Program-made: the position numbers and the translations under genes
Shown here: positions 1 through 64,000 of the stretch, in pieces
Position numbering within the stretch: position 1 is the first letter of the stretch
Layout of the letters: every line of letters starts with the position of its first letter
Notes under the pieces: model-generated
The model's database searches: none
What the model was told of the DNA's origin: nothing
Seen by the model: only the letters and a program-made list of their open reading frames with translations
NCBI GenBank assembly: GCA_035437825.1
Contig: DAOMYX010000001.1
Coordinates: forward strand, 113,220 to 177,219
Direction: 5' to 3'
Length of the DNA stretch: 64,000 nt
Origin: Alphaproteobacteria bacterium
Lineage (GTDB): Bacteria; Pseudomonadota; Alphaproteobacteria; Micavibrionales; UBA2020

Positions 1-1062
1 GCTGTCCTGATGCAATTCTTCGGCATAACTGCGGTGTTTCAGCATGGTGCACAGGCGGTCGATATCCGCGCTGTTCTCCTTGATGATTTTTTCGGCAAAA
101 CGCTCGAGCGCCTTGAGGTTTTCCGCGCTTGAATCGTCCATTGTCGGCGTCGGGTCCTGCGGGTCGGCTTCGCGGTTGATGAAACCGTCGAAGCTGAGCA
201 TACGCTCCCCCAGTTCATCGCGCACATCGTCCGCGATGTCTTCGGCGTTGATGCTGGTCGCAAGCGAGATGAGCAGGTTGCCGCTGGATTTGCTGACAAG
301 GCCGATGGGGCCGAGCTTGTTGAATTCCTCCGGCGACAGACTGTGGTCAACGTTGCCGGTGCCGACATGTACCATGACAATTTCCGCATCAGGCGGGGCG
401 AGTTTTTTGGCCTGCGTCAGCATGCGGCGCATCATGTTGCCCGCGAAAAATCCGCCGTCAATCAGCGCGTGGCGGTGGGTGACGTTGGGCATATCCTCGT
501 TCGGCACGGTTTTGTAATATTTCGCTGGGAAATACGTCGGCGCGGTGGTGCTGGCGCGCACGGCGTCTTTCATGGTCATCGAAGACCAACCCTCCGGCGA
601 GGGGTCTTTCTGACCTTTGAAATTGTTAATCCAGACAGGGCGGAAGTTTTTGATGTCGGTCGCCGGAATCATCAGATGCGTCAGCGAGTCTTTCATCTTC
701 GCCTCGCCGAAGCTGTTTTGCAGCGCATCTTCGAGGGGCTTGGGGTCGTACATCACGCCGCTCGAGATTTTGCGAAGCCCCTTGAATTTCATTTCGGGGA
801 AAATCTTCGGCGTGTGCTGGAAATAGAAATTTTTGATTTCAAGCGCGGAGTATTTCGGCTTGGCCGGTTCCTGCGGGTCGGGGACGGTGAGGCCGGCTGC
901 GATAATCGCGCCGGTCGAAGGGCCGCCGACAAGGTCGAACATCTCGGCAATCGGCTTGCCGGTGCGCTCTTCGATTTCCTGAAGCACACGGGCAGGGACA
1001 ACCCCGCGCACGCCGCCGCCATCAATGCACAAAACCGTAAAGATGCGTTTTTTGTTTTCCAT
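1..1062 (-). CDS. Patatin-like phospholipase (C-terminal end runs off the left edge)
   Basis: Not in the ORF track because there is no stop in the window. Manual minus-strand translation from the ATG at 1062 gives MENKKRIFTVLCIDGGGVRGVVPARVLQEIEERTGKPIAEMFDLVGGPSTGAIIAAGL (GGGxRG oxyanion box, G-x-S-x-G nucleophile elbow), and later HALIDGGFFAGN (catalytic Asp in DGG). The frame stays open to nt 1. ORFs 44..517(+) and 343..1080(+) are its shadows. Confidence 0.85.
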   Translation of the reverse strand, partial: MENKKRIFTVLCIDGGGVRGVVPARVLQEIEERTGKPIAEMFDLVGGPSTGAIIAAGLTVPDPQEPAKPKYSALEIKNFYFQHTPKIFPEMKFKGLRKISSGVMYDPKPLEDALQNSFGEAKMKDSLTHLMIPATDIKNFRPVWINNFKGQKDPSPEGWSSMTMKDAVRASTTAPTYFPAKYYKTVPNEDMPNVTHRHALIDGGFFAGNMMRRMLTQAKKLAPPDAEIVMVHVGTGNVDHSLSPEEFNKLGPIGLVSKSSGNLLISLATSINAEDIADDVRDELGERMLSFDGFINREADPQDPTPTMDDSSAENLKALERFAEKIIKENSADIDRLCTMLKHRSYAEELHQDS

Positions 1063-1504
1063 CGTGCTGGGCACCCGTGACTGGGCCGTAGCCCCGCTTA
1101 CGGGGAATACGGCAGTGATTTCAACGATAAACACACACCCTGTTCAGGCTTGTATATGGCGAGAACAGGAACGAGTGTATTGAAATTTACGAAAGGAGTC
1201 AGCCCCTAAAATCGTATTATGTGTACAAAAATGAGTGTAATTTTATTGCTTATTTGCCGATATCAAAGATTTTTCGATAATTTGAGCTAATTTTAACAAA
1301 AGATTAATCATAATGTTTAATCATGGGGTTAGGTACTTTTCTTTGCCTCCTTCTTGTCATGATTTGGGTGACAAACGCCGCCGATTGGGGGATAAATCGG
1401 CAAGGCTCTGTGGGGGGCTCGCATAACAGGGGATTTCTACTTTGCAGTCGGGCGCAAAGAATCAAAAATTGCAAGATGACGACACATCGTCGTCACAGGG
1501 CGGG

Positions 1505-4016
<2,512 letters not shown>

Positions 4017-4024
<8 letters not shown>

Positions 4025-4628
4025 AATCGCTAAAGCCGCTGTCTTCGTCGTCCGCCGCGAAATCGAGCGCCTGACGTGCGATGTCATAGCTGAACCCGCC
4101 GCGCGCCATGATGCCCATCTCCCGCGCCTGCTGCTTACGCCGGAGCAGCGGGTCGCTTTCCGGCTTTTGGTTAAAGCGGCCGATTTTACGTTTGCGCGCC
4201 AGTTTCAGCGCGGCGGCAAGTTCGGCGGGCAGGTCATCTGCCGCGCGTTCCCCATCCACGCTTTCAAGTGCCTTTTGGATGGTATCCGGGGCAAGGCCTT
4301 TGGATTTCAGGTTGGCTGAAATAGCCTGCCGAGATTTGCCCTGCCGCCGCAGGCTGGCCGTGCGCCCCTCGGCATAGAGGGTATCGTTCAAAAGGCCGCT
4401 TTTTTCGTAGCGTGCCACCAAATCATCGATAACCGGATAGAATTCATCCGCCGCCGTCCCGTGGAACAGGCAGGAGCGGTCAACCTTGCGCGTCAGCACC
4501 CGCCGCAGGTTTCCGGCCGAACTGGCATAGCGCTGCAAATAGTAAAGCGCCGCATTTTCCAAATAACGCGGTGTAATTTTGCGCGGGGTGCGCTTTTTTT
4601 TCTGGTCTTTGGCTGGCTTTTTGTCCAT
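4017..4628 (-). CDS. recX: Recombination regulator RecX
   Basis: 203 aa with a RecX-like N-terminus PRKITPRYLENAALYYLQRYASSAGNLRRVLTRKV. It converges on the kinase gene and overlaps its 3' end by 8 nt. Confidence 0.8.
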
Positions 4629-4658
4629 TTTCGACCATCTATGCTAGGATAGGACGCT

Positions 4659-5621
4659 ATGGCTATTCGTATCAAAAAAGACGGCACTGAACAATCGGGA
4701 CTGGTGGACGATAACGTCGTCCAGCCCTTCCGGCTGGAAAAAACCAATGTGCGCGGCCGCATGGTGCGCATGGGGGATGTTCTTGCGCGTATTATGACGC
4801 AGCATAACTACCCGCCCGCGGTCTCCGGCCTGCTCAGCGAGGTCACGGCGCTTTGCCTGCTGCTCAGCGCCATGCTCAAGTACGAGGGGGTATTCACCCT
4901 GCAAATCAAGGGCGACGGCCCTATCCGGATGCTGGTTGCCGATGTGACGCATCTGGGCGAGGTGCGCGCCTATGCCAGTTTTGACGAACAGGGTGTCAAG
5001 AAACTCGCCAAACGCAAAAAAGATACCGAAAACGGCCATTACCACCTTTTGGGCAAAGGTTATATCGCCTTCACGGTTGACCAGGGGCAGGTTGAAAACC
5101 GCTATCAGGGGATTGTCGAGCTGAAGGGCGACAGCATTGTCGAGGCGGTTCAGCATTACCTGACGCAGTCGGAGCAGATTAAGACCTCTTTCAAACTGGC
5201 TGTGCATCCGCAAGATGGCCAGTGGCGCGCAGGCGCGATTATGATACAGCAAATGCCCGAAGACGATGCGGGGCGCAAGGTTGCGGCCGAGGTTTCGCTC
5301 GACGACTGGGCGCGGGCGGTCATGCTGCTGGATACCTGTTCGGACGGGGAGATTTTGTCGCCCGCACTGCATTCTGCCGATGTGCTTTACCGCCTTTTCA
5401 ACGAAGACGGCGTGCGTGTTTATTCGCCCACGCATCTGCGTTTCAAATGCCGCTGTTCGCGCCACCGTGTGGAGGATATTCTGCGCACCATTCCGCGCGC
5501 GGAGCTGGAGGATATCTGCCAGAAAGAAGGGCATGTATCGATTAAGTGCGAGTTTTGCAGCGAAGAATATCTCTTCAACAGCAACGAGCTCGACGACGTC
5601 TATGAGGAGAAAAACACATGA
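4659..5621 (+). CDS. hslO: Redox-regulated chaperone Hsp33
   Basis: 320 aa. The C-terminal zinc/redox switch has paired cysteines: FKCRCSRHRV ... SIKCEFCSEEY. Confidence 0.9.
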   Translation: MAIRIKKDGTEQSGLVDDNVVQPFRLEKTNVRGRMVRMGDVLARIMTQHNYPPAVSGLLSEVTALCLLLSAMLKYEGVFTLQIKGDGPIRMLVADVTHLGEVRAYASFDEQGVKKLAKRKKDTENGHYHLLGKGYIAFTVDQGQVENRYQGIVELKGDSIVEAVQHYLTQSEQIKTSFKLAVHPQDGQWRAGAIMIQQMPEDDAGRKVAAEVSLDDWARAVMLLDTCSDGEILSPALHSADVLYRLFNEDGVRVYSPTHLRFKCRCSRHRVEDILRTIPRAELEDICQKEGHVSIKCEFCSEEYLFNSNELDDVYEEKNT

Positions 5622-6226
5622 TGAAAACCTTTTTTGCACGCCGCCGTTTTATGGGGCTGGCCGCGGGCTTTGCCGCTGTGCTGATGCTGTCGGGCTGCCT
5701 GACGTCAAACGTCGCTAACGAATGGCCGGATATCGCCTATGGCAAGACGCCTGCCGTGCGCGTCAATGCTGCGCGTCTGGATATTCAGGATGCTTACCGT
5801 GCCCCCATGGGCGCGCCGAACGTTGACCACTTGTTCAAGGTTACGCCATCTGTTGCGGCGCAAACGCTGGCCAGCCGTCAGGTCGTACCTGTCGGGTCTG
5901 CGGGGGTGATGCGCGTGATTGTGGAGGATGCTTCCGTCCGCCGCTCCACCTTGCCGCCGAAAGAAGGCATGCTGGGACTTTTCCCGACCGAACCCGACGA
6001 GCAGTTTGACGCCCGCGTTGCCCTGAGATTCGAATTGGCGGATGAAGCCGCGCCGGATATCGTTATCGGCCGCGCCAGCGTCGTGGCCACGCGCGAGCGC
6101 ACGCTTGCGGGCGGCGCAACGCTCGCGCAGCGTGAAAAGGCCTATCATGACATCGTGCAGGCGCTGGTTGATGATTTGTCGCAAGGTATCGGCACAACGG
6201 TGGGCAGCACTTTCGGCCAGCAATAA
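5618..6226 (+). CDS. Hypothetical lipoprotein
   Basis: 202 aa. N-terminus MMKTFFARRRFMGLAAGFAAVLMLSGC carries a lipobox (LSGC). Its ATG overlaps the hslO stop (ATGA), suggesting translational coupling. Confidence 0.6.
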   Translation: MMKTFFARRRFMGLAAGFAAVLMLSGCLTSNVANEWPDIAYGKTPAVRVNAARLDIQDAYRAPMGAPNVDHLFKVTPSVAAQTLASRQVVPVGSAGVMRVIVEDASVRRSTLPPKEGMLGLFPTEPDEQFDARVALRFELADEAAPDIVIGRASVVATRERTLAGGATLAQREKAYHDIVQALVDDLSQGIGTTVGSTFGQQ

Positions 6227-6243
6227 ACCGTTACGGTTCGCAT

Positions 6244-6280
6244 AAAAAAGCCGGTGTCAAAAAATTGCACCGGCTTTTTT
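6244..6280. terminator. Bidirectional rho-independent terminator between convergent genes
   Basis: aaaaaaGCCGGTGtcaaaaaattgCACCGGCtttttt: a GC-rich stem flanked by an A-run and a T-run. Confidence 0.6.
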
Positions 6281-6300
6281 ATGTGCGTTTCTACAGTGTT

Positions 6301-7743
6301 TTAATCGCGCCAGAAACGCGGGGCGAGCAGGACGAACATTGTCAAAAATTCCATCCGTCCCAGCAGCATGGCAATAGACAAAATCCATATCGCGTCTGCA
6401 TCCAGCGTGGCGAAAGTGCCGGAAGGGCCGATAATAGGGCCGAGACCCGGGCCGACGTTGCTGACCGCCGAAATCGCGCCCGACACCGCCGTGGTAAAAT
6501 CAAGCCCCGTCAGGTGCAAAAGGATGGTGACGGCCATCCAGGTCAGGATATGCACAAAGAAAAACACGGCAACCGACATCAGCACGTCGTTATCGACGAC
6601 TTTATTGTTGTAATGCACCTGAAACACGCCATGCGGCACGATAAGCCTGCGCACCTGCTGTTGCACCATCGCCCAGAGGATTTGCAGACGGAAGGTCTTG
6701 ATACCGCCAGCGGTTGAGCCTGAACAGGCGCCGAGATACATCGCGACAAAGGCGACGCCTTCGGCCAGCGGCCCCCACTTGCTGTAATCGCCGCTGGCAA
6801 AGCCGCTGGTGGTCATCAGCGTCGTCAGCATGAAAATAGAGCTGCGCACAGCGTCAAAGAAAGTCTTTTGCCCCGTCCAGAGCAGGAAAAACGCCACAAT
6901 CATCGAAAGCGAGAGCAAAATGCCGAAAAAGGCGCGCACCTGCGCATCGTCAACGACGGCGCGGCCGTTGCCTTTGAGCATGCGCACATACTGCACGAAG
7001 GGCAGCGCGCCCAGCCACATGAAAACGATAACAATCCAGTCGATAGTGGGGCTGTTGAAATGACCGATGGAGGCATCGTAATTGGCGAAGCCGCCCGTCG
7101 CCACCGACGTCATGGCGTGGCAGAAAGCGTCGAACAGCGACATGTCGGCTGCAAACAGCAAAAGCGCGCAGGCCAGCGTCAGCACGAAATACAGGGTCAG
7201 GATATAAAGCGCCATTTGCTGGGCACTCGGCAGAACCTTTTCCATGCCGAAGGACTGGGTTTTAAAAATCTGCATCCCCGATACCTGCAGGAGCGGCAGG
7301 ACGGCCAGCGCGACGACCAAGAAGCCGATACCCCCCAGCCATTGCAGCATGGCGCGCCAGAGCAAAATGCCCTTGGGCAGATCATCCAACCCCGTAATCA
7401 CCGTCGCGCCCGTGGTGGTCAGTCCGGACATTGCTTCGAAAAATGCGCGGGTATAGGACAGCTGAATTTCGGCAAAACAGAAAGGCAGCGCGGCGAAGGC
7501 CGTCATAAAAATCCAGCTGATGGACGCAAGGACAAATGTCTGGCGCAGGTTGAGCGCAAAGGATTTTTCGCGGTTTGAAAAAATGAGGGCAAAGCCGACA
7601 AAGGCGGTAATCAGCTGGGCGCTTGCAAAGACTTTCCAATCGCCGCTTTCATGTGCAAGGTCCACAAGCGCGGGCAACAACATCGCGGCGGACAGGATGA
7701 GCAGCAGGATGCCGATGATATAAAAAACGGGTTTGAAGCTCAT
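6301..7743 (-). CDS. trkH: Trk-type potassium uptake protein TrkH
   Basis: 480-aa polytopic protein with four P-loop-like glycine motifs (LTTTGATV, VATGGFAN, MTTSGFASGD, VSNVGPGLGP), typical of the TrkH/KtrB family. Confidence 0.9.
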   Translation of the reverse strand: MSFKPVFYIIGILLLILSAAMLLPALVDLAHESGDWKVFASAQLITAFVGFALIFSNREKSFALNLRQTFVLASISWIFMTAFAALPFCFAEIQLSYTRAFFEAMSGLTTTGATVITGLDDLPKGILLWRAMLQWLGGIGFLVVALAVLPLLQVSGMQIFKTQSFGMEKVLPSAQQMALYILTLYFVLTLACALLLFAADMSLFDAFCHAMTSVATGGFANYDASIGHFNSPTIDWIVIVFMWLGALPFVQYVRMLKGNGRAVVDDAQVRAFFGILLSLSMIVAFFLLWTGQKTFFDAVRSSIFMLTTLMTTSGFASGDYSKWGPLAEGVAFVAMYLGACSGSTAGGIKTFRLQILWAMVQQQVRRLIVPHGVFQVHYNNKVVDNDVLMSVAVFFFVHILTWMAVTILLHLTGLDFTTAVSGAISAVSNVGPGLGPIIGPSGTFATLDADAIWILSIAMLLGRMEFLTMFVLLAPRFWRD

Positions 7744-7764
7744 GCCGCGCGCATCCTCGTTTTC

Positions 7765-8184
7765 CTAGTTGATTTGCCGCGGCGTATCGGGCGCGTCCAG
7801 CGAAAAGGCGGGAATGTCGATATCGACCATGCGGCCATCCGCCGTTTCCATGGCATAGCTGCCCATCATGATGCCGCTGGGCGTCGAAAGGGGCGTGCCG
7901 CTGGTATATTCAAAACTTTCGCCGGGATTCAAAAGCGGCTGTTCGCCCACAACACCGGGGCCGCGCACTTCCTGCACACGGCCAAGCGCGTCGGTGATTT
8001 TCCAGTGACGGGTGCGCAGCTGCAAGGACTCCGTCCCTTTGTTTTCGATTTTGACCGTGTAGGCCCAGACAAAAATGCTTTTGTCTGGCACGGACTCGCC
8101 GTCCAGGTAAACGGGGTTGACCGAAACGGTGACGTTATGCGTGGTGCTGGAATACATGGACTGGCCGGACTGTTTGAAAGACAT
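7765..8184 (-). CDS. apaG: ApaG (DUF525) protein
   Basis: ApaG-like sequence VSVNPVYLDGESVPDKSIFVWAYTVKIENKGTESLQLRTRHWKITDALGRVQEVRGPGVVGEQPLLNPGESFEYTSG. I chose the ATG at 8184 because the longer TTG-started ORF (to 8247) would run through the upstream gene's terminator hairpin. Confidence 0.85.
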   Translation of the reverse strand: MSFKQSGQSMYSSTTHNVTVSVNPVYLDGESVPDKSIFVWAYTVKIENKGTESLQLRTRHWKITDALGRVQEVRGPGVVGEQPLLNPGESFEYTSGTPLSTPSGIMMGSYAMETADGRMVDIDIPAFSLDAPDTPRQIN

Positions 8185-8205
8185 GACATCATATCCGATT
8201 GACGC

Positions 8206-8237
8206 AAAAAAGAAAACCGGCCAGTTGCCCGGCCGGT
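8206..8237 (-). terminator. Rho-independent terminator of the OmpA-family gene
   Basis: Minus strand reads ACCGGCCgggcaactGGCCGGTtttctttttt immediately after the stop at 8278. Confidence 0.55.
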
Positions 8238-8277
8238 CTTCTTTCAAGTCTGCGTCTCTCGATGCAGCGCGCGAGGA

Positions 8278-9171
8278 TTACTCGAGCGTGATTTGAGCGC
8301 GGCGGTTAGCCGGTTCGCGGACACCGTCTGCCGTCTGGACGAGCAGGTCGGTTTTACCGCGGCCTTCGGCGCGCAGTTTGGCTGCATCCACGCCGCGTGC
8401 AATCAGACCGTTTTTGACGGCTTCTGCACGGCGCAGGGACAGTTTTTGGTTGTAGTTGTTACCGCCCGACGTATCCGTATGGCCGACAACAACGATGCCG
8501 TTGATGTCTTTGCGGCTGCGGATTTCCTGTGCAACGGCGTCAAGAACGTCGTTTGCGCTGGCGGTGATGTCGTTTTTGTCCCAATCGAAGAACACGATGA
8601 ACATCGCTTGTTCGACGGCAACCGGTTCGCCTTTCGGCATTTCGGTCACGGGGGCAGGGAAGGCCTCTTCAACAGGCTTTTTGCCAACAACGTCTTGCAG
8701 CGCTTTCAGCGCGTCAGCGAACTGGGTTTTGCAAGGAACGTCTTTGCTCCAGCTTTCTTCCTGCTGTTCTACCCAGCAGTCGAATTTCGCTTGCGCGACG
8801 CCGGCTTTGTCGGACGCGAGTTCGCGGCCGCCGTTTTCAAGCGCGTCAACGAGGTCGGCGCGGGCTTGGGTCAGGTCAACGATGTTTTTGTCGCTGAGAT
8901 CCCAGTCATCCAGAGTTTCCGGCATAACGACAACGCCGCTGGCAGAGGCGAGGCCTTTGCGTGCGAAGTGCAGGGCGTCAGCGTGATCCATGAATTGGTT
9001 TTGTTTCATGTTGGCATAGTCGCGGTATTCCGCAGCCAGCGTTTTGGTGAAGGGAGAGCCGACGGCTTGCGCTTTGTTCAGCGCGTCAACGGTCGAGTTG
9101 CTCGCCGCGCCAGAGCAGGCGGCGATAAGCAGCACGCCCATCAGGCAGATGACTTGTTTGACCAACTTCAT
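8278..9171 (-). CDS. OmpA-family lipoprotein (peptidoglycan-binding C-terminal domain)
   Basis: Start taken at MKLVKQVICLMGVLLIAACSG (lipobox). The C-terminus is OmpA-like: VVVGHTDTSGGNNYNQKLSLRRAEAVKNGLIARGV...REPANRRAQITLE. Confidence 0.8.
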   Translation of the reverse strand: MKLVKQVICLMGVLLIAACSGAASNSTVDALNKAQAVGSPFTKTLAAEYRDYANMKQNQFMDHADALHFARKGLASASGVVVMPETLDDWDLSDKNIVDLTQARADLVDALENGGRELASDKAGVAQAKFDCWVEQQEESWSKDVPCKTQFADALKALQDVVGKKPVEEAFPAPVTEMPKGEPVAVEQAMFIVFFDWDKNDITASANDVLDAVAQEIRSRKDINGIVVVGHTDTSGGNNYNQKLSLRRAEAVKNGLIARGVDAAKLRAEGRGKTDLLVQTADGVREPANRRAQITLE

Positions 9172-9443
9172 AATATAAGGACTCCTTGAGACTGAGAGCA
9201 TGACTTGATGAATAATCTGAAAGGCTCCCTGCCGCATTACTTTTGCCGGCACATACTTTTGTTTGTTTTCAAAAGGATGAAATTGACTTGGGTAACGTCA
9301 GGCAGGTCAATCTTTCTTATCTTTTAAACCCGTGGGTTGTAAAGATGTTTTGTGCCGGACGGGCAAGAAAAGAATTTTTTCATAAAATATAAGCCCTTGC
9401 CAAAATCGCGGAAAAGCGTCATAAGAGGGCGTTCCTACCAAAC

Positions 9444-9519
<76 letters not shown>

Positions 9520-9674
9520 ATTTTTTCTGAAAAATTTCGATGCTTCGGTCTATCCGGCTGATTTTATTGCCATAATTATAAACTATGGCCGCGCAGGATT
9601 TTTAACACTCCCTTGGTATCATTCTCAAGCAAGCTCCGAAGGGGGGCTTGAAACAATTTTTCCGGGAGCCCGTC

Positions 9675-10358
9675 ATGTCATCCACTTCTTTCTTCTCCGC
9701 CTCCAGCGTTTCGCATCGTTTTCTGTCCACGGCGGTTTGCGCGCTGATGGTACTGGGCGTTTTTTGCACGGCAAATGCCGCAGATGCCGAAGCGCGCGAG
9801 CGCAGCCGCAGCGGCAGCTTTGCGACGGGCAACGGCCGCTCCGCCACGGTGGATACCACGCGCAACGCGGCGCGCGGCGAAGGGCGCAGCATCCAGAAGA
9901 ATATCGAGACCGGCAGCGGCCGCGCCAGCAGCGTGAACACGCAAAAGTCCTATACCAAGGGCGAAGGCACGAATACCCAAAAGAGCATCACCACCAATAA
10001 CGGTAATTCGTATGGCTATAATGCGAACCGCAGCTACGACAAGGAAACCGGCGCTTATACCAATACAGTCGAAAGCCAGAGCGGCAAGTCTGTAACCTAT
10101 TCCGGCACGGCGGGCGACGGCCAGCGTAGCGGCAGCTACACGACATCCGGCGGCAAAACCGGCAGCTACGACAACACGGTCAGCAAGACTGAAAACGGTG
10201 TCGAGACAAATCGCAGCGTCACCACCGGAAATGGCAATACCTATACCAATTCCACGACGAAATCGCATGATGCCGAAACGAATACTGTAACGCGCAGCCA
10301 CACCGGCATCCGCGGCAATACCCGCGGCGGCAGCGTTACTTACGATTTTAACAAGTAA
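9675..10358 (+). CDS. Secreted S/T/G/N-rich low-complexity protein, first gene of the ECF sigma operon
   Basis: Signal peptide MSSTSFFSASSVSHRFLSTAVCALMVLGVFCTANA. The mature part has degenerate motifs GNGRSATVDTT / GSGRASSVNTQ / TTGNGNTYTNSTT. Its stop overlaps the sigma-factor ATG (TAATG). Confidence 0.6.
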   Translation: MSSTSFFSASSVSHRFLSTAVCALMVLGVFCTANAADAEARERSRSGSFATGNGRSATVDTTRNAARGEGRSIQKNIETGSGRASSVNTQKSYTKGEGTNTQKSITTNNGNSYGYNANRSYDKETGAYTNTVESQSGKSVTYSGTAGDGQRSGSYTTSGGKTGSYDNTVSKTENGVETNRSVTTGNGNTYTNSTTKSHDAETNTVTRSHTGIRGNTRGGSVTYDFNK

Positions 10359-10948
10359 TGACATCCCCGCTGCACACAGCGCAGGAAGAAGAGGCCGCCA
10401 CAGCCGCCGACGAGGCGCTGATGGCGGCCATCGCTTTGGGCGATGCCAAAGCCTACGACAAACTGGTGCGTCGGCATTTGAAACGCGCCTATAACGTCGC
10501 CTACGGCATGCTCTATAATGCGGCAGATGCGCAGGATGCGGCGCAGGACGCCATGATGCGCGTCTGGATATATGCCCCGACCTGGCGCGCTGGGGAATCT
10601 GCCGTCACGACGTGGCTGCACCGCATTGTTGTGAATTGCTGCTACGATTTTTTGCGTAAAAAATCGCGCCAGCCGCAGGGTGGCGAGGTTTCTGTCGATA
10701 TAGAGGATATGACGGCAAACACAGAGCAAGGATATGCGGACGCCGAAAAGAAAAAGCGTCTGCGCGCCATGCTCCGCAGTTTGCCGGAGCGGCAGCGGAT
10801 GGCGGTAACCCTGTGTTACCTTGAAGAGATGAGCAATGCCGAAGCCGCCGCGGTGATGGGCGTGCATATCAAGGCGCTCGAGGGACTTCTGGTCAGGGCG
10901 CGGCGGGCATTGAAGCCGATGCTCGAGGCGCTGGCTGACAAAGAGTAA
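10358..10948 (+). CDS. ECF-type RNA polymerase sigma-70 factor
   Basis: Region 2: LVRRHLKRAYNVAYGMLYNAADAQDAAQDAMMRVW ... WLHRIVVNCCYDFLRKK. Region 4: LPERQRMAVTLCYLEEMSNAEAAAVMGVHIKALEGLLVRARRAL. Confidence 0.9.
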   Translation: MTSPLHTAQEEEAATAADEALMAAIALGDAKAYDKLVRRHLKRAYNVAYGMLYNAADAQDAAQDAMMRVWIYAPTWRAGESAVTTWLHRIVVNCCYDFLRKKSRQPQGGEVSVDIEDMTANTEQGYADAEKKKRLRAMLRSLPERQRMAVTLCYLEEMSNAEAAAVMGVHIKALEGLLVRARRALKPMLEALADKE

Positions 10949-10966
10949 GAAACGGAGGCATAAAAG

Positions 10967-11317
10967 ATGAGCAAACGCGAAGAACAGGATAAGGAAGATG
11001 CGCTGATGCGGCAATTCAGTTTGCTGCGCGAAGACGCACCCGAAGACCTTCATGCCCGCATCGTGCAGGTGGCAACCGCGATGCCGCAGCGCAAAGTGGC
11101 CGAGACCGCGCCGCAAGCCGGATGGACGGCATGGCTGGCGACGCTTTTGCCGGATATGCGTATGGGTATGGCCTTTGCCTGCACCGTTCTGGCGCTGGTG
11201 GCGCTGCTGGGGGTGCATGTGGGGCAGCTGCAACAAACGGCGCCGCAGGGCGAAGAAGACGCGGCGGTTATTTTTTCAATGATTGACGGCAACATTGGCT
11301 GGGAGGAATGGTCATGA
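10967..11317 (+). CDS. Putative membrane anti-sigma factor (call by position only)
   Basis: 116 aa with a single TM (MGMAFACTVLALVALLGV), directly downstream of the ECF sigma gene. No zinc-binding HxxxCxxC motif. Confidence 0.45.
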   Translation: MSKREEQDKEDALMRQFSLLREDAPEDLHARIVQVATAMPQRKVAETAPQAGWTAWLATLLPDMRMGMAFACTVLALVALLGVHVGQLQQTAPQGEEDAAVIFSMIDGNIGWEEWS

Positions 11318-11766
11318 GCGAGAATTCTTGCAAGAAAAATTTCTGGATTTATACGGTTCTGTTTTTGTCCATCGTCGGCAACGTCTTTATGGCGGGCATC
11401 TTGGCGGGGCGCTATGGCATGCCGCCGGTGGCGCAGCGGATGGAACGCGCGGCCGAAGCCGTGAAAAGCTTCCGCAGCCTGCCGCCCGAAACGCGCGACA
11501 AGGTTAAAACCGTGTTGAAAAAAGAATTGCCGCAGGTGCGTGAAATGCTGGGCGATATCCGCGAAAAACGTGGCAACGTGCGCAGCGTACTGGAACAAAA
11601 AGACTACGACAAAGCCACTTTGCAAAAAGCCTTCGACGAGCTTTATAAATCCGTCGATGCGCTGCAGCTGCATGGCCAGAAAATCGTGGTCGATATGGCG
11701 GAAAGCCTGACACCGGAAGAGCGCGTCGCCTTGCTCAAAGCCATGCCCAAACCGCCCGGGCTTTGA
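11314..11766 (+). CDS. Periplasmic Spy/CpxP-like (heavy-metal-sensor family) protein
   Basis: N-terminal hydrophobic anchor/signal, a helical charged body, and an LTxxQ-like motif (LTPEERVALLKAM). ATG 11314 follows GGGAGGA and overlaps the upstream stop (ATGA). Confidence 0.55.
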   Translation: MSENSCKKNFWIYTVLFLSIVGNVFMAGILAGRYGMPPVAQRMERAAEAVKSFRSLPPETRDKVKTVLKKELPQVREMLGDIREKRGNVRSVLEQKDYDKATLQKAFDELYKSVDALQLHGQKIVVDMAESLTPEERVALLKAMPKPPGL

Positions 11767-11779
11767 TAGAGGTTACGCT

Positions 11780-12580
11780 TCAATGCAGGCCGGCGGCATT
11801 ATGCCCCGGCCTGTTTCTTTTTTTGATGGTTGCAGGCGTCATGACGCGGATAGCGGGGGCGATGCCGTTTTGAATGTCCTGATTGTCCAGCCTTTGGCGG
11901 TCGGCTTGCAACAGCGCCATGACCACATCGTCACGGCCGAAAGATTTTGCAAGGCTATAGGCACCGTCGCCGCCTGACGTTTTGCGCGACGGATCACTGC
12001 CTGCAGTGACAAGGGTTTTGAGGGACGAAAAATCCGGCGGGGTCAAGTCCGAGCGGAAACGTTTGACGGCTTTGGTCAGCGGTGTTTCACCGTTATTGCT
12101 TTCGGCGTGAATATCCGCGCCGCATTCTGCCAGCATCCACACAGACTGATGCGCGCCGACGCTTGCGGCATAGCAAAGAGGTGTCCAGCCGTCTTTATCG
12201 CGGGCATTCATGTCTGCCCCGCGCTGGAACAAAACCAAAAGGCATTGGTCGTTGTTATGATGGGCGGCGACATGCGTGCCGGTTTTATCGGCATCTTTGG
12301 CGCTGATAAGCTGCGGTTGGGCATCCAGTAGTTTTTTGAGCGCTTCGGCGTCCCCGAGACGCAGGGCGCGGAAATAGGCGGCTTTGGTGTCGTCGGGCGG
12401 GGGCGGTGCAGAATCCGGCGCGGGGGCGGCTGCGCGCCGGTCTGGCTGTCCCATATCGGGGCGGGCGGGGGGCGCAGCGGCGGCGGCCATATCACGGGCG
12501 TTCTGGCGGAACAGGTCGATGAGACCGCCAAATCCGAAGCCCCGTGTCTCTTTTCCGGCTTTTCCCTGATTTTGTGCCAT
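11780..12580 (-). CDS. Ankyrin-repeat protein with Pro/Ala-rich N-terminal region and basic C-terminal tail
   Basis: ANK repeats (GADMNARDKDGWTPLCYAASVGAHQSVWMLAECGADIHAESNNGETPLTKAV). No signal peptide. C-terminus is ...MTPATIKKRNRPGHNAAGLH. Start taken at ATG MAQNQGKAG. Confidence 0.8.
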   Translation of the reverse strand: MAQNQGKAGKETRGFGFGGLIDLFRQNARDMAAAAAPPARPDMGQPDRRAAAPAPDSAPPPPDDTKAAYFRALRLGDAEALKKLLDAQPQLISAKDADKTGTHVAAHHNNDQCLLVLFQRGADMNARDKDGWTPLCYAASVGAHQSVWMLAECGADIHAESNNGETPLTKAVKRFRSDLTPPDFSSLKTLVTAGSDPSRKTSGGDGAYSLAKSFGRDDVVMALLQADRQRLDNQDIQNGIAPAIRVMTPATIKKRNRPGHNAAGLH

Positions 12581-12785
12581 GTGCATCCTTATGTGACGTG
12601 TGGGGGTATAATAGCACCGCATTTAAGTTATGTCAATTTTTGAGCGCTATCTGGTCATGGTTAAGAAAAATCTTGACTCTGTCATGGCATAAGAATTATG
12701 TTGCCAACCATCTGAAAAGCCGCGCTTTTATGCCGCTATCCCGCTTTATCTAAAAATAAGCAATAATAACAAGGGAGTAATCTAC

Positions 12786-13361
12786 ATGGATATCCAACTT
12801 TCCGGTCGCAAGGTTCTGGTACTCGTTTCCAACGGCGTTGATGAAGCCGTTATGTCCACCGTTCAGCGCGATATGCTGAAAACGGGTGCTACCATCAAAA
12901 CCGTCGGCACGGAAAGCGGTCTTGTCAACAGCTGGAACAGCCAAAGCAACGGCTGGGGTCTTTATTTCCCCGTTGACCAGCAAATCGGCCAGACTCTGGG
13001 TTCCGACTTCGATGCGCTTGTTGTGCCCGCCGGCGCACGCAGCGTGCAGAAACTGGGTGCGAACCCGCATGCGGAGCGCATCATCTCCAGCTTCATCACC
13101 GCAGGCAAGCCGATGGCATTCATGGGCGATGCGGTCGAACTGCTCGCCAAAATCGAACTCGCAAAAGGCTTTACGGTTACGGGGCCCGAGCGCTCCCACC
13201 AAATCCTGGTCGCAGCCGGTGCGGTATGGAACGGCGCGGCAGAACACGTTGACGGCATGCTGATGACGGGCGACGGCGAAGATATGTCCGGCTTCATCCA
13301 GAACATGGCGGCACATATCGCCAGCGGTCCGGTTGAAGAGCAGCAACAAATCGCCGCCTAA
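12786..13361 (+). CDS. DJ-1/PfpI-like (class I glutamine amidotransferase-like fold) protein without the nucleophile Cys
   Basis: GRKVLVLVSNGVDEAVMSTVQRDMLKTGATIKTVG...DFDALVVPAGARS...GKPMAFMGDAVELL resembles the DJ-1/PfpI or catalase C-terminal domain. The protein contains no cysteine at all. SD AAGGGAG precedes the ATG. Confidence 0.55.
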   Translation: MDIQLSGRKVLVLVSNGVDEAVMSTVQRDMLKTGATIKTVGTESGLVNSWNSQSNGWGLYFPVDQQIGQTLGSDFDALVVPAGARSVQKLGANPHAERIISSFITAGKPMAFMGDAVELLAKIELAKGFTVTGPERSHQILVAAGAVWNGAAEHVDGMLMTGDGEDMSGFIQNMAAHIASGPVEEQQQIAA

Positions 13362-13382
13362 CCGGATTTACGGAGTTTTGTC

Positions 13383-14529
13383 ATGAAAAGCGAAGTCTTA
13401 GCAGCGGTGGAGGAAATCAAGGCCTCCCTCGACCTGCTGAGGAGGCATCTTTGACTGGGACCGTGCTGTCCACCGTCTTGCCGAACTGAACGCCCTCGCT
13501 GAAGACCCCAAACTTTGGGATAATCAGGAACGCGCGCAAAAAATCCTCAAGGAACGCACCCGCCTCGAAGGTCAAATCGATGGCGTGCGCGCCATCGAAA
13601 ACAACCTGAGCGACCAGCTGGGCATGATTGAACTTGCCGAGATGGAAGGCGATGCCGCACTCGTGAGTGAAGCGGAGCAATCCCTCTACGCCATCAAAAC
13701 CGACGTTGCGCGCCGCGAACTGGAAAGCCTGCTGTCCGGTGAAATGGACGGTAGCGACGCTTATCTGCAAATCAACGCAGGGGCGGGCGGTACCGAAGCG
13801 GCCGACTGGGCGGGGATTATCTTCCGCATGTATATGCGCTGGGCGGAACAGCATGATTATAAGCTCGCGCTGCTCGACAAACAGGACGCCGACGTCGCGG
13901 GCATCAAATCCGCGACGCTGGAAATTTCCGGTCCCAATGCTTACGGCTGGCTGAAATCTGAATCGGGCGTGCATCGTCTTGTGCGTATCTCGCCCTACGA
14001 TTCCAATGCCCGCCGTCATACCAGCTTTTGCTCGGTTTCCGTCACGCCTGTGGTGGATGACGATATCGACATCACCATCGACCCCAAAGACCTGCGCGTG
14101 GATACCTACCGCTCCGGCGGCGCGGGCGGGCAGCACGTCAACAAAACGGATTCCGCCGTGCGCCTGACGCATATCCCGACGGGGATTGTGGTTGCGTGCC
14201 AGAACGAACGCTCCCAGCACAAAAACCGCGACCAGGCGATGAAAATGCTGAAAGCGAAGCTGTACGAGCGCGAGCAAATGATGCGCGACGCCGAAAAGCA
14301 GCAGCGCGAAGACGAAAAGACCGAAATCGGCTTTGGCCACCAGATACGCTCTTACGTTCTGCACCCCTACCAGATGGTCAAAGACCTGCGCACGGGGCAT
14401 GATACGTCGGATACGCAGGGCGTTTTGGATGGCGACCTTGATGCGTTCCTCGAAGCATCGCTGGCGCATAAACTGAACGCCGGCAAAGACGGCGCGGGCG
14501 CGAAAGTCGCCTACGAAGACCTCGATTAA
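13383..14529 (+). CDS. prfB: Peptide chain release factor 2, needs a programmed +1 frameshift (join 13383..13451, 13453..14529)
   Basis: Frame 0 encodes [23 protein letters not shown] and hits TGA at 13452. The +1 frame continues [29 protein letters not shown]... into ORF 13585..14529, which has SPF-type ([15 protein letters not shown]) and GGQ ([16 protein letters not shown]) motifs. Confidence 0.95.
13441..13455 (+). promoter_or_regulatory. prfB: prfB autoregulatory +1 frameshift site
   Basis: Internal SD-like AGGAGG, then CAT CTT TGA C: the canonical CUU UGA C slippery/stop context. Confidence 0.9.
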
Positions 14530-14561
14530 ATTTCAATCTATTTTCAAGCAGGAGATACACC

Positions 14562-15068
14562 ATGGCCAGCGCGCATAACGCAAAACTCCCCAAAGAAGAT
14601 TTTGGCCGCGGTCTGTCGATTGCTGAAAAATTCAACGTCCGTGCCGCAGCACGCCCGAACCGCCGTGTGAAGACGGTTCTGAAAGAAGCCATCGGTTTCC
14701 TGCACGGCATCAACGGTGATATCGCCAAGGGCGCCGCCGTCTATAGCGGCAGCGCGTGGACGGGGCCCGACCTTGTTCTTGATAAAAAACAGGGGCAGGA
14801 AACCGCGCGCAGCAAAGAGCGCCTTGCCTACATGACCGGCGACGTCGGCCTGACGCTTGCGGCGGAAGATATACGCAAACTGTCCGATATCCGCCGCACG
14901 TTCAAACTGTCGTCCGACAAACAGGCGGCGGCATTGTCGATGCGCGTTTATGCGCAGGTGGCAGACGGTATCTGGCGCGGCAATGGCTTTAGCCTTGAAA
15001 AAGACGGCCAGCAACAGCCGCTGAACACGGACAAAATCCGCAGCATGGTGACGCAGCACGCGCGCTAA
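14562..15068 (+). CDS. Hypothetical protein
   Basis: 168 aa, SD AGGAGA upstream, host-like codon usage. The overlapping minus-strand ORF 14544..15059 is Arg/Ala-rich shadow. I recognise no motif. Confidence 0.55.
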   Translation: MASAHNAKLPKEDFGRGLSIAEKFNVRAAARPNRRVKTVLKEAIGFLHGINGDIAKGAAVYSGSAWTGPDLVLDKKQGQETARSKERLAYMTGDVGLTLAAEDIRKLSDIRRTFKLSSDKQAAALSMRVYAQVADGIWRGNGFSLEKDGQQQPLNTDKIRSMVTQHAR

Positions 15069-15106
15069 TCCCGCGACTGTCCGGCGGCCTCATTCACAAA
15101 AAATAA

Positions 15107-15703
15107 TCAGGGTGATTCGGGCGCGGTCTGCGGCGTTGTTTCCGCTGCGGGGGCGGTTGCATCTGCCGCTTTGCGGCGTGCGAAGACTTCTGGCGGCAGT
15201 TCCGCCGCCGTCAATTTCCAGCGCCAGTCGCGCAGGCGCAGGATGAACGTCATGCCCTTCGCTTCGATGCGGAATGTATCCGGGTTTTCAAAAAACGCGT
15301 GGTCGATGTCTTTGCGCGACAGGGGGCGTGGCTCTTTGTTCTGAATATCCTTGCCGTCAATTTTGACAAGCGCGCGGTCAAGCGCCATGCGCATGCCTGT
15401 CGGCGTGACGTAGGCATCGACGACCGCCTCTACGATTTTAGGCAGCATAACAAGGCTCGCCGCGCCGAAAATGCCGGTGCGGCCGTCCTGCCCCTTGGGC
15501 ACACGCGCGGCAAGATAGACATTTGCCTGTTCCTTCAGCGATTCACGCAGCATCGGGAAATCGACATGGGTTTCTATGACCTTTGCATCCATTTGCATTA
15601 CGCCCTTGTACAGGCGTTCCATGGCCAGATAGGGCGATGCAACGTAAAAGGCGACAAGCCCCAGCAGGGCGGCGGATACGGCGATTTTTGCAGGTGTTTT
15701 CAT
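15107..15703 (-). CDS. DUF2939-like membrane-anchored protein
   Basis: MKTPAKIAVSAALLGLVAFYVASPYLAMERLYKGVMQMDAKVIETHVDFPMLRESLKEQ matches my recollection of the DUF2939 N-terminus. Confidence 0.6.
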   Translation of the reverse strand: MKTPAKIAVSAALLGLVAFYVASPYLAMERLYKGVMQMDAKVIETHVDFPMLRESLKEQANVYLAARVPKGQDGRTGIFGAASLVMLPKIVEAVVDAYVTPTGMRMALDRALVKIDGKDIQNKEPRPLSRKDIDHAFFENPDTFRIEAKGMTFILRLRDWRWKLTAAELPPEVFARRKAADATAPAAETTPQTAPESP

Positions 15704-15749
15704 ACCCGATGATTACGACATTTTTGCCGCAAAGGGAATAGGGCGCGCT

Positions 15750-16322
15750 TTAATGGCGGCGGCGGATGGCGGGCAGCGATATCAACGGCACATCCTTCGC
15801 CGTGCCGTTGAGGCAGGCGGCGGGGCCTTCGGCTTTGTCGCGGTGTCTTTCGATGGTTTTGGCGAGCGCGTCATGGCCGCGCATCCGCGCGAGAACGGGG
15901 GCGTCATGCCCTTGCTCGCAGCTGGGGAAGGTATCCGCGCCACGCCAGAGCAAAGCTTCGGCAGCTTCTTCGGCATTTTGCCATGCGGCATACATCAGTG
16001 CGGTATAGCCGCGGCTGTTTTGCTTGTCGATGGTGGGGGCTGCCCCGTGCTGCAAAAGCAGTTTGACGATGTCGCTGCGCCGTGCCTGCGCGGCGGCCAT
16101 CAGCGGTGTGTCATCGGCGGCATAGGGCTTATCGTCCGGCTTGAATGGCTCCAGCCAGCAGGCGGCGCCGGCGCGGCTTGTGAGGGTTTCGGTGACTTCA
16201 GCCGTATTTCCGGCGCGGATAGCCTTGAAAAAGGCCTTGCGCTCCTCCGGTGTCGCGCCGGCGGTCTGGTCGAAAGCGGAAGATATGCCGTTTGCCTGTC
16301 CTGCGGTCACAGCCTGCACCAT
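15750..16322 (-). CDS. Ankyrin-repeat protein with basic C-terminal tail
   Basis: TPLMAAAQARRSDIVKLLLQHGAAPTIDKQNSRGYTALMYAAWQNAEEAAEALLWRGAD. No signal peptide. C-terminus is ...VPLISLPAIRRRH. Confidence 0.8.
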   Translation of the reverse strand: MVQAVTAGQANGISSAFDQTAGATPEERKAFFKAIRAGNTAEVTETLTSRAGAACWLEPFKPDDKPYAADDTPLMAAAQARRSDIVKLLLQHGAAPTIDKQNSRGYTALMYAAWQNAEEAAEALLWRGADTFPSCEQGHDAPVLARMRGHDALAKTIERHRDKAEGPAACLNGTAKDVPLISLPAIRRRH

Positions 16323-16527
16323 GTCGTTAAAAATTGAATTTTTTCATAATATTAAGGATTTTTCCTGCTGTCAACCCGCGCTTTGCCATGGGGGCGGAAA
16401 GGGGCATGTGCCTGAAATATGAACAGGTTTTTCCGAAAAACTGCTGGCAAAACGGCAGAGAATCCTTATGATGAGTGACCTAAATAATGACAATTTTTAT
16501 AAAGCCCACAATCCACGAGGATTTCCC

Positions 16528-19500
16528 ATGCGCCGTTCACGCTTTCTTGCCCTGACGAGTGTTTCCCTTGCTGCTGCGATGCTTCTGGCCACGACAGCGG
16601 TACAGGCAACGCAGCCCGCCGCGGTTCAGATGCTCGGCGTTTTGAAGCCGAAAGAGCAATGGAAAGTCGGCACGGTGGACAGCAGCGGCGCGCCTTATTG
16701 CGCCATGGTGGGCAAGTTCGACCAGGCCAGCACGCTGGCATTCGCGCGCAGTGCGGAAGGCTTCGGCTCCCTCGGTATCGAGTTCTATGACGACCTGTTC
16801 AAACCGGGCAAAAAATACGAAGTCACCCTGACCCTCGAAAACCTCGCCCCGCGCACATTCAGCGGGGAGGCAACGACGGCGCGCTCGCTGGTTTTGCAAA
16901 TCGGTGAAGACGATGCGCTCTATGATACTTTCAGCCGCAGCGAAACGTTGCGCGTCTCGACCTCTGCGATTGACGTGCGCTTCGCCATCAACAAATTCGA
17001 CAAGAAGTATAAAGAGCTTGTCACCTGCGCCACCGTTCTTGCGGGCCCGCAGGAGCAGGTAGAGCTGCCGCCCGCCGAAATGGCCGCAGCAGCCAAGGCA
17101 GAAGCCGAAGCCGCCGCCGCTGAAAAAACGGCCAGCGCCGAAAAACCGGCAGCACCGTTTACAAACTTTTTCCAAAGACTGCGCGCCAAGGCAGCGGGGC
17201 AGGAAGAGCCCGCAGCCACCCTTCGGCAGTATTCCGAAAGCGACATTGTCTGGAACGATGAAAAATCCGCCGCAAAAACCGCCGCGGCCGGCAAAAAAAA
17301 ATCTGACGACACCGCAGCCGTAACCCTGCCGCTGCCCAAACCGGGCACGCATAAGGGCGAAACGATTTTGGCGGCCTCCACCACGGCGGCGCCATCTGCT
17401 GTCGCAGCGCCTGCTATCAATGTGGATTCCGCCCCGCTGGCAGAAATGCCCGCGCCCGAAACAATGGATATGCCGCAGGAGCGTAAACTGCTCGCCTCCA
17501 TGGCGGTGACCGGTCATGCGGTCATGGCTGAAAACGTGGGCATGAGCGCGCGCGAGATGGAAAAAATCCAGGCCGCCAAGCTGGAGCGCGATATGGCGCG
17601 CAAGGAACAGGAAATCGCCACGCTGGCCGCCGAAACCACCAAGGCCGCACAGCAGCAGGTGCAGGAATCCGGCCGCCGTCAGGAGGCGATGCTGGTCGAG
17701 GCGAAAAACCTTCAACAGCAAATCGCCACGCTGGAAAAGTCTATGCTTGAAAAAGTGGCGGCGGAGAAAGCGGCTGAAAAATCCGCTGTTGTCGCTGCTG
17801 CTGCGCCTGTGGCAGAAGCTGCCGCCGCGGCTAAACTGGCTGATGATGCGCGCCTTGCAAAACAGCAAGCCGAAGAGCTTGCCAAAAAACAAGCCGATAT
17901 GGACAAGTTGATGGCCGCACGCGAAGCGGAAACCCGCAAGCTGGCCGAAGCCCTGAGCAAGACAGAGGCTGAATTCAACACCCGCGTCGCCACGCTGGAA
18001 AGCGAGCGCAGTGTTTTGCGCGGCCAGCTGGATACGGCTATCACCGAAAGCCGCACCGTCGTGCCTGCGCTTGAATCTGCGAAGCGCGAGGGGGATACGA
18101 AAATCCGTGCGCTCGAAGAACAGTTGGGGGCGGCCGAAGCGGCGCGTGCCTCGTTGCGCCAACAGCTGACGGATGCGGAAACCGCGAACAAGGAACTGGC
18201 TGAAAGCCTGAAGGCGCAGCAAATGGAACGCGCCCGTGCCGAAGAAGCCCTGCGCCGCGCCAGCGAGCTGGAAGCGCAGCTGGCAGCACAAACCCGTCAG
18301 GCAAAAGAGCTGGAACTGGCATTGGCCGCTGAAAAAGCAAAGCCGCCCGTGACGGTAGAAGTGCCCGTGGAAGTGCCTGCCAAGGCCGACCCGAAGCTGG
18401 CCGAAGAAAAGGCGCAGCTTGAATCGCGCCTGAACAACGCTGTCGCCGCGCGCGCGGCCGAGGCAAAACGCCTCGCCGAAGTCGAAGCTCTGCGCAAAGC
18501 AGAAGCAGAGCAACTGGCGAAGATGGAAAACGAACGTAAGGCTGAAGCAGAACGCCTTGCAAATCTGGAGCAGGAGCGTGTAGCAGCTGCCGCCCGCATG
18601 GCAAAGCTGGAGGCGGAGCGTAAGGCCGAAGCGGAGCGTATCGCCAAGCTGGATGCCGCGCGTCAGGCGGAGGAGGCTGCCAAACTGGCACAAATCGAAG
18701 CCGAGCGTATAGCAGAGGCAGAACGTATTGCGAAGCTTGAAGCCGAGCGTAAAGCGGAAGCAGAGCGCGTGGCCAAGCTGGAAGAAGAACGCAAGGCGGA
18801 AGCGCTGCGTATCGCCAAGATTGAAGCGGAGCGCAGAGCAGAAGCCGAACGCGTCGCCAAGATGGAAACCGAGCGTAAAGCGGAAGCAGAGCGCGTGGCC
18901 AAGCTCGAAGAGGAACGCAAGACGGAAGCGCTGCGTATCGCCAAGATTGAAGAAGAGCGTAAAGCAGAAGCCTTGCGCCTCGCCAAGCTGGAAGAAGAAC
19001 GCCGCCTGCAAAGCGTGCGTGCCGCCGAGCTGGCGCAGGAGCGTGAAGCTGCCCGTATGAAAGCGGACGAAGAAATCCGCCGCCTGCGTGAAGAAAAAGC
19101 GGCGCTGGAGCAAAAGCTGGCGCTTGAACAAAAACAAGCTGCCGCGCAAAAGCTGGCGCTGGAGCAAAAACAGGCCGCTGATAAATTTGCCGTGAAAGCG
19201 GCCGCGATGAAAACGGAGCAGGCGGTAGCAGCCTTGCCGGCAGTGACGCTGAAGCCTGCCGCACCTGCGCCCGTAGCCGCTGCGCGTGCCTTGCCGCCGC
19301 TTGAAAAGCGTGAAGTGGCCGCTGTGCCCGCCGTACCGCCGTCACCGGCTGTCGGGGCGCGTAGCCTGTCGCGTCTTGAGCCGGCAGCGGGTGATTCCGA
19401 CCTGACCTCGGGCGGTAACCGTGCCGAGGCTTTCCTTGAGGGCATCATGAAGCATCACCGCCCGCAAGGCACAGCCGCACCCAAAAACGCTGTGAAAACG

Positions 19501-20205
19501 CCCTCCGTGCCTGCGCCTCAGGCGGCGAAAGCTGTACCGCAGGCGGCTATGCCGTCTTCTGTCCGTCCGCAAGTTCCCGTTGTGGAAACGCCGCGTTTGC
19601 GCAATGCGCCTGCGGCTGCGGCGCCCACCGGACGCGCCGTTAGCCTTGAAACCCTGCTGGAGCAATCCGGCGTGCGCGGCGCGGTGTTTCAGCCGATGCA
19701 GCAATCGGGCGCGGAAGCTTCGCGCCAATGGTCTTTGGGTCGTTTGAGCGGTCTTTACGAACAAATGCCCGCCGCAGGCCAGCCCTTCGACCGTCTGACG
19801 CAGGATTATGTCGGGCGTTACCGCGACGATTGCCCGCAGCACCTGACGGTGAAAATGGGCAATCCCGAACAAACGCCCGCGGGTGTGGTTTCCAGCGGCA
19901 CGCTGTCTTGCGCGATGCCGGGCAATGCCTATGAAACCTCGATGTTGTTCGTGCAGTCGGGCAGCGGTTTTGCCGCGATTTTGCATTCCGGCAACCCGTC
20001 CGACGCAGCGCAGGTAAAATCGTTGGGAGATAATATTTTCTACACGCTGTCATCGTCGGCAGGGCTGTCGCCTTTACCCGCAGCAGCGGCAGCGTCCGCC
20101 GCGCCGCAAGCGCAGTATGATGCCCGCCGCACGGTCATGTCGCCGGAGCCGCCGGTTTCCGCTGCGCAGCCGTCTGGTGAATTCAATACGGTTGTTATCG
20201 AATAA
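16528..20205 (+). CDS. Very large secreted coiled-coil protein with conserved N- and C-terminal globular domains
   Basis: ATG at 16528 follows GAGGA. Signal peptide MRRSRFLALTSVSLAAAMLLATTAVQA. The central several hundred residues are A/E/K/R/L-rich heptad-like sequence, including a 14-aa repeat array. The C-terminal domain has two Cys. It is a paralogue of the next gene. Confidence 0.8.
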   Translation: MRRSRFLALTSVSLAAAMLLATTAVQATQPAAVQMLGVLKPKEQWKVGTVDSSGAPYCAMVGKFDQASTLAFARSAEGFGSLGIEFYDDLFKPGKKYEVTLTLENLAPRTFSGEATTARSLVLQIGEDDALYDTFSRSETLRVSTSAIDVRFAINKFDKKYKELVTCATVLAGPQEQVELPPAEMAAAAKAEAEAAAAEKTASAEKPAAPFTNFFQRLRAKAAGQEEPAATLRQYSESDIVWNDEKSAAKTAAAGKKKSDDTAAVTLPLPKPGTHKGETILAASTTAAPSAVAAPAINVDSAPLAEMPAPETMDMPQERKLLASMAVTGHAVMAENVGMSAREMEKIQAAKLERDMARKEQEIATLAAETTKAAQQQVQESGRRQEAMLVEAKNLQQQIATLEKSMLEKVAAEKAAEKSAVVAAAAPVAEAAAAAKLADDARLAKQQAEELAKKQADMDKLMAAREAETRKLAEALSKTEAEFNTRVATLESERSVLRGQLDTAITESRTVVPALESAKREGDTKIRALEEQLGAAEAARASLRQQLTDAETANKELAESLKAQQMERARAEEALRRASELEAQLAAQTRQAKELELALAAEKAKPPVTVEVPVEVPAKADPKLAEEKAQLESRLNNAVAARAAEAKRLAEVEALRKAEAEQLAKMENERKAEAERLANLEQERVAAAARMAKLEAERKAEAERIAKLDAARQAEEAAKLAQIEAERIAEAERIAKLEAERKAEAERVAKLEEERKAEALRIAKIEAERRAEAERVAKMETERKAEAERVAKLEEERKTEALRIAKIEEERKAEALRLAKLEEERRLQSVRAAELAQEREAARMKADEEIRRLREEKAALEQKLALEQKQAAAQKLALEQKQAADKFAVKAAAMKTEQAVAALPAVTLKPAAPAPVAAARALPPLEKREVAAVPAVPPSPAVGARSLSRLEPAAGDSDLTSGGNRAEAFLEGIMKHHRPQGTAAPKNAVKTPSVPAPQAAKAVPQAAMPSSVRPQVPVVETPRLRNAPAAAAPTGRAVSLETLLEQSGVRGAVFQPMQQSGAEASRQWSLGRLSGLYEQMPAAGQPFDRLTQDYVGRYRDDCPQHLTVKMGNPEQTPAGVVSSGTLSCAMPGNAYETSMLFVQSGSGFAAILHSGNPSDAAQVKSLGDNIFYTLSSSAGLSPLPAAAAASAAPQAQYDARRTVMSPEPPVSAAQPSGEFNTVVIE
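18460..19060 (+). repeat. In-frame 42-nt (14-aa) tandem repeat array inside the coiled-coil gene
   Basis: About 13 units of type ERKAEAERVAKLEE / ERKAEALRIAKIEE. Two roughly 90-nt stretches starting at 18745 and 18871 are near-identical (period 126 nt = 3 units). Confidence 0.85.
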
Positions 20206-20238
20206 ACGGGGCGAAGCATAAAGCGCAAAGGTAAAATA

Positions 20239-21681
20239 ATGATGATGCGCCCTGCGATAGTTGCCGCACTTCTGGCTGTCGGTCTTATTTTTACCGCAGC
20301 GCCGCTATCCGCGCAGGCCTTGCGCAGCGAGCCGGGCGAGTGGGTCGTCGGCCCTATCAATATCAAATCTTCAAACGGGCTTTCTTTCTGCTCGATGAAA
20401 ACGCGCTATGCGAACGGGCATTCGCTGGTGGTCGCCAGCGACAGCAAAGGCGCGCGTTCGCTGGCCATCGATTTCGGCAAAAAATCACTGACAGCGGGTT
20501 CGCAATACTACGTTACGTTTTATGTCGGCCCCATCCACCGCACCATGGTGGCGATTGCCGCAACGACCGATGTTTTGATTGCCCAGATGGGCGATGACCG
20601 TGATTTTTTCGACATGATGCGCAGCAAAGATGTGCTGGATGCGGATTTCAACAACCAGCAGCTGAGCTTTTCTCTGAAGGGCGCAGCGCAGGCGCTTGAT
20701 GAACTCGCTACATGCACCAGCGCGCAAGGGCAGGGACAAGCCTATACACAGGCTAAACTGCCGACGCCTGCGCAGGCCGCGGCCAAGGCCGCCGAAGCCA
20801 AAGCTGTCGCGGCGGAGCTGGCGCGCAACGAAGACATGAAAATAAGCGAACAGGCCGTCAGTACCAGCCTTTCCGACGAAATACAGCGCCTGCGCGAAGA
20901 AAACCGCCGCTTGCAGCTGGAAAATCAGGCCGTATCCGCACGGCTGCAAGAGGGAGATTTGGCGGCGGCACAAGCCGAGCTGACGGCGCTGGCGGAGCTG
21001 GAGCGGCGCGAGCGTGCCCTTAAAATCGAAAACGAGCGCCTGCGTGATGAAACCGACAGCATGCTGGCGGTGCAGGAAAGCCTTACCCCGTCAACCCGCA
21101 CGCCCGGCACGGCGGCGGAAGCGGTTTCGGTGCGTTTCCAAACCCCGCCACCGCAGGCTATCCAGCCTGCCGCAGGCCACCCGGCGGCGCAGGCCATGGA
21201 TGATGCCGTGATGTCACCTGCCCCCGAAGCTATAGAAGCGGCGGTGGTGATGCCGAAAGCCCAAGCCCCCAAACCGATAGCGGCACGCACTTTGGCGTGG
21301 CTGGCGCATGACGGCGCAGCGGCGGAAACGGCAGGCGGTATTTCCGTATGGCGGTGGGTGAGTGGTAACAGTCTGGTTGCTGTGCAGCCTTGGCCCGCGG
21401 CGGGGACGTCAGCTGTTGCCGAATATTTGTCCGTCCTTGAAGCGCGCTGCGGCGGCGACTTCGCACAGCAGGCGGCGGCGCCTGTTGCTGTATCCGGCAA
21501 CGTGAATGTTGTGACGGCGGAAGTGGCCTGCATCGATGCCGACAATCAGGCGGCCGCGGTGCTGGCGTTTATATCTGACGGTTCGGAAATGGCGGTGGTG
21601 ACGTTTGAAACAGGGGCGGAGACGATTTCTGATGCCCTTGGTCAGCGGCAGTCGCTTTTGGCACGGGTTTCCGGCGAATAA
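20239..21681 (+). CDS. Secreted coiled-coil protein, short paralogue of 16528..20205
   Basis: Signal peptide MMMRPAIVAALLAVGLIFTAAPLSAQA. By eye the N-domain (GEWVVGP...LSFCSMKT...LSFSLKGAAQALDELATC) and C-domain (YLSVLEARCGGDF...AEVACID...AAVLAFISDGSEMAVV) align with the ends of the upstream giant protein. Confidence 0.75.
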   Translation: MMMRPAIVAALLAVGLIFTAAPLSAQALRSEPGEWVVGPINIKSSNGLSFCSMKTRYANGHSLVVASDSKGARSLAIDFGKKSLTAGSQYYVTFYVGPIHRTMVAIAATTDVLIAQMGDDRDFFDMMRSKDVLDADFNNQQLSFSLKGAAQALDELATCTSAQGQGQAYTQAKLPTPAQAAAKAAEAKAVAAELARNEDMKISEQAVSTSLSDEIQRLREENRRLQLENQAVSARLQEGDLAAAQAELTALAELERRERALKIENERLRDETDSMLAVQESLTPSTRTPGTAAEAVSVRFQTPPPQAIQPAAGHPAAQAMDDAVMSPAPEAIEAAVVMPKAQAPKPIAARTLAWLAHDGAAAETAGGISVWRWVSGNSLVAVQPWPAAGTSAVAEYLSVLEARCGGDFAQQAAAPVAVSGNVNVVTAEVACIDADNQAAAVLAFISDGSEMAVVTFETGAETISDALGQRQSLLARVSGE

Positions 21682-21746
21682 GGCGGCGCGAGGCGCAAGA
21701 TAAATTCTGATATATCAAATAAAGAAAATATAATTTCTGTTTGATT

Positions 21747-22262
21747 TTAATGTTTTTTATTGCGGTAATAACGGCCGCAAGCTTCCATCAATGCTTCGCG
21801 CAGCTCTTTGCCCGTTTTGCCGCCGTCGCCTTTCAGGTGGCTGGCAAGTACGGCCTTGATAGACATTTTATGCGCAACGACGATGTCGAGAACGTCGCGG
21901 TCCATATCTTCAACCGTTTCAAGAAAATTTACCAATATATGGCTGATATCACTGATAAGCGGGTAGTGAAACATGCTGCCTTGTGCCTTCATTTGCATGG
22001 CAGGGTAAATCATAGCCTCGATAGCTTCTTCGCCTTTTGTCGTGCCGGCTTTGGCATCTGCGATAGCTTCGACCAGCAGGTCGAGCAGCATATTTGCAAT
22101 GGGCTCGAAATTTATGGTGTTTTTTTCAAGCAATTCCTGTGCTTTCATCAGCACAGCCTCGTCGATGCCGCCGCTGCCGACTTTTTCTTTAAGACGGTTG
22201 GGCGGGCTGATAAGTTCTGCGCGGCGGATTTTCTGCTGCTGCGGAAAAAGTTCTTGAGACAT
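21747..22262 (-). CDS. Hypothetical helical protein co-transcribed with a response regulator (possible degenerate HPt-like partner)
   Basis: 171 aa, 33 nt downstream of the regulator gene. Segment PAMQMKAQGSMFHYPLISDISHILVNFLE is only loosely reminiscent of HPt signatures. Confidence 0.4.
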   Translation of the reverse strand: MSQELFPQQQKIRRAELISPPNRLKEKVGSGGIDEAVLMKAQELLEKNTINFEPIANMLLDLLVEAIADAKAGTTKGEEAIEAMIYPAMQMKAQGSMFHYPLISDISHILVNFLETVEDMDRDVLDIVVAHKMSIKAVLASHLKGDGGKTGKELREALMEACGRYYRNKKH

Positions 22263-22294
22263 GGCGCTTTATTCTTTTTTCTTGTGCGTGTGGA

Positions 22295-22891
22295 TTAAGA
22301 CGTGGTGCCGGTTTCCTGCGTGTGTTTACGCAGGATTTCCCGCGCTTTTTCAGCAGCGGAGAGAGTGGCCTTGATACGCTCGGGCGAGCTGAACGGTTCC
22401 GGCTGGTTGTCGCCGCGGCGGTCGGGGCCGGCGTAGTTTGAATCGCGCTTGCGGCGGCGGTCGGGACCGAAATATTTATCGCTGACCACGAAGTAGCGCG
22501 GCATTTCGATAATTTGTTCGATGCGCTGATAGAGCGCGCGCGCGGTGAAGGGCTTGACGAGAAATTCCGTAATGCCTGAATCTCGCGCCAGCAGCACGCG
22601 TTTTTTCTGGCTGTACCCCGTCATCAGGATGATGGGGGTGAAGGGGTTGGGGCTGTCGCCGGAGCTGCGGATGCGGCGGGTGAGCGCAAGGCCGGAGTCC
22701 GGCTCCTGCATCCAGTCGATAATCACAAGGTCAGGCTCCAGCGTGCAAAACTTTTCGTAGCCTTCTTGCGACGTGAAGGCGGTGTGAATATCCGTCACCC
22801 CGAAAGTGATGAGGATGGACTTGGTCAAATCGGCCATGGCGCGGGTGCTTTCGACCAGCAGCACAGTCATGTTTTTAAATTGATAAGCCAT
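22295..22891 (-). CDS. Response regulator: receiver domain plus basic C-terminal extension with two GPDRR motifs
   Basis: Receiver landmarks: DLVIIDWMQ (phospho-Asp), ILMTGY, FLVKPF. C-terminal YFGPDRRRKRDSNYAGPDRRGDN. No recognisable DNA-binding domain. Confidence 0.85.
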   Translation of the reverse strand: MAYQFKNMTVLLVESTRAMADLTKSILITFGVTDIHTAFTSQEGYEKFCTLEPDLVIIDWMQEPDSGLALTRRIRSSGDSPNPFTPIILMTGYSQKKRVLLARDSGITEFLVKPFTARALYQRIEQIIEMPRYFVVSDKYFGPDRRRKRDSNYAGPDRRGDNQPEPFSSPERIKATLSAAEKAREILRKHTQETGTTS

Positions 22892-23068
22892 GATAACTTT
22901 ATGTATATATCCGTGCGGTATGGCACATTAACCATCTAATCCCGAAGTCGTTTGTTTTCAAGCAAAATCGCGCTTTTCTGCCTCTTGGCGGCATGCTAGA
23001 ACAAAAGGAGACTATTCTTATCTTAACGATAAGCCCTTAAAGAACGTTAAACCCGCGGGACTAAAATC

Positions 23069-23824
23069 ATGGCCGGCCATTCCCAGTTTAAAAACATTAT
23101 GCACCGCAAGGGCGCGCAGGACAAAAAACGCGCCAAACTGTTCAATAAATTGGGGCGCGAAATCACCGTTGCCGCCAAAATGGGGCAGCCGATACCCGAA
23201 GGCAACCCCAGATTGCGCGCCGCCATTCTGGCCGCCCGCGCGGCCAACATGCCCAACGACCGTATCAAACGGGCGATTGAATCGGCGAACCCCAATAGCG
23301 GGGATGCCAATAACTTCGACGAAGTCCGCTACGAAGGCTACGGCCCCGGCGGTGTTGCCGTGATTGTGGAGGCGCTGACCGACAACCGCAACCGCACGGC
23401 GGCGGAAGTCCGCTCCGCCTTTTCCAAAAACGGCGGCGCGATGGGGGAGACGAACTCCGTCAGTTTTATGTTCGCCAAAATCGGCTCGGTCATCTATCCG
23501 GCTTCTGTTGCGGGCAATGACCAGATGTTCGAAGCCGCCGTCGAGGCAGGCGCCGAAAATGTGGAGAGCGATGGCGAGACGCACGAAATTGCGACCCAGC
23601 CCGAAGATTTCATCACAGTGAAAGAGGCGCTCGAGAAAAAGTTCGGCGCGCCGCAATCCAGCGGCATCATCTGGAAACCGTCAAACACGGTTTCGCTTAA
23701 TCAGGAACAGGCGCAAGAGCTGTTTGATATGATTGAAACGCTGGAAGACAGCGATGACGTGCAAAACGTTTTCGCCAATTTTGACATCTCCGATGATATC
23801 ATGGAGAAACTGATGGCGTCCTGA
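23069..23824 (+). CDS. yebC: YebC/PmpR family transcriptional regulator
   Basis: [39 protein letters not shown]..., the characteristic N-terminus. It lies upstream of ruvCAB, as is common. Confidence 0.9.
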
Positions 23825-23862
23825 GGGGCGCCCTGCGGCCGGATGGCCAGGCGGGAGGCGAC

Positions 23863-24369
23863 GTGAGGATTTTCGGCATCGATCCGGGGCTGCAGCGCAC
23901 CGGCTGGGGCGTGGTCGATGTGACGGGCAACCGCCTGACGCATATTTCCCACGGCGTTATCCAGACCAACGCCAAGGCCGAAACGGCCGAACGTCTGACG
24001 CATATTTTCGAAGAGCTCATGAAAATGATTACCCTGTGGCAGCCGACCCATGCCGCGATTGAGGAAACATTTGTGAATAAAAATCCCGCATCCGCGCTGA
24101 AACTCGGCCTTGCCCGCGGCGTCGCCATGATGGCGCCGGCTAAGGCGGGGCTGCGCGTGGCGGAATATCCGGCCAATCTGGTCAAAAAATCCGTCGTTGG
24201 CGCAGGCCATGCGGAAAAAGAACAGGTGCAGGCGATGATACGCGTGCTGTTGCCGGGTATCGAGGCCAGCCACGACGCGGCCGACGCGCTGGCCGTGGCG
24301 ATTTGCCACGCGCACCACGGCGCGACGCGCGAAAAACTCGGCGGTATCATGTCGGGGGGCGTGCGATGA
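23863..24369 (+). CDS. ruvC: Holliday junction resolvase RuvC
   Basis: GTG start after GGGAGG. MRIFGIDPGLQRTGWGVV...AIEETFVNKNPASALKLGLARG...DAADALAVAICHA. Confidence 0.9.
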   Translation: MRIFGIDPGLQRTGWGVVDVTGNRLTHISHGVIQTNAKAETAERLTHIFEELMKMITLWQPTHAAIEETFVNKNPASALKLGLARGVAMMAPAKAGLRVAEYPANLVKKSVVGAGHAEKEQVQAMIRVLLPGIEASHDAADALAVAICHAHHGATREKLGGIMSGGVR

Positions 24370-25016
24370 TTGCGAAGCTGACAGGGGTTATCGACAGCGT
24401 CGGGCTGAACTACGTTATTATCGATGTGAACGGGGTTGGTTATCTGGTTTATGCGTCCAGTCGCACCTTGTCGCGCATCGGCAGCGCGCGCGGCACGCCG
24501 GTTGCGCTTTTGATTGAAACGATTGTGCGCGAAGACCAGATTACGCTTTATGGTTTCGCCGATGCGGCTGAGAAAGACTGGTTTCAAATTCTTTGCACCG
24601 TGCAGGGTGTGGGCGCGAAGGTTGCGCAGGGTATTCTGGGCACCGTGCAGGTGGAACAGTTGCCGCTGGTCATCGCCTCGCAGGATAAATCGGCCTTGCG
24701 CCGCGCGGACGGGGTGGGGGATAAACTCGCCCTGCGTATCGTGACGGAACTGAAGGAAAAAGCGGGTAAAATGGCGCTGGGCGCCGCCGCGCAGCAAAAA
24801 GCGGGCAAGGCACAGGCGGCTACGGGGGCGAAGGCTTCCGCCGCTGTGGTCGAAGTGCCGCAGACTATCAGCAATGACGCCGTATCCGCGCTGATTAATC
24901 TCGGCTACGGCCGCGCGGAGGCTTTCGGCGCCGTTGCCAATGTTATCCGCGATAAGGGCGAGGGTATCGCCCTTGGCGACTTGATACGCGAAAGCCTGAA
25001 GGAGCTGAGCGCATGA
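24366..25016 (+). CDS. ruvA: Holliday junction DNA helicase subunit RuvA
   Basis: [29 protein letters not shown]...; HhH region [16 protein letters not shown]. Its ATG overlaps the ruvC stop (ATGA). Confidence 0.9.
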
Positions 25017-26086
25017 CAGCAGAACAAAACGCGCAGCGCGCCGTCGGCGGCGAATATAATGCGGATACGGATGCGGGCGAAACGTCCATCCGCCCCTTGT
25101 CGCTCGAAGAATTCATCGGCCAGAAAAAGGCGCGTGAAAACCTGCGCATTTTCATCGACGCCGCCAAAAAACGCGGCGAGGCGCTGGACCATGTGTTGCT
25201 GTTTGGTCCGCCCGGTCTTGGCAAAACGACATTGGCGCAGATTGTGTCCAAAGAACTCGGCGTCGGCTTTCGCGCCACCTCCGGTCCTGTGATTTCGCGC
25301 GCGGGTGATTTGGCCGCGATTTTGACGAATTTGCAGCCGAATGATGTTTTGTTCATCGACGAAATCCACCGCCTGAATGCGGCGGTCGAAGAAATTCTTT
25401 ATCCCGCCATGGAAGACCGCCAGCTGGATTTGATTATCGGCGAGGGGCCGGCCGCGCGCAGCGTGCGCATCGACCTGCCGCCCTTCACGCTTGTTGCGGC
25501 AACCACGCGCAGCGGTTTGATTACGCGCCCGTTGCGTGAACGCTTTGGCATTCCGCTGCGGCTTGAATTTTATAACGCGGAAGAGTTGGCAGGTATTGTC
25601 ACCCGCGGCGCGAAAATTCACGGCATGGATATAACGGACGAGGGCGCATTCGAAATCGCCCGCCGCAGCCGCGGCACGCCGCGTATCGCCGGACGCCTGA
25701 CGCGCCGTGTGCGCGACTTTGCGCTGGTCGCGGACGTTAAAACCGTCGATGCCAAAATCGCCGATGCTGCGCTGCTGCGCCTCGAAGTCGATGCCAAAGG
25801 GCTTGATAGCATGGACAGACGCTATATGGCCTGCATCGCCGAAAATTACGCCGGCGGCCCTGCGGGGGTGGAAACCATCGCCGCCGCCCTGTCCGAACAG
25901 CGCGACGTGCTGGAAGAAGTCGTCGAGCCGTATCTGATGCAATGCGGCTTCATCATCCGCACCCCGCGCGGGCGCATGATTTCGGATGCGGGATACAAAC
26001 ACCTCGGCCTCACGCCACCTGCCAATGCCAAAGACCGGCAAATGGCCCTGCAAATGGATTTGCCGGTGGATGGGGATGTTGCCTGA
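25013..26086 (+). CDS. ruvB: Holliday junction DNA helicase RuvB
   Basis: Walker [12 protein letters not shown], Walker [11 protein letters not shown], sensor [16 protein letters not shown]. Overlaps the ruvA stop (ATGA). Confidence 0.95.
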
Positions 26087-26096
26087 TAAGTGCTGG

Positions 26097-26130
26097 ACAC
26101 CGGCCTGCGCCGGTGTGACGGTGTTTCTTG
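26097..26130 (+). terminator. Possible ruvB terminator hairpin
   Basis: ACACCGGcctgcgCCGGTGT followed by a T-rich stretch (gacggtgtttcttgtctt). The U-tract is imperfect. Confidence 0.35.
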
Positions 26131-26209
26131 TCTTATCCTGAATTTCAAAAATGAAAGTCATTCCCGCGAAGGCCGGAATCCAGAGGTCTTTGTTTGATGC
26201 GCGGACTGC

Positions 26210-27064
26210 CTAGAAAAACAGAGGCAACATCACCAATAGCGCCATCACGCCCCATATAAGTTGTTCGCGCGCGGTGCGTTCTTTCCACACCCAGGCGGCC
26301 AGCAGCATGATGACGGGCTTGGTCGAGGCCTGCACGGTGACAACGGTGGTCACGGGGTTGATGCTGACCTGCTGGTAGAATTTCACCAGTTCTGTGGCGG
26401 CGTAGGTCAGCCCCGCCAGTATCGCGGGCGCGGCGAAAAGAGCGCTTTTCCACACCATCATCTGCCCGCGCAAAAGAATGACCGATAGCAGCAGAAGAAC
26501 GACATGCGATACGCCCAGCAGCATGCACCAGTTCATCCCGCGCGATAGTAGCGCATGGTCGAGCGAGCCGAGCAAAACCGAAAGCCCGACCAGCAGGGCG
26601 TAGTGAATGCGGGAGCGGTTATCGAGGTCGGACAAATGCCCCTTGAAGAAAAACGCCGCCGCCAGCGCGCAAAGGCCGAGTGCCGATGCCCATTGCCCGG
26701 GCGCGAGCTGTTCGCCCAGAAGCGCGTTGGTAACGGAAAGAATACCCACCGCCAGCGGCGTGACGTAATGCCGCGATGACAGGCTGATTTGCATCAACTG
26801 CTGGCTGACGACCAAAAGCACATAAAGCAAAACGCCTTTGCCAATGGCGAGCGCCAGCATCAGCGGATGGTTTTGCAAAAAAACAAAACCGTCCCGCCAC
26901 AAATCCGCAAAAACCGGCGCGGTAGCGGCGAGGCCGGCCAGCACCCAGACGCTGACGAAAACGGGTGCGGTGCGGTGGTCGAGCCGGACGCTGCAAATTT
27001 TGAGCGTGACCAGATGCGCAATTGTTAAAACGAAAAGCAAAAGCAGGAGAAGGTGGGGGAGCAT
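26210..27064 (-). CDS. Polytopic membrane protein, DMT/EamA-like
   Basis: 284 aa from ATG MLPHLLLLLLFVL, hydrophobic throughout with about 10 predicted TM stretches. Family assignment is tentative. Confidence 0.5.
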   Translation of the reverse strand: MLPHLLLLLLFVLTIAHLVTLKICSVRLDHRTAPVFVSVWVLAGLAATAPVFADLWRDGFVFLQNHPLMLALAIGKGVLLYVLLVVSQQLMQISLSSRHYVTPLAVGILSVTNALLGEQLAPGQWASALGLCALAAAFFFKGHLSDLDNRSRIHYALLVGLSVLLGSLDHALLSRGMNWCMLLGVSHVVLLLLSVILLRGQMMVWKSALFAAPAILAGLTYAATELVKFYQQVSINPVTTVVTVQASTKPVIMLLAAWVWKERTAREQLIWGVMALLVMLPLFF

Positions 27065-27181
27065 GAAAAACCCTTGTTGTCCGCCTGCCAGTATGGAGCC
27101 TCTGCGGCGGGTTTGCAATTCGCTCGACAGGGGGACGAAATGGGGTAAAATCGTCCAAAACAATCAAAAAAAGAAGAAAAC

Positions 27182-27586
27182 ATGACCAAAATTCACCAGC
27201 TTCCCGTCCGCGTCTATTACGAGGATACCGATGCCGGCGGCATCGTCTATCACGCCAGCTATATCCGCTTTGCCGAGCGGGGGCGCACCGAAATGCTGCG
27301 CGATGCCGGGTTTGAACATGCCCAATTATTCAAGGAACAAGGCATCGCCTTCGCCGTTGTTGCCATGAACATAAATTTCCGCGCGCCCGCCAAGCTGGAC
27401 GAGCTTTTGGTCGTCAAAACCTCTATCAGCCGCCTTGGCGGTGCCAGCATGGACATGCAGCAGGATATTTACAAGGGTGGCGACTTGATATGTGAAATAA
27501 AAGTCACGCTCGTCTGTATTGATAACGCGCTGAAAGCTGTTAGATTACCGCAAGCCGTCAGGGACTTATTTAAATCAGAGGTTTAA
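27182..27586 (+). CDS. ybgC: Tol-Pal-associated acyl-CoA thioesterase YbgC
   Basis: 4HBT fold N-terminus VRVYYEDTDAGGIVYHASYIRFAERGRTEMLR. Position immediately upstream of tolQ. Confidence 0.85.
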   Translation: MTKIHQLPVRVYYEDTDAGGIVYHASYIRFAERGRTEMLRDAGFEHAQLFKEQGIAFAVVAMNINFRAPAKLDELLVVKTSISRLGGASMDMQQDIYKGGDLICEIKVTLVCIDNALKAVRLPQAVRDLFKSEV

Positions 27587-27595
27587 GAGAGAATT

Positions 27596-28333
27596 ATGGA
27601 TCCGACCATTGCCGTACAGACCACGCAGCTTGCGGGCACCGTGCATCACGATTTGTCCGTTATGGGACTGTTTTTGCAGGCCGATATCATCGTCAAATCG
27701 GTGATGCTGATTTTGGCCGGCTCGTCCATCTGGAGCTGGGCGATTATTTTCGACAAGTGGATTACGTTCAAATCCATCAACCACAAGGCAAATAAATTCG
27801 AAGCGGCTTTCTGGTCGGGCGAAGTGCTGGATAAACTCTACAAAAGAATCCAGAACAAGCCGGGCGACCCGATGGCGCAAATTTTCTGCGCTGGCATGAA
27901 CGAGTGGAAACTTTCCGCCGAAGCTGCCGTGCATATCGACGGCGATTTGCGCGCAGGGCTGCAGCAGCGTATCGACCGCGCGATGGTGAGTGCCATCGGC
28001 CGCGAAGTCAGCAAGCTGGAGCGTTATATGACCTTCCTTGCGACTGTCGGCTCCACCGCGCCTTTCGTCGGTTTGTTCGGCACGGTCTGGGGTATCATGA
28101 ACAGCTTCGCCGCTATCGCGGGTTCGCAAAACACCAGCCTTGCCGTCGTCGCGCCGGGTATTGCGGAGGCGTTGTTTGCAACCGCCATCGGCCTTGTCGC
28201 CGCTATCCCTGCGGTTGTGGCATATAACAAATTCTCGACCGACCTCAACCGCTATAGCGACCGGATGGAGGCGTTCTCGACCGAATTCAGCGCCATCCTC
28301 GGCCGTCATTTCGAACAGCAGGGCAAAAACTGA
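27596..28333 (+). CDS. tolQ: Tol-Pal system protein TolQ
   Basis: MotA/TolQ/ExbB motifs: FLATVGSTAPFVGLFGTVWGIMNSF...APGIAEALFATAIGLVAAIPAVVAYN. Confidence 0.9.
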   Translation: MDPTIAVQTTQLAGTVHHDLSVMGLFLQADIIVKSVMLILAGSSIWSWAIIFDKWITFKSINHKANKFEAAFWSGEVLDKLYKRIQNKPGDPMAQIFCAGMNEWKLSAEAAVHIDGDLRAGLQQRIDRAMVSAIGREVSKLERYMTFLATVGSTAPFVGLFGTVWGIMNSFAAIAGSQNTSLAVVAPGIAEALFATAIGLVAAIPAVVAYNKFSTDLNRYSDRMEAFSTEFSAILGRHFEQQGKN

Positions 28334-28773
28334 TGGGCGTCAAACTCGGCAATAGCGGCGGACGCCGCCGCCGTGCACACGGGGTGATGGCGGAAATCAA
28401 CGTCACGCCCTTCGTGGACGTGATGCTGGTTTTGCTGGTTATCTTTATGGTGACCGCGCCGCTTTTGACTGCGGGCGTGCAAATCGATTTGCCCAAGGCG
28501 GATGCGCAGGCGATTGGCCAGCAGGATAACGCGCCGCTCGAAATCACGCTGGACCGTCAGGGGGCGCTGTTTGTCGGTGAAACCAAGATGACGGTGGAGC
28601 GTTTGACGGTGATGCTGCAATCGATTGCGGCGGAAACGACCGAACGCCGCGTTTATATCCGTGCGGACCAGGCATTGGACTACGGCAAAGTGATGGAAGT
28701 CATGGGGCTGGTCAGCCGCCTCGGCTTCACGAAAATCGCATTGGTGACCGACCCGACATCGGGCAAGAAATAA
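28333..28773 (+). CDS. tolR: Tol-Pal system protein TolR
   Basis: ExbD/TolR: MAEINVTPFVDVMLVLLVIFMVTAP. Its start overlaps the tolQ stop (TGATG). Confidence 0.9.
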   Translation: MGVKLGNSGGRRRRAHGVMAEINVTPFVDVMLVLLVIFMVTAPLLTAGVQIDLPKADAQAIGQQDNAPLEITLDRQGALFVGETKMTVERLTVMLQSIAAETTERRVYIRADQALDYGKVMEVMGLVSRLGFTKIALVTDPTSGKK

Positions 28774-28795
28774 CTTTTGGATTGGAAACTGGCGC

Positions 28796-29620
28796 ATGCG
28801 CCTTTCTTCTGTTGGCATATCGGCAGGATTTCACATCGCGGCAGTGATTGTCACGATGGTCAGCCTGCCGTGGCTGAAGAAGGATTTTGAAATCCCGCCG
28901 CCCGTGATGGTCGAATTCGTCGAAATGGGCAAGGTGACCGAAACAACCAAAGTCGCCACACCGACGCCGCAGAAAAAAGAAGAAAAAAAGGACGAGCCGC
29001 CACCGCCGCCCGCGCCCAAGAATACGGCGAAAGAGCCGACGCCGCCCGCACCCAAAAAGCCGGAGCCTAAAAAAGACGAAAAGAAAGACGCGAAGCCGGA
29101 GGTTGACCCCCTGGCCAAGGCCGACAAGAAGCCACCGCCCAAAAAGGACGAGAAAAAACAGCCCAAAAAAGACGACGCCAGCGATTTCAATTCGCTGCTT
29201 AAAAACCTTGCCGATTCCAAACCGGCACCGGCCAGCGATACGAAACAGCCGGATATGGGGCTGACGACGGCAGCGCCGGAAGTAGGGGCAAAAGCCCCCC
29301 TTGGCCAGAAAATGACCATGAGCGAGGAAGACGCCCTGCGCCGCCAGCTGGAGGGCTGCTGGAGCTTCCCCGCGGGCGCCAAGGATGCCGAAGATTTGAA
29401 CGTCGAGATTTATATGGTTATAAACCCCGACCGCACGCTGCGCGAGGCGCGGGTGGTCGATACCGCCCGTTATAACCGCGATAGTTTTTTCCGCGCGGCG
29501 GCGGACAGTGCGCTGCGGGCGGTGAACAATCCTTCCTGCTCGCCTTTTGCCGTGCCTCCTGATAAATATGATGTCTGGAAGACGACTGTCGTGAACTTTA
29601 ATCCGCGTGAAATGTTCTAA
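28796..29620 (+). CDS. tolA: TolA-like envelope-spanning protein
   Basis: N-terminal TM ([17 protein letters not shown]), Pro/Lys/Glu-rich spacer ([39 protein letters not shown]), and a C-terminal globular domain. Position between tolR and tolB. Confidence 0.75.
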
Positions 29621-29649
29621 ACCTAACGAACACCTATCAACAGAGGTCA

Positions 29650-30987
29650 ATGATGCGTAAATTTTATGGTATTTTTCTGGCAGCGGCGATGATGCTCGGC
29701 ATGACGCTGGCGGCCGTGCCCGCGCAGGCGGAACTGCGCATCGACGTCACCAAGGGCAACGTCACGCCGATGCCCATCGCCATTCCGGATTTCAAGGGCA
29801 GCAACGGCGCCGATAACGAAATGGGCGCCAAGATGACGCAGGTGATTGCGGCGAACCTCAACCGCTCCGGCCTGTTCCGCACGCTCGACCAGCGCTCTTT
29901 CATTCAGGATTCCATCGCTGCGCAGGCTGGCCCGCGCTTCGGCGACTGGCGCGCCATCAATGCGCAGGCCTTGGTGACAGGTGTTCTCAGCAAAACGGCC
30001 GAGGGTAAAACCCGCGTTGAATTCCGCCTGTGGGATGTTTTCTCCGAACAGCAAATGGTCGGCACCGCTTATATGACGACGCCGGAAAACTGGCGCCGCA
30101 TCGCACATATCATTTCCGACGCGATTTACAAGCGCATCACGGGCGAAGACGGCTATTTCGACAGCCGCATCGTTTATATTTCTGAAACCGGCCCTGCGAA
30201 CGCGCGTGAAAAGCGTCTGGCCATTATGGATCAGGACGGCGCCAACCACCGTTATCTGACCGATGGCCGCGCGCTGGTGCTGACCCCGCGTTTCTCGCCG
30301 ACGGAACAGAAAATCACCTATATGGCGTATTACAACAACAAGCCGCGCGTCTATGTCTATAACATCGACACGGGCAAGCAGGAAGTTCTGGGCGATTTCC
30401 CCGGCATGACCTTCGCGCCGCGCTTTTCGCCCGATGGCCGCCGCGTTATCATGTCGCTGTCCAAAAACGGCAACAGCGATATTTATACGCTCGACCTTGG
30501 CTCCCGCGCTGTGCGCCAGCTGACGAATGACAGCTCCATCAACACCAGCCCCAGCTTCGCGCCGGATGGGCGTCAGGTGGCGTTTGAATCCGACCGTGGC
30601 GGCACGCAGCAGATTTACGTCATGAATGCTGATGGCAGCGGCGCCAAGCGTATTACCTTTGGCGATGGCCGCTATGCGAACCCCGTATGGTCGCCGCGCG
30701 GTGATTTGATTGCCTTCACCAAAATGCTGAAGGGTCAGTTCTATATCGGCGTTATCCGCCCCGACGGCAGCGGCGAGCGTTTGATTACGCAGGCCTTCCA
30801 CGTCGAAGGGCCGACATGGTCGCCGAACGGCCGCGTGCTGTCTTACTTCAAGGAAAGCCCGACGGGCGTGCGCCGCACCGGTCGCAGTGCGCAGGTCTAT
30901 ACTATCGACCTGACAGGGTATAACGAACAACGCCTGCCGCTGCCGCAGGATGGTTCCGACCCTGCATGGTCGCCGCTGAATAAATAA
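29650..30987 (+). CDS. tolB: Tol-Pal system beta-propeller protein TolB
   Basis: Signal peptide, then repeated propeller blades ([44 protein letters not shown]). Confidence 0.95.
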
Positions 30988-31008
30988 GCGTAACAATAAG
31001 GTATAAAT

Positions 31009-31038
31009 AAAAAAGCCCGCAGTGTGCGGGCTTTTTTA
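31009..31038. terminator. Bidirectional rho-independent terminator after tolB
   Basis: aaaaaaGCCCGCagtgtGCGGGCtttttta between convergent tolB and the rhomboid-like gene. Confidence 0.65.
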
Positions 31039-31050
31039 TTTAGGGCGTTT

Positions 31051-31803
31051 TTAATGCGGGCTGTGCCAATCGTGACCTTCGCCCGAGCGCTCCATAGAGC
31101 GTTTATGCAGGGGCAGGTCGATGATGACGCTGCGGTCGCGGAAGATGAAGTAGAGAATATACCCGACCCAGAACGCGCCAAAGTGAATGGCCGATATGCG
31201 CAGGTATTCAAGCGAGAAGATGTCAAGGATGTGGGGCATGCTATCCACGCTCCACCACAGACCGAGACCCGCGTCAATCAGCAGGTAAATCGCAGGCAGC
31301 CATTTGACGCTGATGCTGCTTTCCTGCAGCCAGTAAATAATATCGACCTTGATATTGGGGAAACAGGCGATATAGGCGCCCATCACGGCAAAGGCCGCGC
31401 CGCCGAACCCGACGACGGGCAGCACATCGCCGCCCGTACCCCAATGCAGCTGCGCGAAGAGCGCCCCCGCAGCGGTGAGCAGGAAGAACACAAGATAACG
31501 CAAATGCCCCATGATGTATTCGACGTTATCGCCGAGCATCCAGAGCATATAAACGTAAAGCCCCAGCAGGAAGGGGTTTTGATGTATAAACATGCTGGCG
31601 CCCATCGCCTGCATATCGGCCTTGTTTGAAAACGCCACGCTGTCGCCGGGTTTCAGCATATAGGCATCGAGCGCGGCCATGGTGAAATTGCGGTCTTTGA
31701 AAACCGCATAGGCGAGGACGCCGAGACCTGCGAGGATAAAAGTCCAGTTCAGCCAATGGTTGTCGCGGTGGTGGTTGTCATCGCCGACGGGAATAACGGG
31801 CAT
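31051..31803 (-). CDS. Rhomboid-like membrane protein lacking the catalytic serine
   Basis: WMLGDNVE (rhomboid WxxGxxxE box), VVGFGGAAFAVMGAY aligning to the GASGAIFGLLGA box with Gly at the Ser position (codon 31402..31404), and SAIHFGAFWVG (His box retained). Confidence 0.55.
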   Translation of the reverse strand: MPVIPVGDDNHHRDNHWLNWTFILAGLGVLAYAVFKDRNFTMAALDAYMLKPGDSVAFSNKADMQAMGASMFIHQNPFLLGLYVYMLWMLGDNVEYIMGHLRYLVFFLLTAAGALFAQLHWGTGGDVLPVVGFGGAAFAVMGAYIACFPNIKVDIIYWLQESSISVKWLPAIYLLIDAGLGLWWSVDSMPHILDIFSLEYLRISAIHFGAFWVGYILYFIFRDRSVIIDLPLHKRSMERSGEGHDWHSPH

Positions 31804-31810
31804 GGCGGCC

Positions 31811-32305
31811 TCACTTGCTCAGGCTGCGGGCGAAGGGGGCGAATTCCTGCATAACGCGGCTGTAAACATCGCGCTTGAACGGCACGACGTAATCCAGCAG
31901 CGTTGTCAGCGGCACCCATTTCCACTGCCCGAATTCGGGGTGCGAAAAAGCATCCAGCCGGATATCGGCATCGCTGCCCGTAAATTCCAGCGCCACCCAT
32001 TTTTGCCGCTGGCCGCGGTAGCGGTTGTTCCAGAGTTTCTGCGCGGTGCGCGGCGGGATGTCGTAGTAAATCCATTCGTCAATCATGCCGAGGAGCCGCG
32101 CGCTGCGCGTGCCGATTTCCTCTTCCATTTCGCGGAAGGCGGCGACGTCGATTTCTTCGCCCGCGTCGATGCCGCCTTGCGGCATTTGCCATGCGCCAGG
32201 GCCGTCCAGACGTTCGCCCACGAAAACGAGTCCTTCGCGGTTGAACAGGGTAATGCCCACGCAGGGACGATAAAGGTTATCGTCTCTTTCAATCAATGCG
32301 CTCAT
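31811..32305 (-). CDS. rppH: RNA pyrophosphohydrolase RppH (Nudix)
   Basis: YRPCVGITLFNREGLVFVGERLD..GAWQMPQGGIDAGEEIDVAAFREMEEEIG (Nudix box). Confidence 0.9.
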   Translation of the reverse strand: MSALIERDDNLYRPCVGITLFNREGLVFVGERLDGPGAWQMPQGGIDAGEEIDVAAFREMEEEIGTRSARLLGMIDEWIYYDIPPRTAQKLWNNRYRGQRQKWVALEFTGSDADIRLDAFSHPEFGQWKWVPLTTLLDYVVPFKRDVYSRVMQEFAPFARSLSK

Positions 32306-32306
32306 G

Positions 32307-33296
32307 TCAGGGGGTCCTTGGATTTGCGGCGGCGGTTTTAAGTATTTCTGTCGGCGTTGTCAGCGTAAAGCCGCGGCGCGCAAGCCCCTCTGCCCATTCG
32401 CTGATGATTTCAAGCGAAGCCGGATAAGGCGCGGCGACGCCGAGGGCATAACCTTTGCTCTCCGCCGCTTTTTCCAGCTGGTATAGCTGTTGGCGGATAT
32501 CGCCGGGCACAGGGACGGTATCGATTTGCACATCCGCCGAAAGATAGCCAACGCCTGCGTCATGCGCGAAAGTGGCGGCGGATTGCAGCCCTGCCATGGC
32601 GGGGTTTTCGAAAAACGGCAGGCTCCGGCGTTTCAGCTGTTCCATCAGTTTCATCATGCCGCTTTCATCGCCCAAAAAGCGCGAGCCCATGAAATTCATC
32701 ACAGCATCCGGCTTGCCGAGAGACAGCAGCCAATGCAGGCTGGCGCTGTTTTCCGCATCGCTTTTGCGCAAGAGCAGCGCGCGCGGTCCCGGGTCGTCTT
32801 TGGGGTAGCTGAGCGGTTCCATCGGCAGCAGTAAAATCGTCTGGCGTCCGTTCCCTTTCGCCTGCTCCATCAAGGCTTGCAGGCGCGGCGCGTAGGGCGA
32901 AAAGGCAAGTGCGACAGGCGCAGGCAGTTTCTGCATCGCGTTCAGCGTAGCAGCTTCGGACAGGCCGGCATCGGTCAGGATAAGGGCGATGTTGGCCGTC
33001 TTTCCGGCGGGCAACGTCACCGCGCCTGTGTCTTGCGCAGGGGTTGTTTGCGGGTCTTGGTTGCCTGCTATATCTTCCCCTGATTGCGGCAGGGCAATGA
33101 TGGCCTGCGGGATGCGTGCATCCCACGCCTCGCGCGTGGCGGGGGCATGGTGGTAAATCCATGCCGATACGCAAAGCATCAGCACCAGATAAGCGGCAAT
33201 ACCCTGCAACAGGCGCTTTTTATAAAGCGGCGACAGGCGGGCCCAGAAAGAGCCCGCCTTGCCGTTTTTATCGCCTGTTGAATGGATGTCGTTCAT
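32307..33296 (-). CDS. Divergent polysaccharide deacetylase family protein (YibQ-like)
   Basis: N-terminal TM; IALILTDAGLSEAATLNAMQKLPAPVALAFSPYAPRLQALMEQAKGNGRQTILLLPMEP. Located upstream of ctpA, as is common. Confidence 0.75.
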   Translation of the reverse strand: MNDIHSTGDKNGKAGSFWARLSPLYKKRLLQGIAAYLVLMLCVSAWIYHHAPATREAWDARIPQAIIALPQSGEDIAGNQDPQTTPAQDTGAVTLPAGKTANIALILTDAGLSEAATLNAMQKLPAPVALAFSPYAPRLQALMEQAKGNGRQTILLLPMEPLSYPKDDPGPRALLLRKSDAENSASLHWLLSLGKPDAVMNFMGSRFLGDESGMMKLMEQLKRRSLPFFENPAMAGLQSAATFAHDAGVGYLSADVQIDTVPVPGDIRQQLYQLEKAAESKGYALGVAAPYPASLEIISEWAEGLARRGFTLTTPTEILKTAAANPRTP

Positions 33297-33311
33297 CTGC
33301 CTGTTTCTGCG

Positions 33312-34748
33312 TTACGGCGTGGTCGGTGCAGGTTGCTGCGGGGCAGGCGCGGGGGCGCTGCCAGCGGAGCGGTAAAGCGAAATCCCCTGCAGAACGTCGA
33401 TAGCGCGGATAAGTTGGTAATCGTCGTTCTTGTCCGCTTCGGCTTTCGCGTCTTTGCCAGCAGGCTTGGTGGCGTCTTTGCCTGCGGCGTCTTCAGGCTT
33501 TTTGCCATCGGGCTGCAACGTCGGCTCTTCGACCTTTTCGGCCGCGTTCGGGTTTTTGAGCGAGCCTTTCAGGTCTGCTTCGTGGATTTCGCCAAAAGCG
33601 TTTTTCTCTTCGACGATTTTGGCGCGTTCGACCACGATATCCGGCGTGATGCCAAGTCCCTGAATGGATTTGCCGGACGGGGTGTAGTAGCGCGCCGTCG
33701 TCAACTTGATGGAACCGCCGCCCGGTACTTCGAGCAGCGTTTGCACGGAGCCTTTGCCAAAGGACGTCGTGCCCATGACAATGCCGCGCTTGTGGTCTTG
33801 CAGCGCACCCGCGACAATTTCAGATGCCGATGCAGAACCGCCATTCACCAAAACCACAACCGGCAGGCCGCGGGCAAGGTCGCCCGGGGTTGCGTTGTCG
33901 CGGCGGGTGTCTTCTGCTTTGCGCCCGCGGGTGGAAACGATTTCGCCTTTATCGAGGAAGGCGTCGGATACGGCAATTGCCTGGTCAAGCAGGCCGCCCG
34001 GGTTGTTGCGCAGGTCAAGGACGTAGCCGATGATTTTGCTGCCGGCTTCTTTGTCTATATCCTGAAACGCTTTTTGCAGGCCGGTGAAGGTCTGGCCGTT
34101 GAAAGCGGACATACGGATATAACCGACATTGCCGCCTTCGACGCGGGAGCGGACGGATTTAATCTGGATAACGTCACGCGTCAGCGTCAGGCGCATCGGC
34201 TCCGCCGCGCCGGCGCGGACAATGGTCAGCACGATGTTGGTGCCGACACGGCCGCGCATTTTATCGACGGCGTCGTTCAGCGACATGCCCATAACCTGCT
34301 GGCCGTCGATTTCGACGATAAGGTCGCCGGACTGGACGCCGGCGCGGGCGGCAGGGGTATCGTCAATCGGGGATACGACTTTGACAACGCCGTTTTCCAT
34401 GGTGACTTCGATGCCAAGGCCGCCAAATTCGCCGCGGTTCTGCACCGACATCGCCTTGGTTTCTTCCTCGGTCATATAGGTGGAGTGGGGGTCGAGGTTC
34501 GACAGCATCCCGACCAGCGCATATTCCAGCAGCTTGCGGTCTTCGACGGGGTCAACATAATCGGCGCGTACGCGTTCAAACACTTCGCCAAACAGGTCAA
34601 GCGCGCGGTAGGTATTGGCTGGAACGGATTTTCCGGCCGAACGTGCCTGCCCGCCACCTGCGAAAACAGCCGTATAGGACGTCGTCATAAAGACGGCGAT
34701 AGCAAGGGCACTGGCGGCGGCGGTCAGTTTTTTTCTTGTCGAAGTCAT
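33312..34748 (-). CDS. ctpA: S41 carboxy-terminal processing protease
   Basis: PDZ segment (PAARAGVQSGDLIVEIDG) and the catalytic region VVLVNGGSASASEIVAGALQDHKRGIVMGTTSFGKGSVQ. Confidence 0.9.
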   Translation of the reverse strand: MTSTRKKLTAAASALAIAVFMTTSYTAVFAGGGQARSAGKSVPANTYRALDLFGEVFERVRADYVDPVEDRKLLEYALVGMLSNLDPHSTYMTEEETKAMSVQNRGEFGGLGIEVTMENGVVKVVSPIDDTPAARAGVQSGDLIVEIDGQQVMGMSLNDAVDKMRGRVGTNIVLTIVRAGAAEPMRLTLTRDVIQIKSVRSRVEGGNVGYIRMSAFNGQTFTGLQKAFQDIDKEAGSKIIGYVLDLRNNPGGLLDQAIAVSDAFLDKGEIVSTRGRKAEDTRRDNATPGDLARGLPVVVLVNGGSASASEIVAGALQDHKRGIVMGTTSFGKGSVQTLLEVPGGGSIKLTTARYYTPSGKSIQGLGITPDIVVERAKIVEEKNAFGEIHEADLKGSLKNPNAAEKVEEPTLQPDGKKPEDAAGKDATKPAGKDAKAEADKNDDYQLIRAIDVLQGISLYRSAGSAPAPAPQQPAPTTP

Positions 34749-34750
34749 GG

Positions 34751-35950
34751 CTATATCTTGTCCTGTTTGCGTTGTGCGACCAGAATTTTCTGGGGATTGA
34801 CGGGGGTGCCGTTACGGCGGAGTTCGTAGTAAACGGGGTGATGTTCTGTGTCGGACTTATCGACGCTGCCGACAGGCTCGCCGGCGGCGACGCGTGCGCC
34901 CACGACGGTATCGACACGGCCGAGGCCGGCTATAAGGCTATGATACCCCCCGGCGTGCTCGACAATCAAGATATGCTTGTATTTGTGGAACGGGCCGGCG
35001 AAGCGCACAACGCCTGCCAGCGGTGTGACCACGCGGGCATTGCCGCGGGCGTTATAGGTAATGCCCTTGCTGGGTGCGCCAAGGTCATCGATGTCGCCAA
35101 ATGCCGTGCGCACCGTGCCCGGCACGGGGGAGCTGGCCGTGCCTGTGGGCGCGCGCAAATCAGGTGCGCCCGCCGTGCGGTCTTGCGCCGCCGCTTTTTG
35201 CGCGGCTTGCGCAGGCGTGGGTTTTGCGCGCGGCGTTTCAATTTTTTCAACAAGTTCTTCGAGGTTTTTGGCTTCGCGGGTCAGGCGGGCGACTTCGGCA
35301 TTGTTGGCGTCGCGTTCTGCCTCGGTTTGTTTGAGGGCGCTGCGGCGTTCTTCAAGCAGTTTGTTCAGTTTTTCTTCGTCTGCGTTGATATTGGCGAGAG
35401 CCTGCTGCTGCGCCGTGCGCTGCGCGGCGATATCGTTTTCGATTTTATCGAGCGCTGCAATTTCCGCGCGCAGGGCAGATGATTTTTCATGCAGCTGCGG
35501 GATAAGCGTTTTCATCAGGCGTGCGGCGCGCGCGGCCTCCAGCGGGTCGGACTGCGTCATCATTGTCGGGGTGGATGTACGGGTGAAACGCTGCGCTGCG
35601 GTGACAAGCCCGCCGACGGCCTCTTGCTCTGAAAACAATTTGTCTTGCAGGGCGGATTTTTGCCTTTGCAGTTCTGCCGCGCGGCGTTTGCTGGTGGAAA
35701 GGTCTTCTTCCAGCTTGCGCAGGCCTTTTGACATATCAATCAGTTTTTTTTGCAGGTCTGTGGTTTCCTGCTCCAGCGCGCGGGATTTACGGCTGAGCGC
35801 GTTTTGCGTCGCCTGTTTTTGTTCTATCGCGGCTTCGATTTTCTTTTTTTGTGTGGCTTCCTGCGCTTGGGCGGGCAGGGATGTGCCCGCGCATAAAGCC
35901 AGCAGGAAAAATGCCATCAGCGGGGTATGTGCGGCGGTCAAACGCGGCAT
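34751..35950 (-). CDS. EnvC-like murein hydrolase activator / M23 (LytM) domain protein
   Basis: Signal peptide from ATG at 35950 (MPRLTAAHTPLMAFFLLALCAG), a long coiled coil, and a C-terminal LytM domain (VRFAGPFHKYKHILIVEHAGGYHSLIAGL). Confidence 0.8.
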   Translation of the reverse strand: MPRLTAAHTPLMAFFLLALCAGTSLPAQAQEATQKKKIEAAIEQKQATQNALSRKSRALEQETTDLQKKLIDMSKGLRKLEEDLSTSKRRAAELQRQKSALQDKLFSEQEAVGGLVTAAQRFTRTSTPTMMTQSDPLEAARAARLMKTLIPQLHEKSSALRAEIAALDKIENDIAAQRTAQQQALANINADEEKLNKLLEERRSALKQTEAERDANNAEVARLTREAKNLEELVEKIETPRAKPTPAQAAQKAAAQDRTAGAPDLRAPTGTASSPVPGTVRTAFGDIDDLGAPSKGITYNARGNARVVTPLAGVVRFAGPFHKYKHILIVEHAGGYHSLIAGLGRVDTVVGARVAAGEPVGSVDKSDTEHHPVYYELRRNGTPVNPQKILVAQRKQDKI

Positions 35951-35963
35951 CTTGTGGCGACCT

Positions 35964-36413
35964 TCAGGCCCTGTGATACGGATGCCCCGCAAGGATTTGC
36001 TGGGCACGGTAAATCTGTTCTAACAGCATAACCCGAACCATCATGTGTGGCCATGTTTGTTTGCCGAATGACAACAAAATTTTCGCTTTGTCACGCACGG
36101 TTTTATCGAAACCATCGGCGCCGCCGATGAGCAGGATAATCTCGTTTCCCGGCGCCTGGTCACGCCAGCGGGAAAGTTTTTCTGCAAACTCAGGGCTTGA
36201 ATAGCTCTGTCCGCGCTCGTCAAGGGCGACGACAAAAGCGTTTTCCGGAATGTGTTTTAAAATCAGCGGCGCTTCAATTGCGGAGGTCGCAGCCTTGGGG
36301 CTGTCGATTTCCTCAATCTTCACCGGCCAGCCAAGGCGTTTGATGTATTCATCGCAAAGCTCGCGCAGAGGCGATGCTTTCATACGGCCAACGGCGATGA
36401 TTTTTATTTTCAT
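35964..36413 (-). CDS. rlmH: 23S rRNA (pseudouridine1915-N3)-methyltransferase RlmH
   Basis: 149-aa SPOUT protein MKIKIIAVGRMK...LLIGGADGF...SFGKQTWPHMMVRVMLLEQIYRA. Confidence 0.9.
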   Translation of the reverse strand: MKIKIIAVGRMKASPLRELCDEYIKRLGWPVKIEEIDSPKAATSAIEAPLILKHIPENAFVVALDERGQSYSSPEFAEKLSRWRDQAPGNEIILLIGGADGFDKTVRDKAKILLSFGKQTWPHMMVRVMLLEQIYRAQQILAGHPYHRA

Positions 36414-36440
36414 TTTTATTCAGATAGTTTTGTCGATTTA

Positions 36441-36986
36441 TTAAATCGATTTATAAAGCGTGTAGTCGGTGGCGCTGAAGTCGGTGGACCAGAGCTTTTC
36501 AAGGTTATAGAAAGTCCGGACTTCTGCGCGGAACAGATGCACAATCACATCGCCCGCATCGACGATAACCCAATCACCTGTCGCGGCACCTTCGATGCGT
36601 GCCTTGTGCCCGTCCTTGGCCAGCCGCTCTTTCAGTTTTTGCGCCATGGCGGCAACGTGGCGGGAGGAGGTACCCGTCACGATGACCATAAAATCCGCAA
36701 TCGCGCTTTTTCCGGCAAGGTCGATGGACACGATGTTATCGCCCTTGTCCTGGTCGAGGGCCTTCACAATCATCTGGTGCATGGCCTTCGCGCGGTTATC
36801 ACCGGCGGCGGGCTTTGCGGCTTTTTTCTCGGGCGCGGGTTTGACGGCTTTCAGTGCCGGTTTGGCGGCGGCTTTTTTCGTGGCCGTTTTCACTGCTTTT
36901 TTCTCGGCCTTTTTAATGGCTTTTTTTACAGCTTTCTTCGCGGGTTTTTTGGGTGGGGTAGCGATGGTCGCCTCCTCTTGGGTCAA
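36441..36986 (-). CDS. rsfS: Ribosome silencing factor RsfS with Lys/Ala/Pro-rich N-terminal extension (start uncertain)
   Basis: The core (KALDQDKGDNIVSIDLAGKSAIADFMVIVTGTSSRHVAAMAQKL...VIVHLFRAEVRTFYNLEKLW) is RsfS/iojap. The 5' 68 codons encode PPKKPAKKAVKKAIKKAEKKAVKTATKKAAAKPALKAVKPAPEKKAAKPAAG. The ORF-track start is TTG. An internal ATG (MHQMIV) would give a canonical-length protein. Confidence 0.75.
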   Translation of the reverse strand: MTQEEATIATPPKKPAKKAVKKAIKKAEKKAVKTATKKAAAKPALKAVKPAPEKKAAKPAAGDNRAKAMHQMIVKALDQDKGDNIVSIDLAGKSAIADFMVIVTGTSSRHVAAMAQKLKERLAKDGHKARIEGAATGDWVIVDAGDVIVHLFRAEVRTFYNLEKLWSTDFSATDYTLYKSI

Positions 36987-37002
36987 AACGAATGTGTGCC
37001 GG

Positions 37003-37040
37003 CAACAAAAAACGCAAGCGCGGTTTCTGCGTCTTGCGTT
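37003..37040 (-). terminator. Terminator-like hairpin between nadD and rsfS
   Basis: Minus strand reads AACGCAAGacgcagaaaccgcgCTTGCGTTttttttgttg. It ends about 17 nt upstream of the TTG at 36986. Confidence 0.5.
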
Positions 37041-37169
37041 AAATCATCGGGCAAAGAAGATATAAACCTGTGCAAAAGCGTCAATCCGGACTTGTTTATC
37101 CTGCTTTCATTATACCGCCTTCCGGCGGGCGGGGCAATAACCGTGAATGCACCTGAAAAACAGGCTTTT

Positions 37170-37790
37170 TCAGGCTTTTGTCCCGCCGCGCGCCGCGCGG
37201 ATGGCGGTTGAGGAGATATGATTGAGCGGAATATGCAGGATGGTCCAGACCGGCAGGGCACGGTCTTTCAGGGTCGTGGCCGCGCTTTCGGGTATCAGGC
37301 GGTGGCGGTAGCGTTCTGTGGCGGGGCAGGATTTAAGGCTGTTGCCGTGCGGCGGACGGTCGAGAACGCAAACGGCCGTGGTTTCAAAAATATCCTGCCA
37401 GTCCTGCCAGCGGTGCACCTGCCGCAGGTTGTCCGTGCCCATCAGCCAGACAAAACGCGTGCGCGGAAAAACCTGCCGCAGTTTGGCCAGCGTATCGGCG
37501 GTGTAGCGGGTATTGAGGTGCTGTTCTATGTCGGTGACCACAATTTGCGGGTGGCGGCTGGCGCGTTTCGCGCTTTCAACGCGCGATGCGAGCGGCGCCA
37601 TGCCCTTTGTCGATTTCAGCGGATTTTGCGGGCTGACCATCCACCACACGGCATCAAGCCCCAGATGTTTGAGCGCCATCAGGCTGATATGCCGGTGGCC
37701 TTCATGCGCGGGGTTGAACGAGCCGCCCAAAAGCCCGACCGTGCGGCCGGACCATAGGTTGCTGGTATAAAGCGACGGTGCCGTGCGCAA
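37170..37790 (-). CDS. nadD: Nicotinate-nucleotide adenylyltransferase NadD
   Basis: VGLLGGSFNPAHEGHRHISLMAL (HxGH nucleotidyltransferase motif), SSTAIR near the C-terminus. TTG start 4 nt after the putA stop. Confidence 0.85.
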   Translation of the reverse strand: MRTAPSLYTSNLWSGRTVGLLGGSFNPAHEGHRHISLMALKHLGLDAVWWMVSPQNPLKSTKGMAPLASRVESAKRASRHPQIVVTDIEQHLNTRYTADTLAKLRQVFPRTRFVWLMGTDNLRQVHRWQDWQDIFETTAVCVLDRPPHGNSLKSCPATERYRHRLIPESAATTLKDRALPVWTILHIPLNHISSTAIRAARGGTKA

Positions 37791-37793
37791 GAC

Positions 37794-40700
37794 TTATTCC
37801 TCGCTCAGCGATACCAGTGTGGTATTGCCGCCGGATGCAGTGGTGTTGATGGTGATGGTGCGCTCGGTCGCGAAGCGGGGCAGGTAATGCGGCCCGCCCG
37901 CCTTGGGGCCGGTGCCGGAGACGCCTTGTCCGCCAAACGGCTGCACGCCGACCACCGCGCCAATCATGGAGCGGTTGACATAGCAATTCCCCGCGCGCAC
38001 GCGGCGGCACAGCACCTCCATCGTGTAGTCGATGCGCGTATGCACGCCGAACGTCAGGCCATAGCCGCTGGCGTTGATTTGCTGGATAACGCTTTCGATG
38101 TCTTCGCCCTTGAAGCGGATGATATGAAGGACAGGGCCGAAAACCTCGCGTTTCAGCGATGACATATCGGGGATTTCAAAGGCGCAGGGGGCGAAGAAAT
38201 ACCCCTTGGGCGCATGGGCGGGCAGGGTGACCTCGGCCACTTTTTTGCCGACGCCTGCCATGCGTGTTGCATGCACGTCGAGCATTTCAAGTGCAGCCTT
38301 GTCGATAACGGGGCCGATGTCGGTTGCAAGGTCAAGCGGGTCGCCAAGGCTCAACTCCTTGCACGCGCCCGCCAGCATTTCGATGACTTTATCCGCGATG
38401 CCGTCCTGTACGAACAGAACGCGCAGGGCAGAACAGCGCTGCCCTGCGGAGCGGAAGGCGCTGGTAATCACGTCATCAACGATTTGTTCGGGCAGGGCGG
38501 TTGAATCGGCAATCATCGCGTTCTGGCCGCCGGTTTCGGCAATCAGGGGCACGATGGCGCCTTCGCGCGCGGCAAGGCTGCGGTTGATGATTTGCGCAAC
38601 CTCGGTCGAGCCTGTAAAGGCGACACCCGCAATGCGCGGGTCGGCGACCAGATATTGCCCCGTAACCTCGCCGGTTGCGGGCAGAAAGCAAAGCGCGCCC
38701 TTGGGCACGCCTGCCTTGTGCAAAAGCGCGGCGGCGTAATGCGCGATGAGCGATGTTTGCTCCGCCGGTTTGGCGATGACGGTATTGCCGGCCATCAGTG
38801 CGGCGGCAACTTGGCCGATGAAAATCGCCAGCGGGAAATTCCACGGGCTGATGCACAGGAATACGCCGCGGCCTTCCATTTGCAGCGTATTGCTCTCGCC
38901 CGTCGGGCCGGGCAGGATTTGCGGCGCGCCGAAATGGGTGCGGCCTTCGGCGGCGTAGTAGCGGCAGAAATCAACCGCCTCGCGCACTTCTGCAAGGGCA
39001 TCGGGCAGGGTTTTGCCGGCTTCGCGCACGCAAAGCGCCATCAGCTCGGCCATGTTTTCTTCCATCAAATCCGCCATGCGTGCAAGCGCGCCCGCGCGCT
39101 CGGCCGCGGGGGTGGCGTTCCATGTGCCGAAGGCTTCATGTGCTGTGTGCAGGGCAAGGCCGCAATCTTCCTTGCTGGCGAATACGACGCTGCCGATGCG
39201 GCGTGCTATGTTGGTCGGGTCGAAAACGTCTTGCGCACTGCCTTTGCGCATATCGCCGCCAATAACGGGCGCGGCTGTCCATGTTTTTTCGGCGTGGGTT
39301 GCGATGTCTGCAAGCAGTTTATCGCTGAGCGCGCCATTGGCGAATTCGATGCCGCGTGAATTTTTGCGGCTGTCGCCGAAAATATCGGCTGGCAGCGGAA
39401 TCTTCGGATGCGGTTTGCTTTGCAGCGCTTTCATATAGCCCACGGGGTCTTGCAGCATTTCATCAATCGGCACGGCGTCATTTTGCAGGCGGTTGACGAA
39501 GTTTGTATTCGCGCCGTTTTCCAACAGGCGCCGCACCAGATAGGGCAGCAAATCCTGATGGCTGCCGACGGGGGCATAGATGCGGCAGGGGTATTTGCCT
39601 TCGCCGCGCCCGACGATTTGGTGATAAAGCGGCTCTCCCATGCCGTGCAGACGCTGGAATTCAAAACCGGTCTGGTCGGCGCCCGCCATTTCCATGATGG
39701 CGGCGACAGTATAGGCGTTATGCGTGGCGAACATCGGATAAAACACATCGCGCCGCGCCAGCATCTTGGCCGCATTGGCAAGATAGGATACATCCGTCGC
39801 GTTTTTGCGCGTGAAAACCGGATAGCCCGGCAGGCCGTTCACTTGCGCGTATTTCACTTCGCTGTCCCAATAGGCGCCTTTGACAAGGCGCACCATCATG
39901 CGCTGGCCTGTTTCTTCGCACATATTGGCAAGGATATCGATAACGCGCGTACAGCGTTTTTGATAGGACTGTATGGCAAGGCCGAAACCGTCCCAGCCTT
40001 TCAGCGACGGGTCGCGAAAAACATTACCGATAATTTCGAGGGACATTTCAAGCCGGTGCGCTTCTTCGGCGTCCACCGTCATGCCAATATTATATTGGGC
40101 GCATTTTTGCGCAAGCTTCAGGAGTTTTTCGCTTAAATCAGGTACGCATGTTGCGCGTTTGGCGTATTCATAGCGCGGGTGAAGGGCGGAAAGCTTGACG
40201 GAAATGCCCGGCGCCTCGATGCAGCCGCGGCCCATGGCCGCTTTGCCGATGGCGTGGATGGCGCTGTCATAGGCGTCGAAATAACGCTGCGCATCGGCCG
40301 TCGTGCGCGCACCTTCGCCCAGCATGTCGTACGAATGGCGGGAGCCGTTTTTTTCGGCGTCTTCAGCGCGCAAAAGCGCTTCGCCGATGCTGCGCCCCAT
40401 CACGAATTGCTGTCCCATGATTTTCATGGCATGCAGCATAGCCTGACGCACCACGGGTTCGCCCACGCGCGATACGATTTTTCCTGCGATGGCGGAAACG
40501 GAGAGGGCTTTTTCCTCCTCCACATCCGCAATCACCTTGCCCGTCAGCATCAGCGCCCAGGTGGAGGCATTGACGAAAAGGCTGTCGGCCTTGCCGATAT
40601 GCTTGTCCCACTCCGCGCCGCCGATTTTGTCGCGTATCATTTTATCGGCTGTGTCGCTGTCGGGGATGCGCAAAAGCGCCTCCGCAAGGCACATCAGGGC

Positions 40701-40961
40701 GATGCCTTCGCGCGTGGTCAGGCCAAACTCGTTCAGGAAACGGTCAATCCCGCCGAAGCGGCGGCGGTTGTCGCGCACGGTTTGTATCAGTTGACGCGCG
40801 CGGGCTTTGACGCGCAGGGTGCCCGCATCGTCAAGTGGGATAAGCGCGAGATGTTCCGCCACAGATTTGTTTTCATCCAGATGATAGGCGTCATTGAGCG
40901 GCAGGTCAGACGTGCCAGCGCGGCGGCTTGACGGCGGCAGGGATGTGGCGGCTTGGGGCAT
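37794..40961 (-). CDS. putA: Bifunctional proline dehydrogenase / L-glutamate-gamma-semialdehyde dehydrogenase PutA (no obvious N-terminal RHH domain)
   Basis: 1055 aa. PRODH barrel (HSYDMLGEGARTTADAQRY, VRLVKGAYWDSE) and ALDH domain (FTGSTEVAQ, ETGGQNAMI, GQRCSALR). Confidence 0.95.
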   Translation of the reverse strand: MPQAATSLPPSSRRAGTSDLPLNDAYHLDENKSVAEHLALIPLDDAGTLRVKARARQLIQTVRDNRRRFGGIDRFLNEFGLTTREGIALMCLAEALLRIPDSDTADKMIRDKIGGAEWDKHIGKADSLFVNASTWALMLTGKVIADVEEEKALSVSAIAGKIVSRVGEPVVRQAMLHAMKIMGQQFVMGRSIGEALLRAEDAEKNGSRHSYDMLGEGARTTADAQRYFDAYDSAIHAIGKAAMGRGCIEAPGISVKLSALHPRYEYAKRATCVPDLSEKLLKLAQKCAQYNIGMTVDAEEAHRLEMSLEIIGNVFRDPSLKGWDGFGLAIQSYQKRCTRVIDILANMCEETGQRMMVRLVKGAYWDSEVKYAQVNGLPGYPVFTRKNATDVSYLANAAKMLARRDVFYPMFATHNAYTVAAIMEMAGADQTGFEFQRLHGMGEPLYHQIVGRGEGKYPCRIYAPVGSHQDLLPYLVRRLLENGANTNFVNRLQNDAVPIDEMLQDPVGYMKALQSKPHPKIPLPADIFGDSRKNSRGIEFANGALSDKLLADIATHAEKTWTAAPVIGGDMRKGSAQDVFDPTNIARRIGSVVFASKEDCGLALHTAHEAFGTWNATPAAERAGALARMADLMEENMAELMALCVREAGKTLPDALAEVREAVDFCRYYAAEGRTHFGAPQILPGPTGESNTLQMEGRGVFLCISPWNFPLAIFIGQVAAALMAGNTVIAKPAEQTSLIAHYAAALLHKAGVPKGALCFLPATGEVTGQYLVADPRIAGVAFTGSTEVAQIINRSLAAREGAIVPLIAETGGQNAMIADSTALPEQIVDDVITSAFRSAGQRCSALRVLFVQDGIADKVIEMLAGACKELSLGDPLDLATDIGPVIDKAALEMLDVHATRMAGVGKKVAEVTLPAHAPKGYFFAPCAFEIPDMSSLKREVFGPVLHIIRFKGEDIESVIQQINASGYGLTFGVHTRIDYTMEVLCRRVRAGNCYVNRSMIGAVVGVQPFGGQGVSGTGPKAGGPHYLPRFATERTITINTTASGGNTTLVSLSEE

Positions 40962-41019
40962 CGCACGGGTCTCCGGTTTTTGATTTTTTGTGCGTTCAAT
41001 TTACCCGTTTCAGGGGTTG

Positions 41020-41041
41020 TTTGCATGGGGCAAAATGCAAA
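41020..41041. promoter_or_regulatory. Perfect 7-bp inverted repeat upstream of putA (candidate operator)
   Basis: TTTGCATggggcaaaATGCAAA, about 60 nt upstream of the putA start codon. Confidence 0.3.
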
Positions 41042-41110
41042 TTCCGGATTGCGGTGTTTATGTACCGTTTTCTTTAATTATTTGATATAAAAAGAAAAAT
41101 TGACATAAAA

Positions 41111-41139
41111 TTGACGCAGGTGCAGCAAAAAGCTAGGAT
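41111..41139 (+). promoter_or_regulatory. Predicted sigma-70-type promoter of 41189 gene
   Basis: TTGACG - 17 nt - TAGGAT, about 50 nt upstream of the ATG. A second aaaaTTGACA copy lies 11 nt upstream. Confidence 0.35.
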
Positions 41140-41188
41140 ATGCTTGTATCAAAAACAGTAGAGAAAAAACGAAAGGGAAGGTCCCTGA

Positions 41189-42661
41189 ATGACCGAAAGA
41201 CATAGCATCCGCGATGTTAAGAATACGTTCGAAAGCATCCTTGGCGAAAACGCCAAAGTCATCCGCGATATTGACGATACTATCAGCAAAACAAAATCGG
41301 ATATGGAGACGGTGGGCGAGCTTTACACCCGTGCGCTCGACAAATTTGTAACCGCGCAGCTGCGCCCCATAAACAGCGAAATGCTGAAATCGCTGTCCGG
41401 CCTGACTAACCATAAGCATGATTTCGAAGAAAAATATCACGACGATATAGCGGCCGCGCGCGCAGCCGAAATCCGCCTGAGCGGCCTTGTCGCCACGCAT
41501 GGCGAAGAAAAGACGCTCAAGCAGAAGCTGGAAACGCTGGGTAGCGAGAGCGCGACGCTGGGCAATCAGATTTTGAAATTGTCCGAAAGTATAGACAGGC
41601 GTGAAAAGGCCTTGAAGCCTGTCAATTATTTCAATGCTGCGGTTGAATACAAAAACAAGCCGAAGTTGAACGAAGAGGACATTGGTTATTTTTCTTCCAA
41701 AAAAGGTTTCGCGCATGCTTGGGCATGGCTGACGGACAGTCATTACCGCGGTGGCCGCGCGTTGATACGCAGTTTTGCCGAAAAAGGTGAAACCATCCCC
41801 TCCGTGCAGCTGGCGCAGCGTCAAGACCGCGATGCGCGCGGGGAAAAGTCAACGCGCGTTGCCGAAATTGCAGCTGAATCGAACCGCATCCAGCCCGTCT
41901 TGAAAGACATGCGCGCGGCAGCGGATGCCGCCGTCAGCGAGATGACGGTGCGCGAAAATCTGAAAAAACAAATCGTGGCAAGTTTTGAAGACATGTCGTT
42001 CTTTAACCGTGCAGCGAAAAAACTGGGCGGCAAATTCCCCGTATTTGTGACAGAGCAGCGCGCCAAGCTGGAAAACCTGCGTAAAATCCACGACGGCGCG
42101 GTTAAAACCCGCCAGACGGTGCAGCAGGCGGGCGGCAAGCTGGACAAGCACATGTCCAAACTGCGCCGCGGTGCAAGCCAATCTGGCAGCACGCGCATCA
42201 CCATCGACCTCAAGGGCATCCAGACCAGCTTTGCGGGTATGCAAACGGGTGTGCGGACGGCTACGGCGCAAATGCGCCAGACCAGCACGGCGGTGCGGGA
42301 TTATAAATTCAGCCCTGCGTCGTCGGCCTCGTCTGCGACATCCACCGCACCGGGCGGCATGGACCCTGTGTTTTTCATGGCGGTCATTATGATGAGCGAT
42401 ATTACGCATGTGCCGAGCGTGCCCGATGTATCCGTGCCGGATGCGGGGGCTGCGATTGGTGACAGCTTCAACAGCGCCGCGCTTGACGGTGCTGTGGGCG
42501 CAATTGACGTTAATGTGCCTGATGTGAACGTCAGTGTGCCGGATATCTCGGTGCCTGACATTTCTGTGCCCGATATTTCGGTGCCGGATATTTCCATCTC
42601 CGTATCCGATTTCGGTGGCGGCTTTAGCGGCGGCGGCGGATTTGACGGTGGTGGGTTCTAA
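41189..42661 (+). CDS. Hypothetical helical protein ending in (VPDIS)n pentapeptide repeats and a Gly/Phe-rich tail
   Basis: 490 aa, SD GGGAAGG, no signal peptide. It has long charged helical regions, a short hydrophobic patch (MDPVFFMAVIMM), and a C-terminus VNVPDVNVSVPDISVPDISVPDISVPDISISVSDFGGGFSGGGGFDGGGF. Confidence 0.7.
   Translation: MTERHSIRDVKNTFESILGENAKVIRDIDDTISKTKSDMETVGELYTRALDKFVTAQLRPINSEMLKSLSGLTNHKHDFEEKYHDDIAAARAAEIRLSGLVATHGEEKTLKQKLETLGSESATLGNQILKLSESIDRREKALKPVNYFNAAVEYKNKPKLNEEDIGYFSSKKGFAHAWAWLTDSHYRGGRALIRSFAEKGETIPSVQLAQRQDRDARGEKSTRVAEIAAESNRIQPVLKDMRAAADAAVSEMTVRENLKKQIVASFEDMSFFNRAAKKLGGKFPVFVTEQRAKLENLRKIHDGAVKTRQTVQQAGGKLDKHMSKLRRGASQSGSTRITIDLKGIQTSFAGMQTGVRTATAQMRQTSTAVRDYKFSPASSASSATSTAPGGMDPVFFMAVIMMSDITHVPSVPDVSVPDAGAAIGDSFNSAALDGAVGAIDVNVPDVNVSVPDISVPDISVPDISVPDISISVSDFGGGFSGGGGFDGGGF
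42515..42610 (+). repeat. 15-nt in-frame tandem repeat (VPD[IV][SN]) with synonymous variation
   Basis: gtgccggatatctcg / gtgcctgacatttct / gtgcccgatatttcg / gtgccggatatttcc: the units differ almost only at wobble positions. Confidence 0.85.
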
Positions 42662-42683
42662 GCGCCCGCAGCTTTGCCTCAAT

Positions 42684-42718
42684 AAAAAAGGCCGGTGTTC
42701 ATGCACCGGCCTTTTTTA
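42684..42718. terminator. Bidirectional rho-independent terminator
   Basis: aaaaaaGGCCGGTGttcatgCACCGGCCtttttta between convergent 41189 gene and atpF. Confidence 0.7.
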
Positions 42719-42733
42719 TTGGGCAAATCTAAA

Positions 42734-43234
42734 TCAGTTCAGACGTGCGGGGATTTCGTCAATCGCTTCGTCAACCAGCTTGGCGCCGCGCTTGGCAAGC
42801 GCGTCTTCCAGCATGATTTCAGCGGCGCGGGTGGCGATGTCGGCCGCCTGGTTGCGCAGTTCCTGTACGGCGGCGGCTTCGGCGCGCTGAATGCGCTCAA
42901 TCAGCTGCGCTTCGCGGCGCTTCAGGCTGTCTTCAAGACGCTGCTGCGCTTCCTGTTCCAGCGACTGCGCGTTTTTCTTCGCGTTATCGATGATTTTTTG
43001 CGCGGTTTGCAGGGCGTCACGGTGTTTCTTTTGCGTTTCAGACAGAAGGTCCTGCGCCTCTACGCGCAGACGTTCTGCTTCTTCCAGCTCCGCGCGGATG
43101 CGGTCGGTGCGGGCGTCCAGCATGTCGGTAATCGGCTTGCGGCCTTTTTTCCAGACAATCGCAGCGAAGGCGATGGTGGAGAGCAGAACCCAGAAATTGC
43201 TGTCGGCCAGAAGACCGGTATGTTCGGCAGCCAT
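42734..43234 (-). CDS. atpF: F0F1 ATP synthase subunit b
   Basis: 166 aa. N-terminal TM (FWVLLSTIAFAAIVW) followed by a long charged helix. Last gene of the atpI-B-E-b'-b operon. Confidence 0.85.
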   Translation of the reverse strand: MAAEHTGLLADSNFWVLLSTIAFAAIVWKKGRKPITDMLDARTDRIRAELEEAERLRVEAQDLLSETQKKHRDALQTAQKIIDNAKKNAQSLEQEAQQRLEDSLKRREAQLIERIQRAEAAAVQELRNQAADIATRAAEIMLEDALAKRGAKLVDEAIDEIPARLN

Positions 43235-43238
43235 GTTC

Positions 43239-44039
43239 TTACCCTTCCTGCATCAGTTTCATGACGACTTTTTTGGCGTCGTTTTTATTGGCAGCCGAAC
43301 CGGAGACTTTCTGCACGATGTCGGCGGCAACTTCGGCGGAAATATCGGCCAGCGACAGAAGGGCTTCTTCTTTCGCTTTGCTGATGTTTTGCTCCGCGCT
43401 GGTAATGCGGTTGCGCGCATGTTCCATGAAGCGGGCGTTTTCCGCGTTCATCTTTTTGGCATTTTCCTGTTCGCGCGCGCTCAGGGTCGCTTGCGCTTCT
43501 GCCTGTGCTGCCGCCATGGAGGCGTCAAGCGTCTGGCGGATTTTCGCGGCGTCTTCCTGCAGGTGTTCTGCACGGTTCAGGTTGTTGTCACGCTGGGTCT
43601 GGCGCATGTCCAGAACTTCGGTCACACGCGGCAGCGCCACGCGGGACATCAGGGTATAAAGCAGGACGAAAGACACCAGCAGCCAGAAAATCTGGCTGGG
43701 GTAGGTCGAGGGGTCGAGCTGCGGCAGGCCGGATTTTTTGTGTTCGCCGTCGTGTGCCGCTTCAGCTGCGGCGGCGTCCACATCGAAAGCCTCTTCGGTT
43801 GCAGCTTGCAGCGGCAAATCCGTTTTGGCTTCGTTTGAGGAAGGGGCAGTTGCTGCGGGGGCTGCGCGTTCGGCCGTTTTCTCGGCGTCTTGCGCAGCTT
43901 CCGTGACAGCGTTGTCAACGGACACGCCGACCGTGCGTTCTTCGGCCCATGAAGATGCCACAGGCGCACTTGCCATCAACAAGACGGTCAGCGCCAGCGC
44001 GGCAAAGGGCAGGGATACGAACGGTCGGCGTGTTGCCAT
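43239..44039 (-). CDS. atpF2: F0F1 ATP synthase subunit b' with ~100-aa N-terminal extension
   Basis: Core LPQLDPSTYPSQIFWLLVSFVLLYTLMSRVALPRVTEVLDMRQ... is typical b'. The extension begins with a signal-peptide-like MATRRPFVSLPFAALALTVLLMASAPVASSWA. An alternative GTG start at 43781 would remove it. Confidence 0.8.
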   Translation of the reverse strand: MATRRPFVSLPFAALALTVLLMASAPVASSWAEERTVGVSVDNAVTEAAQDAEKTAERAAPAATAPSSNEAKTDLPLQAATEEAFDVDAAAAEAAHDGEHKKSGLPQLDPSTYPSQIFWLLVSFVLLYTLMSRVALPRVTEVLDMRQTQRDNNLNRAEHLQEDAAKIRQTLDASMAAAQAEAQATLSAREQENAKKMNAENARFMEHARNRITSAEQNISKAKEEALLSLADISAEVAADIVQKVSGSAANKNDAKKVVMKLMQEG

Positions 44040-44064
44040 GACTTTATTTCCTCTTGGTATGCGA

Positions 44065-44289
44065 TTAGCCCAGCAGAACGATGAGGGCGATCAGCAGTGC
44101 GAACAGGCCGGTTGCTTCGATAAGCGCGAAGTACAGCAGGCCAGCGCCTTTAACGGTCGGAGCAACGGAGGGGTTGCGGCCGATAGCGTTGATGATGCTG
44201 GAGAACAGCATGCCGAGGCCGAGGCCGACGCCGAAAAGCGGCAGAACAGCGAGAGCAGCGCCGATCATTTTTGCAGATTCGAGTTCCAT
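44065..44289 (-). CDS. atpE: F0F1 ATP synthase subunit c
   Basis: 74-aa hairpin protein. Loop IGRNP; proton-binding Glu in FALIEATGLFALLIAL. Confidence 0.95.
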   Translation of the reverse strand: MELESAKMIGAALAVLPLFGVGLGLGMLFSSIINAIGRNPSVAPTVKGAGLLYFALIEATGLFALLIALIVLLG

Positions 44290-44349
44290 AGTGATTTTCC
44301 TTCTTTTTTCTGTGCGTTGGTTAGTTTTGGTTTGAAACGAGTTCCTGGG

Positions 44350-45093
44350 TTAGTGCAGTTCAATCGCGTCTTTGAGGTACATGCAGGTCAGTACCGCGAA
44401 AACATACGCCTGAATGAAGGCGATAAGGATTTCGAGGCCGACCAGCGCCGTGTTGATGAGCAGCGGCAGAACCGCGCCCGCCATGCCAAGGCCGGAGCTT
44501 GCCGCCATCATGACCGAAAAACCCGCGAAGACTTTCATCATCGTGTGGCCGGCAACCATGTTGGCGAAAAGACGGACAGAAAGGCTGATCGGGCGTGACA
44601 GGTAGGACACGATTTCGATCAGGATAATCAGCGGTGCCAGAAAGATAGGCAGACCCGCCGGCAGGAACAGCGTGAAGAAGTGCAAACCATGGCGGAAAAT
44701 GCCAACCAGCGTGGCGGTCAGAAAGACCATAAGTGCCAGCGTACCGGTTACGACGATATGGCTCGTGAAGGTGAAGGAGTAGGGTATCATGCCGAGCATG
44801 TTGCCCATCAGGACAATCATGAACACGGAAAAGACGAAGGCGAAGTACTTGCGTCCTTCGTGGCCGAGGGCTTCATGCACCATACCAGCGACGAATTCGT
44901 AAATCATTTCGGTGACGTTCTGCCAGCGGTTCGGCACAACCGATTTGCTGCGCATGCTGAGCGTCATAAGGAGCGTGGCAGAGATAACAGCCAAACCCAT
45001 CCACAGCGAAGACTGCGTGAAGGACACATCGTAACCGCCGATATTGAGCGGGATGAGGGGCTTGATGACAAACTGCTGAAGCGGATTGGCCAC
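44350..45093 (-). CDS. atpB: F0F1 ATP synthase subunit a
   Basis: 247 aa. Essential-Arg helix SLSVRLFANMVAGH, C-terminal LIAFIQAYVFAVLTCMYL. Confidence 0.95.
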   Translation of the reverse strand: MANPLQQFVIKPLIPLNIGGYDVSFTQSSLWMGLAVISATLLMTLSMRSKSVVPNRWQNVTEMIYEFVAGMVHEALGHEGRKYFAFVFSVFMIVLMGNMLGMIPYSFTFTSHIVVTGTLALMVFLTATLVGIFRHGLHFFTLFLPAGLPIFLAPLIILIEIVSYLSRPISLSVRLFANMVAGHTMMKVFAGFSVMMAASSGLGMAGAVLPLLINTALVGLEILIAFIQAYVFAVLTCMYLKDAIELH

Positions 45094-45111
45094 GCGCGTG
45101 TTTTCCTCTTT

Positions 45112-45477
45112 TTAATCCGTTTTGCCGTCTTCGCCGCTGGCGCCGTCTTTGGGGGCGTCCGGTGCGGTGGGTTTGAAGCCGACCTTGTAGTCCTGTCCGG
45201 TTTGCGACCGGTAGATATTCAAAAATCCCGCAGCAAAACCGACGAAGACGAAGAAAATTACGCCCCACGGTTTGGTGTCCAGCCAGCGGTCAACCCAGTA
45301 TCCCAGGAAGATGCCGACGGCCAGCGCCGCGACCAGATCCGTTCCCGCGCGAAGGGCTTTGCCTTTTTCGTCCTTGCCGGGCTCGCCGCTGCCGTCGTTG
45401 CCGCCGGTCACTATCTGGCGTTGCCTTTCCTGCGCTTCGCGGATTTTTCGGGCCAGTTCACCGGACTTGTCGTTCAT
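45112..45477 (-). CDS. atpI: ATP synthase protein I (AtpI-like small membrane protein)
   Basis: 121 aa with two TM segments (LVAALAVGIFLGYWVD, WGVIFFVFVGFAAGFLNIY), immediately upstream of atpB. Confidence 0.7.
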   Translation of the reverse strand: MNDKSGELARKIREAQERQRQIVTGGNDGSGEPGKDEKGKALRAGTDLVAALAVGIFLGYWVDRWLDTKPWGVIFFVFVGFAAGFLNIYRSQTGQDYKVGFKPTAPDAPKDGASGEDGKTD

Positions 45478-45638
45478 CGGAAAAACACCCGTTAAATCGT
45501 GATACGTCGCGCATTTAAGGCAACGGGAAATTACGCATAGCGCCCTGAAATGTCAACAAATACCGCAAATAATACCCCATGCCGTCTTATGGGAAAATTA
45601 TAAGAGGGCAGGTACTATAAAACAGGCTGATTTTATTG

Positions 45639-45971
45639 CTATTTTCGAGCCTTGACCGGGGCGCAATAGATATCGTGCAGGGCGCTGATAATCGCAGCCA
45701 CGTTCTCGTTTTTGATAAAATAGTAAAGTGTGCGGTGTTCGCGGCGGAAATCGACGATTCCCTCGGCGCGCAGGCGAGCCAAATGCTGCGAAAGGGCGGT
45801 CTGGCTGATTTCCAGATGTCCCAGAATATCCGTGACACACATTTCACCCTGCGTCAGCAGGCACAGTATCATCAGACGGCTTGGGTTCGCCAAATTCTTC
45901 AGAAAAGCCGAGGCTTCGTCGGCGTTCCGCTTCATGTCCTGTACGGCTTTTATTTTGTTGTTAACGGCCAT
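45639..45971 (-). CDS. ygaV: ArsR/SmtB-family regulator, YgaV/BigR-like
   Basis: LANPSRLMILCLLTQGEMCVTDILGHLEISQTALSQHLARLRAEGIVDFRREHRTLYYFIKNENVAAIISALHDIYC resembles E. coli YgaV, including the conserved Cys positions. It is divergent from a rhodanese (ygaP-like) operon. Confidence 0.8.
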   Translation of the reverse strand: MAVNNKIKAVQDMKRNADEASAFLKNLANPSRLMILCLLTQGEMCVTDILGHLEISQTALSQHLARLRAEGIVDFRREHRTLYYFIKNENVAAIISALHDIYCAPVKARK

Positions 45972-45998
45972 AGCTATTCCTGTTGACTTTAACTTTAG

Positions 45999-46020
45999 TA
46001 TATCCTAATATTAGAATATA
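45999..46020. promoter_or_regulatory. 22-bp near-perfect palindrome overlapping the -10 of the divergent promoter (candidate YgaV operator)
   Basis: TATATCCTAAT|ATTAGAATATA (1 mismatch between half-sites). TTGACT (45983..45988) - 17 nt - TAATAT (46006..46011) lies upstream of the CMD gene. Confidence 0.45.
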
Positions 46021-46068
46021 CGCAATTTAAAATACCCGCAGGACTATTCAACCACAAAGGAGCCAGTC

Positions 46069-46428
46069 ATGTCCAAGAACTATCACAATGTTACGGGAGA
46101 TATTGTCGAATACATCCGCCAGCTGAAGCCGGCCATCCCCGATACGCTCAAGGGGTTTTACGATATGGCGGGGGCGGCGACCAAGGACGGTGCGCTTGAT
46201 AAAAAGACGAAAGAGTATATCGCGCTGGCCATTGGCGTTTCCACGCGCTGCGACGGCTGCATCGGCTTTCATGCCAAGGCGCTGCATGAGCTGGGCGCAA
46301 CACGGCAGGAAGTGGCCGAGGTGCTGGGCATGGCGGTCTATATGGGCGGCGGCCCGTCGCTGATGTATGCGGCAGATGCGCTGCGCGCCTATGACCAGTT
46401 TGCCGCAGGTAAGGAACAAGTCGCTTAA
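46069..46428 (+). CDS. Carboxymuconolactone decarboxylase (AhpD-like) family protein
   Basis: DKKTKEYIALAIGVSTRCDGCIGFHAKALHELGATRQEVAEVLGMAVYMGGGPS, an AhpD-like CxxC motif. Confidence 0.85.
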   Translation: MSKNYHNVTGDIVEYIRQLKPAIPDTLKGFYDMAGAATKDGALDKKTKEYIALAIGVSTRCDGCIGFHAKALHELGATRQEVAEVLGMAVYMGGGPSLMYAADALRAYDQFAAGKEQVA

Positions 46429-46452
46429 ACCACATGCAAAAGGAGAAATATC

Positions 46453-47013
46453 ATGTCTGATATCCGCAAAGTCACTCCGGCAGACGCGGTCAAAGACGGC
46501 GGCTGTCTTATCCTCGATGTTCGCACGGACATCGAACATCGCGCATCCTGCCTGCGCGCGGCGCATGTGCATGTGCCGCTGGATACGCTGGACGCCAAGG
46601 CTTTTATCGCCGAGCACAAGCTGGACGGCGGCAAGCCGTTATACATTCTTTGCCGCGCCGGTGCGCGTGCGGCAAAGGCGGCGGCGGCTTTTCATCAGGC
46701 CGGATTTGACAACGTGCATGTTATCGACGGTGGCATTCTGAACTGTGAAACCTGTGGTGTGCCTGTGAAAAAAGGGGAGGTTATCTCGCTTGAACGTCAG
46801 GTGCGCATCGCTGTCGGGGCACTGGTATTGTTGGGCACGCTGCTGGGCAGTTTTGCCAGCCCGTGGTTTTATATTCTGCCTGCGTTTTGTGGCGCGGGGC
46901 TTTTGTTCGCAGGTGTAACCGAATGGTGCGGCATGGCGATGCTGCTGGCGCGCGCGCCTTGGAACAAAGCGGCGGCAGGTAGGGCTCCGGTCAAGAGCTG
47001 TTGCAATATGTAA
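46453..47013 (+). CDS. ygaP: Rhodanese domain protein with C-terminal membrane (DUF2892-like) domain, YgaP-like
   Basis: Rhodanese active-site loop YILCRAGARA. The C-terminal hydrophobic hairpin RIAVGALVLLGTLLGSFASPWFYILPAFCGAGLLFAGVTEWCGMAMLLA. Confidence 0.8.
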   Translation: MSDIRKVTPADAVKDGGCLILDVRTDIEHRASCLRAAHVHVPLDTLDAKAFIAEHKLDGGKPLYILCRAGARAAKAAAAFHQAGFDNVHVIDGGILNCETCGVPVKKGEVISLERQVRIAVGALVLLGTLLGSFASPWFYILPAFCGAGLLFAGVTEWCGMAMLLARAPWNKAAAGRAPVKSCCNM

Positions 47014-47211
47014 AAATAAGCCCCTCTGGCCTTCGTCCCGGCATTTGGGTAAAATGCCTTATCGCAAGGCATTATAAAAAGAATCCCGAATTGCCGGGCC
47101 CGGACTGTCGGGGCGAGTGCGCATTCCAAAAGAAGCGCAACCAGAGCGAATAGCGTGTGTGTCTAGAACCTGTAAAACCGATTTTGTTTTCAGCACTTGA
47201 AGGACACGCAG

Positions 47212-48015
47212 ATGAGCAACGACAATCTTCCTCCTAATCCCGTGCCCGCAAACGGCACGCCGGATACACCCAAAAAATTCTTTGTGCGTTTTTCAAAAAT
47301 CGAAGACGAGCAGAAGGTTTTTGATTTTTATGACCTGAATACGCACAAAAACGTGCTGCAGCGTGAAAAAGACCTGATGAAAGGTCTGATTGACGACGGC
47401 GCGGTTGTGATTATCGAAGACGAGAAGGGCACGATTGTCGCTGCCAGCATTACCTATCCGCATAAAGAAAAAGACAGCGACGGGGTCGAACATGTGAAGT
47501 GGCAGGAAGTCGGCACAACGCGCATCGCGCTTAACGGCTATCCTGGTTTGTTCGACGCCATGATTACCATGCAGGTACTGCGCGCGTTTCTGGTGGAGCC
47601 GCCGGAGGAGCGTTTCGTTGCGCAAATGTTTACCGACCCCGTGCAGAAAATGGCTGGCAAGCTGGGCTGGCGCCGTTTGGACGAACAATCCGTTTCTCCG
47701 CATCTGGTCGAAAGCAAGGAAAAGATGGTACCGCCCGGAACGTCCGTGGGCACGGTCAACTGGTTCCACATGGGACGCGAGGGGTTGCCCGTCATGGCCG
47801 CATGGATGGTCAAGACGCTGGATAACCCTGTTTTGGAAAACAAGAAAACGGGCGAGAAAATCCAGCTTGATTTCAGCAAGTCCAGCTTCTTTAATATGTT
47901 CCAAGAGGAAATCAAGCATCTGGCCAAACGCGATTTCGGCTCGCCCGATGCGCCCGACATGCAAAAGGGTGTGCAGCAATCCCGCGACAAATGGCTCAAG
48001 AATTTTTTCCGCTAA
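47212..48015 (+). CDS. GNAT-like protein of unknown function, paralogue of 53196..53927
   Basis: KKFFVRFSKIEDEQKVFDFYD...GAVVIIEDEKGTIVAASITYP...EVGTTRIALNGYPGLFDAMI (R-x-x-x-x-G-x-x-G-L-F resembles GNAT motif A). Roughly half the first ~60 aligned residues are identical to the paralogue by eye. Confidence 0.65.
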   Translation: MSNDNLPPNPVPANGTPDTPKKFFVRFSKIEDEQKVFDFYDLNTHKNVLQREKDLMKGLIDDGAVVIIEDEKGTIVAASITYPHKEKDSDGVEHVKWQEVGTTRIALNGYPGLFDAMITMQVLRAFLVEPPEERFVAQMFTDPVQKMAGKLGWRRLDEQSVSPHLVESKEKMVPPGTSVGTVNWFHMGREGLPVMAAWMVKTLDNPVLENKKTGEKIQLDFSKSSFFNMFQEEIKHLAKRDFGSPDAPDMQKGVQQSRDKWLKNFFR

Positions 48016-48045
48016 ACGGACTTTTCACATAGGGGACAACAGGAC

Positions 48046-49224
48046 ATGACCGTACTCGGCAAGCTTAAAGAGCAGAACAAGGAATTCACCACCTGGCGCC
48101 GCCACCTGCACCAGAACCCCGAAACGGCTTTTGAAGAAGTCAAAACGGCAGATTACGTCGCCGGTCTTCTTGAAAGCTGGGGCATCGAAGTGCACCGCGG
48201 CATGGCCAAAACAGGCGTCGTCGGTGTTATCCGCGGCAAAAAGGGAAATTCTAGCCGCGGTATCGGGCTGCGCGCCGATATGGATGCGCTGAATATTTTC
48301 GAAGAAACCAATCTGCCCCACAGTTCCAAAACGCCGGGCAAGATGCACGCCTGCGGCCATGACGGCCATACCAGCATGCTGCTGGCGGCCTGCAAACACC
48401 TTGCCGAAACCCGCGAATTTGACGGCAACGTTTATGCGATTTTCCAGCCGGCAGAAGAAGGCGGCGGCGGCGGCGATGTGATGGTGCAGGAAGGGTTTTT
48501 CAAACAATTCCCCTGTGAATCCGTTTTCGGCATGCACAACTGGCCGTGGCTGCCCGCAGGCACGATGGCGATTTGCGAAGGCGCCGTTTCGGCATCGACC
48601 GACAGCTTCGATGTTAAAATCACGGGCAAGGGCGGCCATGCCGCTTTCCCGCATACCACGATTGACGTGATTGTCTGCGCATCGCAAATCGTGTCTGCTT
48701 TGCAGCACCTTGTCAGCCGTGTCACGGCGCCTGCCGACAGCGTGGTTGTGAGTGTTTGCAAATTCCATGCAGGTACCAGCGCGCATAACGTCCTGCCGGA
48801 AACGGCGGAAATCGGCGGCACCGTGCGTACGCTGAAGCCCGAGCTGCGCCAGCTGATGGAAGAAAAATTTCGCCATGTGGTCAAAACCGTCGCCGATGCT
48901 TATGGCGCACAGGTGGATATCAACTGGCACAAGGGCTACCCGTCCTGCATCAATACGGCGGCCGAAACCGATTTCGCACGCGAAGTCGCCAAGGAAGTCG
49001 TGGGGACGGAAAAAGTATTCCCCTTCACCCCTATGATGGGCGGCGAAGACTTCGCCTATTTCCTCGAAGCGTGCAAGGGTGCCTATATCATCCTCGGCCA
49101 GGGCAAAACCGACAATGACCCCGGCCTGCATAGCCCGCATTACGATTTCAATGACGAGGTTCTGCCGGTTGGTGCGGCCTATTGGGTTCGCCTTGCCGAA
49201 ACATGGCTGGCGCAAAAATCCTGA
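48046..49224 (+). CDS. M20-family amidohydrolase (N-acyl-amino-acid/hippurate hydrolase type)
   Basis: WRRHLHQNPETAFEE..., metal site MHACGHDGHTSML, QPAEEGGGGG. Confidence 0.85.
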   Translation: MTVLGKLKEQNKEFTTWRRHLHQNPETAFEEVKTADYVAGLLESWGIEVHRGMAKTGVVGVIRGKKGNSSRGIGLRADMDALNIFEETNLPHSSKTPGKMHACGHDGHTSMLLAACKHLAETREFDGNVYAIFQPAEEGGGGGDVMVQEGFFKQFPCESVFGMHNWPWLPAGTMAICEGAVSASTDSFDVKITGKGGHAAFPHTTIDVIVCASQIVSALQHLVSRVTAPADSVVVSVCKFHAGTSAHNVLPETAEIGGTVRTLKPELRQLMEEKFRHVVKTVADAYGAQVDINWHKGYPSCINTAAETDFAREVAKEVVGTEKVFPFTPMMGGEDFAYFLEACKGAYIILGQGKTDNDPGLHSPHYDFNDEVLPVGAAYWVRLAETWLAQKS

Positions 49225-49254
49225 TAGCGGCCGGAACATGAAGAGAGTATGAAT

Positions 49255-49287
49255 AAAAAACAGGGGCACAGTGTGCCCCTGTTTTTG
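49255..49287 (+). terminator. Rho-independent terminator after the amidohydrolase gene
   Basis: aaaaaaCAGGGGCACagtGTGCCCCTGtttttg. Confidence 0.65.
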
Positions 49288-49306
49288 CGAAAAGGTGTAA
49301 AAGACG

Positions 49307-50050
49307 ATGCGTAATTTATTTTTTGTTTTCTGTGCGGTTTTGATGTTTTCGGCAGGTGCTGTCTCGCAAGCGCAGGCCGGCAGTTTCTGGGACGGGCTTT
49401 TCAGCAGCGGGCCGAAACAAAGCAAGGCCGTGACGGCGCTCAGCCAGAACGATGTGCAGGAAGCGCTGCGCGAGGCCTTGGTGGTATCAAGCCAGAGCGT
49501 GGTGACAAAGCTTGGCCGCACGGGCGGGTTCAACAGCGACAAAAACATCCGCATCCCGCTGCCCGCCGCATTGCAGCCGGTGGACAAAATTTTGAAATCT
49601 GTGGGCATGGGCGCCCTGACGGCTGATTTGGAGGGGCGTTTGAACAAAGCGGCCGAGCTGGCAACGCCGAAAACGCAGCAAATCCTTTTGGATACGATTT
49701 ATAAAATGACGTTGTCGGACGCCAAGGCGATTTTGACGGGCGGTGATAACGCAGCCACGGCCTATTTGCGCAAGAGCGCGGGCACGCAGCTGAAAGATGC
49801 CATGCGCCCGATAGTGACGGAGGCGCTCGAGGATGCGGGTGCGGTGCAGGCTTATGACCTTGCCATGACCCGTTACCAGACCGCGATGCCGATGCTGCCG
49901 GATGTAAAAGCGAACCTGACCGATTACGCCACCGACAAGGCGCTGGACGGCATTTTCTATTATATGGCGCAGGAAGAGGCCGCGCTGCGCAAAGAGCCCA
50001 TCAAAGCGACCAGCAAGTTGGTAGAAAAGGTTTTTTCGGCGGTGAAATAA
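49307..50050 (+). CDS. DUF4197-like periplasmic protein
   Basis: Signal peptide MRNLFFVFCAVLMFSAGAVSQAQA; LSQNDVQEALREALVVSSQSVVTKLGRTGGFNSDKNIRIPLP...LNKAAELATPKTQQILLDTIYKMTLSDAKAILTGGDNAATAYL. Confidence 0.7.
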   Translation: MRNLFFVFCAVLMFSAGAVSQAQAGSFWDGLFSSGPKQSKAVTALSQNDVQEALREALVVSSQSVVTKLGRTGGFNSDKNIRIPLPAALQPVDKILKSVGMGALTADLEGRLNKAAELATPKTQQILLDTIYKMTLSDAKAILTGGDNAATAYLRKSAGTQLKDAMRPIVTEALEDAGAVQAYDLAMTRYQTAMPMLPDVKANLTDYATDKALDGIFYYMAQEEAALRKEPIKATSKLVEKVFSAVK

Positions 50051-50147
50051 CCGGCATGTCGGGAGGGGATTAGGGACTTGCCCGCGTTATGTAATTTTGA
50101 TATAACGCGGCAATCCCAAAAAACAAACCTAGCCGGACACGCAAACA

Positions 50148-50729
50148 ATGGCCGACAACAAGAATACTGACGATAAAAACACGGAAAAGAACGGCAAGCC
50201 GAAAAAGGACGCCGACCCCTTGGTTATGCTTGAAAAAGAGCGCAACCGCCTGCAGGAGCGCTACGACACCCTGACCGGCAAAGCGCGGGGTGAAGTGGGC
50301 GATGTCGGTTTCTGGGGTGCGGTCGGTGCGCTGGCGCTGATGGCGGACTGGACGTTTACGGGCGGACTTGGCACGGCTTTCGCGGCCTGGAGCGCGGGCG
50401 AATACGTCATGTACGCGCGCCGTGCGCGTGAAGTGGGTAAAGAGCTGAAGGTCGTCAAATCGCGCATTCAGGACATGCAGCAGGCGCGGTTCGAAGCGCA
50501 AATCCAGCAAATGAAACAAGCCCCGCAAAAAACGCAGGGCGCTGTACCCGATACAAGCTTGAAAGATGAATTCTCCCCTGCGGCGCAGGCAGAAATTGAA
50601 GCCCTGCGCAGCAAACTCGCGACGCTGGAAAAGCAGGTCGGGCAAATGCAGGAAGACAAAGCGGGCGGGCTTGATAAACCGAAATTCAAAAAGCCCTTCG
50701 GCAAAAAACCGGACGAGCCGAAATCCTGA
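50148..50729 (+). CDS. Hypothetical membrane/coiled-coil protein with Lys/Pro-rich termini
   Basis: 193 aa. Central hydrophobic hairpin (VGFWGAVGALALMADWTFTGGLGTAFAAW), a C-terminal coiled coil, and tail GGLDKPKFKKPFGKKPDEPKS. Confidence 0.55.
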   Translation: MADNKNTDDKNTEKNGKPKKDADPLVMLEKERNRLQERYDTLTGKARGEVGDVGFWGAVGALALMADWTFTGGLGTAFAAWSAGEYVMYARRAREVGKELKVVKSRIQDMQQARFEAQIQQMKQAPQKTQGAVPDTSLKDEFSPAAQAEIEALRSKLATLEKQVGQMQEDKAGGLDKPKFKKPFGKKPDEPKS

Positions 50730-50732
50730 TTA

Positions 50733-51413
50733 TCAGGCTTTACCCAGCAAATCCTTGTAAGAGGCCGCGCGCGGCGGTGTGACGGGGCGGGCATTTGCCG
50801 CGTCTTTTTGCTGCTGCACGCCTGCCTTCAAAATCTCGGCAAGGCTGAAATTCTCATGCATGCGTGCAATGTCGTAGGCCGTCTGACCTGCGTGGTTGTG
50901 CTGTTCCAAATCCGCGCCGCGGCGGATAAGAATTTGCGCGATTTCGCGCCGTCCCAACGCCGCCGCCCACATCAGCGCGGAGCGGTCGAGCATATTCAGC
51001 TGGTCCATCGCCGCGTTTTTATCGGTAAGGTTACGCACCGTTTTCACGCTGCCTGAAATGGTGGCGAGGATAAGGGGCGTGTTGCCTTCGGAATCTTTGG
51101 CGTTTACATCGGCGCCTGCCTGTATCAACAGGTCGGCGATATATTCCTGCCCTTTGCGGGCGGCAATCAACAGGGGCGTGCTGTCATGGGCGTTGCGTAT
51201 TTCAAGCGCCGCACCGCGCGCGATAAGGTCGGTAATTTTTTGGCTATTGGGCGTGTTTTGGGCTACTTCCAGAAGCAGCGACATGCCGAGCGCTTGCTGC
51301 TCCGGCGTATAACTGCGCTGCGGCGCGGTTTGTTGCTGCGCTGCGGGGGCGGCGGCAGTTTCACCGCGCTGGCCGCTGACGGCCTGATTGAAACGTGACC
51401 CTTGTTGGCTCAT
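50733..51413 (-). CDS. Ankyrin-repeat protein
   Basis: ATG at 51413 (MSQQGSRFNQ) is preceded by GAGGA; the ORF track starts 2 codons earlier at TTG. ANK repeats: DSTPLLIAARKGQEYIADLLIQAGADVNAKDSEGNTPLILATISG. Confidence 0.8.
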   Translation of the reverse strand: MSQQGSRFNQAVSGQRGETAAAPAAQQQTAPQRSYTPEQQALGMSLLLEVAQNTPNSQKITDLIARGAALEIRNAHDSTPLLIAARKGQEYIADLLIQAGADVNAKDSEGNTPLILATISGSVKTVRNLTDKNAAMDQLNMLDRSALMWAAALGRREIAQILIRRGADLEQHNHAGQTAYDIARMHENFSLAEILKAGVQQQKDAANARPVTPPRAASYKDLLGKA

Positions 51414-51472
51414 AGTCAAAATCCTCTGAAATCAGATACTAAGGAACCGGAACGGTATTTAAATTATCCAAA

Positions 51473-51501
51473 ACACTATCAAATCTCTAATATAATGTCA
51501 A
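51473..51501 (-). promoter_or_regulatory. Predicted promoter of ankyrin gene 50733..51413
   Basis: Minus strand reads TTGACA - 17 nt - TAGTGT inside an AT-rich intergenic region. Confidence 0.35.
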
Positions 51502-51620
51502 GTTTTAGTATAATAGGGTAATTTTATAATAAATTTTTTGACTTTATTTCAAAGGGTTATGGCGGCTTTGCCGCCGCGCTAAATGAAAATGATTATCAAC
51601 TGATTGGCGAGGCATCATGC

Positions 51621-52262
51621 CTAACGATTCAGGCCCGCATTTTTGGCGCGGCGTTTCAGCGCCGGCATGTGCAGCGGCGCAACGTCTTTTTCCAGCGGGA
51701 CGCCAGCGGCCAGTGCGGCATCAAACGCCGCCTTCGCCGCGCGGCGCTGTGTGCCGAGCGATTGGATATCATTTGCGATATGCGGCTTGCCGTTATCTAT
51801 GGCGAAATCCGCGGCGGTTTTTCCGTTCGGGCTTTTGATGTCGGTGCGCGCCCCCGCATTGACCAGCAGCGCCACAACGTCGCGCGCCCCCAGATTGGCC
51901 GCCCACATCAGGGGCGTCATGCCCTTGAAGCCCGTGTCGTCAAGGCGTGCTTTGTGTTTTATCAGCAGCGCGGCGGCGTCCGCGTCTTTGAGCAGTACCG
52001 ACATCATCAAGGCTGTCGCGCCGTTCTGGTTGCGTGCTTCGGTATTGGCGCCGGCCTCCAGCAGCGGGCGGATGGCGTCGCCGCAGTGGCTGGACGAACA
52101 GGCCACAAGCAGCGGCGTGCGTTTTTGAATGTCATCGCCTGTTTGCTCAAGGTCCGCACCTGCGTCAATCAGGCGTTTGATTTCGGCCATATCTGGCGCA
52201 GCGCCGCTTATTTCCTTCAGCAGCGCAAGTCCGTCGCGGATATGTGCTGCAAGGGTTCCCAT
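51621..52262 (-). CDS. Ankyrin-repeat protein with basic C-terminal tail
   Basis: Start taken at MGTLAAHIRDGL, whose ATG overlaps the stop of the upstream 66-aa ORF (TGATG). ANK repeats: RTPLLVACSSSHCGDAIRPLLEAGANTEARNQNGATALMMSV. C-terminus is ...APLHMPALKRRAKNAGLNR. Confidence 0.75.
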   Translation of the reverse strand: MGTLAAHIRDGLALLKEISGAAPDMAEIKRLIDAGADLEQTGDDIQKRTPLLVACSSSHCGDAIRPLLEAGANTEARNQNGATALMMSVLLKDADAAALLIKHKARLDDTGFKGMTPLMWAANLGARDVVALLVNAGARTDIKSPNGKTAADFAIDNGKPHIANDIQSLGTQRRAAKAAFDAALAAGVPLEKDVAPLHMPALKRRAKNAGLNR

Positions 52263-52462
52263 CAGCGCGCGGGACTTTCGCCGCCGCGGACGCGCTTTTT
52301 GATGGCGGGCGGCTGAAGTACGGCGATGCTGTGCTCTTCGCCATCGTTGTTTTTTGCAGGTGTTACCGCAACCGCTGCAGCTGGCGCGGATGGCGACGTT
52401 TTCTTGGGCGCAGGTGGAATGTAACCATCCCACATTTCTTTCAACTTGTATTTGCCCAGCAT
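52262..52462 (-). CDS. Small (66 aa) Pro/Ala-rich protein with basic C-terminal tail
   Basis: MLGKYKLKEMWDGYIPPAPKK...IAVLQPPAIKKRVRGGESPAR. AAGGA lies upstream of its ATG. It is coupled to the ankyrin gene downstream and sits 21 nt after the 87-aa ORF. Confidence 0.5.
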   Translation of the reverse strand: MLGKYKLKEMWDGYIPPAPKKTSPSAPAAAVAVTPAKNNDGEEHSIAVLQPPAIKKRVRGGESPAR

Positions 52463-52483
52463 GGCGTGTTCCTTTTATGCGGA

Positions 52484-52747
52484 TTATTTGGGGCCTTGCG
52501 GGCCGCGTTTTTTGACGTTGATGGGGGGCAGCAGGTTGATGTTTGCGGGTTCCTGCTGCTTCATTTTAAAATCGGCGGGCGCATGTTCGTTCCAGATTTC
52601 GCCTGTGGGGTCGATGCTTTTTTGCAGGCCGCGCAAACGGCTATGCGCTTCGGAACCGCGGCGCCAGACACTGTGGTCGTCGCTGTAGTCGTAGTACCAG
52701 TCATGCGATTTAAGCAGCTTGATATAATTTTCCTGTTCAGGCGTCAT
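52484..52747 (-). CDS. Small (87 aa) protein with basic C-terminal tail
   Basis: MTPEQENYIKLLKSHDWYYDYSDDHSVWRRGSEAHSRLRGLQKSIDPTGEIWNEH...NINLLPPINVKKRGPQGPK. GAAAGG lies upstream of its ATG, and codon usage is host-like. Confidence 0.55.
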   Translation of the reverse strand: MTPEQENYIKLLKSHDWYYDYSDDHSVWRRGSEAHSRLRGLQKSIDPTGEIWNEHAPADFKMKQQEPANINLLPPINVKKRGPQGPK

Positions 52748-52805
52748 CGCGGCGGCCTTTCAATACACTTTTTCTTCAAATGATATGGAGAGGGCAGGAT
52801 AGTCA

Positions 52806-52828
52806 ATCTTGACATAATATGTCAAGAT
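52806..52828. promoter_or_regulatory. Perfect 10-bp inverted repeat (3-nt spacer) carrying TTGACA on both arms
   Basis: ATCTTGACATaatATGTCAAGAT, located between the stop of the HTH gene (52830) and the 87-aa gene start (52747). Confidence 0.4.
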
Positions 52829-52829
52829 G

Positions 52830-53108
52830 CTATTCGGCTTTATCCGATAATTGCGCGGCTATCCAGGTCAAGACATGCGGCCGGACAGTCGGCTGGGGCA
52901 GGTTTTTAAGGGTCGTCCAGCGGTCAACCGCGCCCTTGGACAGGCCGAAGCCCGCGCGAAAGGCCGTTTCATCAAGCCCAAAGCGGGTCAGGGCGGTATA
53001 GACAGAATCTGCAAAATCGCTGTCGCTGATGTTTTGCGCAGCGGCAAGGGTGGCCAGCCTTCTTAAAAAAGCTTCCTTTTCCAGCGATTTAACATTTGAT
53101 GGCGACAT
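52830..53108 (-). CDS. Small putative helix-turn-helix DNA-binding protein
   Basis: 92 aa from the ATG at 53108, which is the C-terminal part of the 353-aa track ORF (the rest is antisense shadow of the GNAT-like gene). FGLSKGAVDRWTTLKNLPQP resembles an XRE/Cro-type HTH. Confidence 0.5.
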   Translation of the reverse strand: MSPSNVKSLEKEAFLRRLATLAAAQNISDSDFADSVYTALTRFGLDETAFRAGFGLSKGAVDRWTTLKNLPQPTVRPHVLTWIAAQLSDKAE

Positions 53109-53195
53109 TTTTATGTCCTTTTTGAGTATTACTGGTATCATATTCGACAACGGCACTAAAGGGTGGTTCATTTTTTTTAAAGCAAGGGTCTGCCC

Positions 53196-53927
53196 ATGGC
53201 CAAGAAGCTCTTTGTCCGCTATGCCGAACCAGCCGATGAAAAGGCGGTTTTTGATTTTTATTCCAACAATGAACACGAATTCGTCGCCAAGCGCGAACCG
53301 GATGTCTGGCGCGAGCGTATCGCCTCCGGCGCTGTCACGCTGATTGAGGATGAAGACGGTAAAATCGTCGCCTCCGCCATTTCCTATCCCGTGCTGGTGA
53401 AGAACGAGCAGGGCGAGGAAGTGCACAAGTGGACGGAGCTTGGCTCGGTGCGCATCACGCAGGAAGGGCTCGGCCTTTTCAAAACGCTGCTGAGCGCGCA
53501 GGTTATGCAGGCTTATATGATGGAGCCGCCGGAAGACCGCTTTGCGATTGAAATTGTGATTGGCAATCAACGCTCCAAAAACGCATTCCTGAAACATGGT
53601 GCGGTGCCGTTTGATATTCCGAAGGATTTGCAGGATGCCGTCGGCTATTCCATTTCGCCCGACGATGCGGGCTTGCCGGTGGAATGGTTCCAGCTTTCGG
53701 TCGAGCACATGCCGGGTATTGCAAAAACGCTGCTGGATGCCGAAAAAAATCCGAAAATAAAAGACCGCACGACGGGCGAAGAATACGAACTGGATTTCAC
53801 CCGCTGCGCAGTCATGAAAAACCTGCGTCCCGCTCTTGAAAATCTGGCTGGCAGCGATTACGGTGATGCCAAAGTGCCTAATGAAAAGCACGGCATCAAA
53901 TCTTTCCGGGATAAATTCGCACCGTAA
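53196..53927 (+). CDS. GNAT-like protein of unknown function, paralogue of 47212..48015
   Basis: KKLFVRYAEPADEKAVFDFYS...GAVTLIEDEDGKIVASAISYP...ELGSVRITQEGLGLFKTLL. It shares the 16-nt string ggtttttgatttttat with the paralogue. Confidence 0.7.
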   Translation: MAKKLFVRYAEPADEKAVFDFYSNNEHEFVAKREPDVWRERIASGAVTLIEDEDGKIVASAISYPVLVKNEQGEEVHKWTELGSVRITQEGLGLFKTLLSAQVMQAYMMEPPEDRFAIEIVIGNQRSKNAFLKHGAVPFDIPKDLQDAVGYSISPDDAGLPVEWFQLSVEHMPGIAKTLLDAEKNPKIKDRTTGEEYELDFTRCAVMKNLRPALENLAGSDYGDAKVPNEKHGIKSFRDKFAP

Positions 53928-54598
53928 TGAATGCTGACAATAAAAAACCTGAACTGAGCCCTGAACAAAAAGCTGTCAAGGCGCAGAAAAGCCGCCGCGA
54001 CGGGTATGTTTTGATATTCCTCGCGCTGATGCTTTTTGCCGTGGGGACTTATTTCAGGGAATCTGACAGCGCGCATCATAAATTGCTGGTGCATAACGGC
54101 GCTGTGGGCTCCGTTTTTGAACAAAGCGTGCTGGTCATGCTCAAGCACGATGCCTCGGGCGGCTATGGGGTTATCATCAACCGTCCGGATGAAAAAAATC
54201 CCGGCTATTTCGTAGGCGGTCCGATGGAGCCTGAAAAAATCTCAGCCCTTTACAAAGGCGTCGCGAATTTCGAAGGCGGCGTGCCTGTAGGCGATACGGG
54301 GCTTTATTATATCGAGGGCGCGCGTGCGGAGGAACTGCGCAAGCTGAACCCGCCCCCCGCGTGGTTTATCGTTATCCGCGGTTATGCGGGCTGGTCGCCG
54401 CGGCAGCTTGACCGCGAAATCTTGCGCGAATGGTGGAAGATTGCGGATATGGATTTGCCGCTGGTCACCGAAACATCGCCCGAATTTATCTGGCGCGCGG
54501 CAACGGACAAAGCGGCTCTTGCCGAAGAAGCCGCCAAACGCGGCATAGAGCCCGCCGCGCTTGAAGAAGAGCGCAAGAACAAAAAAGACGGTCTTTAA
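53927..54598 (+). CDS. YqgE/AlgH-family protein with N-terminal transmembrane extension
   Basis: Core VFEQSVLVMLKHDASGGYGVIINRP...GGPMEP...IRGYAGWSPRQLDREI is AlgH-like. It is preceded by a basic segment and a TM (GYVLIFLALMLFAVGTYF). Its ATG overlaps the upstream stop (TAATG). Confidence 0.7.
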   Translation: MNADNKKPELSPEQKAVKAQKSRRDGYVLIFLALMLFAVGTYFRESDSAHHKLLVHNGAVGSVFEQSVLVMLKHDASGGYGVIINRPDEKNPGYFVGGPMEPEKISALYKGVANFEGGVPVGDTGLYYIEGARAEELRKLNPPPAWFIVIRGYAGWSPRQLDREILREWWKIADMDLPLVTETSPEFIWRAATDKAALAEEAAKRGIEPAALEEERKNKKDGL

Positions 54599-54604
54599 TC
54601 CGCT

Positions 54605-55522
54605 TTATTTGCGGCGTGCCGCACGCTTCTTTTCAGCTTCTACCGCGTAATCGCCCGTGCCCTTGTGGAATACTTTATCGGTATCCAGCAGGGTGCCTGC
54701 TTTATGCTCCGGCTTGTCTTTCAATTCGGCATAAAGCGGCGTGAAGTCGGCATAGGTGTCGTTGAACAGCTGCTCGAAACTGTCGATGACGAAATAGTTG
54801 TCCTGAAAATCGTCAATCTGGTAATGCGTTTGCAGCAGGCGCTTCACGTCAAATCCGATGCGGTGGGGCGATACGCTTTCAAGCGCGAAAACGGACTCCG
54901 TCGGCGATGACAAAATGCCCGCACCGTAAATGCGCAGGCCGTCTTTTTGCCGGATAAGCCCGAATTCGACCGTGTACCAGTAAAGCCGCGCGATTTTATG
55001 CGTCATGCCCATGCCGGCGGCTTTCAGCCCGCCCTTGCCGTATTCTTCCATGTATTTGGCGAAAGTGGGGTCGGCCAGTAGCGGCACATGGCCGAAGACG
55101 TCGTGGAATACGTCAGGCTCTTGAATGTAATCGAGGCTGTCGCGCGTGCGGATGAAATTTCCGGCCGGAAAGCGGCGGTTGGCCAGAAGCTCGAAAAACG
55201 GCTCGTCCGGAATAAGCCCTTCGACAGGTACCACCTGCCAGCCCGTGCGCTTCATCAAAATCGCGTTCACTTCGTCGAACGACGGCACGCGCTCCGCATC
55301 GATGCCGAGCGTTGACATGGAATCCATGAACAGGTCGATGGCGCGGCCTTTCAATATTTCCTGCTGGCGTTTGAACAAAATGCGCCAGACGTCGTTTTCT
55401 TCTTCTGTATAGATGTGCTGGGGCACGATAAAGAAATCAAGGTCGCCGCGCGTCCATCCATCGCCCGGATTATAGTGCTTTGCCGATGCAAGGCCGCGGT
55501 CTTCGGGGATGTTGTTGGTCAC
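54605..55522 (-). CDS. phhA: Phenylalanine 4-hydroxylase
   Basis: Iron ligands PDVFHDVFGHVPLL and LYWYTVEFGLI. GTG start overlaps the maiA stop (GTGA). Confidence 0.9.
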   Translation of the reverse strand: MTNNIPEDRGLASAKHYNPGDGWTRGDLDFFIVPQHIYTEEENDVWRILFKRQQEILKGRAIDLFMDSMSTLGIDAERVPSFDEVNAILMKRTGWQVVPVEGLIPDEPFFELLANRRFPAGNFIRTRDSLDYIQEPDVFHDVFGHVPLLADPTFAKYMEEYGKGGLKAAGMGMTHKIARLYWYTVEFGLIRQKDGLRIYGAGILSSPTESVFALESVSPHRIGFDVKRLLQTHYQIDDFQDNYFVIDSFEQLFNDTYADFTPLYAELKDKPEHKAGTLLDTDKVFHKGTGDYAVEAEKKRAARRK

Positions 55523-56208
55523 GACGCTTTTCCTTTCATGAAACTGGGACGCTGGTCATCGGGCGTATCGGGCTGGTTTTCGGGGCAGGACGCAACGAAA
55601 GCCGGCAAATCGGCGCAGGCCGCATCAATCGCGCTGAGCACAGGCCATGCCGCCATATCCATTTCATAGCGGCGGGCGTTGTAAACCTGCGGCACAAGGC
55701 ACATATCCGCCATGGTCGGCGCATCGCCGCAAACGAAGCTGCCTTTGTAAAAAGGGCTGCGGGTGATAAGGGCTTCAAGCGCGTCAAAACCCTGGCGTAT
55801 CCATTTCTGATACCATTCCATTTTTTGCGCCTGCGTGACGCCAAGGTCTGCTGTCAGGTGATTGAGGATTTTCAGGTTGTTGATGGGGTGAATGTCGGCA
55901 ACATTTACCAGCGAAACCTGCCGTACATACGCACGCTCTTCTGCGCCCTGCGGCAGCAAGGCGGGCGCGGGGAATTTTTCTTCAAGATATTCCATGATGG
56001 CCATGGATTGCGTCAGGATGAAATCGCCATCGACCAGAGTTGGCACCAGCGATTGCGGGTTCAGCGCCTTGTATTCCGGCTTGTGCTGTTCGCCGCCGTC
56101 GCGCACCAGATGCACGGGGATATATTCAAACGGAATGTTTTTGAAATGCAGCGCCAGCCGCGCGCGATAGGCGCAGGACGACCTGTAATAGCTATAGAGC
56201 TGCATCAT
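55519..56208 (-). CDS. maiA: Maleylacetoacetate isomerase (zeta-class GST)
   Basis: MMQLYSYYRSSCAYRARLAL (zeta-GST SSCxxRxRIAL motif) ... NPQSLVPTLVDGDFILTQSMAIMEYLEE. This is only the last ~229 codons of the 693-aa track ORF. Confidence 0.9.
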   Translation of the reverse strand: MMQLYSYYRSSCAYRARLALHFKNIPFEYIPVHLVRDGGEQHKPEYKALNPQSLVPTLVDGDFILTQSMAIMEYLEEKFPAPALLPQGAEERAYVRQVSLVNVADIHPINNLKILNHLTADLGVTQAQKMEWYQKWIRQGFDALEALITRSPFYKGSFVCGDAPTMADMCLVPQVYNARRYEMDMAAWPVLSAIDAACADLPAFVASCPENQPDTPDDQRPSFMKGKAS

Positions 56209-56341
56209 GGCGATGACCCCTGAATATCCTGATAAAACCGATGGTTGGATTTTATCGGGCGGCGGGCAGGACGGGCAAGTCTGTCCGCACTGCACAATTA
56301 CATAATACCACACTTTTGATGTAAGTTCATGATACCCTTGA

Positions 56342-56370
56342 TTGACAGGTTGGCGCGTTATGTCTAAATT
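56342..56370 (+). promoter_or_regulatory. Predicted promoter of the tandem ankyrin genes
   Basis: TTGACA - 17 nt - TAAATT, about 40 nt upstream of the ATG at 56413. Confidence 0.35.
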
Positions 56371-56412
56371 TTGATTTCTCATATTTATATCAACATTCAA
56401 TGCGCGGGCGTC

Positions 56413-57267
56413 ATGGGCTGGATAAAAACCCCTGAAGAAAAAGCGGCAGCACGTCAAAAACGTCTCGATAAGGGGCTGTTCAAGGACGATACGCGCAAGG
56501 TCATCGCCGCGCTTGATGCGGGCGCCAATCCGAACGCGCGCAACGAATACGGCTATAGCGCTATTTCCTATCAGGCCTCCAGCCGCCGCAATGAAGCGGT
56601 GAAGGTACTGCTGGCGCGCGGCGCAGACCCGAACGGCAAAACTGATAACGATTATTCCGCCCTGATGGCCGCGGCGTCGCATAATGATGTGGAGCTGGCA
56701 AAGCTTTTGTGCGACCACGGCGCGCATATTAATGCGCAAAGCCACGATGGCCGCACGCCGCTGCACCATGCCGCCTATTGGGGGCGTGGAAAAATCATCC
56801 AGTTCCTGCTGTCGCAGGGGGCGGATACCACATTGCGCGATGGGCGCATGAACAGCGCGGCCGATATCGCGGCCAAAGAAAACTATCCGGGCGTTGCGGC
56901 GCTGCTGCGCGGGGAATTGGACGAAGTGCCCAAAGAAGATGCTGCGCCGGCCGCCGGCGTATGGCATTTGACGGCGCCCGATGAAATTGCGCGTATTGAT
57001 GACAAGCCGGCTATCGGCTATCGCATTACCGAGATTTTTAACTTTGGTGCAGGGGTATATAACCGCATCGCGCGTAACCTTTCGACCGACCACGAAAGCC
57101 AGTCTATGCGGCTGTTCGATGAAATGCACGGCAGTCCGATATTGCAGCAGGCAGCAGATGCCTTTGTGCGTTTGGGCGGCGATGCTGAAAACGCTGCTGC
57201 CGCCCAATCTTTGACGGCCAAAAAACCCGCAGGCCTGACGCTGCACCCAAGCGGCAGGAGCGCCTGA
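56413..57267 (+). CDS. Ankyrin-repeat protein with conserved unknown C-terminal domain (tandem copy 1)
   Basis: ANK repeats: GANPNARNEYGYSAISYQASSRRNEAVKVLLARGADPNGKTDNDYSALMAAASHNDVELAKLLCDHGAHINAQSHDGRTPLHHAAYWG. C-domain: WHLTAPDEIARIDDKPAIGYRITEIFNFGAG... Confidence 0.8.
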   Translation: MGWIKTPEEKAAARQKRLDKGLFKDDTRKVIAALDAGANPNARNEYGYSAISYQASSRRNEAVKVLLARGADPNGKTDNDYSALMAAASHNDVELAKLLCDHGAHINAQSHDGRTPLHHAAYWGRGKIIQFLLSQGADTTLRDGRMNSAADIAAKENYPGVAALLRGELDEVPKEDAAPAAGVWHLTAPDEIARIDDKPAIGYRITEIFNFGAGVYNRIARNLSTDHESQSMRLFDEMHGSPILQQAADAFVRLGGDAENAAAAQSLTAKKPAGLTLHPSGRSA

Positions 57268-58094
57268 TGGGTATGTTTTTCGACAGCAAACAGGAAAAAC
57301 TCGACCGCCGTGTTTACAAGGCGATTGACGCCAAGAGCGTTGCCAAGCTGCAAGAGGCGCTCGACGCCGGCGGCGCGCTTGAAGCCAACGGCTATTGGGG
57401 CTGGGTTTATCATGCGGTGAATGCCCGTTTTGACGACGGCGTTTCGGTTCTGCTGGAACGCGGTGCCCCCGTGGATGCGCGCGGGCCTTACGGCTATACG
57501 CCGCTGCGTATCGCGGCCACCAGCGGTCACCGCGATATCGCCAATGTTTTGCTTGCTGCTGGGGCGGATATTCACGCCGTTGATGAAACGGGCTGGACAC
57601 CGCTGCACGGTGCCGCGCATGCGGGCAAGATGGACATGATTGTGTTCCTGCTGGAACATGGCGCGGATATGCAGGCGCGGGATAAACACATGAATACCCC
57701 TGCCGATATTGCGGCCAAGCAATACCCGCGCATTGCCGAATACCTGTGGGAAAAAATGGGCGTGGGGCAGGAAAAGCAGGAAACGGCGCCGCTGGAGCCC
57801 GGCTGGCATCTGACAGGCGATGATGAAATCGCCCATGTGTCCGACAAACCGGCGATTGGCTACCGCTTTACGGATGTTTTTAATTTCAGCGCCAAAATCC
57901 ACACACGGATTGCCGAAAACACCCGGACGCATGCCGAAAGCAGCAGCGTGAAAACATTCGCGGATTTGGAAGATAGCGCGCTGCTGGAGCAAGCTTTCGA
58001 AGCCTTCCGCGCACGCGGCGGCAAGGCGGATGATTATACGCTCGACAAGCCTAAAGCGCAGCCGGGGTTGCACCGGGGCGGCCCTCAGCCCTAA
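57267..58094 (+). CDS. Ankyrin-repeat protein with conserved unknown C-terminal domain (tandem copy 2)
   Basis: Its start overlaps the upstream stop (TGATG). ANK repeats: GYTPLRIAATSGHRDIANVLLAAGADIHAVDETGWTPLHGAAHAGKMDMIVFLLEHGADMQ. C-domain: WHLTGDDEIAHVSDKPAIGYRFTDVFNFSAK... Confidence 0.8.
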   Translation: MGMFFDSKQEKLDRRVYKAIDAKSVAKLQEALDAGGALEANGYWGWVYHAVNARFDDGVSVLLERGAPVDARGPYGYTPLRIAATSGHRDIANVLLAAGADIHAVDETGWTPLHGAAHAGKMDMIVFLLEHGADMQARDKHMNTPADIAAKQYPRIAEYLWEKMGVGQEKQETAPLEPGWHLTGDDEIAHVSDKPAIGYRFTDVFNFSAKIHTRIAENTRTHAESSSVKTFADLEDSALLEQAFEAFRARGGKADDYTLDKPKAQPGLHRGGPQP

Positions 58095-58115
58095 AATAAT
58101 AACCGGCGTTTTTTC

Positions 58116-59144
58116 TTACCCGCCATGTCCGCTGCGGCGTGCGGCGCGGCGTTCTGCCAATGACACATACTGGTATTGCGATACCTTTTGGTCAATCGCG
58201 CCGAATATCGATTTGCCGTTTGCATCCAGCATTTCGATTTTGACTGTTTCGCCGAACTTCATGAAGGGGGTTTTAAATTCCCCGTGTTCGACTTTTTCCA
58301 GCATGCGTTTTTCGACGATGCAGGAATGTCCTTTGCTGCGGTCAACGTTGGACACCGTGCCGGAGCCGATAATCGTCCCCGCGCAAAGCGGGCGGGTTTT
58401 GGCGGCATGGGCGATAAGCTGCGCGAAGTCGAAAACCATATCGACGCCTGCATCCGGCTCCCCGAATTTTTCGCCGTTCCAGTAGCTGAGCAGCGGCAGG
58501 TGCAACTTGTTGTCTTTCCACGCGGCGCCCAGCGTTTGCGGCGATACCGCAACAGGCGAAAACGCGCTTGAGGGTTTGGATTGCAAAAAGCCGAAACCCT
58601 TGGCCAGTTCCGGCTGCGCGATATAACGCAGCGTCACGTCGTTGACCAGCATGACCAGCTTGATGTGGCTGCCGGCATCCTCGGCCGTTGTGCCCATGGG
58701 TACGTCGTCGGTGATGACGGCGACTTCGCCTTCGAAATCGATGCCCCAGTCGTCCTGTGCGAAAACGATGTCATCCATTGGGCCGAGGAAGCTGTCGGAG
58801 CCGCCTTGGTACATCAGCGGGTCTGTCCAGAAACTCGGCGGCATTTCGGCACCGCGTGCTTTGCGTACCAGCTCGACGTGGTTCACATACGCGCTGCCAT
58901 CTGCCCATTGATAGGCGCGGGGCAGGGGCGATGCGCACTGTTTAGGGTCAAACGGTTGCGGCGCGGCCTTGCCGGTCTCAAGGTCTTTGCAAAGCTGTTC
59001 CAGCTGCAAATGGCAATCCGGCCAATGCTCCAGCGCGTATTGCAGCGTCGGGGCGATTTTTTCTGCCGATGTGGCCTTCGTCAGGTCGCCGCTGACCGCC
59101 ATCAGCCGCCCGTCGCGACCGTGTTTGTAGGAAGCGAGTTTCAT
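58116..59144 (-). CDS. Fumarylacetoacetate hydrolase family protein (probable FahA)
   Basis: 342 aa; ...WGIDFEGEVAVITDD...LVMLVNDVTLR...GTIIGSGTVSN.... FAH-fold motifs and position between hppD and maiA. Confidence 0.8.
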   Translation of the reverse strand: MKLASYKHGRDGRLMAVSGDLTKATSAEKIAPTLQYALEHWPDCHLQLEQLCKDLETGKAAPQPFDPKQCASPLPRAYQWADGSAYVNHVELVRKARGAEMPPSFWTDPLMYQGGSDSFLGPMDDIVFAQDDWGIDFEGEVAVITDDVPMGTTAEDAGSHIKLVMLVNDVTLRYIAQPELAKGFGFLQSKPSSAFSPVAVSPQTLGAAWKDNKLHLPLLSYWNGEKFGEPDAGVDMVFDFAQLIAHAAKTRPLCAGTIIGSGTVSNVDRSKGHSCIVEKRMLEKVEHGEFKTPFMKFGETVKIEMLDANGKSIFGAIDQKVSQYQYVSLAERRAARRSGHGG

Positions 59145-59162
59145 TTTTCTGTTCGTTTCTGC

Positions 59163-60218
59163 TTATGCTTTCAAAACGCCGCGGCGCACTTGATCGTCTT
59201 CCAGCGACTGGAACAGCGCCTTGAAGTTGCCTTCGCCGAAGCCTTCGTTGCCTTTACGCTGGATGATTTCATAGAAAATCGGGCCGATGGCGTCTTTGGT
59301 AAAGATTTGCAAAAGCAGCCCCTGGCCTTTGGTCGGCGCGCCGTCCACAAGGATGTTCAGGGATTGCATGCGGGCGAGGTCTTCGCCGTGGCCGGGCACC
59401 CGTTCATCCACGCGGGCGTAATAGGTGTCTTTGGTTTCCTGAAAGTCGATACCTTTGGCGTTCAGTTGTTCGACGGTGGCATAGATGTTGTCGGTGCCGA
59501 AGGCGATATGCTGGATGCCTTCGCCGTTATAACGCTTCAGGAATTCCTCAATCTGCGATTTGTCGTCGGAGGATTCGTTGATAGGAATGCGGATTTTGCC
59601 GCAGGGGCTGGTCATGGCCTTGGATTTCAGGCCGGTCAGCTTGCCTTCGATGTCGAAATAGCGGATTTCGCGGAAGTTGAACAAATCGGTATAAAAATTT
59701 GCCCATTTGTCCATGTTGCCGCGGTTGACGTTGTGCGTCAGGTGGTCGAGGTAGGTAAGGCCGACGCCTGCATTGGGCGCGGTGTCGGTAAAATTGAAAT
59801 CTGTCTGATAAATCGAACCCTTGTCGCCATAGACATCGACAAAGTACAGAACCGAACCGCCGATGCCGACGACGGCGGGGATTTTCAGCTCGCCTGCGCC
59901 GATGCTGCCTTCAAACGGAACGGCGCCTTTTTCAAGCGCACGGGCGTAGGCTTTTTGCGCATCCTTGACGCGGAAGGCCATGGCGCGCGCTGCACCGCCG
60001 TTGCGGTCGGCGGCATAGGCCATCGCTTCGGGCTCTTCGTTCAGGATGAAGTTGATATCGCCCTGTTGCCACAGCGTGACTTTTTTGGATTTATGCGTCG
60101 CGGTTTTTTTGAAGCCGAGGTTGGTGAACAAATCGACCAGTTCCTGCGGGTTCTTGTGGCAGTACTCCACGAATTCAAAACCGTCGGTGCCCATCGGGTT
60201 TTCAAACAAATCGGCCAT
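59163..60218 (-). CDS. hppD: 4-hydroxyphenylpyruvate dioxygenase
   Basis: 351 aa; FEFVEY...GEGIQHIAF...LLQIFTKDAIGPIFYEIIQRKGNEGFGEGNFKALFQSLE. Confidence 0.95.
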   Translation of the reverse strand: MADLFENPMGTDGFEFVEYCHKNPQELVDLFTNLGFKKTATHKSKKVTLWQQGDINFILNEEPEAMAYAADRNGGAARAMAFRVKDAQKAYARALEKGAVPFEGSIGAGELKIPAVVGIGGSVLYFVDVYGDKGSIYQTDFNFTDTAPNAGVGLTYLDHLTHNVNRGNMDKWANFYTDLFNFREIRYFDIEGKLTGLKSKAMTSPCGKIRIPINESSDDKSQIEEFLKRYNGEGIQHIAFGTDNIYATVEQLNAKGIDFQETKDTYYARVDERVPGHGEDLARMQSLNILVDGAPTKGQGLLLQIFTKDAIGPIFYEIIQRKGNEGFGEGNFKALFQSLEDDQVRRGVLKA

Positions 60219-60424
60219 GGCGATGTCCTTCCTTCAAAGTCTGCGTGAATGTCATTGAACGGGAATGAGTATTGATGCTTTTGCCGCTAAATTCAAGCCG
60301 TTCGGGGCAGAGAAGGGACTGTTATATTTCTGAAAAACATGATGCTTTGCACCATTTTTGGGCTTGGTTTTCCATGTTTGCAATTCTAATATGGCAACAG
60401 TTTTGATTTACCACAGGAAAGTTT

Positions 60425-61363
60425 ATGTCCAGCACCCCGCGCGGCCAGATGTCATTGCCGTTTATTCCGCCCGCATCCTGCGATTTGCGCGTCAGTTTCG
60501 AATTCTTTCCGCCCAAGACGGAAGAAATGGAAAAAACGCTCTGGGCTTCGCTGGATGTTCTGGCGCCGCTGCAGCCGTCTTTCGTTTCGGTGACGTATGG
60601 TGCTGGCGGCTCCACGCGGGCGCGCACCCATGACATTGTCACGCGCATACAGGCGCAGACAGGTATTGGCGCTGCCGCGCATTTGACATGCGTCGGCGCC
60701 ACGCGCGGCGAAATTGACGCGATTGCGCGCACCTATCTGGAGGTAGGCATCCGCCATATCGTCGCGCTGCGCGGTGATTTGCCGGGCGGGCAGCAGAAAT
60801 ACGTTCCGCATCCGGACGGTTATGCCTATGCCGCCGACCTTGTCGAAGGCCTGCGCCAAATTGCCGATTTCGATATCAGCGTTGCGGGTTATCCCGAAAC
60901 GCATCCGGAAGCGCAAAGCGCAGAAGCCGACCTTGAAAACCTGCGCCGCAAGGTGGATGCAGGCGCAAGCCGTGTGATGACGCAATTTTTTATGGAGCCG
61001 GAAGATTTCTTGCGCTACCGCGACCGCGTGGCGGCGATGGGCGTTTCCGTGCCCGTTGTGCCGGGTATTCTGCCGATTACGAATGTGGATAGAACCGTAT
61101 CTTTCGCCAAGGCCTGCGGCGCGAAAATCCCCGCATGGATGCCGACATTGTTCGAAGGGCTGGATGACCAGCCCAAAACCCGTCAACTTGTCGCGGCGAC
61201 GGTGGCGGCTGAGCAATGCCGTGTGCTGTATGAACACGGCGTGCGTGATTTCCATTTCTATACGCTGAACCGCGCCGACCTGACACTCGCAATTTGCCAC
61301 ATGCTGGGCTTGCGTGCTGCACCCGCGCAGGACGTCAAGGCGAGGGCAGGCGGCGGCCTGTGA
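60425..61363 (+). CDS. metF: Methylenetetrahydrofolate reductase
   Basis: VSFEFFPPKT...FVSVTYGAGGSTR...HLTCVGATRGEI...VALRGD...GYPETHPEA...QFFMEPEDFLRYRD. Confidence 0.9.
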   Translation: MSSTPRGQMSLPFIPPASCDLRVSFEFFPPKTEEMEKTLWASLDVLAPLQPSFVSVTYGAGGSTRARTHDIVTRIQAQTGIGAAAHLTCVGATRGEIDAIARTYLEVGIRHIVALRGDLPGGQQKYVPHPDGYAYAADLVEGLRQIADFDISVAGYPETHPEAQSAEADLENLRRKVDAGASRVMTQFFMEPEDFLRYRDRVAAMGVSVPVVPGILPITNVDRTVSFAKACGAKIPAWMPTLFEGLDDQPKTRQLVAATVAAEQCRVLYEHGVRDFHFYTLNRADLTLAICHMLGLRAAPAQDVKARAGGGL

Positions 61364-63062
61364 TATAGGCCACAGCTTTTTTATTCTTGTTCGCGGCATC
61401 CGGCGCCGGTTTGCGAAACGGCTGCATCAACCTGTCATAGTTCTGGTCAAGGAAAGCCAGCGTTGCGCCCGTAATGCCCGCGACGTTAAGAGCGGTGGGG
61501 CCGATGCGCCCGCCCGCGCCCGGGCGTTCAGGGTATTTATACGCCGTCACGGTCATGTGGCCTGCAACAGGCACGCCGATAACGCTGATACCTTTGGATG
61601 CCGCGCCCTGCGCATCGACAAGCGAAAACCCGTTCGTGACTGCAACACCCGCCTTCGTCCAGTGCGGGGTGGCTTTACCGTTTTCCAGCAGATCGGCCCA
61701 CAGCGGGTCGCGCACCACGGATTTTTTGGGGTCGAAGCTGACGCTATTGCCCATGCCCGAAAATACGAAATCATGCGTGCCGACGCGCGTGGCGGGCTGC
61801 GCCTTCAGGTTCAGGATGGAGGCAAGCTTTTCAATGAAATTTTCAGGCGCAGGCGATGGCGTATAGATGGTTTCCATCTTGCCGTTCACTTCGCGGATGC
61901 TTTGAATGCTGGCGGCGACAACCTGAACCCGTCCGCTGTTCATGGCCTGACGGACGCAGCGGCCAATATCCGGCGTCACGCCGACGCGGTTTGTGGTCAG
62001 CAGGACATCGTGTTTTGAAAACAGCTGCGCGAGCTGTTGTTTCGGGAATTTTTCGGCAACCTGCGGCACGAAACGCTCCCAGTAGGTGATGATTTCTTCG
62101 GATGTATATCCCGCGCGCGTCAGTTGCTTGAATTCCTTGACGATGGATTTGACAAGGCCGGGCACTGTCGTCGCCTGCATAAACGCGGGCGGCGTTTTGG
62201 TGAAGGGGAGTTCGGATTCCGGACGCGGCTCCCCACGCAGGCGGCTCGCCATATATTCTTCGACGGGGGTGTCTTCGTAAGGCTTATGCATCAGCGCGCG
62301 GCGGGACATCATGGTGATTTTGCCTTCGTGGCCGCTGTGGATAAGCCTTGCGGCGATGTCCATGGAGGTCAGGCCGGTGCCGATAATCAGCACATCGCTG
62401 TTTTTGTGTTTGCACACATGCGCGAAGAAATCATTCGCGGATTTTGAATAAGGCGTTTCGATGAAACGCGGGCTGTTCGCGGCAGCTGCAGCGAATTTGG
62501 GCGCCAGCGCATCTTGAAAACCGGTGGCCAGTACAACGTGCGCGCATTTAATTTTCTCGCCGCCATCCAGTGTAATGGTGGTGTGGTTTTTATGTTCGGC
62601 GACTTTGGTTGCCTGTGCCATGACATAGCTGACGCGCGCCTTGCTGCCGGCTTTTTCAATCGCAAGGCCGACCAGATGTTGCAGGTAATCGCCGTACAGC
62701 TGGCGCGGCGGGTTGGTCAGGCATACAGACATGTCCGGATTTTTCTTGGACAAATCCTGAATGTATTCAACAAAAGTCGGAAAGCCCGCGGGCTGCATAC
62801 CGGCAGGGAACGGGTTGACGCGTTTCGCGCCGATGTTCAGGTTATGCTTTTTATATTCAGGCGCTTTGCCGTAGGCGAGGCCGGCGTGTTTTTGTTCTTC
62901 CTTGCGCTCGACCAGACGGATATCGACGGGCGATGTAATCGTTGCGTCATCGGCGATGCGCAGCAGGGTGTGCAAAAGAACAGATGTGCCCGCAAAACCG
63001 CAGCCGACGATAACAAAGGGCTCGCTGGCCGTTGAAAAGGAGCTTTTGGGCGACTTGGGCAT
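61335..63062 (-). CDS. FAD/NAD(P)-binding domain protein of unknown function
   Basis: 575 aa. N-terminal Rossmann dinucleotide motif FVIVGCGFAGTS, and a second one, VLIIGTGLTSMD. Its 3' end overlaps metF by 29 nt (convergent). Confidence 0.7.
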   Translation of the reverse strand: MPKSPKSSFSTASEPFVIVGCGFAGTSVLLHTLLRIADDATITSPVDIRLVERKEEQKHAGLAYGKAPEYKKHNLNIGAKRVNPFPAGMQPAGFPTFVEYIQDLSKKNPDMSVCLTNPPRQLYGDYLQHLVGLAIEKAGSKARVSYVMAQATKVAEHKNHTTITLDGGEKIKCAHVVLATGFQDALAPKFAAAAANSPRFIETPYSKSANDFFAHVCKHKNSDVLIIGTGLTSMDIAARLIHSGHEGKITMMSRRALMHKPYEDTPVEEYMASRLRGEPRPESELPFTKTPPAFMQATTVPGLVKSIVKEFKQLTRAGYTSEEIITYWERFVPQVAEKFPKQQLAQLFSKHDVLLTTNRVGVTPDIGRCVRQAMNSGRVQVVAASIQSIREVNGKMETIYTPSPAPENFIEKLASILNLKAQPATRVGTHDFVFSGMGNSVSFDPKKSVVRDPLWADLLENGKATPHWTKAGVAVTNGFSLVDAQGAASKGISVIGVPVAGHMTVTAYKYPERPGAGGRIGPTALNVAGITGATLAFLDQNYDRLMQPFRKPAPDAANKNKKAVAYITGRRLPSP

Positions 63063-63195
63063 CGGCGATGCGTCCTTAGAAAATATGGATTTGATGAAAA
63101 CCTAAGAGAATTTACAGGAATTTATTAACATAATCAATAGAAATAAGGGGGTACCAACACGAATTTTGCCGGAAATTCGGGGTAAAACCAGCCCG

Positions 63196-63984
63196 TTAAT
63201 TGTTTTTCGGGCCGTCCTTGCGGCCGGCGTCGTATGCCTTGCGCCATGCCGCGCGCTGGTCGTCGTATTCACGCAAAAACGCGGTTATCGTATCCGGTAC
63301 GGCGGGGCGGGGCGTCTGCACAATCATTTCCTGCAAGGTACGCAGGCCGCTGTCTGAATCATCAATCCGGCGGTAGGTTTCCACCGCTTTGTCCACGCGC
63401 TGGCGGAACAGGGTTTCGTTTTGCGCGAAATCGCCTTCGCCGCGGTTCATCAGGTCATAAAGCCCTTCGGCATGCAAAACGTAGCAGGTGATTTTGCATT
63501 GCAGGACGAAGGATTCAAATTTCTCCGTCTCCACGCCGTAAGCTTTCAGCTGCCGCACGGCCGCGCCCGCAAGCCGCAGGGCGTCGAGTGCATCGTCAAT
63601 CAGCCCGCCTTGGCCAAGTTCATGATATTTTTCGCAGTATGTCTGCATACTGTCGTGCGCGCGGTGTACCTGCTGGGCGAAACGGTCGAGGATATCCAGC
63701 ACCCGCAGTTCGGCCAGTTTGTCATCCATGCTATGCACATGGGCGGCGCGGGTGAACTGGTCGAACAGGAAATGCGTCTGCGGTGCCTTGCTGGCGGGAC
63801 CGTTGTTGTCGAACTCGTTTTCGGGTCGTTTCAGGTTGCTATCGGCGCGGTCGATATCCGTCTGCACAAAACCGTTTTCAGATGCCGGCAGGACGCTGCG
63901 GTGCGGGCGGGCATGGGGTTGTCCTTTGGCGTCAAAGACATAACCTTCACGCTCGGCAAAGGCGCGGTAATGAACGAAGCCCAT
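63196..63984 (-). CDS. Hypothetical protein (frame stays open upstream to the window edge, so it may be longer)
   Basis: 262-aa ORF with host-like composition and a helical central part. I recognise no motif. Confidence 0.45.
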   Translation of the reverse strand: MGFVHYRAFAEREGYVFDAKGQPHARPHRSVLPASENGFVQTDIDRADSNLKRPENEFDNNGPASKAPQTHFLFDQFTRAAHVHSMDDKLAELRVLDILDRFAQQVHRAHDSMQTYCEKYHELGQGGLIDDALDALRLAGAAVRQLKAYGVETEKFESFVLQCKITCYVLHAEGLYDLMNRGEGDFAQNETLFRQRVDKAVETYRRIDDSDSGLRTLQEMIVQTPRPAVPDTITAFLREYDDQRAAWRKAYDAGRKDGPKNN

Positions 63985-64000
63985 CGCCTCCGCATCCGGC

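Follow-up and report, generated by a model that had tools for sequence, protein, structure and literature searches.

Genes and C-terminal cores at the locus

The window, the 64 kb stretch of DNA analysed here, comes from an uncultured Micavibrio-like bacterium, whose lineage is known to prey on bacteria; ankyrin genes are dense in it (six by Pfam). Five otherwise unrelated proteins, the ankyrin-repeat proteins A, B and C and the two tiny proteins D and D2, carry a type-1 tail, the core of which aligns without gaps across the five tail families as 12 residues, [IVL]-x-[PVL]-[LMI]-x-x-[PIA]-x-[ILV]-[KR]-[KR]-[RP], with hydrophobic residues at positions 1, 3/4 and 9, a proline somewhere in positions 5–7, and a basic triplet (Table 1). 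The core is followed by 1–11 variable residues rich in glycine, proline and arginine, and the last 25 residues of the carriers have a net charge of +2 to +5.

The products of genes A and B end in ..IRVMTPATIKKRNRPGHNAAGLH and ..VPLISLPAIRRRH, exactly as the earlier note had written them, quoted codons included. Its description of the two ends as the same tail holds insofar as they are instances of one motif, but they are not identical copies: in the gap-free register, 2/12 residues and 15/36 bases are identical. Between instances in general the DNA identity is low (10–22 of 36 bases), and the pattern is common at the protein level. A and B were listed correctly as tail-bearing genes; the strongest members (C, D2 and D) lie outside the region to which that description applied.

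All three products of the D-D2-C operon (51621–52747) end with the type-1 core. The true start codon of gene C, the ATG at 52262, overlaps the stop codon of D2 (TGATG), and AAGGAA lies 8 nt before the D2 ATG. D2 looks like a linker protein, bivalent by appearance, and the palindrome over the operon promoter is likely the operator of D-D2-C.

Table 1. Coordinates of the type-1 carriers, their tail cores and the neighbouring features (scores are from the type-1 profile)
Feature	Coordinates	Strand	Description
Gene A	11780..12580	-	Ankyrin-repeat protein, 266 aa, type-1 tail; Pfam Ank_2 5.9e-24; annotated HRI75461.1
Tail core of A, IRVMTPATIKKR	11816..11851	-	11 residues before stop; 28.1 bits
Gene B	15750..16322	-	Ankyrin-repeat protein, 190 aa, type-1 tail; Pfam Ank_2 1.2e-14
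Tail core of B, VPLISLPAIRRR	15756..15791	-	1 residue before stop; 17.6 bits
Gene G	50148..50729	+	193-aa protein; conserved tail ..GLDKPKFKKPFGKKP..; only LDKPK in common with F; not type-1
Gene H	50733..51413	-	Ankyrin protein just downstream of C; N-terminal MSQQGSRFNQAV.. and C-terminal ..YKDLLGKA (stop), both conserved; not type-1
Gene C	51621..52262	-	Ankyrin-repeat protein, 213 aa; annotated HRI75504.1
Tail core of C, VAPLHMPALKRR	51648..51683	-	8 residues before stop; 34.7 bits
Gene D2	52262..52462	-	66-aa protein, apparently disordered, type-1 tail; annotated HRI75505.1
Tail core of D2, IAVLQPPAIKKR	52292..52327	-	9 residues before stop; 36.1 bits
Gene D	52484..52747	-	87-aa protein; small helical HDWYYDYSDDH domain (phage family phrog_16661, PHROG match) and type-1 tail
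Tail core of D, INLLPPINVKKR	52505..52540	-	6 residues before stop; 30.5 bits
Perfect 9-1-9 palindrome CTTGACATA-T-TATGTCAAG	52808..52826		Over D-D2-C operon promoter; unique in window, 0 expected by chance
Gene E	56413..57267	+	Ankyrin protein, tandem paralogue of F; own tail ..SLTAKKPAGLTLHPSGRSA (stop); not type-1
Gene F	57267..58094	+	Ankyrin protein; family-specific tail ..YTLDKPKAQPGLHRGGPQP (stop); not type-1

Specificity and conservation of the type-1 core

A profile built from 22 tails was scored against the six-frame translations (2,615 ORFs) of the window and of related loci. Only the five tail families reach at least 17.6 bits, every such match ending 0–4 residues from the stop codon, and the best non-member is a spurious antisense ORF (14.3 bits). 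With leave-one-family-out profiles, 0–7 of 3,006 background ORFs attain the score of the tail left out; the D2 tail, when withheld, still scores 19.6 bits, with no background ORF higher. Tails outside the training set score 12.5–25.9 bits, the upper value belonging to the B orthologue at L024 6299–6862, which ends in ..ITLMKPPTVRKRTGAP. A global profile search showed no further carrier families, and the motif matched no PDB chain.

The tails of E, F and G, which the earlier note had pooled with the motif as looser Lys/Pro-rich variants, do not belong to it: each scores at most 1 bit with the type-1 profile and is conserved within its own family only. The LDKPK string said to unite all three is confined to F and G, whose tails have L-[DE]-K-P-K alone in common (3–4 bits, ranks 11–22 of 2,615). 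Read from its sequence, G apparently comprises a hydrophobic (membrane) segment and a coiled-coil region.

The type-1 tail is kept in orthologues of all five carriers down to approximately 50–55% identity, more weakly in the most divergent C orthologues. Orthologues of A (P0055–P0062) keep ..TPAIRVMKPAHIKKRNRPDxSGL.., those of C (P0019–P0028) keep ..GMPLEKDVTPLHLPALKRR.., and those of D (P0001–P0010) keep the tail, with the basic cluster KKR becoming KKP or KKS in some. The core is among the best conserved segments of the carriers, equal in conservation to the folded domains while the adjoining linkers drift, and is thus under purifying selection. The carrier genes lie in conserved synteny amid housekeeping genes, not in islands, and they turn over among relatives: the D2 ORF is conserved in L004, L010 and L030–32 and missing from the more distant L007, L015 and L016; L023 has no B, and L010 has a truncated C.

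AlphaFold2 models of C show an ankyrin domain and helix with pLDDT above 85, followed by a tail (residues 191–213) in which pLDDT falls from 63 to 39; in D, helices span residues 3–55 and the tail has pLDDT 53–59. With pLDDT below 65, both tails are modelled as disordered, and would be accessible. The tail is modular, as homologues of D show: the BFVD matches of D are phage proteins, and the homologues of 61–68 aa, located in phage early regions, lack the tail. The nearest non-orthologous homologues of C possess Sec signal peptides and no type-1 tail.

The earlier note had argued for a functional module rather than local duplication, and had named two observations that would speak against it, namely tails not conserved in orthologues and a motif equally frequent at internal positions or in housekeeping proteins. 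Neither was made: the tails are conserved, and no internal or housekeeping-protein match occurs among the six-frame ORFs that were scored. Because DNA identity is low, the carriers are non-homologous to one another, and the tails are well conserved in orthologues, the module interpretation stands. The type-1 tail is best read as a new short linear docking motif common to unrelated carriers.

Comparison with known C-terminal peptides

A docking motif of this kind could tether its carriers, as adaptors, anti-adaptors or tethered substrates, to a cytoplasmic hub such as the ClpX N-domain, a reading that we consider unlikely although much in the design of the carriers resembles it. SspB is built to a similar plan, with a module for binding, then a disordered linker, then a peptide at the C-terminus that is both hydrophobic and basic; the carrier genes are syntenic chromosomal residents, and D2 looks like a bivalent linker protein. 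The XB tail of α-proteobacterial SspB (..VVSLDAFRKK at the C-terminus) is, like the type-1 tail, a C-terminal tether of approximately 10 residues after a disordered linker, composed of two aliphatics, a spacer, a hydrophobic residue and three basic residues, and its consensus, ..VVSLDxFRKK(x), derived from 2NYS and 34 metagenome loci, resembles LISLPAIRRR of B by eye. However, membership of the SspB type (VVSLDxFRKK, 0–2 residues from the C-terminus) finds no match in either profile direction: the SspB-tail profile places no type-1 tail in the top 40 of 2,615 ORFs, and the type-1 profile gives the SspB tail −3.8 bits (best domain) or −1.3 bits (whole peptide). Moreover, XB marks a single family, and known hub tails usually mark one family or process, not ankyrin proteins. 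FtsZ C-terminal peptides (D-I-P-A-F-L-R-[RK]-Q type) score approximately 0 bits with the type-1 profile, those of Caulobacter and E. coli at −0.2 to −3.5 bits (best domain) and that of B. subtilis at +0.2 bits.

Packaging of the carriers in an encapsulin-like or capsid-like shell, with the tail as a cargo-loading peptide for its inner face, is improbable. Family 1 encapsulin targeting peptides (consensus SDGSLGIGSLKRS; e.g. NTGGDLGIRK and M. xanthus PLTVGSLRRGG) are, as are the type-1 tails, short C-terminal sequences following flexible linkers, with aliphatic anchors and K/R residues, and they too can sit on cargo whose genes lie apart from that of the shell (PMC7925596; PMC8346489). C-family tails such as PLNLPSIKRR resemble PLTVGSLRR with P in place of G. 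Type-1 tails nevertheless have P-A or P-P where the encapsulin peptides have the GSL core, and a targeting-peptide profile made from published peptides matches none of them (no match for A, B and C; −3.7 to −4.6 bits for D and D2). The carriers are not enzymes, and ankyrin cargo is without precedent. No shell gene lies beside any carrier, the Pfam annotations of the carrier-gene neighbours include no Linocin_M18, and tblastn and phmmer searches of 670 kb of related DNA, with a T. maritima encapsulin query, returned no encapsulin homologue; the name Micavibrio is absent from the supplementary text of the encapsulin census that was searched.

There is a similarly small chance that the tails are ligands of ankyrin grooves within the same protein set, acting in autoinhibition, in head-to-tail chains, or in the regulation of C by D and D2. 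All type-1 tails belong to ankyrin proteins or to products of an ankyrin operon, and the eukaryotic ankyrin domains of ANKRA2 and RFXANK bind extended P-x-L-P-x-[IL] peptides, which resemble ..SLPAI.. and ..HMPAL.. in the tails. The register is, however, shifted by one residue in C (P-L-H-M-P-A-L), the LPAI of B lacks a proline two residues before the leucine, and AlphaFold2, on an alignment of 15 sequences only, leaves the tail of C undocked. A, B and C are not close paralogues, and therefore a shared groove specificity is not expected.

It is also doubtful that the tail is a non-specific polybasic anchor, with the KKR cluster and nearby hydrophobics adhering to anionic membrane or nucleic acid. 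The net positive charge and the variable, G/P/R-rich region after the core are consistent with such an anchor, but the hydrophobic/proline register is conserved in five families over long divergence, a constraint that a simple patch of charge would not impose; the prolines disfavour an amphipathic helix, and some orthologues retain only KK of the basic cluster.

The eukaryotic nuclear localisation signal (NLS) suggested by the earlier note is very improbable: ankyrin effectors of some intracellular bacteria do enter host nuclei, and KKRNR, KKRVR and KRRAK resemble monopartite cores, but the K-[KR]-x-[KR] core, although present in A and D2, is absent from D (KKRG; KKP/KKS in orthologues), B (RRRH) and most C orthologues, the basic cluster spans only three residues, an NLS would leave the conserved hydrophobic and proline positions unaccounted for, the SV40 NLS scores approximately 0 bits with the type-1 profile, and the Micavibrio-like lineage is known to prey on bacteria.

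A candidate address tag for export

We favour a reading in which the type-1 tail is an address tag shared by its carriers. The disordered C-terminal extension would present a docking motif of three aliphatic anchors and a proline kink followed by a Lys/Arg triplet, which in the window lies 1–11 residues short of the C-terminus, with a receptor groove reading the hydrophobic anchors and an acidic patch reading the basic triplet. Otherwise unlike modules (three different ankyrin-repeat proteins, a small phage-derived helical domain, and the 66-aa linker-like protein) would thereby be brought to one shared receptor. We infer that a single receptor reads the tail and that it is an export machine; a protein-export or translocation machine is, tentatively, the most likely receptor class. 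The tail would then be an uncleaved C-terminal secretion signal, and the carriers effectors that the Micavibrio-like cell exports towards prey or host cells.

Ankyrin repeats and small phage-type proteins are typical of effectors; in Rickettsiales and Legionellales, ankyrin proteins are secreted through type IV and type I systems. No N-terminal hydrophobic signal region was found on any type-1 carrier, which, together with the net positive tail, is consistent with export, as are the tagging of the whole D-D2-C operon, the Sec signal peptides on the tail-less nearest non-orthologous homologues of C, the turnover of carriers among relatives and the density of ankyrin genes. The unstructured, net positive C-terminus of 20–50 residues expected of VirB/D4-type type IV substrates is present (pLDDT below 65; +2 to +5). 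Counting against export are the K- and P-rich, basic character of the tail, the synteny amid housekeeping genes, the lack of hydrolase or toxin carriers (the tail so far occurs only on ankyrin proteins or operon partners of ankyrin genes), and the lack of a further carrier family in the global profile search. Type I signals of Ehrlichia and Orientia follow a rule by which the last 50 residues are rich in LDAVTSIF and poor in KHPMWC, and a K/P-rich tail seems unlike them; in the carriers these fractions are 0.34–0.54 and 0.18–0.32, respectively, the core itself being K/P-rich. Dot/Icm E-block signals are acidic, whereas the type-1 tail is basic.

Among known ankyrin effectors, Anaplasma AnkA, Ehrlichia Ank200 and the Orientia Anks, secreted by type IV (VirB/D4-type) or type I systems through C-terminal translocation signals, are like the type-1 carriers in being ankyrin proteins with no N-terminal signal peptide and with an uncleaved signal in a disordered C-terminus, net positive in the type IV case. 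Their signals differ in being compositional, with no fixed 12-residue motif, the type I signals seem unlike the K/P-rich tail, and no secretion system has so far been tied to the organism of the window. Ankyrin proteins of poxviruses and Orientia, and the eukaryotic ASB proteins, carry a C-terminal F-box/PRANC or SOCS-box module, and thus share with the type-1 carriers a layout in which variable ankyrin repeats do the binding and a constant module at the C-terminus does the recruiting. Those modules, however, are folded, span 40–60 residues and recruit ubiquitin ligases, whereas the type-1 core is bacterial, disordered and 12 residues long.

Also against export, neither the window nor 670 kb of related DNA contains secretion-system genes. 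The literature on type IV systems in Micavibrio relatives is split: the cultured M. aeruginosavorus ARL-13 is reported to have neither type III nor type IV systems, whereas a Dot/Icm-like type IV system is described in seven marine Micavibrionales genomes (PMC9418006). M. aeruginosavorus possesses a complete type I system, which is induced on prey attachment (PMC3189940); this and the Dot/Icm-like systems are consistent with export.

Micavibrio-like predatory α-proteobacteria may use a hitherto unrecognised 12-residue C-terminal address peptide to send a set of ankyrin-repeat proteins and small domesticated phage proteins either out of the cell and into prey or to a dedicated compartment, a proposal that we regard as possible rather than probable. 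If it is true, the motif could be used to catalogue the effectors of an epibiotic predator and to trace its delivery machine.

A common C-terminal tail on ankyrin and phage-type proteins

Three ankyrin proteins (A, B, and C) and the two small operon partners of C, D (87 aa) and D2 (66 aa), end in a common gap-free core of 12 residues, [IVL]-x-[PVL]-[LMI]-x-x-[PIA]-x-[ILV]-[KR]-[KR]-[RP], as deduced from the five tails and their orthologues (the type-1 tail), with 1–11 variable, G/P/R-rich residues between the core and the stop codon. The earlier note had assigned the same tail to two ankyrin genes, A and B. Both are ankyrin genes by Pfam and the codons quoted for them are exact; the tails share a pattern but are not identical, with 2 of 12 residues and 15 of 36 bases agreeing in the gap-free register. 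The D-D2-C operon (51621–52747, minus strand) comprises three genes, all of which terminate in the type-1 pattern, including D2, which was absent from the note's list. The D2 gene, preceded by a ribosome-binding site (AAGGAA), is itself kept among related genomes and has a GenBank annotation; its stop codon overlaps the true start of C in the sequence TGATG.

Features of the window, with C-terminal ends (up to the stop codon) for carriers of the type-1 tail
Feature	Position	Strand	C-terminal end
A, ankyrin-repeat gene (Pfam)	11780-12580	-	..IRVMTPATIKKRNRPGHNAAGLH
Promoter upstream of A	12608-12636		
prfB (release factor 2)	13384-14529		
Frameshift site in prfB	13449-13455		
B, ankyrin-repeat gene (Pfam)	15750-16322	-	..VPLISLPAIRRRH
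Promoter upstream of B	16346-16374		
1,245-aa protein	16468-20205		
G, 193-aa protein	50148-50729		
H, ankyrin gene	50733-51413		
C, ankyrin protein	51621-52262 (start ATG at 52262)	-	..VAPLHMPALKRRAKNAGLNR
D2, 66 aa	52262-52462	-	..IAVLQPPAIKKRVRGGESPAR
D, 87 aa	52484-52747	-	..INLLPPINVKKRGPQGPK
Palindrome	52808-52826		
92-aa gene	52830-53108	-	
E, ankyrin gene	56413-57267		
F, ankyrin gene	57267-58094		

The core is kept in the orthologues of A, B, C, and D. A orthologues (51–58% identity) retain ..TPAIRVMKPAHIKKRNRPDxSGL.., C orthologues retain ..GMPLEKDVTPLHLPALKRR.. followed by variable residues, and D orthologues retain ..LLPPMNVKKRG.GGP.., with ..LPPIKLKKPGGPG in more distant lineages. 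A concatenated A+B query returned A orthologues and no B orthologue; the B orthologue, located through the synteny of a related locus (L024), ends in ..ITLMKPPTVRKRTGAP. Column by column, the type-1 core is conserved to the same degree as the folded domains, whereas the N-terminal linkers drift. In AlphaFold2 models the tails lie outside the folded parts, with pLDDT values of 63 falling to 39 for C and of 53–59 for D. DNA identity between tail instances is low (10–22 of 36 bases), which implies that their likeness is maintained at the protein level and does not reflect recent copying, in agreement with the earlier proposal of a module rather than a local duplication. One relative encodes a C orthologue (L010, 10467–10727) with an internal deletion that leaves 86 aa and fuses the second repeat with the last residues (..NQNGASLNR), with loss of the type-1 motif.

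The N-terminal domain of D (HDWYYDYSDDH) belongs to the phage family phrog_16661. Homologues of D of 61–68 aa are encoded in phage early regions (loci L025 and L027–L029) and have no tail, implying that the tail is an addition peculiar to this lineage of bacteria; the folded phage-type part of D has been taken over by the bacterial chromosome and given the tail.

The TTGACA box in the promoter of the D-D2-C operon is overlapped by a perfect 9-1-9 palindrome, CTTGACATA-T-TATGTCAAG. Immediately upstream of the palindrome lies a conserved gene whose 92-aa product has no family match and reads like a helix-turn-helix protein. Judged by sequence, this gene and the palindrome look like a putative dedicated repressor-operator pair. 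An operator common to all tail genes was rejected: in the window, the palindrome occurs at the D operon only, and A and B are each directly preceded by a plain consensus promoter of the sigma-70 type (TTGACA-N17-TATTAT). The gene beside B encodes a protein of 1,245 aa, whose hydrophobic N-terminus resembles a signal peptide by eye and which contains long AEAERxAKLEAERKAEAER-type repeat runs; the position of this gene is kept in two related loci (L023 and L024). The prfB gene contains the classical programmed +1 frameshift site CTT TGA C, preceded by AGGAGG.

Specificity of the motif and other conserved termini

The six-frame ORFs of the window and related loci that reach 40 aa, 2,615 in all, were scored with a profile of 22 tails. 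Scores of at least 17.6 bits were obtained solely for members of the five tail families, every such match ending 0–4 residues before the C-terminus; the best non-family match (14.3 bits) is an antisense ORF, and all remaining scores are below 10 bits. Loci added afterwards gave only A and B orthologues as extra matches. With leave-one-family-out profiles, the score of the left-out tail was equalled by only 0–7 of 3,006 background ORFs, and tails outside the training set scored 25.9 bits (the L024 B orthologue), 20.6 bits (P0060), and 12.5 bits (P0062), the latter two being A orthologues. Across the window and related loci, the motif occurs on no housekeeping protein and internally in no real protein. 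Searched with a 27-position tail profile, a database of 1.84 billion representative proteins yielded the C, D, and D2 families at E≤0.001 and no other carriers, the motif being too short for such a database. A profile search of the PDB with the tails gave no matching chain, the sole hit (E=0.39) being due to chance.

The type-1 motif is a member of none of the motif families tested. FtsZ C-terminal peptides score about zero with the tail profile, and the IscU LPPVK/Hsp70-type site and SH3, WW, and PP1 docking motifs, compared by eye only, show no consistent fit in register.

The tails of E, F, and G, which the earlier note had regarded as looser variants, score at most 1 bit with the type-1 profile, although each is well conserved inside its own family. 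F and G have L-[DE]-K-P-K in common, with reciprocal profile ranks of 11–22 of 2,615 at just 3–4 bits; the E tail matches neither. H has a distinct, strictly conserved end, ..[SA]YKD[LM]LGK[AV] (..YKDLLGKA in the window copy), which is a second candidate terminal motif. These ends being family-specific, the lineage therefore has several ankyrin families with conserved terminal peptides, and one motif common to A, B, C, D, and D2 only. The tail described in the earlier note is real; its set of carriers goes beyond that note's list on one side and falls short of it on the other.

Within-family N-terminal peptides are also seen: MSQQGSRFNQAV in H, MG[WMIFL]F.. in E and F, and ..FGxGSLRDLFNQxA.. 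in A. An F-N-Q-x-A motif across families, suspected by eye, is conserved in the H family, but its profile misses the N-termini of A, B, and C. E and F are tandem paralogues inside a tyrosine-catabolism cluster, flanked by maleylacetoacetate isomerase and fumarylacetoacetase genes; two such copies are present in the window and three in related genomes (L004, 3750–6288; L007, 575–2971). After the repeats, both have a common uncharacterised C-terminal domain of ~100 aa.

Possible receptors of the type-1 tail

The window has a G+C content of 57%, and its proteins recur, identical, in a bioreactor-sludge MAG (GCA_002334985.1) and on a 349-kb contig of an alphaproteobacterial MAG. The source organism is a Micavibrio-like bacterium, since loci encoding relatives of one window protein bear names such as ‘uncultured Micavibrio sp.’ With its six ankyrin-repeat genes (A, B, C, H, E, and F, spanning 11780–58094), the 64-kb window is unusually dense in such genes for any bacterium other than an intracellular symbiont; all six are syntenic with housekeeping genes, and this synteny is conserved.

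The type-1 tail very probably serves as a docking or address motif for a single receptor shared by its carriers, because it is a short conserved peptide at a disordered end, is modular and under selection, and is borne by unrelated carriers. C-terminal address and tether peptides are, as a kind, already known. As to the class of receptor, we tentatively infer export first, in which case the tail would act as a C-terminal export signal of its carriers. Several observations favor this choice: the carriers have no signal peptides, and their C-termini are basic and disordered; ankyrin repeats and small proteins of phage type are typical of effectors; other alphaproteobacteria send ankyrin proteins out of the cell by means of C-terminal signals for type IV or type I secretion; the nearest non-orthologous homologues of C have Sec signal peptides in place of the tail; all three products of the operon are tagged; and carriers have been gained, lost, and truncated among related genomes. 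Against export, the tail seems to resemble type I and Dot/Icm signals poorly in composition, the motif is so far confined to ankyrin contexts, the carrier genes are syntenic chromosomal residents, and no export machine is linked to the source organism in the window and 670 kb of related DNA. Also against it, cultured Micavibrio, which are epibiotic predators of bacteria, possess type I and type II secretion systems but reportedly neither type III nor type IV ones (PMC3189940). A Dot/Icm-like type IV system is reported in seven marine Micavibrionales genomes (PMC9418006).

Tethering to a cytoplasmic hub is unlikely: the alphaproteobacterial SspB ClpX-binding tail (..VVSLDxFRKK(x) at the C-terminus, derived from PDB 2NYS and 34 metagenome loci) resembles the B tail LISLPAIRRR by eye, but profile tests fail in both directions. 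Were the receptor nonetheless a hub such as ClpX, the finding would still be new, and ankyrin repeats coupled to a tail for protease tethering would form the bacterial equivalent of the ankyrin/F-box and ankyrin/SOCS-box substrate receptors. A role in loading a compartment is improbable; encapsulin targeting peptides (PLTVGSLRRGG, NTGGDLGIRK, consensus SDGSLGIGSLKRS; PMC7925596; PMC8346489) resemble C-family tails such as PLNLPSIKRR by eye, but their GSL core is missing from type-1 tails, their profile matches none of the five, and no encapsulin shell gene was found in 670 kb of related DNA. A ligand for ankyrin grooves and a non-specific polybasic anchor are both improbable readings of the tail; in an AlphaFold2 model from an alignment of only 15 sequences, the C tail is left undocked on its own ankyrin domain. 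A nuclear localization signal is highly improbable, the SV40 NLS scoring about zero with the tail profile.

The molecular means by which Micavibrio and other epibiotic predators affect their prey are not known (review PMC12428579), and no effector set or delivery signal for them is described in the literature searched. A sequence-defined tag on ankyrin proteins and a phage-derived mini-protein can be used to look for all cargo proteins in complete genomes, as a bait peptide for the receptor, and in a simple reporter-fusion test. The type-1 tag offers a tangible way into the biology of an uncultured bacterium related to the epibiotic predators.

Follow-up and report, generated by a model that had tools for sequence, protein, structure and literature searches.

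Cell-biological data on IalB-domain proteins are confined to RgsG of S. meliloti, which is essential, resides in the periplasm at the growth pole and belongs to a Tol-Pal/Rgs interaction network (PMC7327166). Like IalB, it is a small single-domain protein, alphaproteobacterial and exported, with a beta-rich domain of about 140 aa. A different arrangement is found in Vibrio cholerae, where the adjacent homologous genes for CrvA and CrvB specify products that form a periplasmic coiled-coil-type filament and one of the two paralogues carries extra C-terminal sequence (bioRxiv 10.1101/2020.02.20.954503).

In the 64,000-nucleotide window analysed here, from an alphaproteobacterial genome (GCA_035437825.1), we identified two adjacent genes, p1 and p2 (Table 1), whose products share the above traits of IalB and RgsG in their N-domains. 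Unlike in those small proteins, this domain is one end of a multi-part protein of 480–1225 aa. The pair resembles CrvA and CrvB in its adjacent homologous genes, export signals and coiled-coil-type regions, an analogy of organisation alone; V. cholerae and the host group of p1 and p2 are both curved rods. The IalB-like and PsbP-like ends of p1 and p2 are not described for CrvA or CrvB. The reading that we prefer, and that we hold with about even confidence, is that p1 and p2 are periplasmic, probably dimeric, non-enzymatic tethers or scaffolds of the envelope, encoded by co-transcribed paralogues.

Table 1. Features of the p1–p2 locus, in positions of the window
Feature	Position	Strand	Basis
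p1 gene, long paralogue, 1225 aa + stop	16528..20205	+	ORF and orthologue starts
p1 predicted Sec-type signal peptide (aa 1-27, predicted cleavage VQA/TQ)	16528..16608	+	MRRSR n-region, 20-aa hydrophobic core, small residues at -3/-1
p1 N-domain (aa 37-178), putative IalB-like beta fold, two invariant Cys	16636..17061	+	HMM envelope; p2 N-domain homology
p1 Ala/Pro/Lys-rich linker, poorly conserved (aa 179-315)	17062..17472	+	length and sequence variation in orthologue alignment
p1 predicted helical rod region (aa 316-896)	17473..19215	+	composition and P/G scan
Pro-rich hinge PPVTVEVPVEVPAKADP (aa 606-622), divides p1 rod	18343..18393	+	read from sequence; kept in close orthologues
42-nt (14-aa) tandem repeat RIAKLEAERKAEAE, 9.5 copies	18595..18994	+	Tandem Repeats Finder
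Motif NRAEAFLEGIMKHHRPQG within second Ala/Pro linker of p1	19417..19470	+	orthologue alignment
p1 C-domain (aa 1040-1180), divergent, putatively PsbP/DcrB-like, two conserved Cys	19645..20067	+	hhalign vs 173 family C-domains
p1 C-terminal tail EFNTVVIE	20179..20202	+	p1-type orthologue comparison
p1–p2 intergenic spacer, 33 nt, contains p2 RBS AAAGG	20206..20238	+	
p2 gene, short paralogue, 480 aa + stop	20239..21681	+	ORF; orthologues in 30 clusters
p2 predicted Sec-type signal peptide (aa 1-27, predicted cleavage AQA/LR)	20239..20319	+	MMMR, hydrophobic core; family pattern
p2 N-domain (aa 28-170), modelled IalB-like fold, invariant C51 and C159	20320..20748	+	AlphaFold2 model, pLDDT 91.4
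p2 predicted helical zipper (aa 178-275), three LxxENxxL/V motifs, Asn at heptad position a	20770..21063	+	p2 orthologue alignment
p2 Pro/Ala-rich variable linker (aa 276-346)	21064..21276	+	most indel-rich stretch of p2 orthologue alignment
p2 C-domain (aa 347-480), modelled PsbP/DcrB (Mog1-like) alpha/beta fold, invariant C404 and C431	21277..21678	+	AlphaFold2, pLDDT 94.3

Gene pair, neighbourhood and export

The p1 gene runs from the ATG at 16528, with a GAGGA ribosome-binding site 7 nt 5' of it, to the stop codon at 20203–20205, and p2 from the ATG at 20239 to the stop codon at 21679–21681; the span of 16528–21681 proposed by the first-pass annotation is exact at both gene ends. The p1 start was placed at 16528 and not at the upstream ATG at 16468 because every orthologue begins with MRRS. 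The 33-nt gap between the genes contains no terminator-like site, which suggests that p1 and p2 are probably co-transcribed as one unit. All 16 Micavibrio-like loci with a p2-type gene have one of the p1 type immediately upstream of it, at a distance of 3–33 nt. The neighbourhood consists of housekeeping genes (prfB ... yebC-ruvCAB-tolQRAB).

The position of tolQRAB, 6 kb downstream of the pair, would fit a TolA/TonB-type energy-coupled envelope spanner in which the A/E/K/R-rich helix corresponds to TolA domain II, and the p1 repeat region has the same composition and i/i+4 charge-pair density (0.19) as a TolA domain II sequence. Both systems have a long periplasmic A/E/K-rich helix, short tandem repeats and a spacer role, but neither the membrane anchor nor domain III of TolA is present in p1 or p2: their N-termini resemble cleavable signal peptides rather than a TolA-type anchor, and the TolA/TonB C-terminal domain found no match in either protein. 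The genome also has its own tolA-like gene (28796–29620), placed between tolR and tolB in the canonical tolQ-tolR-tolA-tolB order. TolA membership of p1 and p2, which no TolA model matched, was rejected, and we consider an energy-coupled spanner of this type very improbable.

Sec signals had been claimed for both proteins at first reading, and n-region, hydrophobic core and cleavage residues are indeed present, as judged by eye and with a hydropathy script; an N-terminal hydrophobic core recurs in 173 of 179 family members. It is possible that these segments are uncleaved signal anchors instead. Neither p1 nor p2 has a lipobox or a later transmembrane-like window. Enzyme, beta-barrel, LysM/OmpA/SLH and secretion-signal families had no match in p1, p2 and 49 relatives, where the only families matched were coiled-coil ones (bZIP_1 4e-15, Filament 5e-9, crescentin rod 3e-10). 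An autotransporter, trimeric autotransporter or S-layer fibre was rejected as a candidate: p1, p2 and the 49 relatives have no barrel and no SLH/OmpA anchor, and the C-terminus is predicted to be a soluble PsbP-like domain.

End domains and their family

The first-pass annotation held that the N-domains of p1 and p2 are alike and that their C-domains, with two conserved Cys, are alike as well, and all sequence motifs that it quoted were found in the two proteins. The N-domains align by BLASTP (27% identity over 156 aa, E 4e-13) and, as family profiles, by hhalign (98.6%, E 7e-16). For the C-domains, BLASTP does not reach significance (E 0.017, uncorrected for composition), and the similarity is seen by profile-profile comparison: hhalign of 7 p1-type against 173 other family sequences gave 98.8% and E 5.6e-17 across 130 columns, in which the two Cys line up, compared with E 0.38 for a reversed-sequence control and E 0.3–0.4 for N-versus-C cross comparisons. 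Formal pairwise alignment, a comparison set beforehand, is significant at both ends, at the C-terminus only by profiles, and on this sequence evidence p1 and p2 are true paralogues at both end domains. Each domain has two Cys that never vary in the 49 and 62 diverse members compared, a pattern expected in an oxidising compartment, with a single disulfide probably locking each globular domain. The four invariant Cys, together with the housekeeping neighbourhood, argue for residence in the periplasm.

When the p2 N-domain model was compared with the PDB by Foldseek, the six best matches were chains of 3DTD (Bartonella IalB; E 2.8e-4 to 3.6e-3), which superpose over the full length with TM 0.58–0.63 and 145–153 columns; the fold of the p1 N-domain was inferred from this model. 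The earlier comparison with IalB-type domains is borne out for the fold (3DTD, E 2.8e-4, TM 0.6) and fails for membership in the sequence family PF06776. The Pfam model does not match p1 or p2 at E ≤ 1, nor any of 49 full-length relatives (E ≤ 0.001) or 37 isolated N-domains (E ≤ 1), about 90 family sequences in all, and two N-domain family profiles searched over all PDB sequences at E ≤ 10 did not retrieve the 3DTD sequence. As modelled, the N-domain shares the IalB fold, but no IalB sequence model matches it.

Similarly, the p2 C-domain model resembles DcrB (6E8A, E 3.4e-4, TM 0.58) and cyanobacterial PsbP (2XB3, E 8e-4, TM 0.58), with further Foldseek matches to EagT6 (6XRF) and SciW (E 3e-4 to 1e-3, TM ~0.58); across the PsbP/DcrB/DUF1795/MTC28 group, TM is 0.5–0.6 and E 3e-4 to 1e-2 at ~10% identity. 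The PsbP, DcrB and DUF1795 Pfam models have no match in p1, p2 or the relatives tested, and the C-domain family profile retrieved nothing from PDB sequences at E ≤ 10. The model thus assigns to the C-domain the alpha-beta-alpha sandwich of the PsbP/DcrB/Mog1-like superfamily, a match of fold only and not of sequence. Many of these proteins (PsbP, DcrB, EagT6, SciW, MTC28) act as binding or adaptor proteins in the periplasm, in a lumen or after secretion, and MTC28 and Apa likewise have the domain after a Pro-rich region. In contrast to that group, the p1/p2 family is marked by an invariant Cys pair of its own and by an RCxGDFA motif, and none of the known PsbP/DcrB-fold proteins has the domain at the end of a helical rod.

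A profile search retrieved 1153 protein clusters at E ≤ 1e-3, of which 641 remain at E ≤ 1e-10. Both end domains are present in 184 of the 197 proteins checked, separated by spacers of 21–1055 aa (median 192). The rod-less forms WP_109333829.1 and WP_111068647.1 of Azospirillum (the compact forms occur in cultured, free-living species) join an N-domain (E 1e-27) and a C-domain (E 1e-19) by a linker of 24 aa. The N-domain is modular: in other relatives, where it was detected by local HMM (E ≤ 1e-4), one or two periplasmic TcpQ domains (PF10671) replace the rod and the C-domain. With several hundred clusters, this range of spacers and rod-less forms, the original description of a length-graded pair is too narrow. 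Its statement that the architecture matches no characterised system stands, in that no Pfam or NCBIfam domain family covers it and the database names are all 'hypothetical'. By sequence, p1 and p2 belong to a large unnamed, uncharacterised family and are not an isolated oddity. Some relatives bear the JGI label 'chromosome segregation ATPase'.

Spacers, repeats and the p1 tail

The p1 spacer comprises 861 aa, of which ~470–555 aa are helix-type A/E/K/R/Q/L sequence. The rod opens with a conserved entry motif, ERKLLASM...GMSAREME, followed by helical segments 341–476, 477–605 and 628–896. Residues 326–595 weakly match an SMC coiled-coil model (TIGR02168, E 5.7e-4); SMC identity was rejected, as the score of 17.7 bits against a cut-off of 567 covers the coiled-coil part only, ATPase motifs gave no match and the protein carries a signal peptide. 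Heptad periodicity is clear only at residues 477–605 (z ~5–6; positive controls were tropomyosin, z 7–10, and Lpp, z 7.5–9.2). It is weak in segment 628–896, which corresponds to the ER/K-rich 14-aa repeat RIAKLEAERKAEAE, and in p2, where the test is low-powered for so short a segment. Because periodicity is weak in p2 and in the longest p1 segment, the 'coiled coil' may partly consist of a lone charged helix or of a hairpin. Hence, of the claim that heptad rods separate the end domains, the very different spacer lengths are confirmed and one continuous heptad coiled coil is not.

The p2 spacer is ~176 aa long with a helical part of ~70–100 aa. In its zipper L218, L225, N229, L261 and L268 are invariant among p2 orthologues, and the bZIP_1 matches mentioned above (best 4e-15) come from distant family members. 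In a comparison of relatives planned beforehand, p2 length is steady (456–534 aa in total across the 30 clusters; family mean column identity 52%) and p1-type length ranges from 547 to 1409 aa across loci. The RIAKLEAERKAEAE repeat is present in 0–10 copies among p1 orthologues, so that gain and loss of the 14-aa unit account for part of the length variation; the p1 proteins of the close relatives L001 and L009 have 1292 and 1121 aa. The core of NRAEAFLEGIMKHHRPQG is invariant across the first six p1-type sequences aligned, and the L014 orthologue has the variant NSAEAFLDRIMSYHHVPG.

Every p1-type protein, even the 547-aa one that has no C-domain, ends in an xFxTVVIQ-type tail with the lineage consensus [DEN][FW]xT[VI]V[VI][QE]-COOH (K instead of T in L016), which is absent from the p2-type and other family members compared. 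Its core ETVV(I/V) resembles a TonB box, a motif that pairs with its partner via beta-strand augmentation.

If all p1 helices were aligned, ~470 aa would extend up to ~70 nm, far above the width of the periplasm, so p1 could not be a simple perpendicular strut. The argument that p1 must exceed the periplasm is weaker than it was first stated, because the rod is made of several helical segments with Pro-rich hinges and is flanked by long Ala/Pro linkers. An extended rod that outreaches the periplasm would suit a surface fibre or adhesin, exported by Sec, then passed through the outer membrane by machinery encoded at another locus, and projecting as a rod that binds prey or substrate with its distal head. 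Rapid change in repeat number between close relatives is typical of surface proteins, such a fibre would suit an epibiotic predator such as Micavibrio, to which the host group is similar, and TcpQ, the domain fused to the N-domain paralogues, is a secretin-associated pilus protein in V. cholerae. However, no outer-membrane beta-barrel, autotransporter barrel, type 1 secretion C-terminal signal, lipobox, sortase, S-layer or other cell-wall anchor motif was found, secretion genes are not adjacent, the gene position is constant amid housekeeping genes at all loci, and rod-less members occur in free-living Azospirillum. The end domains are also highly conserved (as the p2 column identity attests), unlike typical adhesin tips. 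As no outer-membrane anchor or export module was found, we regard the surface fibre suggested at first as unlikely.

Another reading joins the N- and C-domains into one head, as in the compact Azospirillum proteins. This head would be a periplasmic unit of the DcrB/EagT/PsbP type that binds a ligand or peptide or is chaperone-like, and the helices would serve only for oligomerisation or form an antiparallel hairpin stalk, variable in length, that holds both domains together. Family spacers as short as 21–24 aa agree with this, as do the fold matches of the C-domain to the adaptors and chaperones EagT6/SciW and DcrB, a near-invariant Asp midway along the p2 helical region (D240, in an EGD/SD-type break in most p2 orthologues), and the similar length of p1 blocks 341–605 and 628–896 on either side of the Pro hinge. 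Yet the equal arms of p1 are not conserved (L003 and L005 are without most of the second arm), a returning hairpin needs no long disordered Ala/Pro linkers such as those on both sides of the rods (~70–145 aa), and zipper motifs with Asn at position a favour parallel in-register pairing. A single composite head seems doubtful to us.

Proposed role in the envelope

According to the tether or scaffold reading, p1 and p2 would be exported by Sec, lose their signal peptides and be kept in the periplasm as soluble structural proteins. Each would begin with an IalB-fold beta domain, joined by a flexible Ala/Pro linker to an alpha-helical rod, which a second flexible linker connects to a PsbP/DcrB-fold domain. 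The rods are probably paired in parallel, since the LxxENxxL motifs put Asn at core position a, as in dimeric leucine zippers; the assembly would then have its two N-heads together and its two C-heads at the opposite end. The p2 protein would represent the fixed-length version, whose zipper and linker roughly match the width of the periplasm, and p1 the long version, drifting in length as the 14-aa ER/K-type repeat is gained and lost. The C-head of p1 is diverged, and the additional conserved, strand-like xFxTVVIQ tail of p1 probably docks on a partner. Given the compact spacing of 24 aa in Azospirillum, both heads may also act side by side on one target, not bridging.

A more elaborate form of this idea, which we consider quite unlikely, would be a periplasmic 'periskeleton' of Micavibrio-like predators and their relatives, in which dimeric rods of p1 and p2, cross-linked by way of their IalB-like and PsbP-like heads, build a lattice or filament and so determine envelope spacing or vibrioid shape, while the p1 tail couples the long protein to a Tol/TonB-type motor or to some other partner. 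In the simpler reading that we prefer, the heads would be binding modules and the rod their spacer, and the two proteins would therefore be tethers or scaffolds that connect or organise components of the envelope.

Gene pair, export signals and paralogy

The interval flagged in the first-pass annotation is filled exactly by two plus-strand ORFs, the long paralogue gene p1 followed by the short paralogue gene p2, separated by a 33-nt gap that contains no terminator-like site. An in-frame ATG at 16468, upstream of the p1 start, is not used by the orthologues, all of which begin MRRS.... Very long antisense ORFs inside p1 (876 aa, 434 aa and others) are low-complexity mirror images, by-products of the repetitive Ala/Glu/Lys/Arg codons, and almost certainly not genes. 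Export of both proteins and their relatives was assessed by inspecting the sequences and with a hydropathy script, not with a trained predictor. At each N-terminus a basic n-region leads into a hydrophobic core and then a predicted cleavage site with small residues (between VQA and T in p1, between AQA and L in p2), and neither a lipobox nor a later transmembrane-like window was seen in either protein by these means. The same script found the N-terminal hydrophobic core in 173 of 179 family members.

The N-domains align by BLASTP (p1 17-169 with p2 9-161, 27% identity, E 4e-13), and hhalign comparison of family profiles for the two sides gave 98.6% and E 7e-16. For the C-domains the divergence defeats BLASTP (E 0.017 even with composition correction switched off), and a first profile comparison gave 85% and E 6e-6; better profiles, built from 7 p1-type and 173 other family C-domains, reached 98.8% and E 5.6e-17 across 130 aligned columns in which the two cysteines coincide, against E 0.38 for a reversed-sequence control and 0.3-0.4 for N-versus-C cross-controls. 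The alignments that had been made by eye were thus right at both ends, at the C-terminal end only through profiles, and judged by these comparisons p1 and p2 are true paralogues at either end. Neither domain has a further copy within the 64-kb window.

Features of the window and of homologous loci
Feature	Coordinates	Strand	Description
tRNA gene	9444-9516		sole Rfam match in window at gathering threshold
prfB frameshift site	13449-13455		CTTTGAC, classic programmed +1 site just 5' of long RF2 frame
RF2 ORF	13585-14529		lacks N-terminal part in that frame
DUF2939 protein and ankyrin-repeat protein	15107-16322	-	divergent from p1; ankyrin-repeat protein without signal peptide
p1	16528-20205	+	ATG 16528, stop 20203-20205; 1225 aa; GAGGA 7 nt 5' of start
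antisense ORFs in p1	16537-19345	-	almost certainly not genes
p1 first linker	aa 179-315		Ala/Pro/Lys; first spacer part
p1 entry motif			ERKLLASM...GMSAREME, conserved; directly after first linker
p1 helical blocks	aa 341-476 and 477-605
p1 hinge	aa 606-622		Pro-rich, between helical blocks
p1 last helical block	aa 628-896		tandem repeat
p1 second linker	after aa 896		Ala/Pro; contains conserved motif NRAEAFLEGIMKHHRPQG
p1 C-terminus	20179-20202	+	conserved EFxTVV(I/V)Q
p2	20239-21681	+	480-aa ORF
171-aa ORF and 198-aa response regulator	21747-22891	-	convergent to p2; regulator single-domain with basic C-terminal extension
tolQ, tolR, tolA-like, tolB	27596-30987		canonical order
L016, short p1-type protein	5866-7509		547 aa; N-domain, about 200 aa of helix, tail NWKTVIIQ, no C-domain
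L017, N-domain plus TcpQ	6829-7839		signal peptide, one or two PF10671 domains
L018, N-domain plus TcpQ	6231-7853		signal peptide, one or two PF10671 domains
L019, Azospirillum thermophilum	4716-5981		WP_109333829.1, compact member, hypothetical protein
L020, A. ramasamyi	4737-6005		WP_111068647.1, compact member, hypothetical protein

Predicted folds and distribution of the family

The two end domains of p2 were modelled separately, each from an alignment of the family. For the N-domain the model (pLDDT 91.4) is beta-rich and closed by a C-terminal helix. In the PDB its top six matches are all chains of Bartonella henselae IalB (3DTD; E 2.8e-4, TM about 0.6, over the full length), followed at a far lower score by the MotY N-domain. 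The Pfam IalB model (PF06776) is matched by none of p1, p2, 49 relatives and 37 isolated N-domains, two family profiles run against PDB sequences did not retrieve the 3DTD sequence, and the sole recurrent weak Pfam signal is DUF1176 (5.5e-5 in one member; four N-domains, best 0.018). The earlier pointer to IalB therefore stands for the fold but not for the sequence: the N-domain is predicted to adopt an IalB-like fold, while membership of the IalB sequence family is not demonstrable. The C-domain model (pLDDT 94.3) has a Mog1/PsbP-like fold and matches DcrB, PsbP, the EagT6/SciW chaperones and mycobacterial MTC28/Apa (TM 0.5-0.6); neither Pfam nor a profile search of PDB sequences gave a sequence-level match to Mog1/PsbP-like proteins. 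In comparisons of 49 and of 62 diverse relatives, exactly four cysteines are among the invariant positions, two in each domain, which would fit a single disulfide in each domain and an oxidising compartment.

A word-indexed search with p2 recovered only 30 close relatives, all hypothetical proteins of uncultured Alphaproteobacteria, and a broad family alignment added nothing new; the concatenated end domains of p1 yielded only three fragments, so p1 orthologues were recovered by synteny. Exhaustive profile search returned 1153 clusters at E<=1e-3, of which 641 reach E<=1e-10 and 119 reach E<=1e-30. Among the 150 matches listed, lengths span 101-1360 aa, and the shortest of these are fragments. 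Both domains were found in 184 of 197 proteins checked, separated by a spacer of 21-1055 aa (median 192). The family has no name or model in Pfam or NCBIfam; members, wherever named, are called 'hypothetical protein' or 'chromosome segregation ATPase', and the latter (SMC) annotation was rejected as wrong on family-model search.

The MAGs that carry the p1-p2 pair are Micavibrio-like, and the identity to 'Rhodospirillaceae bacterium UBA8982' is 94%. In two genomes at a greater distance (L017, L018), a long family member is preceded by a gene joining the N-domain to TcpQ (PF10671), by sequence a third architecture for the IalB-like N-domain, which would make this domain a portable periplasmic module. 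In a rough neighbour-joining tree of N-domains, p1 groups with other very long members and p2 falls in a separate 'short' clade, suggesting that the duplication is old. Searches by tblastn of plasmids and chromids identified compact members in cultured Azospirillum, in which only 24 aa separate the N-domain (E 1e-27) from the C-domain (E 1e-19) and there is no rod. These forms motivate the alternative of two heads working jointly, with the helices as a stalk or oligomeriser, which we regard as rather unlikely. The compact genes adjoin a branched-chain amino-acid ABC transporter.

Synteny, length drift and spacer architecture

All 16 loci with a p2-type gene have one of p1 type immediately 5' of it. 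The neighbourhood is constant: prfB, small ORFs, an ankyrin-repeat gene on the opposite strand (conserved wherever the table of called genes for a locus was read), p1 and p2, then, on the opposite strand, a 171-aa ORF without a family match and the response regulator, which keep their position in all Micavibrio-like loci, and finally yebC-ruvCAB-ybgC-tolQRAB. The p2 orthologues keep their length (456-534 aa); those of p1 range from 547 to 1409 aa with 0-10 copies of a 14-aa repeat, and between one pair of close relatives the difference is 171 aa. Metagenome assemblies repeatedly break inside the 42-nt repeat array of p1 (P0031; L002 2-598; L004 2-1288), so p1-type proteins are under-represented or truncated in protein databases.

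All p1-type proteins end in [DEN][FW]xT[VI]V[VI][QE]-COOH (K for T in L016), a tail that follows unalignable sequence and is absent from all other family members compared. In L016 it is present without the C-domain, which suggests that it can function without that domain. The conserved EFxTVV(I/V)Q end resembles short beta-strand motifs of the TonB-box and TolB-box type (ETxVV).

The p1 spacer comprises 861 residues, among which the block 628-896 contains a tandem repeat of 42 nt/14 aa (RIAKLEAERKAEAE, 9.5 copies). Heptads were scored with a home-made test for hydrophobic periodicity of 3.5 residues, for which tropomyosin (z 7-10) and Lpp (z 7.5-9) served as calibration; the test lacks power for the short p2 zipper. 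The z-scores were about 5-6 for p1 477-605, 2-3.6 for 341-476 and -0.8 to 2.9 for 628-896, so that the proposed heptad coiled coil is supported only for 477-605 and not for the repeat block. In the latter, i/i+4 pairs of opposite charge occur at a density of 0.17-0.19, as in TolA domain II, and part of the 'coiled coil' may therefore be an ER/K-type charged helix. The p2 spacer consists of a helical stretch of 70-100 aa and a Pro/Ala linker of roughly 70 aa. Invariant residues of its helix make three LxxENxxL/V motifs; Leu occupies position d and Asn position a, as is characteristic of zippers that dimerise in parallel. The motif also recurs along the rods of large relatives, which accounts for their Pfam bZIP_1 matches (up to 4e-15), and we infer that rods of the p1/p2 type dimerise in parallel.

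Possible role in the cell envelope

These features point to proteins that are exported, modular and non-enzymatic, with heads for binding something and a middle part that fixes a distance or serves as scaffold. Our favoured reading, with about an even chance of being correct, is a tether or scaffold in the periplasm: p2 would be the fixed-length version and p1 a long, length-variable one with its own docking tail. The first-pass idea of tethers of different length thus holds, and comparison among relatives extends its observation of adjacent two-headed paralogues. Its surface fibre fares less well. Length variability and the predatory host keep a surface adhesin alive, but no outer-membrane anchor or export module is present and the conserved heads and housekeeping gene context fit poorly, so we consider an adhesin improbable.

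TolA identity is excluded because the genome has its own tolQ-tolR-tolA-tolB; its tolA-like product (274 aa) has a membrane anchor, a Pro/Lys-rich, non-helical domain II and only a weak TIGR02794 match. With TolA and SMC identities rejected, and no description of a two-headed rod found in the literature on IalB, Micavibrio, coiled coils or the TcpQ domain, the architecture still matches no known system, as the first look had concluded. RgsG of S. meliloti, an essential periplasmic IalB-domain protein, is located at the growth pole and networked with Tol-Pal (PMC7327166). In Vibrio, the neighbouring homologues CrvA and CrvB make up a filament in the periplasm and give the cell its curvature (bioRxiv 10.1101/2020.02.20.954503); a functional likeness of p1 and p2 to this pair would be attractive for a vibrioid host.

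The family is real and uncharacterised, with known folds in a new arrangement. It comprises several hundred clusters at 50% identity, conserved and always exported, without a name or a studied member, in the envelope of under-studied predatory and related alphaproteobacteria. Its two constant heads, with a spacer stretched by evolution from 21 to >1000 residues, constitute a natural experiment on the importance of periplasmic spacer length. For genetic work, the compact homologues in Azospirillum are a tractable place to start. If p1 and p2 do tether or shape the envelope, they would join CrvAB as the second example among the very few cytoskeleton-like systems of the periplasm and would provide the first functional handle on the IalB fold.

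Follow-up and report, generated by a model that had tools for sequence, protein, structure and literature searches.

A conserved basic C-terminal tail motif on dissimilar small proteins and ankyrin-repeat proteins of a Micavibrio-like predator: a candidate docking peptide

Five proteins encoded in the window (the whole stretch of DNA that was analysed, 64 kb) carry the same 12-residue tail motif, which is confined to the C-terminal end, conserved in orthologues and distributed in a modular manner over dissimilar bodies. The motif is almost certainly functional, and our best reading, which is a hypothesis, takes the tail for a C-terminal docking peptide specific to this clade. The source organism is a Micavibrio-like predator and belongs to a group of obligate epibiotic predators; known prey of Micavibrio are bacteria (PMC3189940, PMC12428579). 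Among the related records, which come from sludge and environmental samples, the labels are Micavibrio or Alphaproteobacteria MAG.

Results

Gene layout and shape of the tail motif

The genes for p87, p66 and ank213 are packed on the minus strand (Table 1). The ORF list of the window bore out the layout described in the earlier note, with a 21-nt gap between p87 and p66 and an overlap of the p66 stop with the ank213 start (TGATG), and the tails were found as they had been written there, including those of two unlinked ankyrin proteins (ank266 and ank190). Patatin and EF-hand genes adjoin the window.

Table 1. Genes, tail motifs and palindrome in the 64-kb window
Feature	Position	Strand	Sequence	Basis or remark
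p87 (87 aa)	52484..52747	-		ORF 52747->52484
p66 (66 aa)	52262..52462	-		ORF 52462->52262
ank213 (213 aa, ankyrin-repeat)	51621..52262	-		ORF 52262->51621; Pfam
ank266 (ankyrin, tailed)	11780..12580	-		280-aa ORF restarted at Met15
ank190 (ankyrin, tailed)	15750..16322	-		Pfam; orthologues
p92 (small protein directly upstream of p87)	52830..53108	-		kept in related loci
p87 tail motif, I70-R81	52505..52540	-	INLLPPINVKKR	
p66 tail motif, I46-R57	52292..52327	-	IAVLQPPAIKKR	
ank213 tail motif, V194-R205	51648..51683	-	VAPLHMPALKRR	
ank266 tail motif	11816..11851	-	IRVMTPATIKKR	
ank190 tail motif, V178-R189	15756..15791	-	VPLISLPAIRRR	1 residue before C-terminus
Perfect palindrome, 11+1+11	52806..52828	.	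ATCTTGACATA-T-TATGTCAAGAT	overlaps -35 box

The five tails were placed in one gapless alignment, [IV]-x2-[LMI]-x(1-2)-P-x(1-2)-[ILV]-[KRHQ]-[KR]-R (in short, phi-x-x-phi-x-P-x-x-phi-[KR]-[KR]-R), in which hydrophobic residues stand at i, i+3 and i+8 with the basic triplet next to them, and the proline drifts in position within the single ungapped register. The motif ends 1-12 residues before the C-terminus in the five proteins. The pattern with an optional residue, x(0,1), by which the tail had been defined in the earlier note does not fit p87 (PP-IN-VKKR). Only three basic residues are fixed. The triplet is followed by a G/P/R-rich stretch (KKRGPQGP, KKRNRPG, KRRPRRP), which is the least conserved part. 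All five proteins have a net charge of +3 to +5 over their last 20 residues, against -3 to +1 for the bodies. Basic C-terminal residues also end several other proteins of the window.

Statistical evaluation of the motif

Carriers of the motif accounted for 5/68 called proteins of the window, all regex matches lying at most 12 residues from the C-terminus, and the number expected from composition-preserving shuffles was 0.006-0.012; the scope of this enrichment, a comparison that had been suggested with the first description of the tail, is the 64-kb window and the syntenic loci. With a profile of the tail, the five carriers scored 19-40 bits and the next ORF of the window 6.8 bits, and the best score among 4,718 control ORFs (650 kb of unrelated loci) was 4.7 bits. 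The same profile cleanly split the five carriers from the other basic-tailed proteins of the window. When the profile was rebuilt with one family left out, the omitted member outranked all 63 non-members every time, and the profile from the ankyrin tails only recovered p66 (22.5 bits, E 2.6e-7). In the called genes of the window and twelve related loci, all profile matches end 0-4 residues from the C-terminus; the three remaining matches are internal and fall in a gene relic or in ORFs that were not called.

A look for further carriers in related loci (about 150 kb) turned up orthologues of the same five families only. The search of all PDB sequences with the tail profile gave nothing relevant, the sole match being a dynein regulatory protein (E 0.15), and no described family matched the tail, which agrees with the statement in the earlier note that none was known.

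No N-terminal signal peptide was detected in the five carriers, as had been claimed, by a simple hydropathy test (not SignalP): the maximum 10-residue value in the first 40 aa was at most 1.58, whereas proteins of the window with an obvious signal or transmembrane segment reached 2.1 or more.

The tailed ankyrin proteins

All three tailed ankyrin proteins matched Pfam Ank_2 (E 1e-14 to 6e-24; 55-85 bits against a cutoff of 27.3). In the AF2 model, ank213 is a confident repeat solenoid (mean pLDDT 88.5) with a disordered tail (residues 186-213, pLDDT at most 56; residues 203-213, below 50). Its orthologues (P0019-P0028) have 213-216 aa, and PL.[LM]P.[LI]KRR is retained in ten orthologue clusters with 51-92% identity, with variable residues beyond it. 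The 280-aa ORF of ank266 extends over 11780-12622(-), and its alignment with the orthologues begins at M15; the true start is thus Met15, which gives a protein of 266 aa, the length of the NCBI entry (HRI75461.1), and a TTGACA-17-TATTAT promoter and an AGGA ribosome-binding site (RBS) are found upstream. In eight orthologues of ank266 (49-62% identity), the tail positions P256, I258, V260, P263, I266, K268, R269 and N270 are invariant and the N-terminal 70 residues are highly variable. The ank190 gene also has a TTGACA/TATTAT promoter upstream. In the representative library, giant ankyrin proteins dominated the matches of ank190, which left two usable orthologues only, P0103 (VLRPPTVHKRGGG) and P0111 (degenerate).

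The window has six ankyrin genes, of which three have other, differing conserved tails. With the tails removed, the similarity of the tailed ankyrins was weakest among themselves (28-33 bits), against 40-60 bits to the untailed ones; tail presence does not follow the relatedness of the ankyrin domains. The tails of ank190 and ank213 look homologous (KDV.PL...PA.[KR]RR).

p87 and its phage family

Residues 1-60 of p87 form a three-helix body, in which HDWYYDYSDDHxxW is an invariant core, and the tail beyond them is disordered (AF2 pLDDT about 80 in the body and 53-59 in the tail). The protein matched phrog_16661 (E 2e-5), 13 positions are invariant in the aligned core, and the HDWYYDYSDDH family was found on 142 IMG/VR contigs. 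The best BFVD fold match had 44% identity and a TM of 0.82, although its E of 2.5e-3 is modest; no fold match was found in PDB. In one related locus (L022), a p87-type small protein of a phage early region adjoins a CI-like repressor. We consider p87 best explained as a domesticated phage small protein.

The dN/dS of p87 against the related locus L009 was 0.07. The tail reads LLPP[IMV]N[VI]KKR in orthologues with 70-99% identity and becomes PIKLKKPG in more distant ones, and it is retained where ank213 is missing (L011) or truncated (L009). M. aeruginosavorus has no p87. None of 37 distinct phage proteins homologous to the p87 body has the tail, nor does any short homologue. Because the widespread phage family of the p87 body never carries it, the tail is an add-on on p87.

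p66

p66, which is probably disordered throughout, has a conserved 22-mer (MLGKYKLKEMWDGYIPPAPKKT) at its N-terminus and a variable linker between this and the tail. An RBS (AAGGA) is located 8 nt upstream. The dN/dS against L009 was 0.09, with the two motifs identical. Orthologues were found in L009 and L024-L026; the gene is confined to the closest species (the window species, L009 and L025/L026) and is missing where the p87 gene directly overlaps the ankyrin gene. In the scan of metagenomes, the first pass found none and the alignment-based repeat found three loci. The NCBI annotation is hypothetical protein (HRI75505.1), and Pfam, NCBIfam and PHROGs gave no match for p66, p92, p193 or the 243-aa neighbour. 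There is a weak hint that p66 partly copies the C-terminal half of p87: the Smith-Waterman comparison was only marginal (P=0.03 including the tail, 0.15 excluding it), and BLASTP gave no match between the two.

Promoters, palindrome and p92

Near-consensus sigma-70 promoters were found upstream of all three transcription units. A perfect palindrome (Table 1) overlaps TTGACA (-35) of the p87-p66-ank213 promoter, and TTGAC.n3-4.TATGTCAA is shared by the upstream regions of the p87 gene in every Micavibrio-like locus (L009-L015 and L026). The p92 gene is retained upstream of p87 in every related locus with 60-90% identity. By inspection only, p92 has a helix-turn-helix-like segment (GLSKGAVDRWTTLKNLPQ), so that p92 is a candidate regulator acting at the palindrome.

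Conservation and portability of the tail

Orthologues with as little as about 50% identity still have the tail; the alignment of orthologues that the earlier note had proposed showed a conserved tail next to variable linkers and N-terminal regions. The KKR of the window clade is degraded to KKP and KTIRLKR in the clade that is most distant (L014, L015). Judging from the alignments of ank266 and ank213 and from the dN/dS of p66, the tail is under purifying selection. The tails of both p87 and ank213 are disordered in the AF2 models. The idea of a portable C-terminal module thus held, the tail being placed on dissimilar proteins, conserved in their orthologues and absent from the 37 phage homologues. 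The description of the bodies as unrelated was overstated for the three ankyrin bodies and for p66, which is maybe a partial p87 copy; otherwise the bodies are dissimilar.

An origin at the DNA level was considered and rejected: the tail-coding segments have neither extended nucleotide identity nor a common downstream signal. Recent duplication, gene conversion and an overlapping DNA motif were all rejected on these grounds. Chance resemblance, low complexity or simple common descent might be suspected, as the motif was defined post hoc, p66 may derive from p87 and the ank190 and ank213 tails look alike. This explanation is largely refuted and hardly credible, since the shuffles, the leave-one-out profiles and the 650-kb controls disagree with it, as do the conservation in orthologues, the lack of the tail in all phage p87 homologues and the incongruence between tail presence and ankyrin-domain similarity.

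Discussion

Comparison with secretion signals

A search for secretion genes, those of T4SS included, found none in the 64-kb window or in related loci totalling about 150 kb. The earlier note had proposed a VirB/D4-type T4SS signal; in this reading, a VirD4 coupling protein would recognise the positively charged tail. Substrates of VirB/D4 systems (Agrobacterium VirE2 and VirF, Bartonella Beps, Anaplasma AnkA) likewise have unstructured, positive tails at the extreme C-terminus, have no Sec signals and are often ankyrin-repeat proteins. Their signals are defined by the pattern of charges, whereas the conserved proline and hydrophobic ladder seen here is foreign to such signals and more tightly conserved than would be expected of a charge-based signal, and R-x7-R-x-R-x-R, the Agrobacterium consensus, was missing in 5/5 tails by inspection. 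The charge of +3 to +5 in the last 20 residues next to acidic or neutral bodies does fit, as does the C-terminal, disordered location, and ankyrin proteins are classical T4SS cargo in other Alphaproteobacteria (for background, PMC4315096). The cultured relative M. aeruginosavorus ARL-13 gave no sign of T3SS or T4SS and has T1SS and T2SS only (PMC3189940). Because the cultured Micavibrio is devoid of T4SS and the arginine pattern is absent, the VirB/D4 signal is unsupported, and we consider it very unlikely.

The ankyrin proteins secreted by rickettsial T1SS (Orientia Anks, Ehrlichia Ank200; PMC4315096, PMC3417381) are similar in that they are alphaproteobacterial ankyrins with an uncleaved C-terminal signal, and Micavibrio does encode a T1SS (PMC3189940). 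T1SS signals are about 60 residues long and poorly conserved, whereas the present one is a sharply conserved, basic, Pro/Lys-rich 12-mer. They are described as having much LDAVTSIF, little K, H, P, M, W or C, and usually an acidic C-terminus (PMC4315096); over the C-terminal ~60 aa, which is a weak criterion, our tails contained 34-54% LDAVTSIF and 18-32% KHPMWC and were basic, and so differ from that composition.

Bd3460 of Bdellovibrio bacteriovorus (PMC4686830) is also a small ankyrin-repeat protein of a predator encoded in a compact operon. It is a periplasmic self-protection protein with a signal peptide, paired with a DD-endopeptidase, whereas the tailed proteins have no signal peptide, a basic tail and no adjacent enzyme; the synteny of Bd3460 is absent from epibiotic predators (PMC4686830).

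Readings based on the basic residues

The tail might be a non-specific electrostatic anchor, in which a basic, Gly/Pro-rich segment binds acidic membrane or nucleic acid (AT-hook-like or polybasic). The G/P/R-rich residues after the KKR, KRR or RRR triplet, the basic ends of other window proteins and the phage or HTH flavour of the neighbouring genes are in accord with this. Conservation, however, lies in the hydrophobic/proline ladder that precedes the charges, with three basic residues fixed, the GRP core of the AT-hook is not seen (RNRP instead of RGRP), and the profile parts the carriers from the other basic-tailed proteins, all of which makes a mere charge effect decidedly unlikely.

The second proposal of the earlier note, a eukaryotic nuclear localisation signal (NLS), was not supported either; the carriers would in that case be effectors aimed at a protist host. 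Monopartite NLSs (K-K/R-x-K/R) are similarly short basic clusters, often preceded by proline, and 2/5 tails fit: KRVR of p66 and KRNR of ank266, the latter invariant in orthologues. The preceding proline is also like the context of the c-Myc and SV40 NLSs, six ankyrin genes in 64 kb are typical of eukaryote-associated bacteria, and patatin and EF-hand genes adjoin the window. Two or three of the five tails are off the consensus, however: p87 (VKKRGP, i.e. KKRG) and ank190 (IRRRH) fail, and ank213 fits sporadically, in some orthologues only. Binding to importin needs no hydrophobic ladder, a strict C-terminal site is not an NLS trait, and the lineage is labelled Micavibrio, whose known members prey on bacteria, with no eukaryotic host indicated. 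An NLS is therefore highly improbable.

Docking peptides

Terminal docking peptides on disordered tails include the FtsZ peptide DIPAFLR[KR], the beta-clamp motifs and the PxLPxI/L peptides bound in the grooves of ANKRA2/RFXANK. As in these, a conserved peptide on a flexible linker would let unrelated proteins bind one receptor, and LPAIRRR locally resembles IPAFLRR of FtsZ. The registers differ, and FtsZ is without the upstream hydrophobic residues and the final arginine. Mimicry of the FtsZ C-terminal peptide, a clamp-binding motif, an AT-hook and a proline-rich antimicrobial peptide were each set aside, since their registers or key residues differ from those of the tail.

We propose that the tail is a clade-specific short linear motif that ends an intrinsically disordered C-terminal extension and that came to sit on four or more bodies, unrelated or only distantly related, in Micavibrio-like predators. 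These bodies are a small phage protein that was domesticated, a tiny protein without order and three ankyrins that are not mutually closest paralogues. As a docking peptide, it would be read by one common receptor through the hydrophobic/proline ladder and the basic triplet; the receptor would thereby handle all carriers alike, and sorting would be its likeliest job. The tail would then be an address tag that passes signal-peptide-less, effector-like cytoplasmic cargo to export or delivery at the predator-prey interface. The explanation as a whole is quite possible, if somewhat short of probable. That a common protein partner reads the tail is probable (a single receptor is what we infer), and that this partner belongs to an export or delivery route is a hypothesis that we hold with more doubt than confidence. 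Counted for the tag were the effector-like cargo (ankyrin repeats and a phage early-region small protein), the absence of N-terminal signal peptides in the carriers and the membership of the organism in a group of obligate epibiotic predators. Counted against it were the lack of any receptor or secretion apparatus in the window and in the roughly 150 kb of related sequence, the relative with T1SS and T2SS only, the three other window ankyrins with different tails and the decay of the motif in the distant clade.

Conservation as tight as that of the tail is more typical of docking than of fuzzy secretion signals, and a purely intracellular role therefore fits equally. In such a role, a docking or regulatory motif without export would tether the carriers to a cytoplasmic hub (for example an ankyrin groove, a polar organiser of the feeding pole, an AAA+ protease or adaptor, or a chaperone like DnaK), and p66 would be a bivalent adaptor or a competitor. 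The position-specific ladder and triplet are typical of peptide-protein docking, the tiny p66 has two short conserved motifs with a variable linker in between, the p87 and ank213 tails are modelled as disordered, and no secretion system is nearby in the window and related loci; the conserved operator-like palindrome and the adjacent HTH-like gene also suggest a regulated intracellular function. As to the ankyrin groove, AF2 leaves the ank213 tail out of its own groove (pLDDT <56). Self-docking of the ank213 tail thus finds no support in the monomer model, and ank213 is not the sole receptor because the p87 tail persists without ank213 (L011) or with a truncated one (L009). Tethering inside the cell gives no account of why effector-like bodies, and those alone, bear the tail, and we regard it as rather unlikely.

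Implications

How epibiotic predators like Micavibrio reach and disable their prey is not known, and the junction and its molecular determinants are still uncharacterised according to a 2025 review (PMC12428579). In the boldest form of the sorting-tag reading, which is speculative and which we consider unlikely, the tail would address proteins made in the cytoplasm to a delivery route of epibiotic predators that has yet to be described, by which the ankyrins and a domesticated phage host-takeover protein would cross the predator-prey junction as cargo, with p66 as a tail-bearing regulator or pilot. A searchable tag of 12 residues would allow listing of cargo genome-wide and fishing of the receptor with a peptide, and the reuse of phage anti-host proteins by predators would become testable. 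If the tag is intracellular, it would still represent a new docking motif and a regulon in a poorly studied lineage. The tail may thus offer a handle on protein sorting or delivery in bacteria-eating bacteria.

Gene organization and genomic setting

The coordinates of the features described below are listed in the table. Five proteins, namely p87 (87 aa), p66 (66 aa) and ank213 (213 aa), encoded in this order by one operon, and two unlinked ankyrin proteins, ank266 and ank190, end in a common 12-residue motif (the tail) that closes with a basic triplet. As the earlier note had read from the DNA, the three operon ORFs were all found in place, with a gap of 21 nt between p87 and p66 and a TGATG overlap between p66 and ank213, and both unlinked carriers contain ankyrin repeats. 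There are six ankyrin genes in the window, three of which end without the tail motif.

Coordinates of the genes and sequence elements (window positions)
Feature	Position	Strand	Description
p87	52747->52484	minus	87-aa ORF
p66	52462->52262	minus	66-aa ORF
ank213	52262->51621	minus	213-aa ORF, Pfam ankyrin repeats
ank266	ORF 11780-12622, start corrected to Met15	minus	Pfam ankyrin repeats
ank190	15750-16322	minus	Pfam ankyrin repeats
Untailed ankyrin gene	50733-51419 (also given as 50733-51413)	minus	C-terminus unlike the tail
Untailed ankyrin genes, tandem	about 56413-57267 and 57267-58094	plus	C-termini unlike the tail
Palindrome ATCTTGACATA T TATGTCAAGAT	52806-52828		Perfect 11+1+11, 23 bp; overlaps TTGACA -35 box of the p87 operon
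Half-site CTTGACATTAT, matching the palindrome	51492-51502		In promoter of the next ankyrin gene
p92	52830-53108	minus	92 aa, adjoining the palindrome on its upstream side; conserved in all related loci

The start of ank266 was assigned to Met15 of the 280-aa ORF (giving 266 aa) because the orthologues, a TTGACA-17-TATTAT promoter with an AGGA site, and the NCBI gene call agree. The conserved start of p66 is MLGKYK, with an AAGGA site upstream; in some assemblies (clusters P0223, P0225 and P0230) p66 is called as 85 aa from an upstream ATG, which overlaps the tail-coding region of p87 in a different frame, and this longer call is probably a gene-caller artefact.

The window is ordinary core chromosome (GC, about 57%), with genes for RF2, PutA, the ATP synthase F0 operon, TolQR-like proteins and an ECF sigma factor. 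Identical copies of the proteins were found in assemblies from bioreactor sludge and in MAGs that bear the label Alphaproteobacteria bacterium, among them a 349-kb contig, and the same operon is present on a 2.56-Mb contig; the M. aeruginosavorus genome is 2.48 Mb (PMC3189940). The species-representative genomes that encode relatives of p87 bear the titles 'uncultured Micavibrio sp.', 'Micavibrio sp.', 'Alphaproteobacteria bacterium' or 'Bdellovibrionales bacterium'. Note that the labels are inconsistent between sources: the genus Micavibrio is placed under Bdellovibrionota in the NCBI taxonomy, and the labels of related MAG records vary between Alphaproteobacteria, Rhodospirillaceae and Bdellovibrionales.

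Statistical evaluation of the motif

The regular expression of the earlier note does not fit p87 (PP-IN-VKKR), which requires two spacer residues against the 0-1 allowed. In a six-frame scan of the window, a regular expression for the tail matched only the C-termini of the five proteins and two sites in a non-coding frame. Among the 68 window genes called with a self-trained codon model, five carry the motif, all matches lying at most 12 residues from the protein end; when whole proteins or their last 30 residues were shuffled at constant composition, 0.006-0.012 proteins were expected and five were never reached, which upholds the proposed enrichment.

Because the expression was defined after the fact, 15 tails (the five families plus orthologues) were aligned, and they share one ungapped register, [IV]-x2-[LMI]-x(1-2)-P-x(1-2)-[ILV]-[KRHQ]-[KR]-R. 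When each family was left out of the profile in turn, the omitted member ranked above all 63 non-members every time, and a profile of the ankyrin tails alone recovered p66 (E = 2.6e-7) and p87 (E = 0.014). With the tail profile, the five carriers scored 19-40 bits among the 515 six-frame ORFs of the window (next ORF, 6.8), and among 4,718 ORFs taken from unrelated loci (650 kb) the top score was 4.7 bits.

Conservation of the tail

The tail is kept in orthologues while other regions diverge. Ten orthologue clusters of ank213 (51-92% identity) retain PL.[LM]P.[LI]KRR, and residues past the triplet vary freely; in ank266 orthologues (49-62%), eight tail positions are invariant (P, I, V, P, I, K, R, N) and the N-terminal 70 residues are barely alignable. 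For p87, LLPP[IMV]N[VI]KKRG is retained at 70-99% identity and PIKLKK[PS]G stands instead at 54-59%; homologues of 61-68 aa end directly after the body. Of the ank190 orthologues, one has VLRPPTVHKRGGG and one is degenerate. In a distant relative (L109), a relic of the ank190 3' end (..KDGNVLHPPTVQKRGG..; about 6640-6700, plus strand), devoid of an ankyrin domain or proper frame, was observed at the syntenic position, 3 kb from an ank266 orthologue with intact tail; judging from this remnant, the ank190 gene is lost in the L109 lineage.

Outside the window species, p66 was found in no more than two neighbouring species. In the comparison with the related Micavibrio-like locus L009, dN/dS was 0.09 for p66, 0.07 for p87 and 0.11 for a neighbouring ankyrin gene, and the N-terminal 22 residues and the tail of p66 are identical, with a variable linker; therefore p66 is a real gene. 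In L009 (10467-10727), an internal in-frame deletion, fusing ..NQNGA to ..LNR, cuts the ank213 orthologue to 86 aa and takes out the tail motif, and the adjacent p87 and p66 retain intact tails. L011 lacks ank213, and in L012-L015 p66 is absent and p87 directly overlaps the ankyrin gene; the p87 tail is retained in all these loci.

Origin of the bodies and modularity of the tail

The p87 core HDWYYDYSDDHxxW (13 invariant positions) matches phrog_16661 (E = 2e-5), and the family occurs in 142 IMG/VR contigs; in fold comparison, small uncharacterised Caudovirales proteins came out best, with only modest significance (lowest E = 2.5e-3, none at E <= 0.001). None of 37 distinct phage versions of the body has the tail, and therefore the tail joined the p87 body within the Micavibrio-like lineage. 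On a prophage-like contig (L022, 9306-10201; AAA_24, DUF669, integrase, holin and GH108 endolysin genes), a tailless 66-aa p87 homologue is the first gene downstream of a CI-like repressor (HTH plus C-terminal domain), with a Cro-like gene opposite; this context places the p87 family in the early or immunity region of phages.

With tails removed, the three tailed ankyrin proteins of the window are mutually the weakest matches among the six (28-33 bits), each being nearer an untailed paralogue (40-60 bits), and no sign of recent copying was found among the tail-coding DNA segments. Thus, the tail acts like a module rather than like a piece passed down within a single family, and the portability claimed for it in the earlier note stands.

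Promoters and flanking genes

The palindrome core TTGAC..TATGTCAA upstream of p87 is kept in all related Micavibrio-like loci, and the palindrome with its half-site suggests a shared operator and regulon, with p92 as a candidate repressor of the operon. Near-consensus promoters precede ank266 and ank190. p92 had no match in Pfam, PHROG or NCBIfam; it has a helix-turn-helix-like stretch, GLSKGAVDRWTTLKNLPQ, that resembles the Cro-like gene of L022. Between the TTGACA promoter and the start codon of the untailed minus-strand ankyrin gene, a leader of about 75 nt (51420-51500, minus strand; GATAATTTAAATACCGTT..GGTT..TTAGT.TCTGATTTCAGAGG) is strikingly conserved in L009-L015 and L026 and could be a regulatory RNA element; an Rfam search of the window gave only a tRNA.

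A second class of conserved basic C-terminal tails was observed at 56413-57267, 57267-58094 and 50148-50729 (all plus strand), with orthologues in L009-L015: the C-termini of the two tandem ankyrin proteins read ..[LF]xx[KD]K[PH]..(P)GL.R.GG or LTAKKPAGLT, that of a non-ankyrin membrane/coiled-coil protein reads GLDKPKFKKPFGKKP, and 'LDKPK' is common to one ankyrin protein and the unrelated 193-aa protein. A third ankyrin class has a conserved C-terminal SYKDLLGK[AV]. Divergent from ank190 (16468-21681, plus strand) are genes for a 1245-aa protein, conserved as 1261 aa in L109 (2267-6052), and a 480-aa signal-peptide protein, neither with a significant match in Pfam or NCBIfam. Just past the left end of the window, related loci (L027, 13495-15760; L028, 6517-8782) encode a 522-aa patatin-like phospholipase and a 206-aa protein with faint EF-hand matches, which, added to the six genes for ankyrin proteins, lend a 'eukaryote-like domain' character to the region.

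Predicted structure and possible role of the tail

In the AlphaFold2 models, ank213 is a confident ankyrin solenoid (mean pLDDT, 88.5) to which a long helix is appended, the last approximately 28 residues of the protein being of low confidence and without secondary structure; in p87, three helices make up the body (residues 1-60, pLDDT about 80) and the tail is disordered. Docking of the ank213 tail onto its own repeat groove was considered and is not seen in the model.

The tail is best classed as a kind of terminal targeting or docking peptide. Its strict C-terminal position, disorder, position-specific conservation and modular spread are the reasons for proposing that one receptor would read it; neither a receptor nor an export machine was identified in the window and related loci. 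Our preferred, tentative reading is that the receptor may sort the carriers for export toward prey; that it keeps them within the predator we consider nearly as probable. The slight leaning to sorting comes from the effector-like carriers (ankyrin repeats and a phage early-type small protein) and from a lineage of obligate predators whose delivery route is uncharacterised (PMC12428579).

As for the VirB/D4-type T4SS signal suggested earlier, the tail charge (+3 to +5) fits, but the Agrobacterium Arg pattern is absent. To our knowledge, a conserved hydrophobic/Pro ladder is foreign to such signals. In the sequenced M. aeruginosavorus, type I and II systems are present and evidence for type III or IV is lacking (PMC3189940), and the T4SS reading is not supported. 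A type I signal fits poorly: described ones contain little K, H, P, M, W and C and have acidic C-termini (PMC4315096), whereas the tails are basic with 18-32% of these residues. A nuclear localisation signal appears unlikely: its consensus fails in p87, ank190 and many ank213 orthologues, and known Micavibrio prey are bacteria (PMC3189940, PMC12428579). The Bdellovibrio ankyrin protein Bd3460 carries a signal peptide and works in the periplasm (PMC4686830), whereas the carriers, as first noticed, have no signal peptide, no N-terminal hydrophobic segment being found.

A profile search of PDB sequences gave no comparable peptide, and no account of the tail was found in Pfam, NCBIfam, PHROGs, PDB or the literature searched, in agreement with the earlier note, which knew of no described family. 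Robust, clade-specific and searchable, the motif belongs to a group of organisms that poses an open mechanistic question.
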